Shown here piece by piece: positions 1 to 64,000 of a stretch of 64,000 nucleotides of DNA (its first letter is position 1; each line of letters begins with the position of its first letter). A model generated the notes under the pieces. It searched no databases. It had not been told where the DNA came from and saw nothing but the letters and a program-made list of their open reading frames with translations. Source of the DNA: a virus (Duplodnaviria; Caudoviricetes). Both the position numbers and the translations under genes were made by a program. The stretch is taken from positions 13,060-77,059 of IMG/VR virus record IMGVR_UViG_3300032234_001062. The stretch is one strand, 5' to 3'.

Positions 1-3000
1 ACTGGTTTTGTACCAGCCAACCAATTTTTTCCATCATAACTAATTATAGTATTATTACCAACACCTATAATAATAAAAATTCCTAGTTCTGGACTCCAAG
101 CAATAGAGTCGAAATAATTTAATTGAATATTAGAAGCAACATTTGCTTTTTTCCAATTAATACCATCTGAACTATATATAAAAAATGGCTTATCATAATT
201 TTGATTTTCAACTGTCCAACCTGAAATTCTTCCTATAGCGATAAAAATTCCTAATTCTGGACTCCAAGTAGCACAATTAAATCCATATGATGTATTTTGA
301 GGATCATTCGGATTAAATTCATCTATAAACTCAAGTGATTGAGCATAATTCCAATTAACTCCATCTATACTATTAATTATTTTAAAGTTTGGATTAGATG
401 AATTAATAGAAGTAGTTTGAGTACCACTAAAAGCAACAAAAATATTTAATTCTCTACTATAAACTAAATTACCTATATTTCCCCAAAATGATGTAGTAGG
501 ATTATTTCTAGTAATCCAATTATTTGCATAATTATTATAAGGTTCTTGTAAATTATCTGGTATGTATTTTAATATCCATCCATAATCAGAAATTGATTGT
601 ATTCCTGATTGAAATGGTCCAGGAAAATTCCATGTCCATTTTGTATATTTTTTATTATTAATTTCATAGTTAGAATAATTAGAGTAATTATATCCTCTTC
701 CTGTTCCAGAATTATAAGTTGAATTATTAACAATAAATTTAGTTGAATCACTTTGAAGTCCAATTTTTATTGATTTTAAAATTATTTCTGGAAAGAAATA
801 TCCTCCAGAAATTATAAAAGAAAATGAAGGTCCACTAGTAGACCATTCATAATAAATTGATTCAATAACATATGATCCGAACGAATTATTAATTATCGAA
901 CCTATAGATGAATTAATAAAACCTTCTTTTTTAATGTTATTAATATTATTATATCCAGTATTTATGCTTGAATTAGAATATATATTTCTTATTCTAAAAG
1001 TTGTAGAGGTAGAACCAGAAGTATTTCTAGCGGTTATAGTATAAGTTATATCATTAGAATATGGTAATGTAGTTCCAGAAATATTTCCATTAATTTCATT
1101 AATAGATAAATAATTTAGTGGTAATTGAGGTGAAATAGAATAATCTATTGAATATCCATTAGTAAGAACTGGAGTAGATGAAATACTACTTCCTACAAAA
1201 GGAGTTATGGTTGAAGGAGTATAATTTAATGCTGATGGGGCTGATATGTTTAATGAATTAATTCCTGTAATATAAAAAATATTATCTTTTATAGGAAAAT
1301 AATTTATTAAATCATCTACAAGCCAAATAAATTGAGTGTTTCCATTAACATCTAATTGTTTTGTAGCATTAGAAAAAGAAAAAGTATATGAATTTAGAGT
1401 TAAAGATTGTAAAATATTTAAAGTATAATTTCCTACTACAGTAAAAATTAATTCTTTTTTATAATATAAAATTTCATTTTCTTTATAAAAAATTCTTCTT
1501 GTTGCTAATGTTAAAATGTTATTAAAAACCATTTTAGCATTATTATCGTAAAAATAATTTTTTTCTATTTTTCCACCAATAATATTTGGATTGTTATAAA
1601 AATAAGAAACATATCCTAACCATTCACCTTCTGTTGATATATCTCCTCTTAAATCTCCACCTTGAATAACTGTATTTAAAACTCTTACTGTTAAATTTAT
1701 AATTTTTTGAACAGAATTTAATGAATTTTGAACTGTAATTCTATATGCTACATTAGGTTGAACAGTGGTTGGTATTCCACTTATAAATCCATTTAATGTA
1801 TTGAAGTTTATTCCATAAGGAAAAGAATTAGAATTACTTACACCAATTATTGAATAACTAAAAGTATAATCAGTTCCTTGATTAATTATTGGATATAAAT
1901 TTATTTCATCTATTAAATCAATGATAATATTATCATTAGAATATTCTAAATTTGAAATTGATTCCATAGTATTTGAAATGTAAATACTTACATTTGAAAA
2001 AATTACTTGACTACCAGATGTTGCTAAAATTTTATATGTTTTATTACTTTGAGCAACTGTAGGGGTTCCATTAATTTCTCCAGTAAAAGAATTTAATGTA
2101 ATTCCTGTAGGTAAAGATTCATCGCAAGAAAAAATAAAATTATTTAATTCACTTAATATTGGAAAAGTATTAAAAAAGCTTCCAATTGATGTTCTTATTG
2201 AAGAGTTATAATAATTAAAAGTCAATAAATTTGAATTTTCTATTAAATCATAATAATATCTTTTTTCTAGAAAATGATTTTTTCCAGAAATTCTAGAAAC
2301 CAAAATTCTAGTATTTGTTGTACCATTACTAGATAAAATTACAAAACTTCCATACTTTCTATTCCAAATTCCAGTTGTCCATGTATTTGCATTTAATAAA
2401 TTTCTTGCTGTCCAAATATTAGAATCTGTTGAAGATAAAGAATGACCAGTAAATGCCAAAGTTGTTCCTGTACCTGTACTTGCAATTAATGCTATTAATT
2501 CTAATTCTTGACTCCAAATTATTGATTGAAAATTATTAGTTCCATTAAAAGCAACAGTAGTCCAAGTAATTCCATCTAATGAACTAATTATTTTTCCATT
2601 ATTTCCAGCTGCAATAAATGATTTTAATTTAGATGACCATATAACAGTATTAAGTCTGAAATTTATTGTAACTAGATCAGATGTAATATTAGATGATAAG
2701 AACCAAGAACTAGAAAAACTTGGATTAAAATTAGAATATGCTATTCTTCCTGATCCGTCATTAGAAACAATTACGAATCTTCTTAATTCTGGACTATATG
2801 CTATTGAATCCCATGAAACATTATTGAATATAGATGAATTTATACTTATCCAAATAACTCCATTTAAACTTATCATTACACGATTCGTACCACTACTAGC
2901 AACAGCAACAAAATATCCGTTTCCATAAGTTATTGCTTCCCAATTATTATTTTCTATCCCCGAAGTCGCAAATGAAAAATCAGTTGTTAATGTAGGTACT

Positions 3001-3371
3001 GCTTGATTAGTTCCACTAGAATATAAAACTCTCATTGATGTTGTACTACCAGACGCAGTTACTCCGACAAATCTTCCTGCCCCAAAAGTTATACCTTTCC
3101 AGTTATTAGTACCACTTGTTAATGTAATATTTGTCCATGTTTCTCCACCATTACTTGAATATACTAATGCATTTGTTCCAGTTGTTGCAGCAGTATTACT
3201 AACAGCTAACATATGACCATCACTTTCATTAATAGCAATACTAGTCCAAGGAGAATCAGCAGCTGCTTTTGTTCCTAAAGTATCAAAATAAAAACCACTA
3301 TATGTTTTAACATCATTATTATAAGTTGATTCTTGATTAGTTGGTAATGTTTGATTTAATTTAATTGGCAT
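1..3371 (-). CDS. Tail fibre / receptor-binding protein, 3'-truncated by the window edge (BNR-like beta-propeller, Ig-like repeats, second propeller)
   Basis: Not in the ORF track because it has no stop inside the window. Read manually from ATG 3371 (MPIKLNQTLPTNQESTYNNDVKTYSGFYFD...); the frame was checked open at several points down to ...GNNTIISYDGKNWLAGTKP at base 3. Repeated S.DG..W / IWS.EL motifs and LP.G...N...G.ISG.P Ig motifs. Paralogue of 3381..5513. Confidence 0.85.
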   Translation of the reverse strand, partial: MPIKLNQTLPTNQESTYNNDVKTYSGFYFDTLGTKAAADSPWTSIAINESDGHMLAVSNTAATTGTNALVYSSNGGETWTNITLTSGTNNWKGITFGAGRFVGVTASGSTTSMRVLYSSGTNQAVPTLTTDFSFATSGIENNNWEAITYGNGYFVAVASSGTNRVMISLNGVIWISINSSIFNNVSWDSIAYSPELRRFVIVSNDGSGRIAYSNFNPSFSSSWFLSSNITSDLVTINFRLNTVIWSSKLKSFIAAGNNGKIISSLDGITWTTVAFNGTNNFQSIIWSQELELIALIASTGTGTTLAFTGHSLSSTDSNIWTARNLLNANTWTTGIWNRKYGSFVILSSNGTTNTRILVSRISGKNHFLEKRYYYDLIENSNLLTFNYYNSSIRTSIGSFFNTFPILSELNNFIFSCDESLPTGITLNSFTGEINGTPTVAQSNKTYKILATSGSQVIFSNVSIYISNTMESISNLEYSNDNIIIDLIDEINLYPIINQGTDYTFSYSIIGVSNSNSFPYGINFNTLNGFISGIPTTVQPNVAYRITVQNSLNSVQKIINLTVRVLNTVIQGGDLRGDISTEGEWLGYVSYFYNNPNIIGGKIEKNYFYDNNAKMVFNNILTLATRRIFYKENEILYYKKELIFTVVGNYTLNILQSLTLNSYTFSFSNATKQLDVNGNTQFIWLVDDLINYFPIKDNIFYITGINSLNISAPSALNYTPSTITPFVGSSISSTPVLTNGYSIDYSISPQLPLNYLSINEINGNISGTTLPYSNDITYTITARNTSGSTSTTFRIRNIYSNSSINTGYNNINNIKKEGFINSSIGSIINNSFGSYVIESIYYEWSTSGPSFSFIISGGYFFPEIILKSIKIGLQSDSTKFIVNNSTYNSGTGRGYNYSNYSNYEINNKKYTKWTWNFPGPFQSGIQSISDYGWILKYIPDNLQEPYNNYANNWITRNNPTTSFWGNIGNLVYSRELNIFVAFSGTQTTSINSSNPNFKIINSIDGVNWNYAQSLEFIDEFNPNDPQNTSYGFNCATWSPELGIFIAIGRISGWTVENQNYDKPFFIYSSDGINWKKANVASNIQLNYFDSIAWSPELGIFIIIGVGNNTIISYDGKNWLAGTKP

Positions 3372-3380
3372 TTTTTAAAC

Positions 3381-5513
3381 TCACGTATTATTAATAATAA
3401 TTTCGGTTAATTCATTTTGAAAAAAATTAGGATTAAAAGATTGATTAAATTTATAAATTGTAGAATCTGTAGAAGAATCATAAAAAACTTCTGCTGTACT
3501 TTTTAAAAATATATTTCCTCTAAAAATTAATTTAGTCCAATTAATAACTGGATTACCAGTTTTTAAATCTCCTTTTATTTCTAAAATTAGAAAATTTTCA
3601 TAAGTAGTATTTGTTGATTTTCTTATTCTATAATATGTTATAATACTTTTAATTAAATTAGGAAGAAAATTGTTATTACGATCAAAAAAGAAATTTTTAG
3701 ATAATAATCCTTTATTTTTACCATAAAATTTATTACAATAAGAATTTTTAGAAATGTAACCTAAACTATAATCAAATAATTCTTCTTTTCTACCTTCTAT
3801 AATTGCACTAGAATCTATAATTTCAATTTGTTCAGCTCTTAATTTAAAATTTAAAACATTAGATGTAATTTTTATTTTAAATGTTTTATTTTTACCGATT
3901 AATGTATTACTAGCAGTTATTGTATATTCAGTTTCAGCAAAATTTGTTGATAAAGAACCACTTATAATTCCAGAATCAACATCTAATAATAAACCAGTGG
4001 GAGCTGATGGAGAAATAGAATAACTTATATTTGTACCAGAATCATAAGAAGGAACTAAAAAAATATTATTATCACTCCTATCTTTAATTAAAGACGTTTC
4101 AGAATAATTAAAATTAGTTATTTCAATTTCACTATTAGCAACAAGAATTTGTAGATCAGAGTATATTTTTCGATTATCAACTTCTGATATAGCATATATC
4201 CTATAAGTTGTTAATTCTTGAGCAACTGTAGGTGTTCCAATTATTTCTCCTGAATTTTTATCTAAAGTTAAACCTTTTGGAAAAAGATTATTTATAGCAT
4301 CCTCTATTTCATCATTAAAAATTGAAAAATTAAATCTTCTTGATTCATTTATAATTGGATATATTTTATTTGATTTACCTACTGTAGTATATAATTTAGG
4401 AATAGTATAATTAAAATTATATAGAAAATCATTTATAGGTGCTAAATAATTATTTCTTTCTAATAAAGTATTATCACCTAATGCTCTAGTTAATATAATT
4501 CTATTAGTTCCACCATTTGCTAATGAAATAAAAGTTCCAAAAAATCTATTCCAAATTATAGTGCTAAAAGTAGCATCTAACGAAGAAGTTTCTCTAAAAA
4601 TCCAATTAGTGCCATCAATAGATGTAATTACTTTTTTAGTTCCTAAAGTAGTTGAATTAGAAATTGCAACAAAGATTTCTAATTCTTGTGACCATGTAAC
4701 TGATGTTAAAGTTAAAAGTATTGTTAAAGTTGATAAAATCCAAGTTATTCCATTACTAGATGTAGCTGTTACTCCACTATTACCTACCATTACAAATATA
4801 TTTAATTTAGAACTCCAAATTACTGAATTCCATGTTCCACTAGGTAACGTAGTAGTTGCCCATGATTGACCATTATAATTTGAATATGCTCCACCAGAAT
4901 TTGTAATTGCAACAAATCTTTTTAATTTTTCACTATAAGTAATTGCTTTAAATGCTAATGAATCAGCACTATTAAAATATGACCATGTACTTCCATTCTT
5001 ACTAGTCATTACACGATTAGTACCACTACTAGCAGCAGCAACAAAATATCCATTTCCGTAAGTTATTACTTCCCAATTATTATTGTTAGTATTATTAATA
5101 TATGAAAAATCATTTGTTGTAATTGGTTTTATTTTATTAGAAAAAAATATTTTAGATACGTTAGTTGTAGTTCCACTAGATGATATTCCAACAAAAATAT
5201 CATTACCAAAAGCAACTCCTTTCCAGGCTGAATTAGAATTACTTGATGGAGTTGTACTATTATTAAAATTTATCCAAATTAATCCACCATTATCTGAGTA
5301 AGCAAAATTATTTGCTACAGTATTTGTATTATTATTACTAACAGCTATCATATGTCCAGTGGATTCATTTACTGCTATACTACTCCATGGTACAGCTGCA
5401 GATGCTGATCCAGTTATCCAATCATTAACATAAATGCCATTATATGTTTCCATATAATTATCATATAATTGTTGTAATTCAACAATGAATTTTTTATTTA
5501 GCGTTATTGGCAT
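3381..5513 (-). CDS. Tail fibre / receptor-binding protein (BNR-like beta-propeller, two putative Ig domains, C-terminal module)
   Basis: 710-aa ORF with TSKNGSTW, TSSNGITW, TSIDGTNW repeats and FPKGLTLDKNSGEIIGTP / APTGLLLDVDSGIISG Ig (He_PIG-like) motifs. Confidence 0.8.
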   Translation of the reverse strand: MPITLNKKFIVELQQLYDNYMETYNGIYVNDWITGSASAAVPWSSIAVNESTGHMIAVSNNNTNTVANNFAYSDNGGLIWINFNNSTTPSSNSNSAWKGVAFGNDIFVGISSSGTTTNVSKIFFSNKIKPITTNDFSYINNTNNNNWEVITYGNGYFVAAASSGTNRVMTSKNGSTWSYFNSADSLAFKAITYSEKLKRFVAITNSGGAYSNYNGQSWATTTLPSGTWNSVIWSSKLNIFVMVGNSGVTATSSNGITWILSTLTILLTLTSVTWSQELEIFVAISNSTTLGTKKVITSIDGTNWIFRETSSLDATFSTIIWNRFFGTFISLANGGTNRIILTRALGDNTLLERNNYLAPINDFLYNFNYTIPKLYTTVGKSNKIYPIINESRRFNFSIFNDEIEDAINNLFPKGLTLDKNSGEIIGTPTVAQELTTYRIYAISEVDNRKIYSDLQILVANSEIEITNFNYSETSLIKDRSDNNIFLVPSYDSGTNISYSISPSAPTGLLLDVDSGIISGSLSTNFAETEYTITASNTLIGKNKTFKIKITSNVLNFKLRAEQIEIIDSSAIIEGRKEELFDYSLGYISKNSYCNKFYGKNKGLLSKNFFFDRNNNFLPNLIKSIITYYRIRKSTNTTYENFLILEIKGDLKTGNPVINWTKLIFRGNIFLKSTAEVFYDSSTDSTIYKFNQSFNPNFFQNELTEIIINNT

Positions 5514-5543
5514 ATATAATATATTTAATATTTAATATGTTTT

Positions 5544-6461
5544 TTAATTATATTTTTCTATAGCATATAAAACTTTTTCTGGAGATGGGAATTTAACTTC
5601 TTGATTACTTTCACCAAAAGGTCTACAATATGCCATTGTATCTTCATTTTTTTCTACTAAATTATGATGTATAGAATATCCAAAATGTTCTGGTTTAGTA
5701 TCTCCCCAAATAACGATTGCTGATTTAACACCAGCAGACATATGTTGAAGAGAAGAATCTATGCAAATAATATAATCAGCATATTGTGATAACCAATAAT
5801 AGTTTTTATAGTGAACCGCTGGTTGCATTGTTGCAACCATTTTACCTATTTCATAAGGAATTGGTTCATTCATTAATCCATATCTAATAATTGTATGTTC
5901 TGGAAAACGATCTTTAATTTTTTTAATGAGTTGAACATAATAATCAAATGGATAATGTCTCTTAGATCCTTCATTAAAAAATGAAAACTCTTGCGCTCCA
6001 TTTTGTTCAAAATTATGAGGACTTTGACCACCATTTAATTGAATTAAAATAAATTTATTATTAGTTGATTCTTTAATTTCATTAACGACTTTATCTACAT
6101 TAAATTTTTCATTTTCACTCATAAAAATTTCTGGTTTTAAATTCATACCATTTTTAATCTCAACTTCACATAATTCTCCCCAAATTTCTAGAAGATGTTT
6201 TTCTTTTTTTATAAAAGATTGAACATCGTATGGATCAGTCATAACTATTTTAGTTGAATCTTTAAGAATTATGTTCTTATAAAAATTTTTATCCATTATA
6301 GGGTTTATTTTAGTAATGTAAGGATTACCTAAATAAAGATCAGCATAAGGAGTAGTAATATAAATATTCTGATATTTTTCTTTTATTAAAGGAAGTAAGG
6401 ATGTAAAAGATATATGTTTTCCAACACCACCATTAAGTTGTATAATAATATTGTTTTCCAT
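5544..6461 (-). CDS. GT9-like (heptosyltransferase-type, GT-B) glycosyltransferase
   Basis: 305 aa. N-terminal GGVGKHISFTSLLPLIK and C-terminal IICIDSSLQHMSAG...IVIWG resemble the GT9 GxGD and DSG..HlA motifs. Confidence 0.7.
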   Translation of the reverse strand: MENNIIIQLNGGVGKHISFTSLLPLIKEKYQNIYITTPYADLYLGNPYITKINPIMDKNFYKNIILKDSTKIVMTDPYDVQSFIKKEKHLLEIWGELCEVEIKNGMNLKPEIFMSENEKFNVDKVVNEIKESTNNKFILIQLNGGQSPHNFEQNGAQEFSFFNEGSKRHYPFDYYVQLIKKIKDRFPEHTIIRYGLMNEPIPYEIGKMVATMQPAVHYKNYYWLSQYADYIICIDSSLQHMSAGVKSAIVIWGDTKPEHFGYSIHHNLVEKNEDTMAYCRPFGESNQEVKFPSPEKVLYAIEKYN

Positions 6462-6517
6462 AATATTATTTTATAAAAAAATAGTGTGATTTAAATAATT
6501 ATATAAAAATTAAAATT

Positions 6518-8890
6518 TTATTCAATTATTAAAGGAGTTGTTGCTGGTACTCCAGTTCCAATAAAATTTCCTAAATCAAATGGAGGTGTTCCACCATTAC
6601 TACTCCAATTAGAGTATGTAGAACCATCAGTTGAATAAACTAATGAACTCCTTAAGTAAGTAACTCCATTCCAAATTATTCGTTTAAAACTAGCATTGTC
6701 ATTATTACTTGCTGAATAAGATATGGTCATTCCTATACCATAAAAAGTTGCTCCATAACTATCAACAGAAGCAATAACTGCTTTAACGATTCCGTTTCTA
6801 AAAGTAGAAGAAGCTAAACTACCACCAGAAGAAGTAGCAGAATCATCAAAACCGACAAATCCGTAACCTTCACCATCTATGTCACCACCAAGAGTCATAA
6901 TTGTATTAAGTATGACTATTCTAATCCTTATTGTTGTTGATGTACTACCAATGTTATTTGTTGCTGTTACTGTATAATTTACATCACTAGTTGTTGAAGG
7001 AGTAGTTCCACTTATTACACCAGTTGATGTATTAAAATTTAAACCTGATGGTAAAGTAGAAGAAATTGAATATGTTAAAGTTCCAGTTCCAACATTTAAT
7101 AAAGTTGGTGTATAATTTACTGTTGAAGAAATTCTTGGAGTTACATAATCAGATGAATAAAACAATCCTGATGGAGGTGATAAATTTTCTGCGGTTGGCC
7201 ATGATACTGCTGATGTAATTACATAAGTATTATATGGATATATACAATTAAAAGTATTATTAGATGATATTTGTGTTGGTTGAAGTTTATTTATAATTGT
7301 TCCATCTCCTAAATAACCAAAATTATTAAGACCCCATCCATATATTTTATAATTATCTCTTATTCCTAAAGCATAACATCCACAACTCTGAGTTGTTATA
7401 CATGTATATTTATAATCACAACATACTAATGATGGAGTATTTTGATTGGTAGTATTACCATTTCCTAATATTCCACAGCAATTACAACCCCAACCAACTA
7501 ATCTAGAATCAGATTTTCTTATTGCTAAAACTGTAGATGGTGATGTTAAAAAAGTTATCCTTGAATTACTATTACTTGTAATATCTATATATTCTCCACC
7601 ACAAACTTTAACTGGAATACAAGAGTGTGTACCTGACGAACTTATTCCTAATTGTCCTACCGTATTATCTCCCCAAGAATATAAAGACCCATCTGATAAT
7701 AATCCAAAACCATTACAGTTAGATATTATAAGTTTACAAAAATTATATCCACCAGAAATTAAAGTTGGTGAACAGCTACCAGTTAATTGACCATTTCCTA
7801 ATTTTCCACAAGTATTACTACCCCAACTATAAAATTTATTATCAGAAGTTACAGCATAAGAACTAAAATTTATACTTAAAGCATCAGTAAATAAGCAAGT
7901 TGAGCAGACAAGTGATGGAGTATATATATATTGACTAGCAGAACAATTTCCTATTGTTCCTAATCCATTAGTTCCCCAAGCATATAATCTGTTATTACTA
8001 TCAATAATATAATTAACTATATTTGCATTAAAAATATTAAGGTTTGGAATAAATTTACAAACATTTAACGCTGTTATTAAACAAGGAGTTGCTCTAACGC
8101 CAGTTCCACCATCTCCTAATAATCCAAATCCAGACACAGATGAATTATCTCCCCATCCATATAATTGTCCAGTAGTTGTTAAAGCCCAAGCAACATCTCC
8201 ACCTATCCAAGCACATCTAAAATTTAATGATGGACATATACTTATTGGAACACAAGAAGAAGTCGTCGTCCCATTCCCTAAAAGACGAGTTCCATTATAT
8301 CCCCATCCATACAATTTATTAGTTGTAGTTATACCTAAATTAGTTGCATTAAGAGTTCCCCCAATAGTGACGAAAGAATATAAAAAATTACAACACACAG
8401 CAACAGGAATACACTTATTTATTAAAGATGTATTTCCAGATTCATTATTTCCTAATTGACCATAATCATTAGAACCCCAAGAAAATAAAGTATTATTATT
8501 TGTTATTCCAATAACATGAGAGGAGGCTCCATTATTATTTATAATACATTTAAAAAAATTTCCACCACAAACTAGCGATGGTAGACATGAAAAAGAAGTT
8601 TGACTATTTGTACCTAATTGATTTTTAACATTTCCCCAAGCTAAGTTCTTATCAGTTATAGACTTACTTCTTTTTGCTAATACAAAGTTTTCATTATTTA
8701 ATCTTATATTTAAATCACTAGATTGTTCATGTGTATTATTAGATAATAAACCTATATATCTATCTCTATTATTATACCTAATATTTATTCTATTCGTTTG
8801 AGATATTCCCGGACCATTTAATTCACTAACATCATCATAATATTGGATTTCAGAGCAATTTATACTATTTTTTCTATAATTAAGTGGCAT
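6518..8890 (-). CDS. Cys-rich RCC1-repeat beta-propeller protein with Ig domain (probable receptor-binding protein)
   Basis: 790 aa. Repeated LYxWGxNxxGxLGxG RCC1 motifs, then LPSGLNFNTSTGVISGTTP (Ig). Confidence 0.85.
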   Translation of the reverse strand: MPLNYRKNSINCSEIQYYDDVSELNGPGISQTNRINIRYNNRDRYIGLLSNNTHEQSSDLNIRLNNENFVLAKRSKSITDKNLAWGNVKNQLGTNSQTSFSCLPSLVCGGNFFKCIINNNGASSHVIGITNNNTLFSWGSNDYGQLGNNESGNTSLINKCIPVAVCCNFLYSFVTIGGTLNATNLGITTTNKLYGWGYNGTRLLGNGTTTSSCVPISICPSLNFRCAWIGGDVAWALTTTGQLYGWGDNSSVSGFGLLGDGGTGVRATPCLITALNVCKFIPNLNIFNANIVNYIIDSNNRLYAWGTNGLGTIGNCSASQYIYTPSLVCSTCLFTDALSINFSSYAVTSDNKFYSWGSNTCGKLGNGQLTGSCSPTLISGGYNFCKLIISNCNGFGLLSDGSLYSWGDNTVGQLGISSSGTHSCIPVKVCGGEYIDITSNSNSRITFLTSPSTVLAIRKSDSRLVGWGCNCCGILGNGNTTNQNTPSLVCCDYKYTCITTQSCGCYALGIRDNYKIYGWGLNNFGYLGDGTIINKLQPTQISSNNTFNCIYPYNTYVITSAVSWPTAENLSPPSGLFYSSDYVTPRISSTVNYTPTLLNVGTGTLTYSISSTLPSGLNFNTSTGVISGTTPSTTSDVNYTVTATNNIGSTSTTIRIRIVILNTIMTLGGDIDGEGYGFVGFDDSATSSGGSLASSTFRNGIVKAVIASVDSYGATFYGIGMTISYSASNNDNASFKRIIWNGVTYLRSSLVYSTDGSTYSNWSSNGGTPPFDLGNFIGTGVPATTPLIIE

Positions 8891-8891
8891 T

Positions 8892-9161
8892 TTATGTTAA
8901 CCATATTGATCCATTGTTCATGTTAGTACCAGAACTTAATGGTATCGAAATAGTATTTGTAAATCTTACATTGCCATTAAAAGTATTAACATTATTAAAT
9001 GTTCCTGAACTATTAAAAGTACTTGTTCCATTAGATACATTATTATTATTAAAAATAACAGAATTATTAAAAGTTGATTGTTCATTAAAAATTATTTCTT
9101 TTAATACAGAATAATTTCCACTTGAGTTTAAATTTATTCCTCTAGATATTGATATTGGCAT
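8892..9161 (-). CDS. Small Asn-rich hypothetical virion protein
   Basis: 89-aa ORF tightly packed between neighbours, AAGGA upstream, fibre-like FNN/TFN repeats. Confidence 0.6.
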   Translation of the reverse strand: MPISISRGINLNSSGNYSVLKEIIFNEQSTFNNSVIFNNNNVSNGTSTFNSSGTFNNVNTFNGNVRFTNTISIPLSSGTNMNNGSIWLT

Positions 9162-10346
9162 TTATATTTCCTTATATATCCTTAGATTAACAGTATTTAG
9201 AGTTTTATTTTGAAAATAAACTAAATTATCTAATTTTAAATAAACATTTAATTTATTATTTGAGTTTTGCATTATAGTAACATCATCACTATTCGTATCA
9301 ACTCTAACTAATGGTTCATTTAAACCATTATTTTTTAAAGATATAGTTCCGCTTATTGTTGGATTACTGATGTCAAAAAAACGATATTGAGCAGAATCTT
9401 GAGTAAGAAATAATGATAATAAAGATATTTCACTATTAATTGTTAAAGAGTATTCTTTTCGAGTAGAATATAGATCATAACCAGTAAAAACATATTGTTT
9501 GAGATATTGAATTGTAACTTTAGAATTTAAAGGTGGAAAACCAGAAAAAGTAACTACATTATTATTAAGAGTAAAAGCATCTCCAGGTATTTGAAAAAGA
9601 CCATTAATAAAAACAGTAGTAGTATCTATAGATGTTGGTATTTGTGCTAATGTATATATATTTTGAGATCCAGTACCAGTAAAAGTTTCTCTTATAATAC
9701 TTTGATTTGTTTGAATTTTATCATCAGAAAACATTAAATTAATAAAAGCTTTAGTTCTTGAGACTGCTGTGAATAATTTAATGCTAGTTGTAAAATTAAC
9801 TATTTTGCCACTATTATTAGATGAAAGATAATAATTTTGTCCAGGAACTAATCCACTATAAGATTCACTATAATCTTTAAGTGAATTCCAATTACTTAAT
9901 GATAAATTTAATTCTCCTACTTTAATTGCTGTATAACTATTAGGAGTAGCACTTTGTTTTTTACTGATTATATATTGAGCAAAACTTTCACCTAAATTTC
10001 CATTACCTAATTCGTAATCATAAAAATTAACAGTTCCAGATGCTACAGAAGAAGTGTTAATTGATGGTACTGATATATTTAATCCACTTGATGAAATAGT
10101 AGACATATAATTATTAGATGGAACATTAATATCTGAAAAATTAAAATATAGATTTCTTGTTGTTAATCCAGATATTCCAGAAGCTGATATAATCGTTGCT
10201 GTTTTATTACCTGAGGTTCCAGCTAAGGTATAATTACCAAAACCAATCTGTTTATAATAAATTGGTGATCCTATTGCAAAATCTTGAGAAGAAATAAATC
10301 TTATCGTTGATCCTGAATTATTAGTATTAACAAATTTTAAAGCCAA
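9162..10346 (-). CDS. Tail-fibre-associated structural protein
   Basis: 394 aa, TTG start with AGGA upstream. FTGTGSQNIYTL...VFINGLFQ.P..F fibre module; C-terminal module shared with neighbours. Confidence 0.65.
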   Translation of the reverse strand: MALKFVNTNNSGSTIRFISSQDFAIGSPIYYKQIGFGNYTLAGTSGNKTATIISASGISGLTTRNLYFNFSDINVPSNNYMSTISSSGLNISVPSINTSSVASGTVNFYDYELGNGNLGESFAQYIISKKQSATPNSYTAIKVGELNLSLSNWNSLKDYSESYSGLVPGQNYYLSSNNSGKIVNFTTSIKLFTAVSRTKAFINLMFSDDKIQTNQSIIRETFTGTGSQNIYTLAQIPTSIDTTTVFINGLFQIPGDAFTLNNNVVTFSGFPPLNSKVTIQYLKQYVFTGYDLYSTRKEYSLTINSEISLLSLFLTQDSAQYRFFDISNPTISGTISLKNNGLNEPLVRVDTNSDDVTIMQNSNNKLNVYLKLDNLVYFQNKTLNTVNLRIYKEI

Positions 10347-10350
10347 TGTT

Positions 10351-11091
10351 TTATCCTATTAACATCCAAGTATTATCGTAAAAATATATTTCTTTATTAC
10401 TAGATATATTTACAGATCCTGAGACGTTATTTATTAAAAAATTATTAGATGTTATATTCACAGTTCCAGATGAAATTAAATTAAGTTTAATTTTATCTGA
10501 ATTTTTAGCATTATTTGGAAGGGTTAAATTTATTGAATTAATATTATTTATTAATAAATTATCATTAATTTTTAAATTTCTATTTCCATTAATTAATCTA
10601 GGTGAATCATCAAATGAAATATAAGATGAATTATCTCCTGTTCCACAATACCCAGTTGTTCCAGAACAATAAGGAAATAAAAGATTAATGCTATCAAAAT
10701 TAGTATTTAATGTTATAAAATTAGAATAATAATTTATATTATTAGAAATTATTACTCCAGATGCAAAAGTTCCATCTGGTTTATCACTGAATCTTAATGT
10801 TAATGATTTTTGTGCAAGATCAGTACAATCAAAATAATATTTTTGATTTTTTTCTAAATTAAATGTTATTTGACCATCATTTCCGAGTTTAAGATCATTA
10901 AAATAAAAATTAGTTCCACTAGCAGTAACATTTATTTTTTTATATGAATCATATTCCCAAGTGTTTTGATTATTATTAGAAGTTAATGTTTGTCCAAATG
11001 GAATTGCATTTGGAATTTTATTTTTTAAAATATTAATTTCATTATCTTGAGATGTATCTTTAGTGTTTAAATTAGTAAATTGGAAACTCAT
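10351..11091 (-). CDS. Virion structural protein (C-terminal T4 gp9/gp10-like domain)
   Basis: 246 aa. YYFDCTD...LRFSDKPDGTF motif, seen in T4-like structural proteins, and INLTLP...W C-terminal pattern. Confidence 0.5.
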   Translation of the reverse strand: MSFQFTNLNTKDTSQDNEINILKNKIPNAIPFGQTLTSNNNQNTWEYDSYKKINVTASGTNFYFNDLKLGNDGQITFNLEKNQKYYFDCTDLAQKSLTLRFSDKPDGTFASGVIISNNINYYSNFITLNTNFDSINLLFPYCSGTTGYCGTGDNSSYISFDDSPRLINGNRNLKINDNLLINNINSINLTLPNNAKNSDKIKLNLISSGTVNITSNNFLINNVSGSVNISSNKEIYFYDNTWMLIG

Positions 11092-12395
11092 TTAATTTTT
11101 TTCCTAAATATAATTATTTTTTTAGTACTTCCTAGATTATTCTTCATTTTTAAATTGTTTCCATCCATAAAAAAACAAAGACCACCACTAGAATCAGAAT
11201 CTAAAATTATATCAGAAGAAGTTTCTATTAATGCATCTACTGGTGTTGATTGATAAATATATCCACTAAAAATAGTTAGATTAGAATCATCTTGAATAAA
11301 ACCATCTAATCTATATGAATAACCTTCATTTAAATTAACAGATGATCCATTAGTTAATTCATAAACTTTTCTTTCATTAAATCTTTCATATTCATGATCG
11401 TTAAATAAAAATATAGTTGTAGTTGATAAAGCAGTAAATAATTTTCTATTATTAGTTCCTAATAAATTTGTAAATTTTCCAGGAACTGATGAACTATCAG
11501 TTAAATAATATGTTGTTCCTTCTACAATTGGACTTCCATTAAAAGTTAATCCATCTGGAAATTCTAATAATCCAAAAAAAGCAATTTTAATTTTATTTCC
11601 AGCTGAACTTGTTATAATTCCTAACATATCTAAACTAAAATTATTAGAATATGCTAATTTCCAATATTTATCTGTAGTATCATAATATGTAAAATCACCG
11701 ACTGAAAATGGATTAGAATTTCCTGGATAATTAGATAAAGAAATAGTAACATCTAATTGATAAACTCCGCCTCCACCTCCACTTCCTGAAAAACTTAAAG
11801 TCGACCAAGCTCCAGAAGGTGTTTCATTATTTGTTATTATTAATCCTAGACTTGCAGCAGAAGCAACTGTAAAATATGATAATGAATTATTATATCTATA
11901 AACTCTAACTGGAACATTACTTCCATTAATAAATAAAAATTGTCTTCCAATCGTTAAATTTTCAGCATCTGGTAAAACTACTGATATAAAACTTCCAATA
12001 GATTCACCTTCAAAATATATTGAATTTGATGTTTCTACAGTTAAATTAGTTGTTTCAGCAGTAGAAACATCAATTTTTAAAAAATTAGCTGTATCAGCAA
12101 TTTTAATAAAATTTGATGAATCATTTGAAAAAGAAGCTGATGTAGTTAATGTATTCTTTGAATACCAAATTGAGTCATTATATAAAAATAATTCTCGATC
12201 ACCAATTAATAATCCAGTACTCCATGTTCTTAATCGTAATGACTCTCGTAATGATTCTGAACTGGCTCTTTGCCATCCAGTTCCAAAATTTCTAAAATGT
12301 AATACTCCATCAATCGAACGTAATTCAATTTTTTTCTCACCAACTCCTAAAGAAAAAATTTCAGAATTAGTTCCTAATACATCTAATAATTTCAT
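11088..12395 (-). CDS. Tail-fibre / baseplate accessory protein, paralogue of 12396..13334
   Basis: 435 aa. The N-terminus GTNSEIFSLGVG...LHFRNFG aligns by eye with GTTSEVFRIGEG...LYFRNFG of the neighbour. Confidence 0.65.
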   Translation of the reverse strand: MKLLDVLGTNSEIFSLGVGEKKIELRSIDGVLHFRNFGTGWQRASSESLRESLRLRTWSTGLLIGDRELFLYNDSIWYSKNTLTTSASFSNDSSNFIKIADTANFLKIDVSTAETTNLTVETSNSIYFEGESIGSFISVVLPDAENLTIGRQFLFINGSNVPVRVYRYNNSLSYFTVASAASLGLIITNNETPSGAWSTLSFSGSGGGGGVYQLDVTISLSNYPGNSNPFSVGDFTYYDTTDKYWKLAYSNNFSLDMLGIITSSAGNKIKIAFFGLLEFPDGLTFNGSPIVEGTTYYLTDSSSVPGKFTNLLGTNNRKLFTALSTTTIFLFNDHEYERFNERKVYELTNGSSVNLNEGYSYRLDGFIQDDSNLTIFSGYIYQSTPVDALIETSSDIILDSDSSGGLCFFMDGNNLKMKNNLGSTKKIIIFRKKIK

Positions 12396-13334
12396 TTAAC
12401 TTCCTTGCTGATATAAATTATGAAAAATAATTTCTCGATTAATACCAGTATTATTTTTTATATATAAATCATTATTAATATTAAAAAAACAAAAACGCTG
12501 TGGTGAGTCTCCACTGACTATTTGATCACTAAAAGTTATAATTTTACAAGAATTTCCACCAGTGGTCCAAAAAATATCTCCATTTAATCCAGAATCTCTT
12601 GAATCAAAAAAAGAATATTTACCTGATTTATCTATTAAAAAAATTCCACTTGCTCCAATAAATTTATATTGTTGATTATTTTGAAATGTAATTTTTCTAA
12701 CATCTAATCCAAAATTAATTATATCTGTTGAAATTGAAAGACTAGTCCAAAAATCAGCATTACTATAATCTAATAAAACAATAATTTTATTATCATTTGG
12801 ATTTAATTCTGTAATTAAAAAATTATTATTGCTATAAACACTTATTTTCTTGGGTGAATTATTTTGTAATAAGTATTGCGATCCTATTCCTATAGATGTT
12901 GGATCAGGCATTTTAACTGTAAAGCCACCAATTCCAGTTCCATATAAATGAATAAAATTAGATGATAAAATATTTAATTCATATAAATTATTAGTATAAG
13001 CATCTACATTAATTTTAGTTAAATTATTAATATTTGAAATTCTACGATAATAATTATTACTATAAATAAAATTATTTCCAGAAGTATGATTTCCTATTAC
13101 TTGAAAAAGACTTTGATTATAATAAATTAAGTCACCTACACTATAATAATTACTAGGAGCCCAATTTATTGGTGAAAGAGTAATATCAGCATCATTAGAT
13201 AATAATTCTTTAAAAGTATCACCAAAATTTCTAAAATATAATTTTCCTTCTATTACTCTTAAATCAACCGCATTAGTTCCTTCACCTATTCTAAAAACTT
13301 CTGAAGTTGTACCACTTATATTTATACTTTTCAT
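12396..13334 (-). CDS. Tail-fibre / baseplate accessory protein with a CBM5/12-like motif
   Basis: 312 aa. WAPSNYYSVGDLIYYNQSLFQ resembles the W....Y..GD.V.Y.G..Y motif of chitin-binding type modules. Confidence 0.6.
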   Translation of the reverse strand: MKSINISGTTSEVFRIGEGTNAVDLRVIEGKLYFRNFGDTFKELLSNDADITLSPINWAPSNYYSVGDLIYYNQSLFQVIGNHTSGNNFIYSNNYYRRISNINNLTKINVDAYTNNLYELNILSSNFIHLYGTGIGGFTVKMPDPTSIGIGSQYLLQNNSPKKISVYSNNNFLITELNPNDNKIIVLLDYSNADFWTSLSISTDIINFGLDVRKITFQNNQQYKFIGASGIFLIDKSGKYSFFDSRDSGLNGDIFWTTGGNSCKIITFSDQIVSGDSPQRFCFFNINNDLYIKNNTGINREIIFHNLYQQGS

Positions 13335-13360
13335 AATTATAATATTTTTTGGATTTTATT

Positions 13361-16300
13361 TTAATTTTCTTTATAAAATCTTAATTTTAAATTTTCTCCA
13401 GTTGAATTTTGAAAAGTAACATAATTAGTGGAAGGTGATATGAAGATATTAAATTTTCCTATAGTATTAGAAATATTAGAAACGATTGAACTACTTGTAT
13501 CTATTGATATGATAGGTTCACCATTAGTAACTTTAATTCCCATAGTTATATTTAAAGTAGGATCATTTAAATTAAAGATTCGATATAAACCAGTTTCTTG
13601 AGAACCATAAATATCATATATATCAATAGAATTATTATTTAAAATATTAATATCAACTCGATTATATTGTAAAAATTTAATTTCCTCAGCTTTTAAAATA
13701 TCACTCTTAATTTCATTAAATATAGGTGAATTAGAACTTGTTTGGATGTTAGTAATATAATTTCTTCCTACTATTTGAGAAGTTCCCCATGGATCACCAT
13801 CAAAACCATGTTGATAATATCTTAAATTTTTATTTAAATCAATATATAACCAAGAAAAATATCCAAATTTATTAATACTAACATTACTTCTTGTTGCTGT
13901 TTTAATATTAAATGGTAAATTATTAAAAGGAGTTCCTAATCTATGTAAATTACCATCAGGATTGAATAACATCGTATAGAATTTATTACTTATTAATTCA
14001 TAACCTAAAACTGTGCTCCAACCTTCTATTAATTTAGAGGATCCTAATAAAATCCAATTAGAATTTTCTGGTTGAGAAATAGGTAAATCAAATTGTTGAT
14101 TTACAATTTGATTAGTGCTATCTACTAAATTTTTATTAATTTTTTTAGTTATTGGATCAACCCAAACATTTAAAATATTATTATCATATTCGATAGATTG
14201 TAAGTAAATGTTTTTATCTATATTTTTATTATTACCTTCATATCTTATTTCAGTATTTTCATACCAATCTGAATCAGGAAAAATTCTTGATCTACTTATT
14301 ACAAAATTTCTTAATTTCATAAATATTTGATCTGATTTATCTTTTTGATAATAATATACAACTGTAAAAGAATCTTTAGATATTGAAACTAAGTGAGCTG
14401 ATATAAACATCATTTCACTTCTAAAAATTCCATCATCATCTATTTGAGATGAATCTAAATTAAATGAATCAATTGAATAAATAGGATAATTTTTAACTAT
14501 TATACCTTTCCAATTAATTCCTCCAACTTTAATTGAATTATTTGTATATAAACGATTACGATTTTGTTCAGCTTTTAAAACTCTTTCATATTCTATATTA
14601 TCTGTGAAAGGTAAAGTTAATGTTTTAGAATATAATTTATTATTACTAATAAATACTGAGTAAAAATCATCAACCTCTCCACTTTTTTGAACAAAGAATT
14701 TATTTCCTAAACTAGTTTCATTAAAAATTCTTTTTGGAGTACTATCAACAATAGTATTATTTTGTTTATTAATGAACGATACGTTATGATAATTAGATCC
14801 ACCAGATACATTTGTATAAAATAAAACTAATCCATCATCATATGATGAATTAAATATTTGCGGTTCATCTAATATTTGATTTCCTGTTCCAGATGCAGAA
14901 TAATAAGTACCAGAAGAGGATGTTGCTTCATTAATTCCAGCATTATTAATACTGAATTGTATATCAAAAAAGTGAAGTGATCCTGTAGAATTACCAATCA
15001 CAAAAATTTTATTATTATCAATTTTATCTGCTGTAAAATTAATTTTAGAATATTGACGACTAGAATTAAGATTTAATGAATATGGAGTTACAGTAAATAA
15101 ATTTGTAAAATTTAAAGTTCCACTAAAATCTGATGAAAAATTAAGAAAATTTAATCTAGTTTCATTATTTGTTGGTGATATTAAATATCCAACATTATCT
15201 TTTCTATAAAAAGCAACATCATATTCTGCGTTAACTCCACTTAATACGTTTAATGTTGGATTATAATATGTACTAGCACTATTAGTATATTTAGTTGTAT
15301 CAGTGGCTCCAAAATTAGAAGATGTTTTTAAACTATTATAATTTACACCGTGAATATGATATTTTTTATCAGAAGTATTTAATAAAATTATTCCTAAAAT
15401 ATTATCTGCGATGCTTATAATTTTTCCAAAATTTTTAGAATAATTAGCAGAATTTACTATATCTAATCTTTGAGTTGATTTTTTTATAGTAAAACCATCA
15501 ACTTTAAAAAATTCTAAATAAACATTACTTGAATTAGCCCATAAAATAAAAATTAATTTTAAATTATCTTGATTCAAAAAGAATATATCTTCTATTTTTG
15601 GTGTAGTTCCAGATAAAGAAAAATCTAAGGAATTATAACTTGAATTTATTGAATGAGTTGTTTTATTTATCGTTGAAACAACCTTGATATTATAATTAGT
15701 TGATGTAGTTTGAGAAATAAATAAATAATTATTATTATCTAATAATATGTTTTTGAAGAAATAATCAGCTGTATATGAAGATGATAATTCAAAATTAGTG
15801 TTTTGAATTATATTTTTAGTAAAACTAGGTCTAAAATTATATACTGAATATTTATATGTATTTCCTTGCATATAAGTTGCAATTAAAGTTGATTGTCCTA
15901 CTGTGTTTAAATTTATTAAACTTGCACCAGTAACTAATGAATCTTCAAAAGAATTATATAATTCACCACCATCATTAAAAAATGCTTTTAGAATAATTTT
16001 TCCTGCTTTAATATATGAAACAATAAAAATATCTTCATTTAAAACAGACATTGAAATACTATCTATTTTTTCAGTTAATCCAGATTCTATAAATATAGGA
16101 CTAGGAAGAGTTTTAGATGTATTAGAATCATTAATTGGATATTTCCATCTCTTTGTCCAATGATCTAAAATTACTAATTTAAGACTAAATTGTTCAAAAA
16201 TTTCTTTATCTAAATATAAGATAGCAATATCATTATTATCTAATTCAATTACATTAATAATATTTCCAGTAACTGTAATATTATTATTAGTAATTGTTCT

Positions 16301-19300
16301 ATAATCTATTGTTTTAGATACAGCAGTAGAATCATCAAAAAATTGTAATTTTCCTTCTTGATCAAATATTTTAATTTTAGATCCAAAAATATTAGAATAT
16401 GCTACTAGGAATGAATCTTTAGAGAATTTACAAATAGATGGATATGTTGTTAAAGTATTATCACTATCAATAATCTTTATATCAGTTTGTATTGTTCTAG
16501 GTACATTAGCTGTTGGATAATAATAGTAAGTTATTAATCCTATTTCAGTAATTGATCTTTGAAATACTATTCCTATTCTATTAAGTCCTGTATTATTTAT
16601 TTCAAATATAAATGGAGATATAATTGGTAAATCAGGAGAAATTATAGTTTCTGAATCAGTTAATTGAACTCCATTTATATCGAATAATTTTATTTTAATG
16701 TAATAATTTTGTCCAGATGTTAATGTTAATAAAGATACATATGCTACTGCAAAATAATTTTCATTAAATTTACAAATTCTAACTTCATTACAAGAAATAG
16801 TATCTACTATTACTTCATTAACAGTTGTAGTGCTTTGTGCTCCAATATCAGATGTTTCTTCTGATTTAATGAATTTTATTATTTTTATTTTTGGACGAGA
16901 ATTATCAGGACTAATAAAAGCTGTAATTACAGAATCATTTATATATACTGTTGATCTTTTAATAGTTGAACTGCTAAAACCAGTTAAAGGATAAGTAACA
17001 TTGCTTAAACCTAAATTTTGTCCCTGTAAATTTTGAGCGTTAATAAATTCATATGGTTTATATTTAATTGTTTCTGTTTTTAAATATAATAAATTTTCTT
17101 TATATCTTGTGGAATCTAATACTAATGATTTACTTAAATATTTTTCTGAAATTATTTTAGTTGTGCTTTTATTAGAATTTAAATCATTTAAATCTTTATC
17201 TAATAATTTAATGAATTCTCTTTGTTTTAATCTTCTTTTAACATCTAAATTACAATTAATATTAGATAAAAATTCATAATTATTTTTTCTTAATAATCCA
17301 TAAAGCATCATATTCTTTTCAAATGGTGCTGGATATAAATAATTCCATTTACTATCTATTGAATAATCTAAATCATATAATCCATCATCAATAACCATTT
17401 TAGAATTTTCTATAGGATTTTCAAAAATTAATTTCTTTTTATAGAAATCTGATAATGAAGAATAGAATCCATCATTAGTTGGAACAAAAGATTCATCATA
17501 AAAATTAATTCCTACAAATGGCAAAGTAGATCCACTAGCATATACTGTTGTAGTACCTGTAGGACTATAAATATAATTTTCACTATAATCTAAAAAAGAA
17601 AAGTCTGATATTAATTGTCCAGTAGTAAAATCCTCTGTAGAGATTGAATCTTTTTCTAATGATATATTCTCTAATAAAACATTATTTTTACCTACATAAA
17701 TAGGAGTATCGTATAAGTGATTACTAAATTTTACTAAATACTTCTCTTCATCAAAAGAGAAATTAGTAAATTCTGAATCTTTATAAACTATATTATAACT
17801 ATCATTTATATCTACATCGAATGGACCAGTAAATCCAAAATTTTCATCACTAATTAATCCATTGATTTTCCAACTTTTTTTAATTTCATTTTCTTCATTG
17901 AATTTATAATCAATATCTGAAATTTTATCTTGTAGATTTATTTTTAATGTATCACTAACATCTACATGTTTAATTGAGAAATCTGTACTATTACCATCTA
18001 TTACATCATATTTATTATATGATACAAATACTCTTCTAGGAATTGCATCTGGATGAAATTTAAAAGCACCTATATGTACATCAACAAAAACTTCATCTTC
18101 ATCTTGAGAATAATTTATTTTTTCGTCTAATGATCTAGCAATAACTTGATATTTTGTTGGTCTAAAATGAGGAGCTTGAGAACGATCATTATATTGAGTT
18201 GAGATATCTCCAAATTCATCTTCTATTTTAAAACTATCACCTGGATATTTACCTGTAACTGTTCTATAATAAACTTCTACAAAAGACGAACTAGCATCAT
18301 TATTATTTGAAATTAAAGATTCAGTAACAATATATGGAGTTCCTTGCTGTTGTGGATTAGTAATATCATTATAACCTTTTAAACTTAAAAAATACCATGT
18401 AGATGAATTTATTTTAGGTATATTATTTAAATCTGTATATTCTAATGATACTTTAGAATAAGAATTTTGATCACCAAAAGTACCATTAATTCCACTTAAT
18501 ACTTGACTTTTAATGTTGTCAGAAGTAATATAATTACTTGAATTAGTTACATCTTGAATTTGATTTTTAAAAATAATAAATTGAGATGAAGTAGTGATAT
18601 CTTTGTATAATCCAGTGACTTGTATGTAATTTCTTTGAACTTCTATTATTTTTCCAATCTGTAAATAACCTTGTCCAGATGATATTAGAATAAAATCTGA
18701 TCCTTCATTTAAAACTGTAATTCCAAAAGAATTAAAATTAAGATTAACATTAGTTATTGTAGTTACTTTTTGATTATTTTGAATTATAGAGTTAACATTT
18801 GTAGATGTTAATGGATCACTTAATTGTGGATACGTTGATATTTTATATGTAATACCCTCTTGACCTATTGAAGTTGGGTTATTTCTTATTCCTAAATTAA
18901 AAGAAATTAAATCAACAAAATTTAATCCAAAAACATTATTTTGAATATTAGTTAGTATAAAAGGTATATTAGTTAATTTTCCAGTATCAATATTAGCGTA
19001 GTGTGGCTGTGGAACACTAGTTTCATCATAAACTTTTAAATATGTATCATTATTAGTATCTTCATTATATGAATATCCTATAACTGGACTAGTTATTATA
19101 CCTTGTCCATCTTCCCAATCTAATAATCTACCTTTAATATCTGTTAGATGTACAAAATCATTTGTTTTAATATAAAAATAACTATTATATTCATTTATTG
19201 GGGCTTTAATTATATTTTGAACGCCACCTGTAATTCCAGCAATTGATGTTATATTTTTTATTGAATCTATAACTACAGAGGTTGAACTATCTGATGTTTT

Positions 19301-20380
19301 ATAAAGTAAAACAGATAAAACACCTATTGTTTTTAAATCTACATATCCACCTGCAATAACTTGATTTTTACTATTATCTCGATAAAGAGGTATTTTAATA
19401 TTAATGGTATAATTAACAGAATCTAATGATAATATTTCAAATGATCCATCGAATGTTTTATTATCTGTTTTAACTAAATTTAAAAAATCACCTATTGAAA
19501 AATCATTTGTTATTGATCTATTACTTTTTTTAACTTTAACTTGATGAGTTGTTCCACTTACATAAACAATACTTTCAATTTGATATATTACATCTAATTG
19601 AGTATTGATTGGTGGAATTGTCTGTATAACTTCAGTTCCTTTTAATATTTCCCATTGTGATTTTTGTATATTATATGAAATTAAATCTCTACGATAAACT
19701 TCATAATTACTATAATCACCAATTGTATCTATTTCTTTTCCTATTTCAAAAGTAGGAATATCCATAAATAAAACTACTGATCCAGAAGCTAATGTATAAT
19801 TTGATTTTAAATTTTGTGATAATTCTACAGATGTTCCTGTAATTCCAACTACTTGAGTTCCATCTCGAAACTCAGATCCAAATATTATAGATCCTTGACT
19901 AATATTATTTTGAATATCAATATCAGTTGAATTTAATTCAATAATTTTTGTAGATCCACTTGCTACACTTTTAACTGTAGAATAAAAACTAGAAGGTTCT
20001 AAGAAGATGATTTCGTCGTTATATTTAATTTGTCCACTTTTGATTCCAAAAGATTTAATATAATCTCCATCGACTCTTTCATCTATTTTTACATTATAAA
20101 TTTCAAAATTATCACCAACATTATAAAATGATCCATTTGAAATTAATGAATTTATTTTTTGATATTCATCAAATAATTTTTTATCGTTATGTAATAAATC
20201 AATAAAAGTTTGATCTATTTGAGATGAATCAACATTATCACCAAATTTTACTAATCTAATAGTTTCTTCATTATAACTAGCACCAATATCTAATGAACTA
20301 AAATTTTGGTTAGCAACAGTAGGAATATCAACAAAAGAGTTACTTTGTAAGGAGAAATATTTTTTTCTTAGAACGCTCAT
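13361..20380 (-). CDS. Very large virion structural protein (probable tail fibre or peripheral baseplate protein with beta-propeller repeats)
   Basis: 2339-aa ORF directly downstream of the baseplate wedge genes, with repeated beta-rich units (F.VAY.., IKI..FD..G). Confidence 0.7.
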   Translation of the reverse strand: MSVLRKKYFSLQSNSFVDIPTVANQNFSSLDIGASYNEETIRLVKFGDNVDSSQIDQTFIDLLHNDKKLFDEYQKINSLISNGSFYNVGDNFEIYNVKIDERVDGDYIKSFGIKSGQIKYNDEIIFLEPSSFYSTVKSVASGSTKIIELNSTDIDIQNNISQGSIIFGSEFRDGTQVVGITGTSVELSQNLKSNYTLASGSVVLFMDIPTFEIGKEIDTIGDYSNYEVYRRDLISYNIQKSQWEILKGTEVIQTIPPINTQLDVIYQIESIVYVSGTTHQVKVKKSNRSITNDFSIGDFLNLVKTDNKTFDGSFEILSLDSVNYTINIKIPLYRDNSKNQVIAGGYVDLKTIGVLSVLLYKTSDSSTSVVIDSIKNITSIAGITGGVQNIIKAPINEYNSYFYIKTNDFVHLTDIKGRLLDWEDGQGIITSPVIGYSYNEDTNNDTYLKVYDETSVPQPHYANIDTGKLTNIPFILTNIQNNVFGLNFVDLISFNLGIRNNPTSIGQEGITYKISTYPQLSDPLTSTNVNSIIQNNQKVTTITNVNLNFNSFGITVLNEGSDFILISSGQGYLQIGKIIEVQRNYIQVTGLYKDITTSSQFIIFKNQIQDVTNSSNYITSDNIKSQVLSGINGTFGDQNSYSKVSLEYTDLNNIPKINSSTWYFLSLKGYNDITNPQQQGTPYIVTESLISNNNDASSSFVEVYYRTVTGKYPGDSFKIEDEFGDISTQYNDRSQAPHFRPTKYQVIARSLDEKINYSQDEDEVFVDVHIGAFKFHPDAIPRRVFVSYNKYDVIDGNSTDFSIKHVDVSDTLKINLQDKISDIDYKFNEENEIKKSWKINGLISDENFGFTGPFDVDINDSYNIVYKDSEFTNFSFDEEKYLVKFSNHLYDTPIYVGKNNVLLENISLEKDSISTEDFTTGQLISDFSFLDYSENYIYSPTGTTTVYASGSTLPFVGINFYDESFVPTNDGFYSSLSDFYKKKLIFENPIENSKMVIDDGLYDLDYSIDSKWNYLYPAPFEKNMMLYGLLRKNNYEFLSNINCNLDVKRRLKQREFIKLLDKDLNDLNSNKSTTKIISEKYLSKSLVLDSTRYKENLLYLKTETIKYKPYEFINAQNLQGQNLGLSNVTYPLTGFSSSTIKRSTVYINDSVITAFISPDNSRPKIKIIKFIKSEETSDIGAQSTTTVNEVIVDTISCNEVRICKFNENYFAVAYVSLLTLTSGQNYYIKIKLFDINGVQLTDSETIISPDLPIISPFIFEINNTGLNRIGIVFQRSITEIGLITYYYYPTANVPRTIQTDIKIIDSDNTLTTYPSICKFSKDSFLVAYSNIFGSKIKIFDQEGKLQFFDDSTAVSKTIDYRTITNNNITVTGNIINVIELDNNDIAILYLDKEIFEQFSLKLVILDHWTKRWKYPINDSNTSKTLPSPIFIESGLTEKIDSISMSVLNEDIFIVSYIKAGKIILKAFFNDGGELYNSFEDSLVTGASLINLNTVGQSTLIATYMQGNTYKYSVYNFRPSFTKNIIQNTNFELSSSYTADYFFKNILLDNNNYLFISQTTSTNYNIKVVSTINKTTHSINSSYNSLDFSLSGTTPKIEDIFFLNQDNLKLIFILWANSSNVYLEFFKVDGFTIKKSTQRLDIVNSANYSKNFGKIISIADNILGIILLNTSDKKYHIHGVNYNSLKTSSNFGATDTTKYTNSASTYYNPTLNVLSGVNAEYDVAFYRKDNVGYLISPTNNETRLNFLNFSSDFSGTLNFTNLFTVTPYSLNLNSSRQYSKINFTADKIDNNKIFVIGNSTGSLHFFDIQFSINNAGINEATSSSGTYYSASGTGNQILDEPQIFNSSYDDGLVLFYTNVSGGSNYHNVSFINKQNNTIVDSTPKRIFNETSLGNKFFVQKSGEVDDFYSVFISNNKLYSKTLTLPFTDNIEYERVLKAEQNRNRLYTNNSIKVGGINWKGIIVKNYPIYSIDSFNLDSSQIDDDGIFRSEMMFISAHLVSISKDSFTVVYYYQKDKSDQIFMKLRNFVISRSRIFPDSDWYENTEIRYEGNNKNIDKNIYLQSIEYDNNILNVWVDPITKKINKNLVDSTNQIVNQQFDLPISQPENSNWILLGSSKLIEGWSTVLGYELISNKFYTMLFNPDGNLHRLGTPFNNLPFNIKTATRSNVSINKFGYFSWLYIDLNKNLRYYQHGFDGDPWGTSQIVGRNYITNIQTSSNSPIFNEIKSDILKAEEIKFLQYNRVDINILNNNSIDIYDIYGSQETGLYRIFNLNDPTLNITMGIKVTNGEPIISIDTSSSIVSNISNTIGKFNIFISPSTNYVTFQNSTGENLKLRFYKEN

Positions 20381-20394
20381 ATAATCTATTTTTA
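20381..20394 (-). promoter_or_regulatory. TAAAAATA-G-ATTAT element abutting the ATG (candidate late promoter)
   Basis: Minus strand reads TAAAAATAGATTAT then ATG(20380); same layout at 26714-26727 and 48543-48556. Confidence 0.5.
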
Positions 20395-20423
20395 ATCTTT
20401 TAGTTTATTTTATTTTTATTTTT

Positions 20424-21656
20424 TCATAAAATGCTTTTTATTGTCCAAGAAATAAGATATGAAGAAGCAGCATTTTTTTCAAAACCTTTTGGAGTAGAAT
20501 CAGATGGAAAAGGAAATCTAATTATTGAAAATAAATCATCTCTAGAATTAAAAAGAAATGCTTCTGTATAATATACATTTAATCCAGAACTACCATTACC
20601 TTCATTTTGAGCCATAGTAACACTAAAAGTGGCACTATAATCATCTATAAAAGATGATCCTGTAGAGTTATTATAAACAGGAGATACTGTTGAATAATAA
20701 TCTATTCCACTGGATAATGGAAATCTTGTTGCTGCTATACCAGTTCCAAAATTATATCCAGTTTTAGGAACTACTGAATTAACCATATTATAATATCCAC
20801 TAGGAAATGTAATTCTAAAACTTGTGATATTATTTACTGCTCCTGTTCCCAATGTAAATTGAACTGCCCAATATCCTTTTGTATCTGCTCCAGTAGGATA
20901 ATTATAATAAATTTTATGAGCACTTGCACTTGCATTTAAATAACTACTTCCAGAATTAACGATTGGAACATTACCATTTGTATCTCTTGAGTAAATAGTA
21001 TTAAAATTTAAAGATGCTATAACATTTCCAGTACTATTTAAAAATTCTACTAATAATTTTTTATGAGATGGAGGACGATCTGAATCAACAATAGCACTTC
21101 CAAAAATATTAGATGTAATTGCAACTGGAATAACTTTATTGACTCCCCACGTATTGCCATATGTACTAGTAAGTATTGGTCCAGATGAAACATTGCTTGC
21201 TGAATTAGTATTAATAGGTCCAGTTGATCCAGAGGGGGCTCCTGGTGTTGCTAATGGAAATCTTCCACCTGCAGGTGAATAGGATGAAGACGAAGTTAAA
21301 TTAGGTCTATAAACTGGTTCTAATAAATCATAATAATATAATCCTAAATCTGTTCCATAAGCAAAATCATTGCTTGTATAAGGAGCATTACCAAATCTCA
21401 TTCTAGAGATTTTATATTGAGTTGGATCTATTGTTCCTCTCCAACTAGATGTTCCTTGTGCTAATAATCTTATTACTGTACTTTTTGAAAGATTAGTAAT
21501 TTCATTATGAAAAGAAAAAGTATCAACTTGTACACCATTTTGATATTTAATCCACTTAAATTCTCCTGCTAATCCACCAATATCTTCACTAAATTTGTCT
21601 ATCGGTTCTTTACCTTTAGTAAAATTTTTATTCCATATCTTTTTAAATAAATTCAT
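20424..21656 (-). CDS. Tail collar / baseplate-fibre attachment protein (DUF3751-like)
   Basis: 410 aa. HNEITN...KISRMRFGN and YTEAFLFN...LFSIIRFP...K...ISWTI match the pattern of phage tail-collar proteins. Confidence 0.6.
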   Translation of the reverse strand: MNLFKKIWNKNFTKGKEPIDKFSEDIGGLAGEFKWIKYQNGVQVDTFSFHNEITNLSKSTVIRLLAQGTSSWRGTIDPTQYKISRMRFGNAPYTSNDFAYGTDLGLYYYDLLEPVYRPNLTSSSSYSPAGGRFPLATPGAPSGSTGPINTNSASNVSSGPILTSTYGNTWGVNKVIPVAITSNIFGSAIVDSDRPPSHKKLLVEFLNSTGNVIASLNFNTIYSRDTNGNVPIVNSGSSYLNASASAHKIYYNYPTGADTKGYWAVQFTLGTGAVNNITSFRITFPSGYYNMVNSVVPKTGYNFGTGIAATRFPLSSGIDYYSTVSPVYNNSTGSSFIDDYSATFSVTMAQNEGNGSSGLNVYYTEAFLFNSRDDLFSIIRFPFPSDSTPKGFEKNAASSYLISWTIKSIL

Positions 21657-23465
21657 TTAAATACTCTCCACTATAAAATCTTCAACTAATAAATTTTTAA
21701 AATCATATACATTACTTTCATCGAATTTTAATAAAGTATCCCATTTATTAAAAAACGATAATTCCTCTAGGAGACCTTTAACATCTCCAATATTAAAATC
21801 AGTATCAATTATATTTGCTATTTCATCTACTAAATAATCCTTAAATTCATTTAAAATACTTACTACTAATTGGTCATCTAAAATTGACGAAACATCAAAT
21901 GTATCAACAGGTATATCTTCTTGAAAAGTTTCTAATATATATTGTATATGTGATGGACGTAAAAATTCTAAATATCTTTTAATTAAAATCTTTTTTTCTA
22001 AAGAAAAATTTTGAGGATCTTGAAAAACATTATCATTGATACTATTATTAAAAATAATTCTAATATAATTACTTTTATTATTTTTAAAGACATTAACATC
22101 ATAATTATTTGTTTTATCAATAATACCTGTTAAATCACTTTTACTTTTATATGATATGCTTCCATCAGAATTTAAAACTTTAATATAATTGCCAATCGAG
22201 TTATAATCATTACCTAGTAAATTATTATTTTTTCTAGGATCTAATCTAGGATAAGGAGGATTATCTATTAATGAACCATCAGTTGAATATGCATAAAATG
22301 TAGATAAAGATTCATCTTCTGAATTAATTTCTATTAAATTTCCATCATTATCGTACCAAAATTCTTGTAGTGTAGTAATATATCCTAAAGCGTTAAAAAA
22401 TAAATCATAAGTTAATTTAGTTCCTCTAATAGAAACAAGATCAAACATATTTGAGACTAATTCTCTAAAAGTTTCATTATTAGACCACTCATATTTAGTT
22501 CCTAATTGTGTAAAATCAATTCTTTCAAATCCAACATTTTGTGCTAACATTGAAATAAATTGACTTTTACCTTCCCTAAAATTAGAAATAATTTTTAAAT
22601 CTTCATTATAAGCATATAATATATCTAACATTTCCATTAAAGTATCAAATATACTTTTAGTAAATTGATTGTTTTTAATGTTATCTGCATCTATTTGTGG
22701 GAAAAAATAATCTAAATAATTATCTTTAAAAAAACTATCATGACATAAAAACTGTTTTGAAATATAAAATTTTTCATTATCATATTCATATATTATTTTT
22801 ATTATTCCACTACCTTCTTTGAGTGACATAACATCTATTGTTTTTAATGATGAATCAAAAGAATTAGGAATAATATAAAAATTACTTGGATCTAATGAAA
22901 ATACTTCTAAATTTGGATAATTAGTAATATTTACTTCACCTTCATCGCTAGTTACAGCAATAAAAGACATTTTAATTATTTGATCTTTTAGATAATTATT
23001 AAATTCATTTCTAACTATTCCTTTAACATAATTATCTTTAAATTGAATTGTTTGAAAAATAGAATCATCAAATTCTGGAAAAATTTTAACGCTAGAATAT
23101 TCATTTAGTGTTAATGATCTAATAATCATCTTATTATCTTCATTCATATATACGAATTCATGATTTACTGGAAAAGATGAATAATAAGAATCAGATGTTC
23201 TAATTGCTTGATTAATCATTAAGGCTAAGGAATCATTTCTTTGAGTTTCAATATTGTTTTTATATATACCAGTTGTTAATTCAACAGAAAAATATTCAGA
23301 TTGTAATAACATACTACCATTAGGTAAATTATTATTAGGATTTTTAGAATCTATTTTAAAATATAAAGTTTTATTTGAATTATCAATTATAACTTCATCT
23401 AAAGATAAAATTGATGTTAAACTAACTTCAGGTTGATGATCAATTCTTAAATTTAATATTTTCAT
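21657..23465 (-). CDS. Baseplate wedge protein (T4 gp7 / P2 gpI-like)
   Basis: 602 aa. LAQNVGF...RELV...SIRGT..YDLFFNALG and FLRPSH motifs; follows the gp6-like gene. Confidence 0.7.
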   Translation of the reverse strand: MKILNLRIDHQPEVSLTSILSLDEVIIDNSNKTLYFKIDSKNPNNNLPNGSMLLQSEYFSVELTTGIYKNNIETQRNDSLALMINQAIRTSDSYYSSFPVNHEFVYMNEDNKMIIRSLTLNEYSSVKIFPEFDDSIFQTIQFKDNYVKGIVRNEFNNYLKDQIIKMSFIAVTSDEGEVNITNYPNLEVFSLDPSNFYIIPNSFDSSLKTIDVMSLKEGSGIIKIIYEYDNEKFYISKQFLCHDSFFKDNYLDYFFPQIDADNIKNNQFTKSIFDTLMEMLDILYAYNEDLKIISNFREGKSQFISMLAQNVGFERIDFTQLGTKYEWSNNETFRELVSNMFDLVSIRGTKLTYDLFFNALGYITTLQEFWYDNDGNLIEINSEDESLSTFYAYSTDGSLIDNPPYPRLDPRKNNNLLGNDYNSIGNYIKVLNSDGSISYKSKSDLTGIIDKTNNYDVNVFKNNKSNYIRIIFNNSINDNVFQDPQNFSLEKKILIKRYLEFLRPSHIQYILETFQEDIPVDTFDVSSILDDQLVVSILNEFKDYLVDEIANIIDTDFNIGDVKGLLEELSFFNKWDTLLKFDESNVYDFKNLLVEDFIVESI

Positions 23466-26347
23466 CCAATTTTTACTCGTAATTTATATGAATCACTTAA
23501 ACCTGTTATCTGAGTATATGTAGTTTCAAATTCTCTGATTCTATCTATAAAAGATTGAGAGAAAATAAAATAATATTTATTTTCATCTGCATCAGTTAAA
23601 TCTGATGTTGGTAATAATATTTCTATTGAATCAACAGAAGGTAATCTAATTTTATTATTTAAAAATGATTTTAAAAGTTGTAATTTAAAACCAGTTCCAA
23701 TTGAAATATCTGCTATCATATTATTATAAGAAAAATTATTATAAATAACACTTAAAGTGTCTTGAATAGCTTCTTCACGAGAATATCCTTTAGTTGGTGT
23801 AATTGCAATTTCTAATAAAAATGGATTAAATTTAACTTTCTTTAATAATGGCTCAATACCTATCATTTTTTTATCTGTATCTTTTAATTTTAATAAAAAT
23901 TGATAAGCCTCACTTTCAGGGAAATAAGGATTAGGAGTTTCTGTTAATGTAATAAAATTATAAGTTTTATTTCTATAAGTAACTCTAAATTTAGTAAATG
24001 TATTATATAAATCAGTTATTCCATCTTCATCTTTTGGAAAAGAATAAGGAGATACTAAATTAGAATCATATAACTTCATTGTTATTTTTCCAAGTGTATA
24101 ATCATAATTACAAGCATTAGTGTTTTGATCATCAAAAACAGATCTATTAGTAGCTGAACCATATGTTAAAGTAGATGTACTTATTGAACTAAAAGTTAAT
24201 ATATCTACAGTTATTTCATTATTAATTGCTTCTATTGTTAAATCAGAATTTTCTGTAACTAAAATTGGTAAATTATTTTCATCTACTAATGTAATAACTA
24301 TTATAGGTCCAGTAGCTGAATTAGGATTTTCCCAATTTGAAACTAAATTTGTAAATTCCTTAGAAACATTAAGGTTTTCTTTATTAAATTTAAGAGTAAT
24401 TTGATGAGAATCGAAATCATAATAAGAATTTTCTAAAAAAACTTTTCTATTTTGAGGTGAAGCATCAACTTTCTCTGGATATATTGGTAATGTAGCTAAA
24501 ATAGAATCATTAGAGAAATTGAAAATTTGTACGTCTGAAATACTACCTGTTGATAATGATCTAATTACTAATTTTTTATCATCATTAATATAAGCAAAAG
24601 GTTTAGTAGAATCAAAACTAGAATAATATGTACTAACACTTCTAATTTTATCATTTATTTCATTTGCTAATTCTGTTGCTTTATCGTTTGAATCAACATT
24701 ATATTGATTAGGATCAATAGCAACTCTAAAACAATTAACTCCATCACTTGAAGTATAATTTCCAGTACCAGATGTTTCAGAACTATCAATTAAAAAATAT
24801 AGAAACTGACTACCTAAATTAATTCCTATTGAACCTATTGCATTTTGAGATACAATTGATGCATTTGTGGATGCTAAATCAGGTAAATTAAATGATCCAC
24901 TATAATTACTACCCCAAATTAAACGATCAACCTCTTTACCTCTAGAATCATATGCTGAAACATATAAACTACCATTAAGAGGTGGTTTATATGGTAAAGG
25001 AAAAGAAAAATCATTAACATTAAAGAAACTAATTAGAATATCACTTTCTGTTCCATCGTGAATACCCTGTAAATTTAAAAAATCATTTAATTGTAATTCA
25101 AATGTTTCTTTATAAGTAATATATGTATCAGCATCTTCAGGTGTTGGAAAAACAAAATTATTAAAATTTCTAATAGGAGCAATATAATTATGATAATGTA
25201 ATATTGGAACGTTTACTCCATTATATTTAGGACTTTTTACTAAATGTTTTACAGTAGATAAATTTAAAGCATTTAAAGCATCTAAATCATCAACTATTGA
25301 TTTACCTCTATTAATTCGATAAGGAGCATAAAATTGAGCTAAATTTATATCTTCTCTATCAGCTCCACCACCACCTGCTAATAAATTATAAAAAGATACG
25401 CTAATATTAGTAAAATTATCAATTGGTAGTACTATGGCTTGATTAATTCCCCTTCTAGTAATATTACTTAATATTCCTCCACCAGTTCTATAAATAATAG
25501 TTAAATTAGAAGGAGTGCTTGGAAAAGATCCTCCAAATTCACGAGATCCAAAAATTATTTTAGCTCCACCATTAGTATCATATTTAATAATATAATGAGG
25601 AACTCCTCCCATTTCTGCAGTAAATGGTCCTTTTAAAACTGGATTAACGACAAAACTATTTGTTTCAATTAATTCAATTTCGTTAATAGTATTATATTCA
25701 TAATATATTCTAATTGAATTTTCAATTATATCACTATTATTGAGATTATAAATAAACTTTTCTGTTTGATTAATTGGATTTAAAGTTATATTTTCAGTCC
25801 TAGTCACTCCACTAAAAGCATTAACTTTTACAAAATTTCCAGGTGGAATAACTATTGGTGAACGATAATCTATTTTCGTTGTTAAATTACCATTATCATC
25901 ATATTCAAAATTATAAATTTCATAACTAGTTGATTCATTATTGATTGTAGTTGCATTTAAAGAAAAACCAGCATTTAAAAAAAATTCATTAGTAAAAGAT
26001 CCTCCATTAGTAGGAGCAATAGTAACCTCTACCATAGATGCTTCATTTTGTTTTAAATTCATTGAAAAATTACTAAGATAATTAATTACTGATGCTGGAT
26101 CTTTAGCTTCAGTAATAAATGTTTCACGTAAAATTCTATTAGCTGTTTCAGCATTTTTAGAAAATAAGTAACTAAATACATTAATAATAAAATAAGAGAA
26201 ATTATGAAATAATTCACCATCCCAAATTGAACTCCAATTAGGATCAGATTGAATCCTAGCGATTATTTCTTCAACTAAAGTATCCCTATCAAATTGAATT
26301 AAATCAGGACTCTTTATATATGATAAAGGTTTTAAATAATTAGACAT
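23462..26347 (-). CDS. Baseplate wedge subunit (T4 gp6 / baseplate J-like)
   Basis: 961 aa. FITEAKDPASV and GGGADREDINLAQFYAP motifs; adjacent to the gp25-like gene. Confidence 0.85.
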   Translation of the reverse strand: MSNYLKPLSYIKSPDLIQFDRDTLVEEIIARIQSDPNWSSIWDGELFHNFSYFIINVFSYLFSKNAETANRILRETFITEAKDPASVINYLSNFSMNLKQNEASMVEVTIAPTNGGSFTNEFFLNAGFSLNATTINNESTSYEIYNFEYDDNGNLTTKIDYRSPIVIPPGNFVKVNAFSGVTRTENITLNPINQTEKFIYNLNNSDIIENSIRIYYEYNTINEIELIETNSFVVNPVLKGPFTAEMGGVPHYIIKYDTNGGAKIIFGSREFGGSFPSTPSNLTIIYRTGGGILSNITRRGINQAIVLPIDNFTNISVSFYNLLAGGGGADREDINLAQFYAPYRINRGKSIVDDLDALNALNLSTVKHLVKSPKYNGVNVPILHYHNYIAPIRNFNNFVFPTPEDADTYITYKETFELQLNDFLNLQGIHDGTESDILISFFNVNDFSFPLPYKPPLNGSLYVSAYDSRGKEVDRLIWGSNYSGSFNLPDLASTNASIVSQNAIGSIGINLGSQFLYFLIDSSETSGTGNYTSSDGVNCFRVAIDPNQYNVDSNDKATELANEINDKIRSVSTYYSSFDSTKPFAYINDDKKLVIRSLSTGSISDVQIFNFSNDSILATLPIYPEKVDASPQNRKVFLENSYYDFDSHQITLKFNKENLNVSKEFTNLVSNWENPNSATGPIIVITLVDENNLPILVTENSDLTIEAINNEITVDILTFSSISTSTLTYGSATNRSVFDDQNTNACNYDYTLGKITMKLYDSNLVSPYSFPKDEDGITDLYNTFTKFRVTYRNKTYNFITLTETPNPYFPESEAYQFLLKLKDTDKKMIGIEPLLKKVKFNPFLLEIAITPTKGYSREEAIQDTLSVIYNNFSYNNMIADISIGTGFKLQLLKSFLNNKIRLPSVDSIEILLPTSDLTDADENKYYFIFSQSFIDRIREFETTYTQITGLSDSYKLRVKIG

Positions 26348-26350
26348 TAA

Positions 26351-26713
26351 TTAACTCTCATAAATTTTAAATATACTTATTTCTTCTAACGTATTTGTTT
26401 CAGTAACATAAATATTCATATTTATTATAATACCATTTTGTCCTGAATCAGTTCCTAATATTTCTATGGATATATCTTCAATTTCTAAATCTGGTTCATA
26501 AGTTTGAAATAAAAAAGTTATTTCATTTATTAAATCTTCTGCTGTAGTCTCATCTTCTGGTTCATGAAAAAAATCATCTATTAAACTACCATAATCAGGA
26601 TAACCTAAAATATCTCCACTCTTTGTAAATAGTAATCTTTCTATTCTTGCTCCAAGATAATCTTTATCAGCCACAATAGATGATTTTTTATCGTTTAAAA
26701 CTAATCCTTGCAT
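26351..26713 (-). CDS. Baseplate wedge subunit / sheath initiator (T4 gp25 / GPW-like)
   Basis: 120 aa. LLFTKSGD...PDYGS.I..F..EP...YEPDLEIEDI is the GPW_gp25 pattern. Confidence 0.85.
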   Translation of the reverse strand: MQGLVLNDKKSSIVADKDYLGARIERLLFTKSGDILGYPDYGSLIDDFFHEPEDETTAEDLINEITFLFQTYEPDLEIEDISIEILGTDSGQNGIIINMNIYVTETNTLEEISIFKIYES

Positions 26714-26727
26714 ATAATATATTTTTA
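26714..26727 (-). promoter_or_regulatory. TAAAAATA-T-ATTAT element abutting the ATG (candidate late promoter of the leftward baseplate operon)
   Basis: Minus strand TAAAAATATATTAT then ATG(26713), inside the ~200-bp AT-rich divergent intergenic region. Confidence 0.5.
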
Positions 26728-26912
26728 TTTTATTAATACCATTTATTTTTTTATTTTATCATAAATATTTATTTTTTTTATAATTTAACATTTAATAATA
26801 AAGAAAAATTAATTATTAAATTATTTTTTACCTTAATATTAAAACATAAAATTAAAAAGATATTTTTATGTTTTTTTAGAATTTTTTCAATAAAAACAAA
26901 TAAAATACTTAT

Positions 26913-29222
26913 ATGGCTGAAAAAAGTAAAAATCAAATATCTAGTGCTTTTAAAGAAATAAAGCAACGAATTGGAAAAAATGAAACTAATCCTGAAATTG
27001 TTGGATCTCCTGATTGGAAGGATTTTAAAGATGATTCTTTAATTCCTTTAACATCTATTTTTTCTGATTTAGAATCTACTTCTATTGGTAGAGACTTATC
27101 TAAACATCTCAATAATATAATTAATACATTTGAAAGAGATGATAGATATGAAAGATATTATTTAGCAATGAGAATGCCAGAAATTGACGGCGCTCTTGAT
27201 ATTTATGCTTCTGAGACAGCCACTCAGGATAGTCAAGGTAATATAATTAATGTTTTTTGTTCTTCATCAAAAGTTCAAAAAATAATCAATGATCTTTTCG
27301 ACAGAATTGGTATGGAAGATAAAGGTTTTGATATTATTAAAGGTATGTGTGCTTATGGTGATGAATTTTATGAAATAATTTATTCTAAAAATGGTAAAAG
27401 TATACATTCAATTAATATGATTCCAAGAGAATATGTTGGAAGATATGAGGAAAATGGTGTTTTAAAAAATTTCTTTATTAGAAAAAGTAAAAAAACTCGC
27501 GATAAAAGAGATTCATATTATTCTTTTGATTATGCTCAAATGAATAAAAGCGAACACGTTGAAATTGATCCATTTAGAATTTTACATTGGAGAATTAGTA
27601 ATAGTGATTTTGCTCCTTATGGTAAAAGTATTTTAGATTCAGTAATAACTCCGTTAGAGGAATTAAGATTAATGGAGCAAAGTTTACTATTAGCTAGGAT
27701 TTCTAGAGCTCCTGAACGTAGAATTTATTATGTTAATGTTGGACAAGCTCAAGGTGAAAAAGGAATTGCAATGGCCCGTGAGATTGTGAAAGGCCTTAAA
27801 AGAAAATCAATTTTAGATAGAGGTAATGGAAATAAATTAGATAATAACATTGATTTTTTTGGTGCTAGTGAAGATTTAGTAGTTCCTTTTAGAAAAGATG
27901 AAGAACGTAGTTCTATTGAAAGTCTACCACAATTAAATGATCCAGGACAATTACAAGATTTAGAATTTATTCGAGATAGAATTTTTCCTGGTTTAGGTAT
28001 TCCAAGACAGTACCTATTTGATGATACTTTCGCTAATGCTAATACTAATCTTTCTAATAAAAACATTCAATTTGCTAAAAGAATTCGTAGGATTCAAAAA
28101 TATTTCATTTATAATCTTTATAAAATAGCATATATTGAATTAAAATTAAAAAACGTTCCTAAAAAAGATTATGAAGATTTATTAATTACAATGAATAATC
28201 CAAGTAATGTTGATATTAGAGAAAAATTAGAAACTGAATCTAATAAATGGAATTTAATTTCATCTATTAAATCTATGAATAGTGAAAAAGTATTTTATAA
28301 CGATTTTCAAATCTATCAAGATGTTCTTGGAATGAATTATGACGAAATTTTAAAATTAATGATTCAAAATATTGCTCAAGAACAAGATCGTAATCCATTT
28401 GCTTTTGTTGAGGAAGATAAACGTCCAGCTGATTTCTTAATTGTAGATCAATTAAAAACAGAAGAAGGAGAAGAAGGTGGAGGTGGAGCTGAAGATACTG
28501 GCGAAATACCTCCTGAAGCTGAAGATGCATTCTCTGATATGGAACCAACAGAAACTCCAGAAGAAGAAACTACTCCTACAGAAACAGAAGAAACTCCACC
28601 TGAAGGTGAAATAGAAGAAGAACCTGTAGAGGGTGAAGAAACTCCAATTGAAGATCTTTCTGATCAAGGTGGAGAGGAAATAGGTGGATTATTCTCTAAA
28701 TCTGATGAAACTGAAGAAGATCTTTCTGATCAAGGTGGAGAGGAAATAGGTGGATTATTCTCTGAACCTAAGAAAAAACAAAAAGATCTTTCTGATCAAG
28801 GTGGAAGAGAAATAGGTGGATTATTCTCTGAGCCTAAGAAAAAACAAAAAGATCTTTCTGATCAAGGTGGAAGAGAAATAGGTGGATTATTCTCTGAACC
28901 TAAGAAAAAACAAAAAGATCTTTCTGATCAAGGAGCAAGAGAAATCGAAAGTATTTTTAGTTCATTTAATCCAAAAGATAAAAAGAAAAAACAAATTATT
29001 TTTGAAGAAGCATTAAATCGTGCTAAAAATTTTACTAAGAAAAAATTAGGTAAAATTGATGAAGAATTAGAAGTAAATGATGTTGAAATCTTTAAAAATG
29101 AAATTAAAAATAATCCAAAATATACTGTTCCGATTTATAGTGAAGATTTTTTAAGAATAAGTGCTGAATTTACTGGCATTGAAAAAATTCAAGAAAAACA
29201 AACTTATTTTGAAGAAAAATAA
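26913..29222 (+). CDS. Portal protein (T4 gp20-like) with an acidic, repetitive C-terminal extension
   Basis: 769 aa. EIDGALDIYASE, YGKSILD, LRLMEQSLLLARISRAPERRIYYVNVG and DLEFIRDRIF.GLGIP are gp20-family motifs. Confidence 0.93.
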   Translation: MAEKSKNQISSAFKEIKQRIGKNETNPEIVGSPDWKDFKDDSLIPLTSIFSDLESTSIGRDLSKHLNNIINTFERDDRYERYYLAMRMPEIDGALDIYASETATQDSQGNIINVFCSSSKVQKIINDLFDRIGMEDKGFDIIKGMCAYGDEFYEIIYSKNGKSIHSINMIPREYVGRYEENGVLKNFFIRKSKKTRDKRDSYYSFDYAQMNKSEHVEIDPFRILHWRISNSDFAPYGKSILDSVITPLEELRLMEQSLLLARISRAPERRIYYVNVGQAQGEKGIAMAREIVKGLKRKSILDRGNGNKLDNNIDFFGASEDLVVPFRKDEERSSIESLPQLNDPGQLQDLEFIRDRIFPGLGIPRQYLFDDTFANANTNLSNKNIQFAKRIRRIQKYFIYNLYKIAYIELKLKNVPKKDYEDLLITMNNPSNVDIREKLETESNKWNLISSIKSMNSEKVFYNDFQIYQDVLGMNYDEILKLMIQNIAQEQDRNPFAFVEEDKRPADFLIVDQLKTEEGEEGGGGAEDTGEIPPEAEDAFSDMEPTETPEEETTPTETEETPPEGEIEEEPVEGEETPIEDLSDQGGEEIGGLFSKSDETEEDLSDQGGEEIGGLFSEPKKKQKDLSDQGGREIGGLFSEPKKKQKDLSDQGGREIGGLFSEPKKKQKDLSDQGAREIESIFSSFNPKDKKKKQIIFEEALNRAKNFTKKKLGKIDEELEVNDVEIFKNEIKNNPKYTVPIYSEDFLRISAEFTGIEKIQEKQTYFEEK
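28653..28945 (+). repeat. In-frame tandem repeat, 66-bp unit x5 (last copy partial), encoding DLSDQGG(E/R)EIGGLFS(EPKKKQK)
   Basis: GATCTTTCTGATCAAGG starts at 28653, 28719, 28785, 28851 and 28917. Confidence 0.97.
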
Positions 29223-29269
29223 TAAAAATAATATTAAGTACATAAAAATAATATAAGGAGATTTAAAAA

Positions 29270-29614
29270 ATGAGAGATTTTTTAGAATATGTAGAAAAAA
29301 GCAAAGAGGATTCTACGAATTCGCTTGATTTTTACATGGAAGGATTTTTAAGTGATATATCTAAACTAGATGGGGTTGATCCTGAGAAAACTTTTATCAT
29401 TGGTTTTTTAGCAGGTAAAGGAATAAACATTAATAATAATCGTCAACAAATTATGAATTTACTTTCTAATGAAGAAATTCTTTCACCAACTGAAGCAATT
29501 TCTGCTATTAAAGATGATAATATGACTATTAAGGATTTAAGAACCGCTCTTTCTTCTTCATTAACTTCACTTAGAACAATTTTAAAAGAAGATAAAAAAG
29601 AAGAGATGGTTTAA
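29270..29614 (+). CDS. Hypothetical protein, possible internal head protein
   Basis: 114 aa, AAGGAG RBS, N-terminus MRDFLEYVE. Confidence 0.7.
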   Translation: MRDFLEYVEKSKEDSTNSLDFYMEGFLSDISKLDGVDPEKTFIIGFLAGKGININNNRQQIMNLLSNEEILSPTEAISAIKDDNMTIKDLRTALSSSLTSLRTILKEDKKEEMV

Positions 29615-30141
29615 ATTAATTCAGAATAATAGTCTTTGACTATTTCCTCTGGTATATGAAGGTCTGTAGGATTATTTCTTATATGTTCTATGGATCTTTT
29701 TATTTTTTGTTTTACAGCTTCAATATTATTTTTAATTTCATTTTCCCATATATAAATGATTGGAATATTATTAATTTTAGAAATCTTTCTTTTTAGAATA
29801 TCATTTCTGAGATTTTTCTTTTGTAATTTATTTAATTTATGACGTTTTTTAATTCCTTCAAAAAAATCAAGAGAATGAAAATAATCACCATGAACTTCTA
29901 ATAATAATCTCCACTGTAACTGTTCAATTCCCATCTTATATTCATATAAACAAAAATCATAAGATTTAATTTTATTTCGATGAGATAAACGATATTCTTG
30001 ATGAAAAGGAATGTTAATTGACACTAATATTTCTCTTATACTTTTTTCTGGTCCACTTTCTCGATGGGCACCATTTTTCCATTTAAAACTTTTTAAAATT
30101 TTTTTTGTTTTTTGCTTCTTACTGATTTTTTTTCTTTTCAT
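29611..30141 (-). CDS. PD-(D/E)XK endonuclease (DUF559/Vsr-like)
   Basis: 176 aa. SGPEK.I..IL....IPFHQEY...YDF...LEVHGDYFH...ND.LK......IPIIYIWE pattern. Confidence 0.75.
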   Translation of the reverse strand: MKRKKISKKQKTKKILKSFKWKNGAHRESGPEKSIREILVSINIPFHQEYRLSHRNKIKSYDFCLYEYKMGIEQLQWRLLLEVHGDYFHSLDFFEGIKKRHKLNKLQKKNLRNDILKRKISKINNIPIIYIWENEIKNNIEAVKQKIKRSIEHIRNNPTDLHIPEEIVKDYYSELI

Positions 30142-30193
30142 TCAATAAAATTAAATAAAACTTTTATTATTTTTAATCGAAAAAATAATAAGT

Positions 30194-30805
30194 ATGATAA
30201 AAAATAATTTATTAAGAACAGGTGGAATTTATCGTATCATTTATACAACTTGGAAAACTCAAGAAAGACCAATTTCTTTTATTCTTTACAGTGGACCTAG
30301 TAAAATTCACGCGCTTAATATTAATGCCAAAAACATGTCAATCCTAGATATAAGAAAATTCGTAACTTTTGTAAAAAGAATGAAAAATATTAGAGGAGTT
30401 GAAAAATATACTGGAAGAGTTTTATACTCTATCCTTAGAAAATATTTTCCTGATATAATAAGAAAAACTTATCGTACTTATTCTACATCTAATGTTCTTG
30501 GATTTTCACTTGTAAGTACTGGTATAGTACCTCCTCAATTTTATACAGATTATGAGAGAAGTTATTATAATAAATTTATTTATAATCAAGCACAATTCGA
30601 TACTCTTTTAAAAGTTTTTAATTTTGAATCTAAAACCAAATATACTCCGCCTTTAAAACCAACACTTTATAATCCACAACAAGAAATTAAAGTTAAGTTA
30701 GAAGATGAAAGAAAACCAATTATTGAAGATCAAAAAAGAGAATTAATTGTTCCATCTAATCAAGGAAAAGAAAACGATTTCTTCTCAATATATGATGAGG
30801 ATTAA
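30194..30805 (+). CDS. Possible DNA end-protector protein (T4 gp2-like)
   Basis: 203 aa. G.IY...Y..WK....P..F.L......HALN.N.......Y.IL.K......YRTY loosely resembles T4 gp2 (judged by eye). Confidence 0.4.
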   Translation: MIKNNLLRTGGIYRIIYTTWKTQERPISFILYSGPSKIHALNINAKNMSILDIRKFVTFVKRMKNIRGVEKYTGRVLYSILRKYFPDIIRKTYRTYSTSNVLGFSLVSTGIVPPQFYTDYERSYYNKFIYNQAQFDTLLKVFNFESKTKYTPPLKPTLYNPQQEIKVKLEDERKPIIEDQKRELIVPSNQGKENDFFSIYDED

Positions 30806-30807
30806 AA

Positions 30808-33800
30808 ATGCCACAAATTAAAGTAATACATAATAATTTTTTATTATTGATAGGTGCAAGAAATCCAGAAGATAGAAATGAAGGTAGTACTGCTAAATCT
30901 AGTAATTGGTTATTAGATAGTGTAAATTCTTTTGTTAATACAACAGCTGAATATATAAAAGAAAAGACTGGTAGAACCTCTGCTGATGATAAAAATACTG
31001 TTAAAAAAGAAAAATCTGATTCTACTAGCACTAAAAAAAATGAAACGAATGCTAATAAAAGTAATGGAATTACAATTGAAACTCCTAAACGAACTGGACA
31101 AAGATTACTAAAACAGACGGTTACAAACTCAGGAAATAAAAATGAATCAAGTTTACAACAAAATTCTGAGCAAGTAAGTGATAAAAAAACTGAAGATATT
31201 GCTCCTAAAAAACAAAATAATGAATCAGTAACTAATTCAAAAGGTTCTAGTAGTGGTAGTATTAATACAGCAGACACTACTAGTAATACGAATAATATAA
31301 ATTCTGGACAAGGAGGATATTCTCCTTTACCTAGTAATTACGGAGATAATTACACAGATAATTTTTATCTAAATAATTATAAAAGTACAGATTATGATAG
31401 TTCTAAAGGAGCTTTTTTAACTGAAAAAAATAATAATCAGTTAGAAACAGTAAAAGGAGAACCTAAAACATTTAAAATAGATCCTGATAAGCAAGAAGAT
31501 ATAAAAAAAATTAAAGAAGAATTGAAAAAAAAAGTACCATTATTAAATTTAAATAATGTTAAAATATCTAATAAAAAACCTCTTTTTATAAAAAGTTATT
31601 CAGCTCATCATTTTTTAAATCCTTATATTAGATGCTATATTGTAATAAAAAATTTTAATGATGAATTTTCTTTTAGAGAGAATCTAGAAACGACTTTTTT
31701 TGATATACCATATAACATGATAGAATCTTTTAGTATTGAGTATGCAAGTCAATCAGCAATAAATGGAAATTTTAGACTAACAGTAAGTGATACTAGTGGA
31801 GTAATAGGAAATATTTTTACTGCTATGTTATATAGTTTAGGATATAATGCTGATCTGATAAATGGAGTTCCTAAAATTAACATAGAATTTGGTTGGAGTA
31901 CAAAAGGACTTAAAAGATTACCAAAAAGAGAGAAAAATAGAATGTTAACTAAAAACTTTTTTTCTGAGTTTTTAGTTATAGGCATAGATATGAATTATGA
32001 TCAAAAATTTAAACAAGAAATAGTAATATCTGGTAGACAAGAAAAAACAAGTATTAGTGCTTTATTAGATGATCCTAATTCTAAAATTACACCTTATGCA
32101 TTATTAGGACAATATCCAACTGAAGCATTAAAAATGTTAGTATATCATAATGTTTTAAGAAATGCAAGTATAAGTAAAGTTGATAATCAAAAATTTATTG
32201 ACGATGTATTTAAACCAAATAAAAATAACGCTAAAGAATTATCTAAACAACACAATGATGCAATAAATGAATTTAAAACATGTAGTTTTAATCCAAATTT
32301 TTTTGGAAAAAAAATTAAAGAAGATCAAAAAAAATTATTAAGTGATTTTAGACCACAAATTGCTACTTTAATTCAACCAAACACTTTTTTTAATAGTTTT
32401 ACATTTAATAATACAAAAAATATAGAAAAAATATTAGCAATTAAAAGTCAAAATTTAACTAATATACAATCTCAATCATATTTTTCTCCATTTTTATTAT
32501 TTTCTTTTATGTTAAATATGTATATAAATGAAGTTATAAAAGAAGAAGCTGAATTAAGTTCATATATATTAAGTTTCGTTGATTTTACAAATGTTAAATG
32601 GGGAATATCAACTCCAGGTACTACTAAAATATCACAAATAGACACATTTGAAACGTTATGTAGTTATGAATATAATGCTTCAATTAATAGATTAAATTCT
32701 AAACAGGAATCTTTTTTAAATTCTAATAATTTTAAATTATCACCTAAGGATACATGGGGAGAAGTATTAGAACTTTTAATAAGTAAAATTTTTATTTCTG
32801 AAACTAATCCGCCAGAAAGATTATTTATGGTTCACAATAAATATACTAGTCAAAACATTAATTCAGATCCTACTAAAGAAAGAACTTATACCGAGTTTGA
32901 TGATTTAAAGGCAAAAGGTAGATTAAATTATTCACTTAGATCAAAAGATACTTTATTACAACATATAGATTTAGTAGTTGAATCATTAGAAAAAAATAAA
33001 GATAATTCTAAAAAAAATAATAATGATGTAATTGTAAAAAGTTTAAAAGCTGAAAAAACTAAGATTGAAGAATTTATAGCAACAAATACAGATTTTATAT
33101 TTTTTGTTATAAGTCCTGGAGCTAGTTTTGTGACTGAAAAAAATTTACAAAGCTTTCTTATATTACAACAATATACCGTATTTCCAAAAATAAATAGTTC
33201 TAAAAACTTATCATATCAAAATTTCAATTCTGGTAAAAAGAGACTTAGAGATGAATCTTTTCCAGATGTAATAAGTTTTCAACCAAAAATAAATTTTTTA
33301 AATACTATTGCTGATCATATAAATCATGTTAGTGATATTGAATTAAGTACCGGATTTCTTAAAGCAGCTGAATCCACAATATCTATAAAATTTGATAAAG
33401 AAAATGAATCTAAAAAAACATTAAAAGAACTGATTGAAGAAATAAATAAAATTTTAAAAACTGACGCTGATTCAACATTAAAAATAACACTTAACACTGA
33501 AGGATATTATCAAATAAATGATTTTACAAGTGCAACTGTTAATTCTGAAAATTTAAAATTGATTAATGAATATATAACTAAACATACTATATCAAAATTA
33601 ACACAAAAACAAAAAAAAGATTTTAATTCTGATGATTATAAAGAAATAGTTACAAGATTCGAAAATTTAAAAAATGAAATAGAACAAAAAAGAAAAAAAA
33701 TAGCATATGGATATCATTTTGATAAATTAAATACTATTTTTAAAAAATCTTTAAATGCTTTACCTAGCGATAATTTTTCTTCTGAATTTTATAATTATCA

Positions 33801-34089
33801 AGATTTATCTAATCGTTATAATTTAGAATTAGCGCAATCTGCTGGTAATTTTGATGCTGAATTAAAAATATTAGGAGAACCTGCATTTACTTTTGATTTT
33901 CTTCCAATAGGTTTTATATTAATTAAAGTTAATAATTTTGATGGTACTTTAAATGAATTTTTATCTGGTATTTATAGAATTGTTAAAATGAAACATGAAA
34001 TAGAAAAAGGTAATTTTTTTACAACTTTATCTTTACAATATGTATTAGAATCATATCGTGGAGATAAAGGAAAAATTAAAAATGGGTAA
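30808..34089 (+). CDS. Baseplate hub protein (T4 gp27 / P2 gpD-like) with low-complexity N-terminus
   Basis: 1093 aa. C-terminal AELKILGEP...SGIYRIVKMKHEI..G.F.T.L.L is typical of gpD/gp27 hubs; directly upstream of the tape measure gene. Confidence 0.65.
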   Translation: MPQIKVIHNNFLLLIGARNPEDRNEGSTAKSSNWLLDSVNSFVNTTAEYIKEKTGRTSADDKNTVKKEKSDSTSTKKNETNANKSNGITIETPKRTGQRLLKQTVTNSGNKNESSLQQNSEQVSDKKTEDIAPKKQNNESVTNSKGSSSGSINTADTTSNTNNINSGQGGYSPLPSNYGDNYTDNFYLNNYKSTDYDSSKGAFLTEKNNNQLETVKGEPKTFKIDPDKQEDIKKIKEELKKKVPLLNLNNVKISNKKPLFIKSYSAHHFLNPYIRCYIVIKNFNDEFSFRENLETTFFDIPYNMIESFSIEYASQSAINGNFRLTVSDTSGVIGNIFTAMLYSLGYNADLINGVPKINIEFGWSTKGLKRLPKREKNRMLTKNFFSEFLVIGIDMNYDQKFKQEIVISGRQEKTSISALLDDPNSKITPYALLGQYPTEALKMLVYHNVLRNASISKVDNQKFIDDVFKPNKNNAKELSKQHNDAINEFKTCSFNPNFFGKKIKEDQKKLLSDFRPQIATLIQPNTFFNSFTFNNTKNIEKILAIKSQNLTNIQSQSYFSPFLLFSFMLNMYINEVIKEEAELSSYILSFVDFTNVKWGISTPGTTKISQIDTFETLCSYEYNASINRLNSKQESFLNSNNFKLSPKDTWGEVLELLISKIFISETNPPERLFMVHNKYTSQNINSDPTKERTYTEFDDLKAKGRLNYSLRSKDTLLQHIDLVVESLEKNKDNSKKNNNDVIVKSLKAEKTKIEEFIATNTDFIFFVISPGASFVTEKNLQSFLILQQYTVFPKINSSKNLSYQNFNSGKKRLRDESFPDVISFQPKINFLNTIADHINHVSDIELSTGFLKAAESTISIKFDKENESKKTLKELIEEINKILKTDADSTLKITLNTEGYYQINDFTSATVNSENLKLINEYITKHTISKLTQKQKKDFNSDDYKEIVTRFENLKNEIEQKRKKIAYGYHFDKLNTIFKKSLNALPSDNFSSEFYNYQDLSNRYNLELAQSAGNFDAELKILGEPAFTFDFLPIGFILIKVNNFDGTLNEFLSGIYRIVKMKHEIEKGNFFTTLSLQYVLESYRGDKGKIKNG

Positions 34090-34095
34090 TAATAA

Positions 34096-37000
34096 TTGGC
34101 AAAAGATCAAATAAGTTTTGAAATTAAATCTAATTTAGATAAAGTAGCTAAACAAGCAAAAAATTTATCAGATAATGTTAATATACTTTCTAATTCATTT
34201 AAAAGAAAAAACATATTATTATCACAACAAAATAAATTAGAAAATAAAAGTTCTGAATCAGTAAAACAATTAAATAAAGAATATCAAGATTTAAATTCTG
34301 GAGTTAAAGGATTTATTGATAAAGGTGCTGAACTTAGAAGAATTTATAGAAGCACAGATAACGATATTAAAAAATCAACAAATTCTATGCGAGGCTTTTC
34401 TGAACAGATTAAAGGAACAGTCAGCAATGATTATGATAAAGAATTTGAAAAACAAATAAAAAAAATTAGAGAAATAGAAAATACTATTGCTAACTCAATT
34501 ATAAAAACATTAGATAGGATTCATAATCTTGGGGTTCAATTAACTTTAGAAGCTAATCAATTAAAACCATTTGCTATGGAATTTATGAATTCATTTTCTT
34601 TTAATCCATTAAAGTTTTTTGGTGCTGGTCAAGCAATGAAAGAATCTTTTGAATTAATGAAATATTTTCAACAGATGAGACATGAATTAGCAGCATTAAG
34701 TGATTCTAGTGGTGATGCATCTAAAGCTGTAAGTTTAGTATATGAAGTTGCTGGAGGAAGCGCAGTTGCTAGTGGAACTGCTACAGGAATTTTAAAGACA
34801 TTAGCTGATCAAGGTATTATTGTTAATTCTGAATTAAAATCAATAGGTATTTTAAGTGGTAATTTACAAGCAGCAACTGGTATCGCAGCAAGTACTTGGG
34901 CTGGTTTTACTGGAGAATTAGCTTTTAATTATGGTATTCCAACAGAAGGATTAGAAAACATTACATCAGCTTTAATTGGTACTAATTTAAGAGGTGCTCA
35001 ATTAGAAAAAGCAATGCAAAGTGTTAATAAAATTTTACAAACAACAGGTTTTATTGCTGGTAAACCAACTACTGAATCAATTCAATCATTAACTAAAGCA
35101 GTTGGTGGATCAATGAAAGTTTTTCAATCAATGGGTATTAGCGCTGAAAAAGCTGGTGGATTTATTGAAGGTATTGTTGATCCAGAAAATTTTGAAAAAA
35201 ATGCTTTCTTATTTGCTAAAATGGGTATTAATGCTTCTGAATATGCTGATTATTTAAATGACGCTGATGGTCAACAGAAATTATTACAAAAAACAATGGA
35301 GAATTTACCTAGAGTTGCAAGTGAAATTGCTAATATTCAAAATCCATTTGCTAGATTACAATTTGCTAAAACTATTGGTTTAGATATGCAAATCGTTAGA
35401 AACATGGCAGGTAAAACTCAAGCTGAAATTCAACAGATGATTACTGAATACGAAGCTAAAAATAAGGCTAACGAAGCACTAGAAGAAAAGAAAAAAAGAA
35501 TGGCGGCTGAGGCTGCTAAATTTGATGATATGATGATGGGTTTAAAATTAAAAGTTTTAGCACCTATTATGAAATTTTTATCTGATGGAGCACTAAGCGA
35601 TTTTATTAGTATTTTACCAACTATTGCGGTTACAATTGGTCGTATTTTTGAAGCTATGGTTCCAATATTAAAAGTTCTTACTGATGGCTTTAATGAATTA
35701 GTTCCACTATTTAGTGATTTTGTAGAAAGATTTGTTGCTCCTTTTGTACAAGCATTTCCAAAAATATTAGAATTTTTACTTAATAAATTACCTTTTATGA
35801 ATACAAGAGAAGGTGAAACTGGAAATGAAACTCCAGCGCAAAAATTATTTTTAATAGTAAGTAATATTTTAGGATATTTAACAAAAATTTATCTTTTAGT
35901 ATTAGCATGGAAAGGATTAAATTTTTTAGGAGATTCTTTTAATAAAATTAAAGGATTTTTTGTTCCTGGACAAAAACGAGTTATCGATGCTACAGTAGAT
36001 GAACTAGCAGGAGCAATTAGAGGCACACCTATGAAAGGTGGTGGTAATTTACTTAGTATGTTAGGTTTAGGAACTAGAGTATTAGGAGGAATTGGATTAG
36101 CACTTGGTGGTGGTTATTTAACAAAAAGTATATATGAGAAAATAAGTGGAAATGATGATACTAAAGTACCATTAGGAGAGATGCATAAAGGTGATTTAGC
36201 CTCTTCATTTGGATTTCGAGCTTCTACTTATGCTTTACCAAGTGCATTTGGTGGATTTGGTGTACAAGGACTTAAAAATATATCTGCTGAAGCAAAATTA
36301 ATGCAAGAACTTGCTAGAACTGGGATGTATAGTAAAGGAGAACTTATAAAAGGAGGAGCTGGTAGTGGCTTGAAATTTGTTCGACCATTAGCAATGGGAT
36401 ATGATGCTTATAGAATAGTTTCAGCTGATACTCAAGAAGAACAATTAGGTGCTGTTGGAGCATTAAGTGGAGGATTATTAGGTGGAGTATTAGCTGGATC
36501 TTTAGCAGCGGCTCTTCCAAGTGGCGGAACATCTTTAGTTGTTGGCGGATTAATGAGTTTAGGTTTAGCACTTGGAGGTGAAGCTATTATGAGAAAATAT
36601 GGTGCAAGTTTAGATCTTCAAAGAGCAGGAATTAATAAACAAATAGATGATAATTTATCTAAAATAAAAGATGGAATTGCTAATGGAATGACTAATATAT
36701 TTAATGCATTTAATTTAGATAGAATGGATATTGTTGGAAAACAAGTTAGTAATTCTATAAATATGATGTTAGATGGTATAATGATGAGATTATCGAAGAG
36801 TTTTTTTCTAAGTGGATTATATAAAGTATCAGATACAAGTGACGTATCTTCTGGTAAAGTAAATCAAGCTAATAGATATTTTGAGGAATCATTAAAAAAA
36901 GCAAATCTAGATGTAATAATTAGTGATTTTAAAAAATTAGAAAAAGAGCAGGGAACTTTTGGGACGGCAGAGGAAAGAGTTCGAATGTTTGAAGACAGTA

Positions 37001-37323
37001 TTATGAAAACTCTCAAGAGTGATCAAGCTGTATATCTAGCATCATTAAAAAATGCTGGTTTAAGTGAAGATCAAGTTAAAAGTGCACAGTTATTATCTGA
37101 AAATATGTTAATAGGAAAACAAACTGAAATGATAACTAAACTAAATGAATTAGTAAGACATGGTGAAAAAAACAATCAATATTCTAAAAAAAATATTGAG
37201 CAAAATCAAACAATGATTGATCAAAATAAAAAAACTAGTGAAGATATAGGACAATATATTAGTAACAGTACTAATAATTTAAAGATAAATATTAGTGGTG
37301 GATTTTCAAAAATAGCACAATAA
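34096..37323 (+). CDS. Tail tape measure protein
   Basis: 1075 aa, TTG start. Coiled-coil N-terminus, Ala/Gly-rich helical repeats, hydrophobic GG-L stretches; lies between hub and tube-initiator genes. Confidence 0.85.
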   Translation: MAKDQISFEIKSNLDKVAKQAKNLSDNVNILSNSFKRKNILLSQQNKLENKSSESVKQLNKEYQDLNSGVKGFIDKGAELRRIYRSTDNDIKKSTNSMRGFSEQIKGTVSNDYDKEFEKQIKKIREIENTIANSIIKTLDRIHNLGVQLTLEANQLKPFAMEFMNSFSFNPLKFFGAGQAMKESFELMKYFQQMRHELAALSDSSGDASKAVSLVYEVAGGSAVASGTATGILKTLADQGIIVNSELKSIGILSGNLQAATGIAASTWAGFTGELAFNYGIPTEGLENITSALIGTNLRGAQLEKAMQSVNKILQTTGFIAGKPTTESIQSLTKAVGGSMKVFQSMGISAEKAGGFIEGIVDPENFEKNAFLFAKMGINASEYADYLNDADGQQKLLQKTMENLPRVASEIANIQNPFARLQFAKTIGLDMQIVRNMAGKTQAEIQQMITEYEAKNKANEALEEKKKRMAAEAAKFDDMMMGLKLKVLAPIMKFLSDGALSDFISILPTIAVTIGRIFEAMVPILKVLTDGFNELVPLFSDFVERFVAPFVQAFPKILEFLLNKLPFMNTREGETGNETPAQKLFLIVSNILGYLTKIYLLVLAWKGLNFLGDSFNKIKGFFVPGQKRVIDATVDELAGAIRGTPMKGGGNLLSMLGLGTRVLGGIGLALGGGYLTKSIYEKISGNDDTKVPLGEMHKGDLASSFGFRASTYALPSAFGGFGVQGLKNISAEAKLMQELARTGMYSKGELIKGGAGSGLKFVRPLAMGYDAYRIVSADTQEEQLGAVGALSGGLLGGVLAGSLAAALPSGGTSLVVGGLMSLGLALGGEAIMRKYGASLDLQRAGINKQIDDNLSKIKDGIANGMTNIFNAFNLDRMDIVGKQVSNSINMMLDGIMMRLSKSFFLSGLYKVSDTSDVSSGKVNQANRYFEESLKKANLDVIISDFKKLEKEQGTFGTAEERVRMFEDSIMKTLKSDQAVYLASLKNAGLSEDQVKSAQLLSENMLIGKQTEMITKLNELVRHGEKNNQYSKKNIEQNQTMIDQNKKTSEDIGQYISNSTNNLKINISGGFSKIAQ

Positions 37324-37339
37324 TTAAAGGAATAATATA

Positions 37340-38077
37340 ATGGCATCAAGAAATCAAAACATGAGAATTTTTTTTAAAGGTCATCAACCAGGTAGATATC
37401 GTTATCAGCCGATGAATGCTTGGAAATTTGGTTTGATAATGCAAGACCGTAGATTGAGAGGAACAGCTTATGGATTAAGAAAAACACATATTCCTTTTCA
37501 ATATTTAGGAGAAAATGCTGAATTACCAAATTTACAAAAAACAGCTAATTATGATGAAACACAAATTTTAGGTAGATTTGAACCTTTAAAAACTTATAAT
37601 AATAGTAGTGATATAAAATTTACTTTAAATTTAGTTTATTTCGCAGATGCAACTGATAGAATTTCACCTACTCCTTTTCCTGGTTCAGAAATACTTGGCC
37701 CAGTTCAAAGTCCTTGGACGATTGAGCAGATTAGTCGAATTAGTGCTAAATTAGAATCATTAGTTTATCCTCAATATGATGGTAAATATTCTCCTCCTAG
37801 ATATTGTTTACTAAATATTGGAGCTATTTTTATTGATTTTCCTATAATAATAACTAGTGTTAACATTCAACACATGACTCCTTATAGTACTAGGGATTTA
37901 ACTCCAATGAGAAGAACAGTGACTCTTGAGTGTTCCTCTTCTTTTCCACTTTATCAAGCAATAGGTAGTGATTCAATTTTAAATCAAGCTTTAGATAAAG
38001 ATTTTACAACTGGCCTTACTAATTTTCCAAGAAAGGTTTATGCATATCGAAAATTTAAAAGGAATACTAATTTATGA
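37340..38077 (+). CDS. Baseplate tail-tube initiator (T4 gp48/gp54 or CIS tube-like)
   Basis: 245 aa. ANYDETQILGRFEP..TY.NS...F.L.L...LESLVYP.Y....PP...L.IG pattern. Confidence 0.7.
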   Translation: MASRNQNMRIFFKGHQPGRYRYQPMNAWKFGLIMQDRRLRGTAYGLRKTHIPFQYLGENAELPNLQKTANYDETQILGRFEPLKTYNNSSDIKFTLNLVYFADATDRISPTPFPGSEILGPVQSPWTIEQISRISAKLESLVYPQYDGKYSPPRYCLLNIGAIFIDFPIIITSVNIQHMTPYSTRDLTPMRRTVTLECSSSFPLYQAIGSDSILNQALDKDFTTGLTNFPRKVYAYRKFKRNTNL

Positions 38078-38409
38078 ACAATCTTTTTGATTATGGAACA
38101 ATAGTAAATGATTTAGATATTAATAGAAGAACTATCTCATATCGTTCTATATGTTATACTCCTAAAATGCCATTACAAAAATATTTATTTAAAACAAATA
38201 TTTTACAAACTGAGAAGTATCGTCCAGATAAAGTTGCTTATCGTTTATTTGAGGATCCAACATTAAGTTGGGTATTAGATGAAATAAATAATCTTTATAG
38301 TTTTAAAGATTATTATCCAAATAGAGAAATATATTATTTAGATAATAGAGGTTTAAATTTTATTGGCATTGATAGTGATTATGTTCCTTATGATTATGAT
38401 AATTTTTAA
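38074..38409 (+). CDS. Baseplate wedge protein (T4 gp53 / LysM-like)
   Basis: 111 aa. YRPDKVAYRLFEDPTLSWVLDEINN is the gp53/gpX pattern. Confidence 0.75.
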   Translation: MNNLFDYGTIVNDLDINRRTISYRSICYTPKMPLQKYLFKTNILQTEKYRPDKVAYRLFEDPTLSWVLDEINNLYSFKDYYPNREIYYLDNRGLNFIGIDSDYVPYDYDNF

Positions 38410-38431
38410 AAATTACTATATAATATAAAAA

Positions 38432-39805
38432 ATGGTAGATTTTCAAAGAAATTCTTTTTCAAGTAATTCATCAATAGAAATAGGATTAATATTAAAAACT
38501 AATACATCTCAAGGTGAGTTCTTATCTTATAATGTTTTTATTGAGAATTTTCATAATGAAAAAGAATTCACGACCGGTATTCCAATTTTTTCTTTTGGAT
38601 ATAATTCATATACATATATTGTAGGAAGTAGGGTTGTTTGTCTAATTAAAGATGGTGATTATAATCAAGTAATTATTATTGGACAAATTTACGATAAAAA
38701 CATTCAAAGAAAAGTTTTACCTCCTACTTCTGGTCAATTACAATTATCAACTAGTTCAGGACAAAAAACTGGTTTTGCAGAATTTGGATTTAATGATAAA
38801 TTTTTAATGTATGCTGGTAATTCAAATTTAAAATTTGATTCTACATCTTTTGAATTTAAAGTTAATAATGACGTTTCTCTTGGATTTAGTAATTCTGAAT
38901 TTATTTTAAGATTAAATCGTGATGGAGGAGGATTTTCAATAAAAGATGATAAAACATTATTTAATAATCCTAATGGATTTTATAGTATTGCCTCTAGTGG
39001 ACCTATTTATTTTCAGGGACAAAAATTTTCTTTTACTGAAGGAAACAGCGAGAAACCGCATTTTTTAATTTCAAAAGGATTACATCGACAAATAGGAGTT
39101 GAATATTTAAATATTTTTAGTACATATAAATTCAGTGGCGGTTCTAAAGTTAAAGGAGTTGATGATACAGTTGAATGGAATATGTTAACTGGTAATTATG
39201 CAATTAGATTAGGAACTGGTGATTTTAAAGTAAATTTAATGAATAGTTTAGGTGCAGAAGTATATTTTAAAATTGGAATTGGACCTTTATATTTATCTCA
39301 ATTTTCTCTTACACAAAGTGCATTAGAAGTAAAAATAGGAACTGCTCTTCCTGACTCTTTAAAATTAGGAGGAGGAACGCTAGATATTAAAGTTGGAAAT
39401 TTTCCAGGATTACAAACTGAATTTTTATTAGAAGATAGTACTGCAGAATTAAAAGTTAAAGGTATTTTTGGTGATTCTACTTTTACTCAAAAAACTATCT
39501 CAATAAAATTTGAAAATAATTCAACTTTTACAGGAGCTTCTGCTAGTCTTGAAATAGCAAGTGGTAAATTAATTCTTACTTCAGCATCTAAAGCATTAGG
39601 AGGAAGAATAACTCTAGATGGAGAAGTAACTATTACTGGTAAATTAATAGTTGATAATGAAATTTACAGTAGTAGTGATATTTTTGCTAAGGCTACTATA
39701 TTAGGAGATTCAGTCTCTAAATCACCGCAAACAGTTGGTCTTTCTACTCATAAACATCCAACAGCAGTACCTGGACCAGTATCTTCTCCAACACCTGGAA
39801 CTTGA
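38432..39805 (+). CDS. Baseplate central spike (gp5/VgrG/gpV-like)
   Basis: 457 aa. N-terminal OB-fold pattern (GSRVVCLIKDGD....IIGQ), beta-helix-like middle, terminal LSTHKHP (HxH metal-binding tip). Confidence 0.75.
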   Translation: MVDFQRNSFSSNSSIEIGLILKTNTSQGEFLSYNVFIENFHNEKEFTTGIPIFSFGYNSYTYIVGSRVVCLIKDGDYNQVIIIGQIYDKNIQRKVLPPTSGQLQLSTSSGQKTGFAEFGFNDKFLMYAGNSNLKFDSTSFEFKVNNDVSLGFSNSEFILRLNRDGGGFSIKDDKTLFNNPNGFYSIASSGPIYFQGQKFSFTEGNSEKPHFLISKGLHRQIGVEYLNIFSTYKFSGGSKVKGVDDTVEWNMLTGNYAIRLGTGDFKVNLMNSLGAEVYFKIGIGPLYLSQFSLTQSALEVKIGTALPDSLKLGGGTLDIKVGNFPGLQTEFLLEDSTAELKVKGIFGDSTFTQKTISIKFENNSTFTGASASLEIASGKLILTSASKALGGRITLDGEVTITGKLIVDNEIYSSSDIFAKATILGDSVSKSPQTVGLSTHKHPTAVPGPVSSPTPGT

Positions 39806-39806
39806 T

Positions 39807-40334
39807 ATGGCATTAAATAAAAGTATTTTAAAAAATAGTTTATTAATAATATTTACAACTCCATCTCCAAATAAAACGATGAGTGATCATGCTGACGAAT
39901 TGGCTGATGCTTATGATACTTACTGTAAACAAGCAGAAACAGCATACGCAGCAAAATTAATAACTACTGGTAAAACTTCTTTTGCCTCAACTTTTTTAAG
40001 TTTAATTAATATTCCTACTCCTATTCTTTCAAATTATGGTTCAGCGATAGAATCAGCTTGTATATCTTATTGGAATTCTTCAGCTTTTCCAATTTTAACT
40101 GGTATACCACCAACAATATCAACTCAAACTATAACAATAACTCCTCCAACAGTAACATCAATATCTACAACAATAACTAGTGGATTAAGTCCTGGAGTTA
40201 GTGCTAGTGATGCGGCTGAAATTTTATCTAATTCTATGGATAATGGAACAAAAACTGTAAAAACAACTCACAAAGGTCCTTCTATAACTTCGCCTTTTCC
40301 AGTATTAACAATAGGACCGACTCCTATAATATGA
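39807..40334 (+). CDS. Hypothetical virion protein downstream of the spike
   Basis: ATG 39807 (MALNKSILK), one base after the spike TGA, is preferred over the 39735 start in the ORF track; 175 aa. Confidence 0.7.
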   Translation: MALNKSILKNSLLIIFTTPSPNKTMSDHADELADAYDTYCKQAETAYAAKLITTGKTSFASTFLSLINIPTPILSNYGSAIESACISYWNSSAFPILTGIPPTISTQTITITPPTVTSISTTITSGLSPGVSASDAAEILSNSMDNGTKTVKTTHKGPSITSPFPVLTIGPTPII

Positions 40335-40356
40335 AATATAATAAAGGAATAAAAAT

Positions 40357-40659
40357 ATGAAATGTTTATGTTGTGATAAAGAAGCTAAATTAAGACCTAA
40401 AATTAAAACAATATATGATAAAGATGATAATCCAATAATAATTAAAAAAAAATCTTTTATTTATGAAAAAGATTCTTTTATAGAATATGATGATATTTTA
40501 ACTGAAGATCAAGAATTGCGAGGAAAATTAGTATCAGTTACTTTAGATCAAGAAATTTTTATTGAAAAATTTTTTTGTGAAGAGTGTTATAATTCTTTTT
40601 TAAAAAATAAAATAGATGAATTAATAGAACAATTATCTCTTTTTAGGAACAAAAAATGA
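40357..40659 (+). CDS. Small Cys-motif (possible zinc-binding) protein
   Basis: 100 aa with CLCC and CEEC; AAGGA RBS. Confidence 0.7.
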   Translation: MKCLCCDKEAKLRPKIKTIYDKDDNPIIIKKKSFIYEKDSFIEYDDILTEDQELRGKLVSVTLDQEIFIEKFFCEECYNSFLKNKIDELIEQLSLFRNKK

Positions 40660-40901
40660 GTGAATCAAAAGAAACAAACGAATCAAAAGAAGAATTGAAA
40701 TTTAAAAAAATTATTGATGAAAATAATTTAATTGAACTTAAAGGTTTTTTAAACAAAATGAAAATAGTTTTAGAAAATAAATTAGAAGATAAAATAGATG
40801 AACTCACTCAATTAAAACAAGATTTACCTCATTTAATTCATTTAAAAAGAATGAGTAAATTACAACAGGAAAAAGATAATGACTCCACAAGAAATATCTA
40901 G
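40656..40901 (+). CDS. Hypothetical coiled-coil protein
   Basis: 81 aa, ATGA overlap with the upstream gene, AGGA RBS. Confidence 0.6.
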   Translation: MSESKETNESKEELKFKKIIDENNLIELKGFLNKMKIVLENKLEDKIDELTQLKQDLPHLIHLKRMSKLQQEKDNDSTRNI

Positions 40902-43900
40902 AAAAACTTACTCTGAATTATCATCTAAATTTTATTTAGTTACATCTGATTTAAGTGGTATTCTTGCTGTAAATAAAATTTGGAATTTATTATATTATAG
41001 CGTTAATATAGTTAGAGAAAATTCAGCATTATCTTTTCCACCCGTTAATTTTTGTACTAAAATTGATGTAATAAATCAAAATACTTTAAGATTATTTCAA
41101 CAATACATTTCAAATAAAATTAATGTTGGAGTTGGAGTAAATATAAAATTCAATGATATTTTTAATTCTCAATTAATTATTAATCTTCCAACACCCGAAA
41201 AAATTGCATTATTAGTCACTATTCCTGATGATGAACAAAATAAATTTATTTATAGACAATATATTAGTTCAATAGAAAGTGCATTAAATGATTTTTTAAA
41301 TAGTGACCAAGAATTATTTTTAATTAATAATAAAAATTCATTAGAAGCACTTTGGGGATCGTTGATAGTAGGATTAGAAACTTATAGAAAATATTTTCAA
41401 CCTTTTGATATTGTAAGTACAATAATTGATTATAATAATGTACAAAATATTTTAAGAGAAACAATAGATGAACAAAAAAATTCTGGTTTTTCACCGAATC
41501 AAGCTCTTAGCCAATCTATTACATTAGCAAGTAGAATAAATGTTGAAAGTCCTGTTGCTTATAATAATTCTGAGTCATGGAAAACATTATTTAATAACGT
41601 TCATACATTAGTTTTAAATGCAATAATTACGAATAAAAGAACTTTTATGATTAGAAATAGTATTTCATCTAGTCTTGATAATGTTTTAAGTTCAGAAAGA
41701 AATATTTTTACATCTAAAGAAAATAGTGCTACAAATTATTCTTTTGAAGCTTCTGAACATAGTTCAATTAATAAACAAATTAAGTTAGATAATAGTAATA
41801 TATCTACTAGTAATTGGCAAAATAATTATGTAACATACTATAATTCACGAAATGCTTTTACTAGAAGTAAAATAGCATCTATATCTACGAATAATAGTAA
41901 TAAAATATTAACTTTAGATCCTTATAATGGAATATCAGAAAACATTAAAACATTTACATTTCCAACTATTGGTCAAGGAATAATTAATGAAACTGATTTT
42001 CCAGCAACTGGAGTTAATTTAACTAGAAATAGTAATAATAGCGATGTAAATTTATTTTCTCTTACTATTACATCTGGAAGCGCAATAATTAAAACAGCTG
42101 ATTTTAAATTAAAAGATAATCTTTTTGAAAATAATTATTTAAAAATAGAAACATTAAAAAATAATTTTTCTTTAAAATATATAAATTTATCAAGAATTAA
42201 AACTTTTGAAACAACTTTTCCTGCTAATGGAATTACTTTTAATAAGGTAGATAATAATAACATTATTTTATTTAATTCTAAACTAGAATACGTTAATTCT
42301 CAAAAAAATCCAACTATTAATCAAAATTACATTTTATCATCAAATATTTTTAATACAAATTTATTTTCAAAAAGTTTTTCAATAATTAATTCAGAATTTA
42401 ATAACACTGCTTTTGAAGTGCCTTTTCAATCATTTTATATCAATAAAAACAATATAGATCTTTTTACATTAAAAATAAATTATAAAAATTCTAATAATAG
42501 TTCAAATTATTTATTTAAATTAGATGACACTATTTTTAATACTAATAGATTTTTACCTCAAAGCGTTAATTCTCCTAATTCAAAAATTTATTGGCAACCT
42601 TATTATGATGATATTAGTTTTAATAATGGAATAGGAATTTATCAAGGTACTTCTCAAAATATATCATTAACTGTTGATCAATCTGGAGAGATGTTAATTG
42701 ATAAATCTTCTACTTGTTCTGGTAATGTTGGCTTTTCTAATATTTTTTATTTAAAAAATAATGAAAAAAACTTAGATATTAATTTCGATTTTGATTATTA
42801 TATTTCAAGTAGTGGAGATGTTTTATCTCAAGATGAAATTTCTTTTAAAATCATATCATTAGTTTCAGAAGATATTAACGATGTAGAATCAGTTTATTCT
42901 TATTCATTACCTTCTAATCAATTACAATTAGACACTCAATATTCAGCTCATTTTACTTTTAAAGCTAAAAATTACACTAGTTATAGAATTTTAATTAATT
43001 TTAATAAAAAAGATAATAAAAATTTAAAAATTAAATTTAAAAATTTTTATGTTGGAATAACATCTTTAAATTCAACCACTTTACCTTATACTAACATAGA
43101 TGATTTTTTAAATGATTATAATTTATATAATTATAATACAATAACATCATCACAATTTTATTTAAATAAAAAAAATATAAACATTTTATCTTTTTATACT
43201 GAATTATTAAATAATAATTTAATAGAATCTATTGAATTTATAAATGTTAACAATAACTTAAATTGGTTTAATAATAATTCTTCAATACTTAATAATACTA
43301 TTAATAATCCTTTAATATCAGTTACAAAAAGTAACAATCCAAATTTAAATTTTACTATTTTAAAAAAATTAAGTAATGTCTTAGGTGGAAAAATATATGC
43401 TGATTTTTTTATTAAACCTAATCAAATTAATTTAACTTTAAATGTTAAATTCAAATATCAAATTTTTAATAGTAGTTTTTCAACATCTGATTTAACTTTT
43501 AAAATAGTAAAAAGTTCAAATAATACATTAATAAAAAGTTTTTCAATTGATATAAATAATACTACAGTAAATAATATATATTCAGCTAGTTTTGATTTTA
43601 TTCCAAATGAATCAACTAGTTATCTTTTTTTAATTCAAATAAATGATCAACAATCAGTAGATATTAATATTAAATTAAGTGAAATTTATATAGGAACTGA
43701 AGATTTTTCTGAAACAACTAGAACTTATAAAACAGTTAAAAGTTTTTTAGAAGATTATAATTTATATAATAGAAATAATAACAATTTATTTACATTAAGT
43801 AATGTAAATGATACTAAGATTGGTTTTTATTCTAATGTTTTTGAAAATATAAACGTTAAAAACTTTTCTTTTATAAATATAAATTCTAATTTAGAATGGT

Positions 43901-46900
43901 TAGTAGGACAAACATCTTTAACTAGTTTTTCTGTTAATCCAAAAATATCTTTTGATTATGATAATCAATTATTAGGTTTTAATTTTAATAAAAATAATTC
44001 TAATTTACAAAATTCTTATATTTATAATGATTTCATAATTAATCAAAACGATACTGGAAAAACATTAAATTTTAGTTTTACTTACAATATAAAATCAAAT
44101 ACTTTTAAAATAGAAGATATTCAAATTGAAATATATGCATTAAATAATGGAATAGAAGCATTAACAGCAATAAAAACTTGGCAATTATTAGAAAATCTTA
44201 ATAGAGATAATAATTTTTCTGGAAACTTTAGTACAACAACAACTAGATATTATAGATTAAAAATAAAAGTTAATTCTAATTCTAGTGATTTTTTAAATAT
44301 TCAATTTAAAAATTTTTATATTGGAATAACTACATTTTTACAAAATAGCATTACATATACTAATCCTTTAAATTTAATTAATCATTTATATTTAGATTCA
44401 AATTTTATTAATAATAATTTTTTAGTTTTTTCTTTTTCTGGAAGTTCACCATATAAAATAAAATTTACATCTGAACCATTTTATTTAGGAAGTAAAATAA
44501 CTTATACTTTTACTAATGTTAACAATGATTTAAAATTTTTATTTGGAAGTTCTATTTCTAATAGTTATTCTGGTGTAGATCCTGTTACTTATATTGATAG
44601 TGGATATGAAAAAAAATATTATGATTCTTTTATTACTCTTTTAAAAAGAATTTTTTCAATTTTAAATTCATATGCTTTTGCAAGATTATTTGTTCCAGAA
44701 GCATTTAATGAAGACGAGGATTTTTTTAATACTGGAGTAAATATTCCATTTTCAGTCAAAAGATATTTTCGAGATTTATTAGATGAAACTATTTCTAACC
44801 TTACTTTTGAAGAAATTATAAAAAAAGATCCTAGAAGTAATTTTTTACAAAAACCTCCTGATAAAGATTTTACTAAAGAAGTGACTTGGAGACAAGGTAT
44901 ACCAAGTGATGTTTTTAATCTTAAAGAATTGGCTAAATTTAAAAATACTTTAAGTAAAATTAAAACACAGTTAAATAAAGTAAAATCAATATTAGAGGCT
45001 ATCAAATCTTTTATATCAATATTAGATCAATTAATTGAATTAGGAGAAGATATTTTAGGAACTTTATTAGATCAAATAATAAAACAATTAACTAAAATAG
45101 TTGATAACATCGCTAGTACTGGTTTTTATTGGTTACCAGTAATAGAATATTATGCTTTAAATTTTGTAAGTTCAAGAGAATCTAATTTAGGAGGACTTAG
45201 ATTTTTTGATAAATATATTCAAGATACTATGAGATCACCATATCAAGAAGATGAAAGCGCAGAAATAAATAATGGTTTTTTACAAGACGTTTTTAATTTA
45301 TCTGTTTCTAATTCTCAAATGGTATTAGATGATTTAAATGTAGAATTATCACAGAATAGATCAAAAATAAGTGCAGATTTAATAGAAAATAACCTTTTCT
45401 TTCTTCCTTTTAGAAGTACTACTTATGAAGAGTTTATGCAAGTTATCATTGATGGATTATCTGATCCTTATGATTTACCTGAATTAGGATTATCATTAAA
45501 TATACAAAAAAAGAATCCAAAAGATCCAAATGATAAAACTAAAACAAAGCAAACTAATAGATCAGAAATAAGTATTAATAGAAGAACATTTAGACCTGGT
45601 GCTCCTAAATGGGGAGTAGGAAGTCAAAGTTCAGTAGTAGTAATTGCAATAAATCTTCCAGCATTTGAAGATTTAACAAGTGGAATTACTGGTTTTGCTC
45701 AAGGACTTTTAAATATTTTAAAGCCTATAGAAAAATTAACTAGATTTACTCTTAAAATAAACAAAGAAAAGAGTTGGAAAGAAAGAAATCAAAATTTAGA
45801 AAACGATAGAATTGCAAATAATACAAAAATTGAAAAGAATGTAAACGATTTTTTAACCAATTTTTGGAATGTTAAAGTTGATAAAAATGGTACTACTTAT
45901 GAACAAAAATGGGAAAAACATAAAAAAGAATATGAAGAATTTAAAACCAATAAAATACCGAGAATTAAATATTTAAAAACTTTATTAGATGATAAATATT
46001 TTCAATCCTCTAGACCACCATATCAAACTGAATATAATAATTTAATTGAAGTTTATAAAAATTTTCAAGATGCTCAAACAAAATTTAATGAAGATTTTAA
46101 AAAAACAAATGCAGAAGTTGAGAGATTGAATCTAGATATAATACAACAACAATCTTATTATGAAGGTTATATTACTAAAATTATTAATTTTTTGGAAGGT
46201 TATTTATACATAAAAGAAGTAACAAAAAAATTTAATGATAGAGATGAAATTAATAGTGATGATGATGATACAATAACTGAGTTAGGTGATTTTAAAGAAA
46301 GACTTGTTACTCAATATGAAAGTTGGTGGGATAGTTTAATAGTTGATGATGCTTTAAATGAAAGAGGTGGATTTTTTTCTGGATATCGTAGTAAGTATCC
46401 TGATTTTTATGGAATTACAGTTGGTTCTGTATTTCCATTTATTTTTTCTGCAGCAAAAGGTTTATTACAAAATTTAAAGAAATTTAATGAAAATGAAAGT
46501 ACTTTTTCCTTATCAGATGAATTTGAATTATTAATTGCTCCAATAGAAGATTATATTGAAGATATAGAAGGGTTTATTTATGCTATTGATTCTATTATAG
46601 ATTTTATAGATGCTCTTACTAAAATAAATATTTCATATCTAACAATAAAAACTGGTAATGGTGTTGCTGATATTATTAATCAATTACAAAATGCAACTGG
46701 ATTTCCAAATGAAGATAAACGACAAATAATTTTGGGCGGATTATTAGGTGCTGGATATGTAGATCCAGACAGCGGTGAATTCGACTTATCTGGATATTAT
46801 AATGAAGCAGCAAAAGAATTTCAAGAGGACGCTAAGGACCTCTTTAATGATTTGAAATTAAGTAATGAAGAAAAAGGAATTGATTTCCTTAATAAACTTT

Positions 46901-46917
46901 TTGGATCAGGTAGTTAA
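40879..46917 (+). CDS. Very large Asn-rich protein with three ~210-aa internal repeats, probable virion protein
   Basis: 2012-aa ORF. Repeats end in I.F(K/S)(N/E)(F/I)Y(V/I)G; helical C-terminal third. Confidence 0.75.
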   Translation: MTPQEISRKTYSELSSKFYLVTSDLSGILAVNKIWNLLYYSVNIVRENSALSFPPVNFCTKIDVINQNTLRLFQQYISNKINVGVGVNIKFNDIFNSQLIINLPTPEKIALLVTIPDDEQNKFIYRQYISSIESALNDFLNSDQELFLINNKNSLEALWGSLIVGLETYRKYFQPFDIVSTIIDYNNVQNILRETIDEQKNSGFSPNQALSQSITLASRINVESPVAYNNSESWKTLFNNVHTLVLNAIITNKRTFMIRNSISSSLDNVLSSERNIFTSKENSATNYSFEASEHSSINKQIKLDNSNISTSNWQNNYVTYYNSRNAFTRSKIASISTNNSNKILTLDPYNGISENIKTFTFPTIGQGIINETDFPATGVNLTRNSNNSDVNLFSLTITSGSAIIKTADFKLKDNLFENNYLKIETLKNNFSLKYINLSRIKTFETTFPANGITFNKVDNNNIILFNSKLEYVNSQKNPTINQNYILSSNIFNTNLFSKSFSIINSEFNNTAFEVPFQSFYINKNNIDLFTLKINYKNSNNSSNYLFKLDDTIFNTNRFLPQSVNSPNSKIYWQPYYDDISFNNGIGIYQGTSQNISLTVDQSGEMLIDKSSTCSGNVGFSNIFYLKNNEKNLDINFDFDYYISSSGDVLSQDEISFKIISLVSEDINDVESVYSYSLPSNQLQLDTQYSAHFTFKAKNYTSYRILINFNKKDNKNLKIKFKNFYVGITSLNSTTLPYTNIDDFLNDYNLYNYNTITSSQFYLNKKNINILSFYTELLNNNLIESIEFINVNNNLNWFNNNSSILNNTINNPLISVTKSNNPNLNFTILKKLSNVLGGKIYADFFIKPNQINLTLNVKFKYQIFNSSFSTSDLTFKIVKSSNNTLIKSFSIDINNTTVNNIYSASFDFIPNESTSYLFLIQINDQQSVDINIKLSEIYIGTEDFSETTRTYKTVKSFLEDYNLYNRNNNNLFTLSNVNDTKIGFYSNVFENINVKNFSFININSNLEWLVGQTSLTSFSVNPKISFDYDNQLLGFNFNKNNSNLQNSYIYNDFIINQNDTGKTLNFSFTYNIKSNTFKIEDIQIEIYALNNGIEALTAIKTWQLLENLNRDNNFSGNFSTTTTRYYRLKIKVNSNSSDFLNIQFKNFYIGITTFLQNSITYTNPLNLINHLYLDSNFINNNFLVFSFSGSSPYKIKFTSEPFYLGSKITYTFTNVNNDLKFLFGSSISNSYSGVDPVTYIDSGYEKKYYDSFITLLKRIFSILNSYAFARLFVPEAFNEDEDFFNTGVNIPFSVKRYFRDLLDETISNLTFEEIIKKDPRSNFLQKPPDKDFTKEVTWRQGIPSDVFNLKELAKFKNTLSKIKTQLNKVKSILEAIKSFISILDQLIELGEDILGTLLDQIIKQLTKIVDNIASTGFYWLPVIEYYALNFVSSRESNLGGLRFFDKYIQDTMRSPYQEDESAEINNGFLQDVFNLSVSNSQMVLDDLNVELSQNRSKISADLIENNLFFLPFRSTTYEEFMQVIIDGLSDPYDLPELGLSLNIQKKNPKDPNDKTKTKQTNRSEISINRRTFRPGAPKWGVGSQSSVVVIAINLPAFEDLTSGITGFAQGLLNILKPIEKLTRFTLKINKEKSWKERNQNLENDRIANNTKIEKNVNDFLTNFWNVKVDKNGTTYEQKWEKHKKEYEEFKTNKIPRIKYLKTLLDDKYFQSSRPPYQTEYNNLIEVYKNFQDAQTKFNEDFKKTNAEVERLNLDIIQQQSYYEGYITKIINFLEGYLYIKEVTKKFNDRDEINSDDDDTITELGDFKERLVTQYESWWDSLIVDDALNERGGFFSGYRSKYPDFYGITVGSVFPFIFSAAKGLLQNLKKFNENESTFSLSDEFELLIAPIEDYIEDIEGFIYAIDSIIDFIDALTKINISYLTIKTGNGVADIINQLQNATGFPNEDKRQIILGGLLGAGYVDPDSGEFDLSGYYNEAAKEFQEDAKDLFNDLKLSNEEKGIDFLNKLFGSGS

Positions 46918-47180
46918 GGATTATATTCTTCAATAGAAATTACAGAATCGAATCTAAATGATCTCCATTGAGTTTTTCCATCTTCACATAATTCAACAAC
47001 TTTAAGAATATCTGGATTATTAATGATCCCAGTTCCTTTAGGTGTTAAGTGAAAATCATCTATTAAATCTGTATTTCGAGTGAAATTCATGATTCTCTCA
47101 GTTCCATCACTTTTAATAAATTTCACTTGAAAGTTTTTACTTTTATCTTCAATAAATTCTAAAATTTGATCTTTTGTCAT
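46914..47180 (-). CDS. SH3-like beta-barrel protein (DUF2693/WYL_2-like)
   Basis: 88 aa. VKFIKSDGTERIM...WRSFRFDSV is the family signature; AGGAG RBS. Confidence 0.75.
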   Translation of the reverse strand: MTKDQILEFIEDKSKNFQVKFIKSDGTERIMNFTRNTDLIDDFHLTPKGTGIINNPDILKVVELCEDGKTQWRSFRFDSVISIEEYNP

Positions 47181-47222
47181 ATTTAATTTCTCCTATTAAT
47201 TTATAATATACTAAAATTAAAT

Positions 47223-47234
47223 AGATGTATAAAC
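47223..47234 (-). promoter_or_regulatory. GTTTATACATCT element (candidate early/middle promoter -35 region)
   Basis: Identical 12-mer at 48591-48602 on the plus strand; both lie about 40 nt upstream of a start codon. Confidence 0.45.
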
Positions 47235-48542
47235 CTAAATATTAAATTTATCTAAGTATTTTTGAGCCTTTCTACTCTTTAAAATTTTCTTTTCTCCTAA
47301 TGGAAAACGAGAGTTTAAAACTTTTGTTGCGTAATTAAAACTAGCTGAATAACTTTTTGCGATAGTTGGTTCTAATTCTGGAATAGCTTTTTTAAGCGCA
47401 AAACAAAAATTATATGCTAATTTATAACTCTTTTTAAAAACATTAATAAATCTTTGATCTAATTCAATATTTCTAATTTTAAAAAATTTAATATAATCAA
47501 TCAGAGTTTGAAAATGATCAACTTTTGAAGTATCATAATTGTTATAATCAAATAATTTATCTTCGTGTTCAATCCATCTTTTTTTTAAGAAATATTTACT
47601 ATATTTTACAAACATTGATTGAAAATGTTGTTTTTGATTTAAAACGAATTCTTCTAATTGAGAAATTAGTTTTTGACTCATTAAATTTCTGATCGTTTGA
47701 AAAAAATCTAATTTATTCCAAATATCATATTGATCATATTTAATATTTAATATTTTTTCAATTAAAATATCTATTTTTCTATTATATGTAACTAAATATT
47801 TACCAATGAGATGTAAACAAAAAACATTACTAATATTAGTATCAATTAATTTTTTTTCAAATTCTGACCAATAATTTTTAATTGTGTTAAAACAATATAA
47901 TGTACATAATTCTAATTCATGAATTTTTATTTCATTATTTTCAACTAATCCATTTAATAATTTTTTTTCTAATTCATTAGATCTAGGTTTATTAAACATC
48001 ATATAATATGAGACTAATCCATGTAAATCATTTTTTTTAATTAAAAAATCCTCAATTTCTTTATCATCAATTTTTATTATATGAATATAATCAAATAAAT
48101 AACTTTTATTTTTATCAAATAAAGTTTCATAATATTCCTTAAAATCTTTTTTGATTTTTTGATGTATTTCTAATCTTTTTTCAAGACTTTCATCTTTGTG
48201 TTTTTTTGCTAATTGAATTAAAAAAGAAACTGAGTATTTAGATTCTGGTATGATAATTTTTTTAATATATTGAAGTGAATATTCTTCAAGATTATCTATT
48301 ATTCTTTTTATTATATCATCAAAAATATAATTTAAATTTCTGGAAAGTTGATCGTCTATATTTTTAATATTAGGAAGTTCTGTAATATAATTATTATATT
48401 CTTCTATAATTTCATCTGGTTTTTTATTTTTATTGAATTTAACATCAGAAAGTGATATATAATCAATTTCTATTTTTTTTAATTCATCTTGCATAGATTG
48501 AAATGAATTAAAATTTAAATGTAATTTTTTAATATACTTCAT
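47235..48542 (-). CDS. Hypothetical helical-repeat protein
   Basis: 435 aa. Repeated Y....(I/L)K.RW.E.E..(I/L) type units. Confidence 0.7.
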   Translation of the reverse strand: MKYIKKLHLNFNSFQSMQDELKKIEIDYISLSDVKFNKNKKPDEIIEEYNNYITELPNIKNIDDQLSRNLNYIFDDIIKRIIDNLEEYSLQYIKKIIIPESKYSVSFLIQLAKKHKDESLEKRLEIHQKIKKDFKEYYETLFDKNKSYLFDYIHIIKIDDKEIEDFLIKKNDLHGLVSYYMMFNKPRSNELEKKLLNGLVENNEIKIHELELCTLYCFNTIKNYWSEFEKKLIDTNISNVFCLHLIGKYLVTYNRKIDILIEKILNIKYDQYDIWNKLDFFQTIRNLMSQKLISQLEEFVLNQKQHFQSMFVKYSKYFLKKRWIEHEDKLFDYNNYDTSKVDHFQTLIDYIKFFKIRNIELDQRFINVFKKSYKLAYNFCFALKKAIPELEPTIAKSYSASFNYATKVLNSRFPLGEKKILKSRKAQKYLDKFNI

Positions 48543-48556
48543 ATAATTTATTTTTA
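48543..48556 (-). promoter_or_regulatory. TAAAAATA-A-ATTAT element abutting the ATG
   Basis: Minus strand TAAAAATAAATTAT then ATG(48542). Confidence 0.45.
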
Positions 48557-48590
48557 TGAGTATCTAATTATATAATTTAAAATATTTTAT

Positions 48591-48602
48591 GTTTATACAT
48601 CT
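48591..48602 (+). promoter_or_regulatory. GTTTATACATCT element upstream of the ligase gene
   Basis: TATACA-N17-TAATAT spacing, then AGGAG RBS; twin of 47223-47234. Confidence 0.45.
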
Positions 48603-48643
48603 TTTCGATATTTAATTAATATATATAATAGGAGAAAGAAAAT

Positions 48644-50479
48644 ATGACTGAGCAAGAAATAATAGAACAATTAGTCGCTGCTAAAGATTCTTATTATAAT
48701 GGCGAACCTTTTATGACTGATTCTGATTTTGACTTTTTAGAAAATAAATTAAGAATTTTAAATCCTAAAAGTAAGTATTTTAATATGGTTGGGATTTCTT
48801 CTCCACATTCCAAAAAAGTTCAACACTATTATCGAATGAGATCTTTACAAAAAGCAAATAGTGAAAATGATTTTAGATTGTGGTATCAAAGAAATAAAAT
48901 AACTCTAAATACTAATTTAACAGTAATGCATAAAATTGATGGACTTTCTGGAAGTGCTAAATATGAAAATGGTAAAATCGTTTATTTAGCAACGAGAGGA
49001 GATGGATTAGAAGGGCAAGACGTTTCGCATCTTATTCCTTATATTAATATTCCTTCTGAAATACCAGAAAAAAGTACATTATATATAAGAGGAGAATTTG
49101 TAATTAAAAAAGACTCTCATCTTACAACTATTTATCCAAATTCACCTCTTAGAAATTTAGCCAGTGGTATTATTAATCGTAAAGATATGTTAAATGAGGC
49201 TAAATATCTTTCTTTTATTACTTATGGTCTAGAAGGAGAAATTTTTGAATCTGGATTTGAAACTGAAAAATTAAAGACTCTAAAAGATTTTGGATTTGAT
49301 TCTTTAAATACAGTTCTTTGTAATGATTATAGTGAACTTAAAAAATATTTAGAAGATGCTATTAATTGGAGAGAAGAAGTTGAATATGAAATTGATGGAA
49401 TTGTAATAATAATTAATAATATTTCTATTCAAAGATCTTTAGAAGATGATAATGAGCATCATCCACAATGGAGTATAGCATGGAAATTTCCATCTCAGGG
49501 TGCTTGGACAACTTTAAAAAATATCGAATGGAATACTTCTAGACATGGTCGTTTAGTTCCAGTAGGTATTTTTGATCCAGTCAATATTGGAGGTGCTCAA
49601 ATAACTCGTGCTACACTTAATAATTATAAGCAAATAGTTGATTTACAATTAAGTATTGGTGATTCTATATTTGTAGAAAGAGCAAACGATGTAATTCCAA
49701 AAATTACTGATTGTAAGAAAATAGTTGAATATATTCCATTACAAAATGTTAGATGTTCTTGTGGATCTTTTTCTGATCTAAAATTAGATGGAGTACATAT
49801 TTATTGTAAAAATCCTAATTGTAGTGAAAGAATAATTGAACAAATTTTATTCTGGGTACAAAAAATTGGAATTGAGTTTTTCTCTCGTGCTACAATTAGA
49901 ACTTTACATGAAAAAGGAATTTTAAATTCAATAGAAGATTTATATAAATTAAATTATAATTCTCTTATTGGAATTCATGGTTTAGGAGATAAGAAAATTT
50001 ATAATATTCTTAATGAAATTAAAAGAACATCTCATATGTCTCAATTAGATTTTTTGAGTTCACTTGGAATTCCAATGGTTGGAAAGAAAGTGTTTCAAAA
50101 ATTAGGGATTTTTACAGTTAATGATTTTATAAATTGGAAAAATTTTGAATATGTAACTGGTGAAAAAATAATTGAATGGAAAAGTGATACAGCTAATTTA
50201 GAATTATTTAATTCATTAGTAAAGTGTATTAATTTTACGGAGGAAGAAAAAATGAATTCAGCTAATAAAATTGGAGTTTGCGCAACTGGTAAAGGACCAT
50301 TCACTAGAAATGAATTAATTAAAAAAATCAATGAATCTCAGAATTACTTTTGGGTTGATTCTATTAATGATTCAGTAAAAGTTCTTTTATGTGATGATCC
50401 CAATGATAATTCTAGTAAATTAATTAAAGCAAAAAAGAAAGGAATTCAATTAGTGAAATATAGTGAATTTGATTTTTAA
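48644..50479 (+). CDS. ligA: NAD-dependent DNA ligase
   Basis: 611 aa. KIDGLS (KxDG), TRGDG..G.DV, RGE, DG.V, AWKF, RATL.N, RANDVIP, Cys4 zinc finger, HhH repeats and C-terminal BRCT. Confidence 0.95.
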   Translation: MTEQEIIEQLVAAKDSYYNGEPFMTDSDFDFLENKLRILNPKSKYFNMVGISSPHSKKVQHYYRMRSLQKANSENDFRLWYQRNKITLNTNLTVMHKIDGLSGSAKYENGKIVYLATRGDGLEGQDVSHLIPYINIPSEIPEKSTLYIRGEFVIKKDSHLTTIYPNSPLRNLASGIINRKDMLNEAKYLSFITYGLEGEIFESGFETEKLKTLKDFGFDSLNTVLCNDYSELKKYLEDAINWREEVEYEIDGIVIIINNISIQRSLEDDNEHHPQWSIAWKFPSQGAWTTLKNIEWNTSRHGRLVPVGIFDPVNIGGAQITRATLNNYKQIVDLQLSIGDSIFVERANDVIPKITDCKKIVEYIPLQNVRCSCGSFSDLKLDGVHIYCKNPNCSERIIEQILFWVQKIGIEFFSRATIRTLHEKGILNSIEDLYKLNYNSLIGIHGLGDKKIYNILNEIKRTSHMSQLDFLSSLGIPMVGKKVFQKLGIFTVNDFINWKNFEYVTGEKIIEWKSDTANLELFNSLVKCINFTEEEKMNSANKIGVCATGKGPFTRNELIKKINESQNYFWVDSINDSVKVLLCDDPNDNSSKLIKAKKKGIQLVKYSEFDF

Positions 50480-50490
50480 AAAAAATCCAT

Positions 50491-50517
50491 ATAAAGGTAA
50501 TTAAAAATTACCTTTAT
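50491..50517. terminator. Perfect 12-bp hairpin, probable bidirectional intrinsic terminator
   Basis: ATAAAGGTAATT-AAA-AATTACCTTTAT, located between convergent transcription units just after the ligase stop. Confidence 0.7.
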
Positions 50518-50800
50518 TACTTTATTAAGAAGTGTAACATGTAATTTTTTTTAGTTTTTCTATTATTCTTATTGTTTTTGCTTTTTCATCATCAGCTAAT
50601 TCTATTTTAGATTCATTAATTACTTCTTCTATTATATCTGAGTGAGTTTGAAAACATTCTACCCAATTATAATATAACTCTTTTTCTTTATATATATGAT
50701 TACGCTAATTTATTAAAAGAAAAATTACCTCCTCACTTAGAAGAGATAATTAAAAATGGAAATAATCCTACAATTTATTCTCAATATTTAAAAATTAAAT

Positions 50801-51214
50801 TTATAAAATAAAAGAAAATACAAAATCTTCTTCATCTACAAATGTTGAAATTGGAAACTGATTATTTTCACCATCAATTTCAATATCATGATCGCACATG
50901 ATTAATATATCTCCCCAATCTTCTTTAGAACTTCTTAAATCATCTAAAAATTGTTCTAAATCTTTTAAAGTTAGTATTTTTTCATCTTCATGACTTTCTA
51001 AAAATAAAACATTCTCAGTTAAATTAATTCTAGTTACATCAAATTGTAACTCAGTATCTTTTTTAATTTGTATAGAATATTCTAATTTTATTTCTTTCCA
51101 ATTATCATAAGTTTCTCGACAAAAATTTATCATGTTTTGTAGATCACAACATCTCATTAAATCTGAATCACTAATCAATTCATTTAAAAAAGCATTTAAA
51201 AAATCATCATCCAT
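50801..51214 (-). CDS. Hypothetical acidic protein
   Basis: 137-aa ORF with AAGG upstream. Confidence 0.7.
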   Translation of the reverse strand: MDDDFLNAFLNELISDSDLMRCCDLQNMINFCRETYDNWKEIKLEYSIQIKKDTELQFDVTRINLTENVLFLESHEDEKILTLKDLEQFLDDLRSSKEDWGDILIMCDHDIEIDGENNQFPISTFVDEEDFVFSFIL

Positions 51215-51383
51215 ACAAACCTTCTTTTATATATATTTATGATACAATTAATTTATTGTATCTAAAAACAATTATAAAAAGATTTTTTATGTTTTGAAGT
51301 TTAGTCAAAAGTTGATTATTATTAATTTTTATGATTAGACATCTTTTAATAATTTTTATAATATATAATATAAATATATTTAT

Positions 51384-51710
51384 ATGGACGAAAATTATAA
51401 TTCCCTAGGACTTGAGGGTAATCAAGAAAAATATGATGAAAATATAAAATATTTTCTTTCAAGAATTGAAGATTTTAAAAGTAAATCTTGGGAATCAATT
51501 GGTCACGTTGTTGACGTTTCAGTAACTAATTTTGTTTTATTAGAACATTTCCTAACTATTATTATAACTAAAATGATTGAAAAAGAATTTTCTAGTGAAG
51601 AGAAAGTTAAAGATAAAAAAATTGAAGAAGTTTTTCAAAATTTATTAGATGCATTTAGTCTTTATAAAGATGATATATTAGAAATTCTGAATAAAGAAAG
51701 GAGAGAATAA
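51384..51710 (+). CDS. Hypothetical protein
   Basis: 108-aa ORF preceded by TAGACA-N17-TAATAT and TATAAATA. Confidence 0.7.
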   Translation: MDENYNSLGLEGNQEKYDENIKYFLSRIEDFKSKSWESIGHVVDVSVTNFVLLEHFLTIIITKMIEKEFSSEEKVKDKKIEEVFQNLLDAFSLYKDDILEILNKERRE

Positions 51711-51712
51711 AA

Positions 51713-52513
51713 ATGAAAACAATAATAATTGATGGGAATTATGTCCTTCATAAAAATTTTTATATTTTTAAGAATTTTAAAAATGAAAATTATATGACAG
51801 GAACTACTTTCGGATTTATTAAGGATATATTAAAATTGAATCAAAGGTTTCATACTAGAGATATTCATGTAACTTGGGATTCTAAATCTTTTAGAAAAGA
51901 TATTAATTCTGATTATAAGAGTAATCGTGTTCGTGATCCAGAAAATAATCCTTATCAAGATTTCAATTTAGTACAAGAGGCTATTGATAGTTTAGGTATT
52001 AAACAATATAAAGTCAATGATATGGAGGGAGACGATTTAATTTATAGTCTTTCTAAAAAGTTTTCAGATGTAATTATTTATTCTCGTGATAAAGACCTTT
52101 TTCAATGTATTAATGATAATGTTAAGATATTAACAGACTTAGATGGGGAATTAATTGGTGAAGAAGAATTTGAAAAAAATTATGGTTTTAAGTTTTCTCG
52201 TGATAATTTTGTTTTATATAAATGTGTTGTAGGTGATGGAAGTGATAATGTTAAAGGAATTCCTAGATTTAGAAAAAAAGACATTGTAGAATATATAAAT
52301 ACTGGGATTATGAAGCAAAAATCATTTAATGTTTTTAATGAAAATCAAGAATTAATTAATAATAACAAAAAAATGTTTGAATTAGTTAATTTAGACAAAT
52401 TAGAACCAATATTTGAATCTCAATATGATAGTGACAAAATAAATAAAGTTTTTGATAAAACTAAGATTAAATTTTTAATTTCAGAAGAAATCAAGACTTT
52501 TCAGGAAAAATAA
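51713..52513 (+). CDS. 5'-3' exonuclease / flap endonuclease (T4 RNase H / PolI N-terminal type)
   Basis: 266 aa. IIIDGN, FRK....YK.NR, EGDD.I, SRDKDLFQ, GDGSDNVKGIP motifs. Confidence 0.92.
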   Translation: MKTIIIDGNYVLHKNFYIFKNFKNENYMTGTTFGFIKDILKLNQRFHTRDIHVTWDSKSFRKDINSDYKSNRVRDPENNPYQDFNLVQEAIDSLGIKQYKVNDMEGDDLIYSLSKKFSDVIIYSRDKDLFQCINDNVKILTDLDGELIGEEEFEKNYGFKFSRDNFVLYKCVVGDGSDNVKGIPRFRKKDIVEYINTGIMKQKSFNVFNENQELINNNKKMFELVNLDKLEPIFESQYDSDKINKVFDKTKIKFLISEEIKTFQEK

Positions 52514-52570
52514 AAAAAATATAAAAAAACATTTTGCTTTTTATATAATAAATATATATAAGGAGCAAAT

Positions 52571-53488
52571 ATGGCAATAAGAAACCCTTCACCTGAGGAA
52601 CTTGAAAAACTTTTAAATAAAGATGTAGAAAAAGTTTCAATTAATACACCTACATCTATTAATGAAAAAATAAATAATAATAAAGTCAATAATAATAAAA
52701 GTGATAATAATATCACTAATTCTCCTAATGATTTAAAACCAAAAAGATCAAGATTTGAACCAGATCCTATAAAATGTAGTTTAATTTCAGGAAGTAATTT
52801 TATTCCAGAAGGATACATTTTTGTTAGAAGATTGAATACTGAGGAAGAGTCTAAATTAAGTCAAATTAAAGATTCTACAACTCTTAATTCAACTATTAAC
52901 GCTATTTTTCAAACAGCAATTAAAAGTAATATTTCTATTAGTGATATGCCAATAATAGATAAAATGTATATTTTTGCTTTTATTTTAAATATTTCTTATG
53001 TTAAACAAATTAATGCTAATGATTTAATTAATTGTGAAGACTGTAATGATAAATATCGTAATAATATTGACTTTATTGATGACATAAAAATTAACTGTTT
53101 AGAATCAAGTAAAACTCCTTTTAATTTAACTTTAGAAAGTTTTGATAAACCTTATCAATTGTGTTTTAATTTACCAAAAATAAAAAATGAAAATTCTATT
53201 TATAATAAAGATGTAAGTGAAATTATTTCTTCTATAACAGTATTTTTAAGAGATGAAAAAGGAATTGATATTCCTCAAGAAGAATGGATAGAGATTTTTA
53301 AGTGGATTGATAATGATGATAAAAAAAGAATCACAGAAATTTTGACAGATATATCATCTTATGGAGAAAATGTTAATCTAAAAATTGAAAAATGTAATAA
53401 TCCATCTTGTAGAATAAAGGGTACAGTTAAAAAAATACCTATGGATGAATTATTTGGTAAGATGTTTTCTTCAATAAATGATAAATGA
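52571..53488 (+). CDS. Baseplate hub assembly protein (T4 gp26-like), copy 1
   Basis: 305 aa. L.SG...I.VR.L..EEE..L...D..YIF..I..IS plus CxxC/CxxxxC motifs; AAGGAG RBS. Confidence 0.6.
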   Translation: MAIRNPSPEELEKLLNKDVEKVSINTPTSINEKINNNKVNNNKSDNNITNSPNDLKPKRSRFEPDPIKCSLISGSNFIPEGYIFVRRLNTEEESKLSQIKDSTTLNSTINAIFQTAIKSNISISDMPIIDKMYIFAFILNISYVKQINANDLINCEDCNDKYRNNIDFIDDIKINCLESSKTPFNLTLESFDKPYQLCFNLPKIKNENSIYNKDVSEIISSITVFLRDEKGIDIPQEEWIEIFKWIDNDDKKRITEILTDISSYGENVNLKIEKCNNPSCRIKGTVKKIPMDELFGKMFSSINDK

Positions 53489-54396
53489 TTAATTATTACA
53501 AACCAATATTACTACCTTCTAATGGTATACCTTATGATCCTATTATTCATATAAGAGAACCAAATGTTTCTTTACTTTTAGCAATGAGGACTAATTTTTT
53601 ATCTAATTCAGAAAACGACATAATGTTTTCAATTATTAAAAAATTTTCTTCTATTGAAAGTCCAGAAAATCTTTATTATAAAGATATTCAATATGTTTGG
53701 TTTTTATTTTTATCTATGTTAAATAATAGTAATGTAATTAATATTCCTCATGTTTGTTTATATTGTAATAACTCGATAACCATAGAAATAAATACTTCCG
53801 AGTTAGAATTAAAATATGCTGATAATGATGTTTTTAAAAATAAAATATTTGAATCAAATAATTTTATTTTTGAATTTAGAAAAAGATTATTTAAAGATAA
53901 TATCATTACAGGATTAAATAATATTGGAAATGAAGAGATATTATCTAATATTGTTAATTTTTTAAAACCACAATGTATTAAAATTTATTATAATAATCAA
54001 GAATATGATAATGATTTTTTAGAATCAGCTTTATTAGAAATAGGAATAAATGATAGTTCTGAGATTTTTAATCAATTAAAAAAAGAAGAAGATTGGGGAT
54101 TAAAATCTTGTTTTGATCATACTTGTAAAAAATGTAAACAATCATCAGAAGTTTTAGTGAGTGATCCATTTAGAAGTTCTTTATATTTTGCAGGAATTAG
54201 TAATAAAAAAATAGAATTATTAGATAATTTATTAAGCATAGCATCTTTTAAAATAGTAAGTCTTAATGAACTGTTAGAATTACCAATATCTTTATTTGAA
54301 TCAACTGTTAATAATTTAACTAAAATAATAAAGAAAAAATATGGCTCTAAAGATTCATTTGATTACTTAGATTATTTTGAACAAGAATTGGGGTAA
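53485..54396 (+). CDS. Baseplate hub assembly protein (T4 gp26/gp51-like), copy 2
   Basis: 303 aa. LLPSNG...IREP...D..Y.W...L plus CLYC and CKKC; distant paralogue of the upstream gene. Confidence 0.55.
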   Translation: MINYYKPILLPSNGIPYDPIIHIREPNVSLLLAMRTNFLSNSENDIMFSIIKKFSSIESPENLYYKDIQYVWFLFLSMLNNSNVINIPHVCLYCNNSITIEINTSELELKYADNDVFKNKIFESNNFIFEFRKRLFKDNIITGLNNIGNEEILSNIVNFLKPQCIKIYYNNQEYDNDFLESALLEIGINDSSEIFNQLKKEEDWGLKSCFDHTCKKCKQSSEVLVSDPFRSSLYFAGISNKKIELLDNLLSIASFKIVSLNELLELPISLFESTVNNLTKIIKKKYGSKDSFDYLDYFEQELG

Positions 54397-54404
54397 TTAT
54401 ATAT

Positions 54405-55082
54405 ATGTATATAGATAAAAAAGGAAGACAAGAAATGGAGGAATTAATGTTACAATTCCTTCAAGAAAGTGATGTTGGAAAAAACATGACTAGGAAAGCA
54501 GAAAGAATAATGTCAAAATTTTACACTAAATATGTTGATAAAATCATTAATGGTGTTATTTTTTCTCCTAAATTTAAATTATATTCTTTTGGTGATCCTG
54601 AAGATTTATTTCAAGTTGGCAGAATTGAGGTTTATAAAAGTATTATTAAACAGCAATGGATTCCAGAGCGAGGATCTATTTTTAATTTTATAACAACAGT
54701 TGTTAAAAAGAATTTAACCTGGCATACAATTAATCAATCTAAAAAAAGTAATCGTATGAGTGATTTAGAATTTGAAAAAATTATTAACAGTAATGATTTT
54801 TCATATTTAGAACATAACGATAATTTCTTTTTGATGCAATATATCTTTGATGAAATAGATGCTTTTTTCTTAGGAAAATCTAAAATGGAAAAATTAAGTA
54901 AAATATTTATTGAATATTGGAAAATTAATAATGGTAAGAAATTCATTAAAAAGAATTTTATTGAGTATGCTTCTACTTATACTTTTTCACCTTCTTTATG
55001 TCATGCTTTCTTTTCAAACTTAAAAAAGATACAAAGCGTTAAAAAAATAATAAATCAAATAGAACAAGAGACCCAAAAATAA
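54405..55082 (+). CDS. Phage sigma-like transcription factor (sigma70 region 2-like)
   Basis: 225 aa. EDLFQVGRIEVYKSI...WIPERGSIFNFITTVVKKNL resembles region 2 (EDL.Q.G..G...A...FDP..G..F.TY); no obvious region 4. Confidence 0.7.
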   Translation: MYIDKKGRQEMEELMLQFLQESDVGKNMTRKAERIMSKFYTKYVDKIINGVIFSPKFKLYSFGDPEDLFQVGRIEVYKSIIKQQWIPERGSIFNFITTVVKKNLTWHTINQSKKSNRMSDLEFEKIINSNDFSYLEHNDNFFLMQYIFDEIDAFFLGKSKMEKLSKIFIEYWKINNGKKFIKKNFIEYASTYTFSPSLCHAFFSNLKKIQSVKKIINQIEQETQK

Positions 55083-55085
55083 ATT

Positions 55086-55730
55086 ATGGCCAAATATAAT
55101 TTATATCAAATTTTAAATATCATTTTTGAAGAAAATGAAAATTTAGATCAAACAGAAGAAGTAGATCAAGATAAAAAAGATAATCAAACAATTCAAGAAT
55201 TTATTAAAACTTATTCAATTTTAAAAAATATTAAAGAATTTACAATTTCATTCGGATATAGCGACTTAGGTTTAAATGAAGAACAAGATTTAGAAAGCAT
55301 TTCTTCAGAAGATATTAAAAGTATTCCTGACATTGAAACTGAAAAAGAAACTTTACAAATAAACAATCAAAATGTTTTAAAAATTTTAAATTTTATAAAA
55401 AGAAAAATTACTGTTAAGATGATTAAAAAACCAAAAGATCAAAATAATAGAACAATGATTCTTCCTTTTATAATTAAAATGTCTTGGACTTATGCTGGAG
55501 TTAAATATAATTTAAATTCTAATTATTTTAATAAAAAATTAACTGTTACAGATTATAATGTTAATAATAGTACTCATCAAGTTGATAAAATTAATCGTTT
55601 TATCTCTAGACGAAGTGTTATTAAAAATTCTCCATTTCGATTATTAGGTTCAATCTTAGTTTATAATGATTGGGCTTATGATTGGAGCATTAAAGATATG
55701 GAACAAGATTTACCCAATCGAAAAATATAA
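55086..55730 (+). CDS. Hypothetical protein
   Basis: 214-aa ORF tightly packed in the operon. Confidence 0.75.
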   Translation: MAKYNLYQILNIIFEENENLDQTEEVDQDKKDNQTIQEFIKTYSILKNIKEFTISFGYSDLGLNEEQDLESISSEDIKSIPDIETEKETLQINNQNVLKILNFIKRKITVKMIKKPKDQNNRTMILPFIIKMSWTYAGVKYNLNSNYFNKKLTVTDYNVNNSTHQVDKINRFISRRSVIKNSPFRLLGSILVYNDWAYDWSIKDMEQDLPNRKI

Positions 55731-55742
55731 AAAGGAAATATA

Positions 55743-56105
55743 ATGGATAGAGAACTTAAAAAGAATGAAACAGCAGATATAGGAATTGTATTAAATCGTT
55801 TAGCTGATTTACTTGAAAAAACGCTCTCTATTTTTGAAGATACTCGTCAAAAAGCTGTTGATAATCATAATTACTTTAAAGGTTTAATGGAGAATCATCA
55901 TGAAGAGGATTCTACTATTAGTGAAGATGGAGTTTTAGAAAAAGCAACTAATGATTCAATGAAACTAGTAATTGAAAGTTCTAAAGCTCTTGAACATCCT
56001 ATAAATACATTAACTAAAATTTTAACAGCTAAAATGACTCTTGACGCTGCAAAAGAAGGTGCAGGCATGATTATGAAACCAATTAATATAGATGATTTTA
56101 AATAA
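55743..56105 (+). CDS. Probable terminase small subunit
   Basis: 120-aa helical protein overlapping the TerL start by 1 nt. The assignment rests on position and size only. Confidence 0.45.
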   Translation: MDRELKKNETADIGIVLNRLADLLEKTLSIFEDTRQKAVDNHNYFKGLMENHHEEDSTISEDGVLEKATNDSMKLVIESSKALEHPINTLTKILTAKMTLDAAKEGAGMIMKPINIDDFK

Positions 56106-57934
56106 TGGAAGAAGAATTATTTAGAGAAAAATATAACTCAGATTTATTAGTATCTGAGAAAATGTGTGAAGAAATAGATTATAAACTCCGTCAATTAGGT
56201 AATTTAGAAAATCCAAACATTAATACAGTTAAAGCTGTAGTAAAAGAATGTACTAACGTAGAAGAAAAAAGTGCTTTTTTATTTTTTACTCGAGCTTTTG
56301 GATACGTTCCTCATCCTACAAGAGGAAAAGTATCTATGTCAGAGTCTATGTATAATTGGCAAAAAATTGCAGCTGTAAAATTTTTAACTGGAACTCGATT
56401 TATTTCAAAAAAAGTTCGTCAAATTGGTGCTACAACTTTTGTTTCTACTTATTTTTTATGGAGAGCACTCTTTTACGGAAACACTAGTTCTTTTATTCTT
56501 TCATTAGGTTCAAGAGAATCAACAGACGTTCTCAGCAGAGTAACTTTTATGTATAATAATTTACCTAATTGGTTAAAAACTCCTCTTTTAGAAGGCGCAA
56601 AAACAAGTATTAAATTTAAGAATAATAGTAAATTTACTGCTTTGCCTGGAACTCCTGACGCTCTTAGAGGACGTTCTTCTACTTCTGTTATTTTAGATGA
56701 GTTTGCTTTTTTAAATAATGCAGATAAAATACTTTCGGCAGCTGTTCCATCTCTTTCTATGGGATTTTTAACTCCTTTTTCTAATATGTCTTTACCATCT
56801 CAATTATTTATTATTTCAACATTTCCTTTAGTAGAAAGTGATAATAATGAATATGTACGTTTATATAAAAATTCATTACATGGAGAATCGGACTTTAAAA
56901 TACTTTCAGTATTTACAGATGATATTCCAGAATATAATGATAAAAATTGGCGAAAAAGCATGTTAGAAACTTTAGGACCTAAAAAATATGCTGTAGAAAT
57001 AGAAGGAAGAATGAATTCATCTATGGATAATTCATTTTTTCCAGAATATGTTATCGCTGAATTAACTCCAACTAAACCAATAAGAACAGATTTTTTAAAA
57101 CAAGAAGATGTAGATGAAGAAGGATATGCTAAAAATATAGATTTATTAGTAAAGGCTAAAGAAAACTTTGAACCTTCTATAGGTTATATAAAAAGTCTTT
57201 GGGTCTGGAAAGATCCTTTAGAAAAAAAAGAATATGGTATTACTGCTGACGTATCTGCGGGCGTTGGTAGTGATTACAGTGCTATTCATGTTATTGATTT
57301 AGAAACTTCTGAACAAGTAGCAGAATTTTACTCTAATAAAGTATCTTTAGAAGATTTTAAAATGATAATTAAAACATTATCTGAGTATTATAATAATGCT
57401 AAATTATCAATAGAAAGAAACTCTTTAGGTGCTCCTCTTTGTTCTTATTTTTATGAAACGTTAAAATATGAAAACTTTTATTTACATAGAAGATCAAAAA
57501 GTACTTATGTAGAAGGTTTTCCTGTTACTAGTGGAAATAAAGGTAGCATGTTAGCAAATTTACAAGGTGCATTAACAAATAAAGAAATAAAAATTAATTC
57601 TATAAGAACTATAAATGAAATTAGAACTTTTGCTTTTTTAGATAATGGAAAATTAGGTGCTAGTCAAGGTAATCACGATGATTTAGTTATGTCTTTAGCG
57701 CAATTTTGTTTTTTAAGAGAAATATTTTTTAATACTCAAATCATTTCTGACTATGGAGATGATTTTATGCAAAGAGTAGAACAAGAAGCAGAATTAATTA
57801 GAAAAAAACACTATTCTAATGATATTTTTAGCTCCGATCCTTCTAGAGAAAGAGAAATGAAAAATTTAATAGCAGGTTATTCTGTTGATCCTGTTTCTTT
57901 AGAACAGTGGAGACAAATACACGATGATTTTTAA
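56105..57934 (+). CDS. terL: Terminase large subunit (T4 gp17-like)
   Basis: 609 aa. KKVRQIGATT (Walker A region), VILDEFAF (Walker B), GITADVSAGVGSDYSA, IERN, HDDLVMSLA (RNase H-like nuclease). No intein seen. Confidence 0.96.
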   Translation: MEEELFREKYNSDLLVSEKMCEEIDYKLRQLGNLENPNINTVKAVVKECTNVEEKSAFLFFTRAFGYVPHPTRGKVSMSESMYNWQKIAAVKFLTGTRFISKKVRQIGATTFVSTYFLWRALFYGNTSSFILSLGSRESTDVLSRVTFMYNNLPNWLKTPLLEGAKTSIKFKNNSKFTALPGTPDALRGRSSTSVILDEFAFLNNADKILSAAVPSLSMGFLTPFSNMSLPSQLFIISTFPLVESDNNEYVRLYKNSLHGESDFKILSVFTDDIPEYNDKNWRKSMLETLGPKKYAVEIEGRMNSSMDNSFFPEYVIAELTPTKPIRTDFLKQEDVDEEGYAKNIDLLVKAKENFEPSIGYIKSLWVWKDPLEKKEYGITADVSAGVGSDYSAIHVIDLETSEQVAEFYSNKVSLEDFKMIIKTLSEYYNNAKLSIERNSLGAPLCSYFYETLKYENFYLHRRSKSTYVEGFPVTSGNKGSMLANLQGALTNKEIKINSIRTINEIRTFAFLDNGKLGASQGNHDDLVMSLAQFCFLREIFFNTQIISDYGDDFMQRVEQEAELIRKKHYSNDIFSSDPSREREMKNLIAGYSVDPVSLEQWRQIHDDF

Positions 57935-58524
57935 CGATATAATTTATTTTTAACAGTTAAAATATTTAATAGAATTTCTAATTTTTCATGTGGAATAGTA
58001 AAATAAAAGGATAAAGAATCTACAACTTCATTAATAATATTTTTTATTTCTCTTATATCATCAACAGATAATTGATTATTTTTTATTTTTTGTTTTATTA
58101 AAGTAGAATTTTCATCCCAAAATTCAATAAATTCTATTACTATTTTATTATGATTATATTTTTTTAAAGTTTTTACTATACTATTTATTTGTTCTATTAT
58201 AGATGTTTCATCGTTATTATTTTGATTATATTCTATTTCTTGAATAATTTTATTTTTATATGTTAATAAATTTAATAGAGTTTCTAATTTTTGATGTGGA
58301 ATAGTCCATTTTAAAATCAAAGAATTAATAACTTGAGAACTAATTTCTTTGATTTCATTTCTATCTTTTTCTGATAATTCATTTTTTTTAATTTTATCTT
58401 TTATTAAAGATAAATTATCTTGCCATGATTTTAAAAAATTCATCACTAAAGAATCATCTTTATAATCTTTAATTAAAATTATTATTTCATTTATTTGATT
58501 TTCGATTGATTCTTTATTGTTCAT
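57931..58524 (-). CDS. Hypothetical protein made of two ~95-aa tandem domains
   Basis: Start ATG 58524 (MNNKESIENQ) preferred. Halves end in WTIPHQKLETLLNLLTYKNK and FTIPHEKLEILLNILTVKNK. Confidence 0.75.
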   Translation of the reverse strand: MNNKESIENQINEIIILIKDYKDDSLVMNFLKSWQDNLSLIKDKIKKNELSEKDRNEIKEISSQVINSLILKWTIPHQKLETLLNLLTYKNKIIQEIEYNQNNNDETSIIEQINSIVKTLKKYNHNKIVIEFIEFWDENSTLIKQKIKNNQLSVDDIREIKNIINEVVDSLSFYFTIPHEKLEILLNILTVKNKLYR

Positions 58525-58525
58525 T

Positions 58526-58900
58526 TTAAAATGATGTTCCTCTATCACAATTAGATATTACAATTCCTTTTTTACATTCAAAAAAAGTATTAGTAAATTC
58601 TAAAACTTTGTTAGGATCATATTCAGCACAACTAAATACATCTAAATAAATTTCACCAATGTTTTCAGCAAAATGAGCAGTGATTGAGGAGGTTTCTATT
58701 GCTTGTAAAACAGTAATTCCATATAGTTTTTCATCATGTGAGGCAAATTTTTCAATCCAAGTTTCACCATACATTTTCATATTAATTTCATCACATAATT
58801 CTTTAATATATTGTTTAACAATTTCAGGATTACTGATTTTATCTTTATTTGCTCCATTAAAATCAAAAGCACAAGATAAACCCCAAGCTTTTTTATTCAT
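58526..58900 (-). CDS. Pyruvoyl-dependent S-adenosylmethionine decarboxylase homologue, divergent type
   Basis: 124 aa. GITVLQAIETSSITAHF...YLDVFSC retains the autocleavage Ser, His and Cys. Confidence 0.85.
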   Translation of the reverse strand: MNKKAWGLSCAFDFNGANKDKISNPEIVKQYIKELCDEINMKMYGETWIEKFASHDEKLYGITVLQAIETSSITAHFAENIGEIYLDVFSCAEYDPNKVLEFTNTFFECKKGIVISNCDRGTSF

Positions 58901-59261
58901 CTAATAAACCTCTACTTATTCTAGATATTTTTTTTATTTTTGGTCTTAATACTTGTACAATAAAATCTATTCCATCAAAAGGTTTACATGTTTTTCCACA
59001 TGTAAAAATATCAAAATGTCCATAACCTATTTCAGGATAAGTATGAACGCTACAATGAGATTCTGATAGAATCCAAATACCTGTAACTCCTTGAGGTTCA
59101 AATTTATGATCAATATATTTAAGAGGGGTTGCACCGCTAAATATTGAAGCGTTTCTTAATAATTCTTGTATTTTTTCAGGATCGTTTAATATGTTATTTT
59201 CACAATCCCATAAATCAGCAATAATGTGTTCTCCCTCAGAAAGGAAATCTTCTTTCTCCAC
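58893..59261 (-). CDS. speD: S-adenosylmethionine decarboxylase proenzyme (SpeD/SpeH type)
   Basis: 122 aa, GTG start. HKFEPQGVTGIWILSESHCSVHTYPE...DIFTCG is the canonical motif. Confidence 0.92.
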   Translation of the reverse strand: MEKEDFLSEGEHIIADLWDCENNILNDPEKIQELLRNASIFSGATPLKYIDHKFEPQGVTGIWILSESHCSVHTYPEIGYGHFDIFTCGKTCKPFDGIDFIVQVLRPKIKKISRISRGLLDE

Positions 59262-59307
59262 TATCTTTCATTTTCCTCCAAAAAATAAAAAATTTTTTTA
59301 AATTATT

Positions 59308-59517
59308 TTAATCTTTACTGAATATGTCTTCTATCTTTCTTTTTTGTTTTAAAATATCATCTTCTTGTTTTGTAATATTTTTTAACATGTTATTTTTTTG
59401 ATTTTCAAGTATAGAAAGATTTCTATTATACTCTTCTAATTGATTTTTAAAAATAGACATTTCTTCTGGAGTATAATCTTTTTTAACTTCTTTTAAATAT
59501 TTTTTAAATTCTAACAT
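59308..59517 (-). CDS. Small coiled-coil protein with a capsid-targeting-like N-terminus
   Basis: 69 aa, GAGG RBS, MLEFKKYLKE. Confidence 0.7.
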   Translation of the reverse strand: MLEFKKYLKEVKKDYTPEEMSIFKNQLEEYNRNLSILENQKNNMLKNITKQEDDILKQKRKIEDIFSKD

Positions 59518-59584
59518 ATTTTCCTCTACTATTATGATATATAAAAATATTTTTATGATATAAAAATATTTTTCTTATAAAAAA

Positions 59585-60121
59585 TTACTGACACTCTTTT
59601 TTTTCTATCTCATTTATTTTATTTTTTTCATTTAAATCAAATTTTAATTCATATTTATTTACTATTTTAATGAATGTTTTTACATATAAACAGCGATTAT
59701 AAGGAGGCATCCACTTATCTGGACCCTTAGAACCTTTACTACGATTACTATAAACAGATAATAGAACTAAATGATGTTCATCTGAATAATTATTAGCGAA
59801 ATCATTTCTTTGTTTATCAGTCCATTGATCAGCTCCATGTTTATATGCCCACTTTAATGGAACTGTATGATCCACATCTAATCTTTCTGGTTCATCAAAA
59901 TATTTATTTTCCCAAATAGAATACCATCTACCACTTAATATATTACATTTTTTAGAGTCCATAGTTACCATATCTTTTGAATTATCAATTAAAATATGTT
60001 CTCTAACAGTAATACATCCTCTAACAGTATTCCATCCTTCTCCAAATTTATCACGAGAATACTTTTCTTGTCCAAAAATTGAACAAGAAAATAGTAAAAT
60101 CAGAATTATTATTTTTTTCAT
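59585..60121 (-). CDS. HNH endonuclease (DUF1524 / GmrSD C-terminal type) with N-terminal signal peptide
   Basis: LDVDHTVPL.WAY.HGA..W....R.DFAN...L...S...NRSKG.KGP..W.PP. ATG 60121 gives MKKIIILILLFSCSIFG|QE. Confidence 0.85.
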   Translation of the reverse strand: MKKIIILILLFSCSIFGQEKYSRDKFGEGWNTVRGCITVREHILIDNSKDMVTMDSKKCNILSGRWYSIWENKYFDEPERLDVDHTVPLKWAYKHGADQWTDKQRNDFANNYSDEHHLVLLSVYSNRSKGSKGPDKWMPPYNRCLYVKTFIKIVNKYELKFDLNEKNKINEIEKKECQ

Positions 60122-60138
60122 TATAATTATATATTTAT

Positions 60139-61338
60139 TTATGTCCACTGTTTTTGTTTAAAATTATCTCCATAGATAACTTGACTTCCACTAGATGTTG
60201 TTTTTCCTTCTACATAATCGCGAGCAAAAGATGTCCAATCAGTCGCTGTATTAACTGGAACGTTTTGAAAAACAGCATTATAATACTCATTCTGTAATTT
60301 AAAATCGTGTGGTAATCCCATTAAATACATATGTTCACGAAGAGTTAAATAACGATCTTCACTTGGATGAATCATGTTAGGAGCTCTCATAGTTATAGCA
60401 TTATAAGCTTCTCCATTACGATAAAAATGAGGTGAAGAATTCCACCAACCTTTTCCTATTGAGATTTTATATTTAGCCCATTCAATATGCTTAATTTCTT
60501 TTTCATATTCTTTTTTATCTTTATAAAATTCGATAAAATCATCTTGTAAACCTATTTCAAATAAATAATATTCTAAAGAAACTATTTTTTGTTTTTTAGA
60601 CTTAGAACTCATTACATCTCGCCAATTTGTTCCATACTTTTCTAAATAATATTTATAATAAACATTATCTTTAAGTTGTTCTTTCATAATAGAAAGAGAA
60701 TTTTCTGCTGTTGAACTATAATTAGCAAATTCACCCTCTAAATAGTCTTTAGGAGTTTTATGTGTTCTATTATACCAATTAAAATTAGGAGCGTGTTCTG
60801 AATCCCAGAAAAAGGCAAAAGATCTTTTACGATTCTGTGGCAAACCATGTAAAGTTGAACCTGTATAAACAAAAGATGTACTGTAACCATATTTTTTTCC
60901 TATATTAATTGCTTGTTCTCTTACCCACCTTCCAAAGTTTTGCATTAATCCTGGTGCATTTTCGAATATCATAACCTTAGGTCTAATATCTCTTAAAATC
61001 AATGAAGACGCTAAATACATCCATTTATTAGAACTATAATCATTTTCTTCATTAGCAGTATGATTACCAATAGTTGGATTTAATCTTGATAATCCAGCGC
61101 ATGGTGGTACAGCACTAACTATCATTGTATTTTTAAATAAATCATCTTTTAAAGAAAGATTATCTATATTTTCATTATCAAGTGTTCTAAATGGTACACC
61201 ATTATAATATTGTTTAAAATTTTCTTCATTAGTTTTAAAATCATTCCAAGAAATAGCCCAACTAGGAGCCTCTTCTAAAGCACGATGAGCTCCTATTGCC
61301 ATTCCACCAATTAATGGTATTATTACGCCATGTTTCAT
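60139..61338 (-). CDS. C5-cytosine DNA methyltransferase-like enzyme with atypical SAM-binding motifs
   Basis: 399 aa. Motifs IV PPC, VI FENAPGL, VIII PQNRKR and IX RYLTLRE...MGLPHDF are intact. Motif I reads IPLIGG and motif X reads QNVPV. Confidence 0.85.
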   Translation of the reverse strand: MKHGVIIPLIGGMAIGAHRALEEAPSWAISWNDFKTNEENFKQYYNGVPFRTLDNENIDNLSLKDDLFKNTMIVSAVPPCAGLSRLNPTIGNHTANEENDYSSNKWMYLASSLILRDIRPKVMIFENAPGLMQNFGRWVREQAINIGKKYGYSTSFVYTGSTLHGLPQNRKRSFAFFWDSEHAPNFNWYNRTHKTPKDYLEGEFANYSSTAENSLSIMKEQLKDNVYYKYYLEKYGTNWRDVMSSKSKKQKIVSLEYYLFEIGLQDDFIEFYKDKKEYEKEIKHIEWAKYKISIGKGWWNSSPHFYRNGEAYNAITMRAPNMIHPSEDRYLTLREHMYLMGLPHDFKLQNEYYNAVFQNVPVNTATDWTSFARDYVEGKTTSSGSQVIYGDNFKQKQWT

Positions 61339-62447
61339 TATAATATTTCCTCTATAGATAATTTTATTTCTTTTTCTGAAGAAATAACATATTTATCAAT
61401 TAATTTTTGTAAAAAATTTACATCCTTTAATTTATTAGAAATATCAAAAGAATCATCTATTAATAATTCATTTAAAATATTTTGATCTATAATTCCTTCT
61501 TTTGTATAAACAGAATTATGTATATAAGGTATAACTCCTCTAGTTAAAGCCTCCATAAATCTAGGTGAAAAAGCTTTTTTATCATATCCTGGTAATATTA
61601 CAGTATATTTTGATTTTTTTAAATAATTTATATAATCTTCTTTTGTGATATTAGTATAAATTTCTTTATATTTATCTTGAAGAAAAACATTACTATTAGG
61701 AAGAGAATAAAAAGTATCATATAATTTTTGTATATATTTTCTATCTGGAGTTAGACATGTAAAACCTATACACCAATCATATTTTTTCTCTTCATTAATT
61801 TCTAAATGATCTGTATGATAAATTTTAAGAAAAGGATGACCTTTAGTTTTGAATAATTGAGAATCATAAATAAAAAATCTACGATAATCTACTCCATTCA
61901 TTAATTCTACATCACTATGATTACTTTCTTGTGGATCATGAAGAAAATGATTCCAAGGTATATTCATAGTGCTAACAAAAGCATAATGATTTAAAAATTT
62001 TCTAATCATTTTTTGAGCACTAATAAAATTAATTAGTTTATTTTCTTTTATTGTTTTATTTAAATTTTTAGGTTTACGAAATTTAAAAGCTGAAGTCATA
62101 ATACCAAATATTTCAACAAAAGAAACAGCATTAATAGAATTTTTTAATTCAGTATATCCATTTTTACTTTCATCAATAAAACCTTGCCAAGTTTGTATTT
62201 CTTTTTTTTGATTCATTATTAAAATATCAAAAATATTATTCAAATAATCATCATGTCTTGTTACGTGATTTTGATTTTCAAAATCTGTTAATAATGCTAA
62301 ATTATAACGATCTTTAAATTTAGTTAACCAATAAGTATAAGTAATATATGAATGTTTAGATGCATTTCTTAAATTAAGCGGTGACCCAAAACCAACTACA
62401 ATAGTTGGTTTTTTTTCATCATATGTATTTTTTTTTACTGTTTTCAT
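61338..62447 (-). CDS. GT-B glycosyltransferase, T4 beta-glucosyltransferase-like C-terminal half
   Basis: 369 aa. KKYDW.IGF....R...Y.NYLKKSKYTVILPGYD..FSPRFMEAL..GVIP parallels the BGT KYD...R...ITLRVWE region (judged by eye). Confidence 0.65.
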   Translation of the reverse strand: MKTVKKNTYDEKKPTIVVGFGSPLNLRNASKHSYITYTYWLTKFKDRYNLALLTDFENQNHVTRHDDYLNNIFDILIMNQKKEIQTWQGFIDESKNGYTELKNSINAVSFVEIFGIMTSAFKFRKPKNLNKTIKENKLINFISAQKMIRKFLNHYAFVSTMNIPWNHFLHDPQESNHSDVELMNGVDYRRFFIYDSQLFKTKGHPFLKIYHTDHLEINEEKKYDWCIGFTCLTPDRKYIQKLYDTFYSLPNSNVFLQDKYKEIYTNITKEDYINYLKKSKYTVILPGYDKKAFSPRFMEALTRGVIPYIHNSVYTKEGIIDQNILNELLIDDSFDISNKLKDVNFLQKLIDKYVISSEKEIKLSIEEIL

Positions 62448-63436
62448 TAATCTTCCTTATTAAATTGTTTTTTAATCCAATTATAAGTTTCTTTCATTCC
62501 TGTTTCTAATGGAACACTAGGCTCCCAATCAATTAATTTTTTTATTAAAGTATTATCACTATTTCTACTTTTAACTCCTTGAGGAGCATCTAATTTATAT
62601 TGATAAGTAGATTCAGTAATTTGTGTTTTAGAGATTTTCATAACTAAATCATGTAAATATTTAATTGTAACTCCTTGATTAGAACCTAAATTAATTGGAC
62701 CTTGAATTTTATTATTCACTAATTTATGTATTCCAGTAATAGCATCTTCTATATACATAAAAGATCTTCTTTGATTTCCATCTCCCCAAATTTCTATGTT
62801 ATCTTTTTTATTATTAATATATTCTAAAACTTTTCTAATTGAAGCTGCTGGTGCTTTTTCTCTTCCATCTTTCCATGATCCATGTGGACCATATACATTA
62901 TGAAAACGAGCAATTGTAACAGGAACACCAAATTCTTTATTTAAGTAACGATAAAGTTCTTCACAGTATAGTTTATTTAGACCATAAAGTAAATCTGGAT
63001 GTGCTGGCCAAGCGTCTCCTTCTTTTAACATAATATCCTTAGAATCATCACTTTGAAGAAAATCATTATAAACACAAGCTGATGAAGAATAAAATACATG
63101 TGGCTTATTTCCACTTTTTAAAATACTTTCAATTAAATTAATATGAATCTTTCCTGATAAACCAGTCATTAGATGATTATTTTCACAATACCCAATTCCA
63201 CCCATGTCCTCAGCAAGATTATAAATAATATTAACGCCTTGAGTTACTGAATCAGTAATTTGAGGATTATTCATATCTCCTTTTTTACCGTGATAATTAT
63301 CAGCCTTTTTAAATCTTTGATACCATTCATTTTTAGATTTTTTATCATAAGCTTTAACTTCATAACCTAAATCTAAACAACTCTTTACAAGATGTCCACC
63401 AATAAATCCACCCGCTCCAGTAATTGATACTTTCAT
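62447..63436 (-). CDS. GDP-mannose 3,5-epimerase-like NAD-dependent epimerase
   Basis: 329 aa. GAGGFIG, NLAEDMGGIG, SSSACVY, AWPA, YGLNK, RFHNVYGP.G.W..GREKAPAA, WGDG.Q.RSF and RNSDN all match the GME family. Confidence 0.9.
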   Translation of the reverse strand: MKVSITGAGGFIGGHLVKSCLDLGYEVKAYDKKSKNEWYQRFKKADNYHGKKGDMNNPQITDSVTQGVNIIYNLAEDMGGIGYCENNHLMTGLSGKIHINLIESILKSGNKPHVFYSSSACVYNDFLQSDDSKDIMLKEGDAWPAHPDLLYGLNKLYCEELYRYLNKEFGVPVTIARFHNVYGPHGSWKDGREKAPAASIRKVLEYINNKKDNIEIWGDGNQRRSFMYIEDAITGIHKLVNNKIQGPINLGSNQGVTIKYLHDLVMKISKTQITESTYQYKLDAPQGVKSRNSDNTLIKKLIDWEPSVPLETGMKETYNWIKKQFNKED

Positions 63437-63445
63437 TTTTTCTCC

Positions 63446-63601
63446 TTATGTTTCATAAAAACCATCGCTATGTTTTATTATATTCTTCTTTTTAGAGTTA
63501 TGTTTATCTTCTTCATCTAACAATAATAAAAATTCGTCATCTGAAATTTTTTCTTCTTTTAATAACTTTATTAATAATTTTTTTTTATCTTTATTTTTCA
63601 A
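63446..63601 (-). CDS. Small SHOCT-like protein, paralogue of the upstream gene (not in the ORF track)
   Basis: TTG 63601 to TAA 63446, 51 aa: MKNKDKKKLLIKLLKEEKISDDEFLLLLDEED...; GAGG upstream. Confidence 0.6.
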   Translation of the reverse strand: MKNKDKKKLLIKLLKEEKISDDEFLLLLDEEDKHNSKKKNIIKHSDGFYET

Positions 63602-63893
63602 ATTTTGGAGCCTCTGGATCAAAAAAAGCCTTATATAAATGATTACTTACAGTTGTTCTTGGATCGCTATTTGAATAAGTAGTCGTATTTTTTAAAGGAT
63701 TAGTACCAGTACTGTAAGAACTAGGATAATATACATGAAAATTTGGATCAGGAGTACTAGTAGTTATAGTATAAGGATAATTATTAGTATTTATATTACT
63801 TGGTGTTTCTTCAAATAAGATAATAAACTCATCAGCTGATATTAAATCTTCTTTATATAATCTTAAAAGTATTTTTGCTTTTTCTTTATTCAT
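63591..63893 (-). CDS. SHOCT-like N-terminus followed by a Thr/Ser/Asn/Pro-rich low-complexity region
   Basis: ATG 63893 (MNKEKAKILLRLYKEDLISADEF) overlaps the upstream stop (ATGAATAA) and is preferred over 63923. Confidence 0.7.
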   Translation of the reverse strand: MNKEKAKILLRLYKEDLISADEFIILFEETPSNINTNNYPYTITTSTPDPNFHVYYPSSYSTGTNPLKNTTTYSNSDPRTTVSNHLYKAFFDPEAPKFEK

Positions 63894-64000
63894 GTTTTTG
63901 CATCTCACTATAATAAATTTCATATTTTAATTTTGTAATTTGAGGTAATAAATCATAAATAGATTGACTCTTTAATTTGATTGTATTTTCATATCCCCAA
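63886..64000 (-). CDS. 3' end of a hypothetical protein entering from the right edge
   Basis: Open frame ...WGYENTIKLKSQSIYDLLPQITKLKYEIYYSEMQKHE* ending at 63886, coupled to the next ATG. Confidence 0.6.
   Translation of the reverse strand, partial: WGYENTIKLKSQSIYDLLPQITKLKYEIYYSEMQKHE

Follow-up and report, generated by a model that had tools for sequence, protein, structure and literature searches.

A candidate cytosine hypermodification module in a jumbo phage couples a GDP-mannose epimerase orthologue, a T4 BGT-like fold and a divergent C5-methyltransferase fold

Glycosylated cytosines allow phages to escape restriction enzymes and CRISPR, and the enzymes that make them have become a source of useful tools for epigenome mapping. 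In the T4 pathway, based on gp42 and the alpha- and beta-glucosyltransferases (AGT and BGT), the 5-hydroxymethylcytosine (5hmC) handle is made before replication. Other phages combine a C5-methyltransferase with TET and a glycosyltransferase (PMC8256090), and phage glycosyltransferases, whose GT-B types are BGT-like and mostly associated with thymidylate synthase (TS) homologues, often need a partner epimerase to glycosylate 5hmC (bioRxiv 10.1101/2023.12.21.572611). HY126 DNA carries arabinosylated 5-hydroxycytosine, and TS-family enzymes of the two chemistries differ in sequence: 5-hydroxymethyl-dCMP synthases have Asp at ThyA positions 143 and 177 and keep Asp169, while Asn169 marks 5-hydroxy-dCMP synthases (PMC13326640).

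Here we describe a three-gene operon within a 64,000-nucleotide stretch of viral DNA (the window). We think it probable that the trio supplies and transfers the sugar in a jumbo phage pathway that hypermodifies cytosine in the phage's own DNA.

The operon and its sugar enzymes

The three genes encode an epimerase, a glycosyltransferase (P0001) and a methylase-like enzyme (Table 1). All lie on the minus strand, and both junctions (epimerase/glycosyltransferase and glycosyltransferase/methylase) read TAATG, a 1-nt overlap of stop and start, as a first-pass annotation of this DNA had noted in calling the genes translationally coupled. The same annotation had suggested that a missing handle gene might lie past base 64000, but the contig itself stops there: the last base of the window is also that of its viral contig, which is 77,059 bp long and has an estimated completeness of 33%. 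The operon adjoins terminase and structural genes.

Table 1. Minus-strand genes of the operon and its downstream neighbours
Feature	Position	Strand	Details
GDP-mannose 3',5'-epimerase orthologue (by sequence)	62447..63436	-	329 aa; PF01370 129 bits; phrog_540
GT-B glycosyltransferase P0001	61338..62447	-	369 aa; T4 BGT-like fold; weak exostosin/GT47-like sequence
C5-cytosine methyltransferase-fold enzyme, virus-specific clade	60139..61338	-	399 aa; PF00145 78 bits
HNH nuclease, related to GmrSD C-terminal domain	59585..60148	-	178-187 aa; PF07510 GmrSD_C 34 bits
S-adenosylmethionine decarboxylase (AdoMetDC), class 1b type	58893..59261	-	PF02675 113 bits; TIGR03330 120 bits
Divergent second AdoMetDC paralogue	58526..58900	-	PF02675 64 bits
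205-aa protein, no family match	57931..58548	-	ends minus-strand gene string; abuts terminase gene

The HNH gene was listed with a GTG start that overlaps the methylase gene, and an ATG at 60121 offers an alternative. This ATG, preceded by a promoter-like site matching 11 of 12 sigma-70-like positions, is the more likely start, which makes coupling between the HNH and methylase genes doubtful. The product is probably a free-standing nuclease and the gene possibly only a passenger; it occupies the same position in G001, a complete relative described below, and at locus L001 three small ORFs lie between it and the methylase gene. In alignments the class 1b AdoMetDC has the canonical SESH self-processing site, and the second paralogue has ETSS there, with the Ser kept and the flanking Glu and His replaced. 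L001, G001 and the more distant L024 likewise carry the AdoMetDC pair downstream of their methylase genes. Searches of Pfam, NCBIfam, PHROG and PADLOC returned no match for the protein at the end of the string.

The epimerase is, on sequence grounds, an orthologue of GDP-mannose 3',5'-epimerase (GME). Its best solved relative is the Arabidopsis enzyme (2c59; 1e-76, 262 bits, over the full length, residues 1-328), well above other SDR sugar enzymes, the next class, UDP-glucuronate decarboxylase, scoring only 94 bits; the GME-like label it had been given at first reading is thus borne out. The SSAC, YGLxKL and GREKAPAA motifs are kept in the 2c59 alignment, and with them the catalytic Cys, Tyr and two Lys, which we take to be Cys145, Tyr174, Lys178 and Lys217 in Arabidopsis numbering. 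The predicted product is GDP-L-galactose or GDP-L-gulose. Because the epimerase is GME-like, a donor sugar other than D-glucose is probable, in keeping with the earlier proposal. A GME-type epimerase would be a new donor route pointing to an L-hexose on DNA; to our knowledge, neither L-galactose nor L-gulose has yet been reported in any DNA.

P0001 itself matched no family in Pfam, NCBIfam or PHROG, the T4 beta-glucosyltransferase family (T4-Gluco-transf) included, and no solved glycosyltransferase was picked up by a sequence profile of 76 homologues. The same 76 homologues went into an AlphaFold model (pLDDT 93.7), which has a GT-B fold; its top match in an exhaustive comparison with 48,161 solved chains was T4 BGT (1c3j; Z 16.8, rmsd 4.0, 279 of 333 residues aligned), followed by the glycosyltransferase of phage HY126 (Z 14.4, about 2.4 below T4 BGT) and T4 AGT (Z 13.1); Foldseek alone put generic GT-B enzymes first. 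The resemblance to T4 BGT that the first-pass annotation had proposed is confirmed by fold and has no counterpart in sequence-family membership. R296, E299 and P307 are invariant in the P0001 family, and D171, E174 and R236 nearly so. Exostosin_GT47 (PF03016) was matched weakly by 35 of the 76 homologues (best E 1.6e-6) and not by P0001 itself, and Glyco_trans_1_2, again weakly, by nine distant homologues of the 76.

Genomic context is consistent across this family. The G001 glycosyltransferase is 71% identical to P0001, the two epimerases are 87% identical, and the trio is kept among relatives. All 22 surveyed P0001-family loci, together with a cultured phage, place the gene in a DNA context, either adjoining the methylase clade or beside TAGT within replication genes. 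Among further P0001-family loci, 13 of 16 have the glycosyltransferase directly upstream of a TAGT (PF20691) DNA glycosyltransferase, inside T4-like replication modules; three loci in which it adjoins the methylase have a TS homologue within 10 kb. The glycosyltransferase and methylase genes stay adjacent in distant phages, even where glycosyltransferase identity has dropped to 25-30%. Together with the BGT-like fold, this co-conservation and recurring adjacency support the original reading of the trio as a DNA-modification module. We predict from fold and context that P0001 is a DNA 5hmC glycosyltransferase, representing a BGT-fold family that is invisible to sequence models and recurs in DNA-modification contexts.

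A divergent methylase fold and its neighbours

The first-pass assignment of the third gene to the C5-methyltransferase fold stands: the protein exceeds the PF00145 cut-off of 22 bits, falls below that of TIGR00675 (47 versus 101), and retains catalytic motifs IV (PCAGLS), VI (ENAPGL), VIII (QNRKR) and IX (RE), with the fixed substitutions PCQ to PCA and ENV to ENA. Across 52 clade members, P79-C80, E126-N127-A128-P129, Q168/R170/R172, R334 and N359-P361 are invariant, and E335, Q358 and V360 nearly so. Judged by this alignment, none of the residues required to attack cytosine covalently at C6 has been lost from the enzyme. The N-terminal motifs differ. Motif I of canonical C5-methyltransferases is FxGxG; in this clade it is IIPLIGG (IPLxGG), with P8, L9, G11 and G12 invariant and the Phe and first Gly of FxGxG replaced. 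At the canonical spacing of motif II, where the acidic residue that binds the ribose of S-adenosylmethionine (SAM) is expected, the clade has Ser/Thr30 followed by Tyr/Trp31; in an alignment to 3g7u the motif II Glu falls opposite Ala28, and a conserved D/E38 lies eight residues after Ser/Thr30. The clade profile aligns significantly with M.HhaI and M.HaeIII from motif IV onward only, and the protein is conserved over its whole length at 30-40% identity across the clade, the usual variable region included. At least 584 viral loci carry the clade, and viral members make up 90-100% of the nearest ESM Atlas clusters. The enzyme is accordingly placed, by homology, in a virus-specific clade of the C5-methyltransferase fold.

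We surveyed the neighbours of this clade at 80 sampled viral loci. A TS homologue was nearby at 33, every one with Asp143, Asp169 and Asp177; an SDR epimerase was found at 31, a dCMP deaminase at 25, a T4 AGT-like DNA glucosyltransferase (PF11440, 247 bits) at 22 and a further glycosyltransferase family at 23. Across distant phages, three separate glycosyltransferase families are found beside the clade. The gene immediately upstream of the methylase was AGT in 19 loci, an SDR epimerase in 17 and a 5-hmdU-DNA-kinase-like gene in three, the last being nearby in eight. Other neighbours were NTP-transferase, GT2, GT1, HAD phosphatase, APH-like kinase and DegT aminotransferase genes, T4-like replisome genes and, in some loci, a gp56-sized gene of the dUTPase/DCD family. 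Linkage to AdoMetDC was confined to jumbo-phage lineages and absent at most of the 80 loci. A cultured representative is available in Pseudoalteromonas phage vB_Psh_XG4, in which a TS homologue with the cytosine and hydroxymethyl signature, an NTP-transferase/kinase fusion, a glycosyltransferase, a P0001-like glycosyltransferase (18 bits to PF03016, cut-off 33) and the methylase form a 6.5-kb string, making the question of what the methylase does directly testable.

Handle synthesis, a proposed pathway and its alternatives

The handle enzyme is best sought in G001, a phage whose complete genome of 290,274 bp has terminal repeats; our contig is collinear with G001 bases ~57,400-125,600. The incomplete contig itself has no TS homologue. 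G001 has a single TS-family gene, about 6 kb before the region that matches the contig's other end, and from this synteny we infer one in the present phage. The closest solved relative of its product is the CMP hydroxymethylase MilA (2.4e-25), with T4 dCMP hydroxymethylase at 5e-12, and it has Cys146, Asp143, Asp169 and Asp177, placing Asp at the sites that match E. coli ThyA L143 and N177. Because Asp169 is kept, the predicted handle is 5-hydroxymethyl, not 5-hydroxy. Four genomes with the methylase clade are complete or nearly so, and each has a divergent TS homologue; the two homologues that were read for the signature, in G001 and G034 (locus L096), have the hydroxymethylase form. A search for Tet_JBP (PF12851) gave no match in our contig, G001 or a further 48 records that carry the clade, three of these being complete or nearly complete genomes; it matched nothing anywhere and so had no positive control. 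Given the signature in G001 and no Tet_JBP match, the most likely course is that the handle is made ahead of replication, in the manner of T4, and the earlier proposal that the methylase creates it is not supported. G001 also has a dCMP deaminase and one dUTPase-family gene. Because no dCTPase of the MazG, PRA-PH or dUTPase_2 type was found in it, replacement of cytosine may be incomplete.

In the pathway that we propose, a TS-family enzyme encoded outside the contig would convert dCMP to 5-hydroxymethyl-dCMP, which would be phosphorylated and incorporated at replication, as in T4. The GME orthologue, by homology, would turn GDP-D-mannose into GDP-L-galactose or GDP-L-gulose. P0001, to go by its fold and context, would flip 5hmC out of duplex DNA and transfer the L-hexose to its hydroxyl, and the glycosylated DNA would be protected from host nucleases. 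The simplest role for the methylase-fold enzyme would be methylation of cytosines that are not replaced; a different reaction is conceivable, given that motif I is altered and that C5-substituted DNA would seem to offer the enzyme no substrate.

This model leaves one of the three genes without explanation, because C5-substituted cytosines offer a C5-methylase no obvious substrate, and two alternatives would give the methylase-fold enzyme another place. It might itself make the C5 handle after replication, either as 5mC for an unrecognised oxidase or by direct hydroxymethylation, with the glycosyltransferase acting next. Such a role would suit the translational coupling of the two genes, the three glycosyltransferase families beside the clade, a motif I altered next to an invariant catalytic core, and the precedent of C5-MT, TET and glycosyltransferase pathways in phages (PMC8256090). 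We find it improbable, given the TS homologues in all four of the most complete genomes and the Tet_JBP result; a second handle-making enzyme would be redundant, because TS homologues with the hydroxymethylase signature are already present in clade-bearing genomes. Alternatively, the epimerase and glycosyltransferase might glycosylate virion proteins or host envelope glycans, with an orphan anti-restriction 5mC methylase adjacent by chance. The family's Exostosin_GT47 and Glyco_trans_1_2 matches are typical of polysaccharide enzymes, and just upstream in G001 RmlA-, RmlB- and RmlC-like genes and an acyltransferase resemble an O-antigen or capsule cassette; both would also fit polysaccharide or protein glycosylation, as would an operon abutting terminase and structural genes, and in a published survey about 65% of phage glycosyltransferase contigs have no adjacent base-modification enzyme. 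Against this, P0001 is closest in fold to two phage enzymes, first the T4 BGT DNA glucosyltransferase and then the glycosyltransferase of HY126, its family keeps to DNA contexts at 22 of 22 surveyed loci and in the cultured phage, and adjacency to the methylase survives to low glycosyltransferase identity, so that a non-DNA target seems equally improbable to us.

The enzyme might instead not be a methyltransferase at all: Cys80 could attack C6 of a cytosine already substituted at C5, or support a non-methyl coupling, alongside the glycosyltransferase. It might exchange the oxygen substituent of the 5-hydroxymethyl group, add an aldehyde or a sugar carbon, or draw on decarboxylated SAM supplied by the AdoMetDC pair; work from the Klimasauskas laboratory reportedly shows that, when SAM is absent, C5-methylases can join aldehydes to cytosine and thiols to 5hmC in vitro. 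This reading would account for invariant PC, ENA, QxRxR and RE residues beside an IPLxGG motif I, for Ser/Thr and an aromatic residue in place of the motif II Glu, for alignment to M.HhaI and M.HaeIII that begins at motif IV, and for conservation that extends through the usually variable region. It is also consistent with phages that apparently pre-modify C5, some with the gp56-sized gene nearby, with the 5-hmdU-DNA-kinase-like neighbours, and with the AdoMetDC pair downstream in three lineages. However, other SAM-contacting residues, the Asn of motif X and the Pro and Ser of motif IV, are kept, D/E38 shortly past the expected motif II suggests that SAM binding may simply be rearranged, and the AdoMetDC linkage is limited to jumbo phages; we consider this reading rather unlikely. 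Its boldest form, also unlikely in our judgment, is that the clade is a new kind of DNA-modifying enzyme, not a methylase, working with the adjacent glycosyltransferase, and that the product here is an L-hexosyl (L-galactose or L-gulose) cytosine. Under the pathway favored above, an abundant viral methylase clade sits in cytosine hypermodification clusters with a TS-made handle, where the substrate of a C5-methylase should be scarce. An explanation would bring to light either genomes that mix 5mC with glycosyl-5hmC or a chemistry new to the methylase fold; we found no discussion in the literature of this conserved pairing with TS-type clusters.

Comparison with known hypermodification systems

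The proposed pathway has several features in common with the pre-replicative 5hmC pathway of T4: a TS-family enzyme of the cytosine type in the syntenic relative, T4 BGT as the best fold for P0001, and, around the methylase clade, strong AGT homologues, dCMP deaminase and T4-like replisome genes. Unlike T4, P0001 belongs to neither the BGT nor the AGT sequence family, the GME-type epimerase implies a GDP-L-hexose donor rather than UDP-glucose, a C5-methylase-fold gene that T4 lacks is coupled to the glycosyltransferase, and no dCTPase was recognised in G001 among the three types searched.

The locus also resembles phage epimerase-dependent glycosyltransferase modules (bioRxiv 10.1101/2023.12.21.572611) and C5-MT/TET/glycosyltransferase clusters (PMC8256090) in placing an epimerase and a glycosyltransferase in one operon, in having GT-B enzymes that are T4 BGT-like in structure and mostly TS-associated, and in accessory genes such as NTP-transferases, APH kinases and polyamine-related genes. 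In contrast to those systems, no TET was found here, the methylase is instead accompanied by a handle enzyme of the TS type, and the epimerase is an apparent GME orthologue, not a UDP-sugar epimerase. With the arabinosyl-5-hydroxycytosine pathway of RB69, DLP3 and HY126 (PMC13326640) it shares a MilA-related TS homologue, a phage-made NDP-sugar and GT-B DNA glycosyltransferases, the HY126 enzyme being the second-best fold for P0001, but the G001 TS homologue keeps Asp169 in place of Asn169, and the sugar would come through GME rather than arabinose-5-phosphate. The epimerase itself is closest to plant and some bacterial GME, with which it shares full-length similarity and the catalytic Cys, Tyr and two Lys; the difference is that here such an enzyme is encoded by a phage and coupled to a DNA-type glycosyltransferase, with GDP-L-hexose as its predicted product.

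A three-gene module in a jumbo phage

The three open reading frames proposed in the first-pass annotation are real: genes for a sugar epimerase (P0003), a glycosyltransferase (P0001) and an enzyme of the C5-methylase fold (P0002) follow one another on the minus strand, with TAATG at both junctions. The window, which has a GC content of ~25% and encodes a large terminase of T4 type along with several very large proteins, is the final 64 kb of a 77,059-bp IMG/VR viral contig, and both end at the same base. This contig, 33% complete by CheckV estimate, is collinear with bases ~57,400-125,600 of the complete phage genome G001 (290,274 bp, with direct repeats at its termini), identifying the source as a jumbo phage. 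A viral contig of 47 kb and a JGI contig of 327 kb carry the trio too, as does G001, at 69-87% identity. Megablast of the region against GenBank phages gave no match.

The methylase gene is followed directly by one for an HNH nuclease, a relative of the C-terminal domain of GmrSD, a type IV restriction enzyme. This gene is probably served by a promoter-like site of its own (TGGACA-16-TATAAT), and the nuclease may act in homing or on host DNA. Farther along, two paralogous S-adenosylmethionine decarboxylases of class 1b are encoded in tandem, the first with a canonical SESH self-processing site and the second with ETSS, in which Ser is retained and the flanking Glu and His are substituted; the second paralogue recalls an inactive regulatory subunit or an enzyme of changed specificity. 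In three lineages of jumbo phages (L001, G001 and L024) the pair is retained on the downstream side of the methylase, but we rejected the decarboxylase as an obligate methylase partner in general, because it is nearby solely in those lineages. Upstream of the trio and past the end of the window's own contig, G001 carries a larger sugar island with genes for two unknown proteins (322 and 429 aa), an NT5C/HAD phosphatase, an RmlA-like NTP-transferase, an RmlB-like 4,6-dehydratase, an acyltransferase and an RmlC 3,5-epimerase. These genes point to a second 6-deoxy-L-hexose and perhaps to glycans that are acylated.

Coordinates of the trio, its flanking genes and features of related loci
Feature	Record	Position	Strand
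Epimerase P0003	window	62447-63436	-
Glycosyltransferase P0001	window	61338-62447	-
C5-methylase-fold enzyme P0002	window	60139-61338	-
Probable promoter-like site of HNH gene	window	60147-60120	
HNH nuclease	window	59585-60148	-
S-adenosylmethionine decarboxylase paralogues	window	58526-59261	-
Sugar island	G001 (L011)	125,586-133,722 (5586-13722)	
Radical SAM/SPASM enzyme	L022	3263-4321	
PF18723 protein	L096	8538-9983	
NTP-transferase/kinase fusion	vB_Psh_XG4 (L110)	1329-3008	
Annotated "ThyA"	S-TIM54 (L105)	6114-6956	

Origin of the cytosine handle

Neither a Tet_JBP nor a thymidylate synthase (TS) match was found in the window's own contig. A handle gene beyond base 64000 had been one of two options considered, a location that was not borne out: the contig ends there, and the single TS-family gene of G001 lies ~6 kb ahead of the region matching the contig's start, so that its counterpart would fall off the opposite end. 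We infer from this relative that the window's phage has such a gene. The best solved relative of the G001 protein is the CMP hydroxymethylase MilA (2.4e-25), and T4 dCMP hydroxymethylase matches it too. Direct reading of its residues shows the catalytic Cys, a kept Asp169, and Asp where E. coli ThyA has Leu143 and Asn177. In TS homologues, Asp177 confers cytosine specificity, an acidic residue at 143 accompanies a hydroxymethyl product, and Asn169 marks 5-hydroxy-dCMP synthases (PMC13326640); by these criteria the G001 enzyme is predicted to make 5-hydroxymethyl-dCMP. G001 also encodes a dCMP deaminase and a dUTPase-family gene.

P0002 belongs to a virus-specific family, here called the methylase clade. 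A TS-family match occurs in 25 of 48 whole records that carry the clade, and a divergent TS homologue is present in each of the four genomes that are complete or nearly so (G001, G024, G034 and G010), with an additional canonical ThyA in four records, G024 and G010 included. Tet_JBP was matched neither in complete G001 nor in any of the 48 records, by a search that gave no hit on any record at all, including five in which a positive control was sought (four with glycosyltransferases linked to the TET-associated glycosyltransferase TAGT, and L112 with methylase and TS). Methylase-clade clusters are surrounded by T4-type replisome genes, and 19 loci have a homologue of T4 alpha-glucosyltransferase (AGT) immediately upstream of the methylase, and 17 an SDR epimerase. 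A protein with the 5-hmdU DNA kinase helical domain (PF18723) is encoded near the methylase-clade gene in L096 and seven similar loci, directly upstream of it in three, a hint that these clusters activate a hydroxymethyl pyrimidine with phosphate.

Neighbours of the methylase clade in the best 80 of at least 584 loci by similarity to the query, within 10 kb on each side, many contigs being short fragments; neighbour genes were clustered and the largest clusters named
Neighbour	Loci (of 80)
TS homologue, all with Asp143, Asp169 and Asp177	33
SDR sugar epimerase or dehydratase	31
dCMP deaminase	25
Glyco_trans_1_2-like glycosyltransferase	23
T4 AGT homologue (247 bits)	22
NTP-transferase	15
GT2	14
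APH-like kinase	14
HAD phosphatase	13
dUTPase/DCD-family, 171 aa	12
GT1	11
DegT sugar aminotransferase	10
5-hmdU-DNA-kinase-like	8

Among cultured phages, the clade is found in the S-TIM5 group of cyanophages and in Pseudoalteromonas phage vB_Psh_XG4 (PP712099). In cyanophage S-TIM54 (OP053362), a gene annotated "ThyA" lies 2 kb from the methylase-clade gene, beside one for a 559-aa protein without family; the product of the "ThyA" gene has Asp at the ThyA Asn177 position and is therefore predicted to act on dCMP, not dUMP. Phage vB_Psh_XG4 encodes in a 6.5-kb string a TS homologue, an NTP-transferase/kinase fusion, a glycosyltransferase, a P0001-like glycosyltransferase and the methylase. The fusion (559 aa), an NTP-transferase joined to an APH-like kinase, has the architecture of the bifunctional sugar kinase/pyrophosphorylase from the arabinosylation pathway of RB69, DLP3 and HY126, paired here with a TS homologue of the hydroxymethyl (Asp169) signature.

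Sugar donor and glycosyltransferase

P0003 matches Arabidopsis GDP-mannose 3',5'-epimerase (GME) over its full length (1e-76; next enzyme class, 94 bits) and keeps the catalytic Cys, the Tyr-x3-Lys motif and the second Lys in that alignment. Judged by sequence, it is a GME orthologue, with GDP-L-galactose and/or GDP-L-gulose as the predicted product.

P0001 had been called BGT-like, after T4 beta-glucosyltransferase (BGT), a description that holds for its fold and fails for its sequence family. No Pfam, NCBIfam or PHROG model matched it, and a profile of its family returned only noise against the PDB. An exhaustive HMMER search gave 167 distant relatives; among the 76 aligned, 35 weakly matched Exostosin_GT47 and nine Glyco_trans_1_2. 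An initial structure prediction that drew on 10 close homologues had low confidence (pLDDT 54) and was superseded by an AlphaFold model from the 76-sequence alignment, a confident GT-B fold (pLDDT 93.7). Exhaustive alignment of this model to 48,161 representative solved chains placed T4 BGT on top (Z 16.8, rmsd 4.0 over 279 residues), followed by the glycosyltransferase of phage HY126 (Z 14.4), whose DNA contains arabinosylated 5-hydroxycytosine (PMC13326640), with T4 AGT at 13.1. Foldseek against the PDB put generic GT-B enzymes ahead of BGT; the exhaustive ranking was clearer.

Gene context agrees with DNA as the acceptor. In a locus search seeded with a 10-sequence subset, the 76-sequence alignment being too divergent as a seed, P0001-family genes adjoined the methylase clade in four of 20 surveyed viral loci, two of which belong to the clade of the window itself. 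For 13 of the remaining 16, TAGT (PF20691, 140 bits) was directly downstream, and these pairs sit within the T4-like gp46/gp47 to gp45/gp44 replication module. Adjacency to the methylase was also seen in two loci outside this survey and in vB_Psh_XG4. The putative donor and acceptor of P0001 are assigned from these neighbours and the modelled fold. One locus, L022, looks like a richer hypermodification cluster: a radical SAM/SPASM enzyme lies between a P0001-family and an AGT-like glycosyltransferase, and next come a methylase-clade gene, an RmlD-like SDR and an NTP-transferase.

Role of the methylase-fold enzyme

P0002 matches PF00145 at 78 bits. IMG/VR contains at least 584 loci that encode its clade, and viral sequences make up 90-100% of the nearest ESM Atlas clusters. 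The proteins, of ~400 residues, are 30-40% identical end to end, including the normally variable target-specificity region. Pro-Cys (catalytic), Glu-Asn-Ala-Pro, Gln-x-Arg-x-Arg, Arg-Glu and Gln-Asn-Val-Pro are invariant or nearly so in 52 members. Motif I, in contrast, reads IIPLIGG instead of FxGxG; Ser/Thr and then an aromatic residue stand at the expected spacing of the ribose-binding Glu of motif II, with a conserved Asp/Glu eight residues past that position. Against M.HhaI and M.HaeIII, the clade profile gives a significant alignment from motif IV onward only. On the 202,505-bp JGI contig of P0244, two PF00145 genes (413 and 401 aa) stand in tandem, flanked by Glyco_trans_1_2 and Gly_transf_sug glycosyltransferases, an exo/endo phosphatase and a TS homologue.

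The proposal that this enzyme creates the handle was not supported. The suspicion that something about it is unusual was sound: its fold is conserved, and it is translationally coupled to DNA glycosyltransferases in phages that appear already to substitute C5. One explanation that remains is that replacement of cytosine is incomplete and the methylase covers leftover cytosines, and G001 fits it in having no match to a dCTPase of the MazG, PRA-PH or dUTPase_2 type. That the enzyme catalyzes a reaction other than methylation seems to us unlikely. Methyltransferases are not mentioned in the MetaGPA paper or the 5-hydroxycytosine paper, and literature searches turned up no account of a C5-methylase within clusters of the TS type.

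Phages are known to pair epimerases with glycosyltransferases for decoration of 5-hydroxymethylcytosine (5hmC), and phage GT-B enzymes that resemble T4 BGT are mostly associated with TS homologues (bioRxiv 10.1101/2023.12.21.572611). Systems of this kind are thus already known. The trio fits the pattern, with a GME-type donor route of which we found no report for DNA in the literature, and we therefore lean toward the view that it adds a sugar to 5hmC produced ahead of replication.

Follow-up and report, generated by a model that had tools for sequence, protein, structure and literature searches.

How does a phage use an enzyme that keeps the catalytic residues of a DNA cytosine-C5 methyltransferase (C5-MTase) but has departed from the usual cofactor-binding motifs? 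A gene of this kind lies in a 64,000-nucleotide stretch of viral DNA (IMGVR_UViG_3300032234_001062; the whole stretch is referred to here as the window). Our preferred reading, held tentatively and with a probability of about 0.45, is that the gene product is a DNA cytosine-C5 transferase that belongs to a hydroxymethylcytosine/glycosylation module and methylates, with SAM, the cytosines that escape pre-replicative replacement (a 'patch' function). Among the conceivable donors, SAM is the likeliest.

The open reading frame matches the Pfam DNA_methylase profile (PF00145) with 77.9 bits, well above the cut-off of 22, and also matches phrog_116. Its score against TIGR00675 (dcm) is 46.7 bits, under the NCBIfam cut-off of 100.65, and its alignment to the sequences of C5-MTases in the PDB is weak. 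An AF2 model based on an alignment of 38 relatives (pLDDT 90.7, pTM 0.90) contains a Rossmann-type catalytic domain and a target-recognition domain; in Foldseek searches, MET1, M.HaeIII, CmoX (8yf3) and M.HhaI are the best matches, each with a probability of 1.00, a value that is also reached by DNMT1. The fold is therefore the one common to the PF00145 enzymes M.HhaI and M.HaeIII, and the family further shares with canonical C5-MTases the order of motifs IV, VI, VIII and IX, together with the PC dipeptide, the Glu of EN(V/A) and QxRxR. It differs from them in that the score falls below the dcm cut-off and in an extra insert of about 100 amino acids, mostly helical in the model, between motifs VIII and IX.

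Table 1 Features of the window discussed in the text
Feature	Coordinates	Strand	Basis or remark
NAD-dependent NDP-sugar epimerase/dehydratase, 329 aa, first of the trio	62447..63436	(-)	PF01370, phrog_540
GT-B fold glycosyltransferase, 369 aa, coupled upstream partner	61338..62447	(-)	Remote relatives, AF2
C5-cytosine DNA methyltransferase-fold enzyme, 399 aa	60139..61338	(-)	PF00145, AF2, Foldseek
Motif I variant IIPLIGG, aa 6-12 (canonical FxGxGG)	61303..61323	(-)	Translation
Motif II position, S30-W31, replacing the canonical Glu-aromatic pair	61246..61251	(-)	HMMER alignment
Motif IV, Pro79-Cys80, catalytic nucleophile	61099..61104	(-)	Translation
Motif VI, E126-N-A-P	60952..60963	(-)	Translation
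Motif VIII, Q168-N-R170-K-R172 (QxRxR)	60823..60837	(-)	Translation
Motif X variant, Q358-N359-V-P	60256..60267	(-)	Profile alignment to M.HaeIII
Two AdoMet_dc genes	58893-59261; 58526-58900		878 bp downstream of the MTase gene

A first-pass annotation of the locus had described the PC nucleophile, EN, QxRxR and motif IX as intact, and all four can be read in the 399-residue translation; motif IX is IHPSEDRYLTLREHMYLMGLPHD, a full match to the canonical pattern. As far as can be judged from sequence, the catalytic machinery (Cys80, Glu126 and Arg170/Arg172) is intact. The same annotation pointed to changes in the three cofactor-binding motifs. For motif I, IPLIGG indeed takes the place of FxGxGG, and the loss of the acidic residue of motif II is borne out by an HMMER alignment in which Ser30 stands opposite the motif-II Glu of PDB 3g7u. 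For motif X the description has to be shifted by one residue: QNVP is present and is non-canonical, as had been said, but the Gln probably does not stand in for the Gly of the canonical motif. Because the profile alignment pairs the 'QNVPVNTA' of the family with 'NAVPVNLA' of M.HaeIII, Gln358 most likely occupies the place of the canonical Asn of motif X (Asn304 in M.HhaI) and Asn359 that of the small Ala/Ser residue. In M.HhaI and in CmoX, the Glu of motif II and the Asn of motif X are both in contact with SAM (PMC12783734).

We examined conservation in 191 non-redundant relatives, a set that includes the distant proteins of S-TIM54 and XG4 (approximately 29% identity). Where canonical enzymes have FxGxGG, a motif-II Glu and G-N-(A/S)-V, the family has (I/V)PL(I/V)GG, Ser/Thr and x-Q-N-V-P; FxGxGG, the motif-II Glu and GN occur in none of the 191 aligned relatives. 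The first-pass annotation had proposed a check on whether IPLIGG and QNVPV are kept among homologues, and they are: Pro8, Leu9, Gly11, Gly12 and Gln358 are each found in 190 of the 191 proteins, and Asn359, Pro361 and Thr364 in all of them. Ser or Thr occupies position 30 in 190 of 191, and an aromatic residue position 31 in as many; Phe34 (187) and Asn37 (189) are nearly as constant. The catalytic positions show no exception (Cys80, Glu126, Asn127, Ala128 and Pro129, as well as His164, Gly165, Pro167, Arg170 and Arg172, are present in 191/191), and the motif-III Asp54 is retained in 151 (79%). Even the target-recognition region is partly conserved throughout these relatives, for example in the motif GKGxWDxSP. 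This constancy goes well past what chance would produce. Because Pro8, Leu9, Ser/Thr30, Gln358 and Asn359 are 99–100% conserved, the alignment indicates that the odd motifs I, II and X are a signature of the family and not a product of decay, and that the non-canonical cofactor site is under strict selection in the family as a whole.

The family is essentially viral. A word-based search recovered 279 relatives, and IMG/VR holds at least 584 family loci, but members occur in six cultured-phage records only. The cultured carriers include cyanophage S-TIM5/S-TIM54 and Pseudoalteromonas phage vB_Psh_XG4. Among prokaryotes, a scan of one genome per species (185,579 species) yielded 17 loci, all of them on MAG contigs, and no member in isolate bacterial genomes or in restriction–modification (R–M) contexts; in both respects the family is unlike canonical C5-MTases. 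In all five of the genomes checked, the family gene is the sole PF00145 homologue. We found no paper that characterizes any member, and nothing relevant on DNA modification in S-TIM5.

In the window, the MTase-like gene closes a set of three translationally coupled genes, after those for an epimerase and a GT-B glycosyltransferase, with TAATG overlaps at both junctions. The epimerase matches PF01370 at 1.7e-37. The glycosyltransferase has no direct Pfam match. Searching 1.84 billion proteins with a profile identified 196 remote relatives, and of the 39 members that were aligned, 18 match Exostosin_GT47. Its AF2 model (pLDDT 92.5) resembles GT-B glycosyltransferases. T4 BGT ranks only 50th among the structural matches, and we discarded the label 'BGT-like' in all but the loosest sense, as many GT-B enzymes match better and the remote relatives match GT47. 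A scan for promoters and terminators gave no informative signal in this 25% GC sequence. Close relatives show this arrangement as well, among them a 328-kb contig and the closest complete relative (G001; 290 kb, with terminal repeats), which is syntenic with the window and has an MTase-like protein 68% identical to that of the window. In close relatives, a second epimerase, an NTP_transferase and another GT-B-like protein are encoded a few genes upstream.

To see which neighbours are characteristic of the family, we called and clustered open reading frames in 84 family loci, among which related phages are included, so that the counts are not independent. These loci display at least six different gene orders. 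A glycosyltransferase gene is directly adjacent in 41 of the 84, no more than two genes away in 55 and within the locus in 61. Thirteen loci encode a homologue of DNA alpha-glucosyltransferase (PF11440, E 1.6e-74), mostly directly upstream of the MTase-like gene; the GT-B-like neighbour clusters are related to one another (hhalign), and a GT8-like protein and GT2 are further recurrent glycosyltransferases. Other recurrent neighbours are NTP_transferase, epimerases, DegT aminotransferase, HAD phosphatase and an APH-like kinase.

A divergent homologue of thymidylate synthase (TS) is encoded within 10 kb of the gene in 28 of the 84 loci. All of these divergent homologues carry Asp at the position of Asp179 of T4 gp42, which we take to be the determinant of dCMP specificity, and Asn occupies this position in the canonical ThyA proteins of the same genomes and in the SPO1 dUMP hydroxymethylase. 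Such an Asp-type homologue is present in seven of nine genomes of relatives (G001, G002, G003, G004, G006, G008 and G009). As the window's own 77-kb record is 33% complete and no TS homologue was found in it, the link to TS for the window rests on G001. A search of ten genomes (G000–G009), three of which are 98–100% complete, returned no match to the TET/JBP profile PF12851 at E ≤ 1, although a highly divergent oxygenase could escape the profile. The only 2-oxoglutarate oxygenase seen in the record of the window is a P4H-type protein (PF13640) encoded in a tail-fibre cluster, and we rejected a TET/JBP partner for the enzyme. The conserved partners of the family are thus glycosyltransferases, sugar-nucleotide enzymes and gp42-like TS homologues, and not polyamine enzymes.

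Most members of the family also end in a short, lineage-specific C-terminal peptide that matches the C termini of the DNA polymerase and glycosyltransferases of the same phage. In one lineage, PolB ends in '...NTLESFFA' and the MTase-like protein in '...QTLENFF'; in another, the MTase-like protein ('...KSKxLF'), a glycosyltransferase ('...AKSLF') and the alpha-glucosyltransferase AGT ('...KSTALF') share a tail. Because they resemble the tail of the T4/RB69 polymerase, we read these tails as putative sliding-clamp-binding peptides; the T4 alpha-glucosyltransferase has itself been reported to bind the clamp. If the tails do bind the clamp, the enzyme and the glycosyltransferases would act together on replicating phage DNA. 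The clade of the window has no such tail, and its protein ends in '...GDNFKQKQWT'.

In C5-MTases, a Cys adds to C6 of the cytosine, a Glu protonates N3 and a pair of Arg residues holds O2, which turns C5 into a nucleophile. We suggest that the predicted transferase would work in the same way on phage DNA within the hydroxymethylcytosine/glycosylation module and, in the tailed relatives, at the replication fork. The target cytosine would be flipped out and attacked at C6 by Cys80; Glu126 would protonate N3 and Arg170 and Arg172 would hold O2, so that C5 becomes nucleophilic and could accept a one-carbon unit from the cofactor in the reshaped pocket. The family has replaced the ribose-binding Glu, the Phe and a Gly of motif I and the Gly-Asn of motif X. 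The GG turn, the aromatic residue after position 30 and, in 79% of relatives, the motif-III Asp have been kept, and the pocket is for this reason probably still adenosyl-binding, although reshaped. As a 'patch', the enzyme would use SAM to methylate cytosines that pre-replicative replacement has missed. This function needs replacement to be incomplete, because a C5 methylase would find no substrate in DNA in which cytosine is fully replaced. Counting against this reading are that every member has lost the Glu of motif II and the Asn of motif X, that the dcm cut-off is not reached and that the window's clade lacks the tail.

The setting of the gene recalls two known schemes of DNA modification. 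The first is the hydroxymethylcytosine pathway of the T-even phages (the dCMP hydroxymethylase gp42 and the alpha- and beta-glucosyltransferases), of which Asp-type TS and PF11440 homologues are also present in relatives of the window. To our knowledge, T4 has no enzyme with the C5-MTase fold, and it is this enzyme that the family phages would add to the pathway. The second scheme is that of phage gene clusters in which a C5 methyltransferase is combined with a 5mYOX/TET oxygenase and glycosyltransferases (Burke et al. 2021, PMC8256090; Pyle et al. 2023, bioRxiv 10.1101/2023.12.21.572611). Methyltransferase, glycosyltransferase and epimerase genes are adjacent there in uncultured phages, as they are here, and some of the methyltransferase clades deviate in motifs IX and X, with no methylase activity detected (PMC8256090; bioRxiv 10.1101/2023.12.21.572611). 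When our loci are compared with these clusters, the adjoining glycosyltransferase and sugar-nucleotide genes are found, but the TET/JBP gene that the clusters contain is missing (0/10 genomes with a PF12851 match at E ≤ 1); instead, seven of nine genomes of relatives hold the gp42-like, dCMP-type TS homologue of a pre-replicative scheme. Pyle et al. noted methyltransferases near ThyS-associated glycosyltransferases without assigning a function to them, and treated the co-occurrence of pre-replicative with post-replicative routes as an open question (bioRxiv 10.1101/2023.12.21.572611). Should the product of the enzyme be 5mC, phages with pre-replicative hydroxymethylcytosine would also carry a post-replicative modifier of cytosine, an outcome that would bear on the question of Pyle et al.

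The main alternative to SAM-dependent patching is that the enzyme transfers a group other than methyl, or draws on a donor other than SAM; it could, for example, equip the cytosines of replicated DNA with a hydroxymethyl group or a different handle for decoration by the neighbouring glycosyltransferases. In the full form of this alternative, the family would represent a class of cytosine-C5 DNA transferases of its own and new to science: canonical methyl transfer from SAM would have been given up, and the neighbouring glycosyltransferases would be supplied with a non-methyl C5 group added to phage DNA after replication, at the fork in tailed relatives. We consider both the alternative and its full form possible but doubtful. 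In their favour, three cofactor motifs have been remodelled and then held invariant across the 191 relatives. The residue at the position of Asn304 also decides the choice of cofactor in an engineered M.MpeI. In nature it does so, as Arg, in CmoX, a DNA cytosine C5-carboxymethyltransferase of Synechococcus phage S-B43 that uses carboxy-SAM (PDB 8YF3; PMC12783734), and the corresponding position, at which the CmoX residue determines what is transferred, is Gln in 190 of 191 relatives. CmoX resembles the family in being a phage enzyme of the C5-MTase fold with an altered motif X; there, as described in 2025, a small change in this motif switches the transferred group, and the product serves as a handle for hypermodification (PMC12783734). 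The direct adjacency of a glycosyltransferase in 41 of 84 loci points in the same direction, as does the lack of a TET/JBP match among the ten genomes for an oxygenase that would make the hydroxyl group. C5-MTases can, moreover, add aldehydes to C5 in vitro. On the other side, the gp42-like Asp-type TS homologues could provide 5-hydroxymethylcytosine (5hmC) before replication, so that a second route would not be needed; no conserved partner gene for a special cofactor was found in the family loci; and we know of no natural enzyme of this fold with a donor that is not derived from SAM. The general suggestion in the first-pass annotation of a non-methyl group or a SAM analogue holds up and gains strength from a cofactor site that is strictly non-canonical down to the Asn304 position; the comparisons point to no specific donor.

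The distinction matters because phage DNA hypermodification is a source both of anti-restriction strategies and of enzymes for epigenome sequencing. The family counts no fewer than 584 viral loci. Each of its three cofactor motifs has been changed and then frozen, the position of the CmoX switch included, and it is tied to glycosylation genes, without a match to a TET oxidase in the ten genomes searched. A product other than 5mC would represent new DNA base-modifying chemistry and possibly a new labelling tool; if that product were a non-methyl handle, phages could arrive at glycosylated cytosine after replication and without TET.

A further reading makes 5hmC in phage DNA the substrate: covalent activation at C6 would permit the 5-substituent to be exchanged or removed, as a tailoring step. 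C5-MTases can exchange the hydroxyl of 5hmC in vitro, and the consistent co-occurrence of the family with dCMP-hydroxymethylase-like genes would fit such a step. A homologue of the 5-hmdU DNA kinase (PF18723), an enzyme that makes the leaving group in thymidine hypermodification, is also encoded near the gene in jumbo-phage relatives (L058, L070 and L063). The kinase occurs, however, in only about 8 of the 84 loci, and glycosyltransferases require no tailoring of this kind; we find the reading unlikely.

Equally improbable, in our estimate, is an ordinary orphan 5mC methyltransferase with an anti-restriction role and a coincidental neighbourhood. The PF00145 match and the C5-MTase fold are what such an enzyme would have, and tandem paralogues of the MTase-like gene in two loci (L012 and L025) could mean two sequence specificities. 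Against this stand the absence of the family from isolate bacterial genomes and R–M contexts, the family-wide conservation of motifs in the target-recognition domain, such as GKGxWDxSP, the non-canonical cofactor motifs, and a linkage to glycosyltransferase and Asp-type TS genes that is tight and recurs in several distinct types of synteny.

The substrate could instead be the unmodified cytosine of host DNA, which would be shut off or marked by an enzyme to which the C5-substituted DNA of the phage is immune. Co-occurrence with C5-substituting TS homologues would leave host DNA as the main source of substrate, and the window's clade lacks the tail; but in most relatives the tail is shared with the phage polymerase and glycosyltransferases and points to phage forks, and we judge this reading to be distinctly improbable.

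The first-pass annotation had named decarboxylated SAM (dcSAM), made by S-adenosylmethionine decarboxylase (AdoMetDC) genes placed about 1 kb downstream, as a candidate donor. Two AdoMet_dc genes do lie where it had put them, 878 bp away, and the first exceeds its NCBIfam equivalog cut-off (119.9 versus 75.65 bits; the second does not); the remodelled residues are also of the kind that contacts the methionine end of SAM. Downstream of the MTase gene, a GmrSD_C/DUF1524 HNH protein and a 69-residue open reading frame precede this pair, and none of these genes is coupled to the MTase gene: two genes and two intergenic gaps separate the AdoMetDC genes from it. Among the 84 loci, AdoMet_dc occurs near the MTase-like gene in five, all from the window's own clade; the complete genome G002 lacks it, as do G004, G006 and G009, and G003 has it at a distance of approximately 190 kb. 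As the odd motifs are family-wide and AdoMet_dc is restricted to the window's clade, the remodelling is much older and more widespread than the AdoMetDC neighbourhood. Though chemically conceivable, dcSAM finds no comparative support; it fails as an explanation at the level of the family, and we regard it as very unlikely for the enzyme of the window.

Least probable of all is a carboxymethyltransferase of the CmoX type, with carboxy-SAM as its donor: CmoX is likewise a phage enzyme and among the top structural matches (8yf3), but it retains Phe25, Glu47 and Asp69, and its defining residue at the Asn304 position is Arg350 (PMC12783734), so that it has the canonical motif-I Phe and motif-II Glu, and an Arg, where the family has Ile/Val, Ser/Thr and Gln, and we rejected this identity on these defining residues. 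In place of the CmoX signature of SPPC and Arg, the window protein has VPPC and Gln358 (Gln in 190/191 relatives). CmoX is accompanied by CmoA and an amide ligase, the family by glycosyltransferases and TS homologues; CmoA is not among the recurrent neighbour clusters of the family loci, a comparison made at the level of clusters.

The family also includes long fusion proteins (P0279-P0285, 858-1465 aa), whose additional domains have no match in Pfam or among neighbour proteins, and no useful match in the Atlas. In the window itself, the N terminus of the downstream GmrSD_C/DUF1524 HNH protein reads as a lipoprotein signal.

The methyltransferase (MT)-like enzymes, the adjoining glycosyltransferases (including homologues of the DNA alpha-glucosyltransferase AGT) and the DNA polymerase have lineage-specific C-terminal tails in common. 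These tails, read at the C termini of the open reading frames in loci carrying the MT-like gene (L053, L055, L064, L075, L012, L014, L022, L025, L028, L061, L009 and L015), take forms such as ..TLExFF, ..KSxxLF and ..KSVF. They look like sliding-clamp-binding peptides. Two of these loci, L012 and L025, have two MT-like paralogues in tandem directly 3' of glycosyltransferase genes, and each copy has a ..LF tail.

Some members of the family (P0279–P0285) are long forms of 858–1465 amino acids, with 450–1050 extra residues that neither match a Pfam family nor resemble neighbouring proteins. These could be real fusions or the result of gene-call read-through on short contigs.

Six jumbo-phage loci with relatives of the window's MT-like gene (L058, L070, L063, L059, L080 and L081) have a homologue of the 5-hmdU DNA kinase (PF18723) a few genes from the MT-like gene, as well as an inositol-1-phosphate-synthase-like gene at a similarly short distance, which hints at a phosphorylated hydroxymethyl-pyrimidine route. 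The annotated 'ThyA' of cyanophage S-TIM54 has Asp, not Asn, at the dUMP/dCMP specificity position, and the enzyme may act on dCMP. The sole 2OG oxygenase examined in the window's own record is not TET/JBP-like by Pfam; its gene is flanked by tail-fibre-like paralogues, 6.6 kb before the window start.

Within the window, the HNH protein encoded near the MT-like gene has an N terminus (MKKIIILILLFSCS...) that resembles a lipoprotein signal peptide; the protein may therefore be an exported nuclease. Its conservation is limited to the window's clade, to which both AdoMet_dc paralogues are also confined. The paralogue at 58893–59261 passes the NCBIfam SAM_DCase_Bsu equivalog cut-off (119.9 versus 75.65 bits), and the other is divergent (33 bits).

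Features of the window, its record and a cyanophage relative
Feature	Location	Strand	Match or remark
Annotated 'ThyA', S-TIM54	L001:3114-3956	-	two genes from MT-like gene
2OG-Fe(II) oxygenase, P4H type	G000:C1:5831-6448	-	PF13640, 2.2e-14
2012-aa ORF	window 40879-46917	+	no Pfam match
NAD-dependent DNA ligase	window 48644-50479	+	PF01653, PF03120, BRCT
AdoMet_dc paralogue	window 58526-58900	-	in tandem with next
AdoMet_dc paralogue	window 58893-59261	-	
GmrSD_C/DUF1524 HNH nuclease-domain protein	window 59585-60148	-	PF07510, 3.1e-08

All 17 family matches in the prokaryote genome collection (L103–L119) lie on contigs of metagenome-assembled genomes. The genomes come from very different phyla and include a Pacearchaeota bin; the contigs themselves are most probably of phage origin, binned together with cells.
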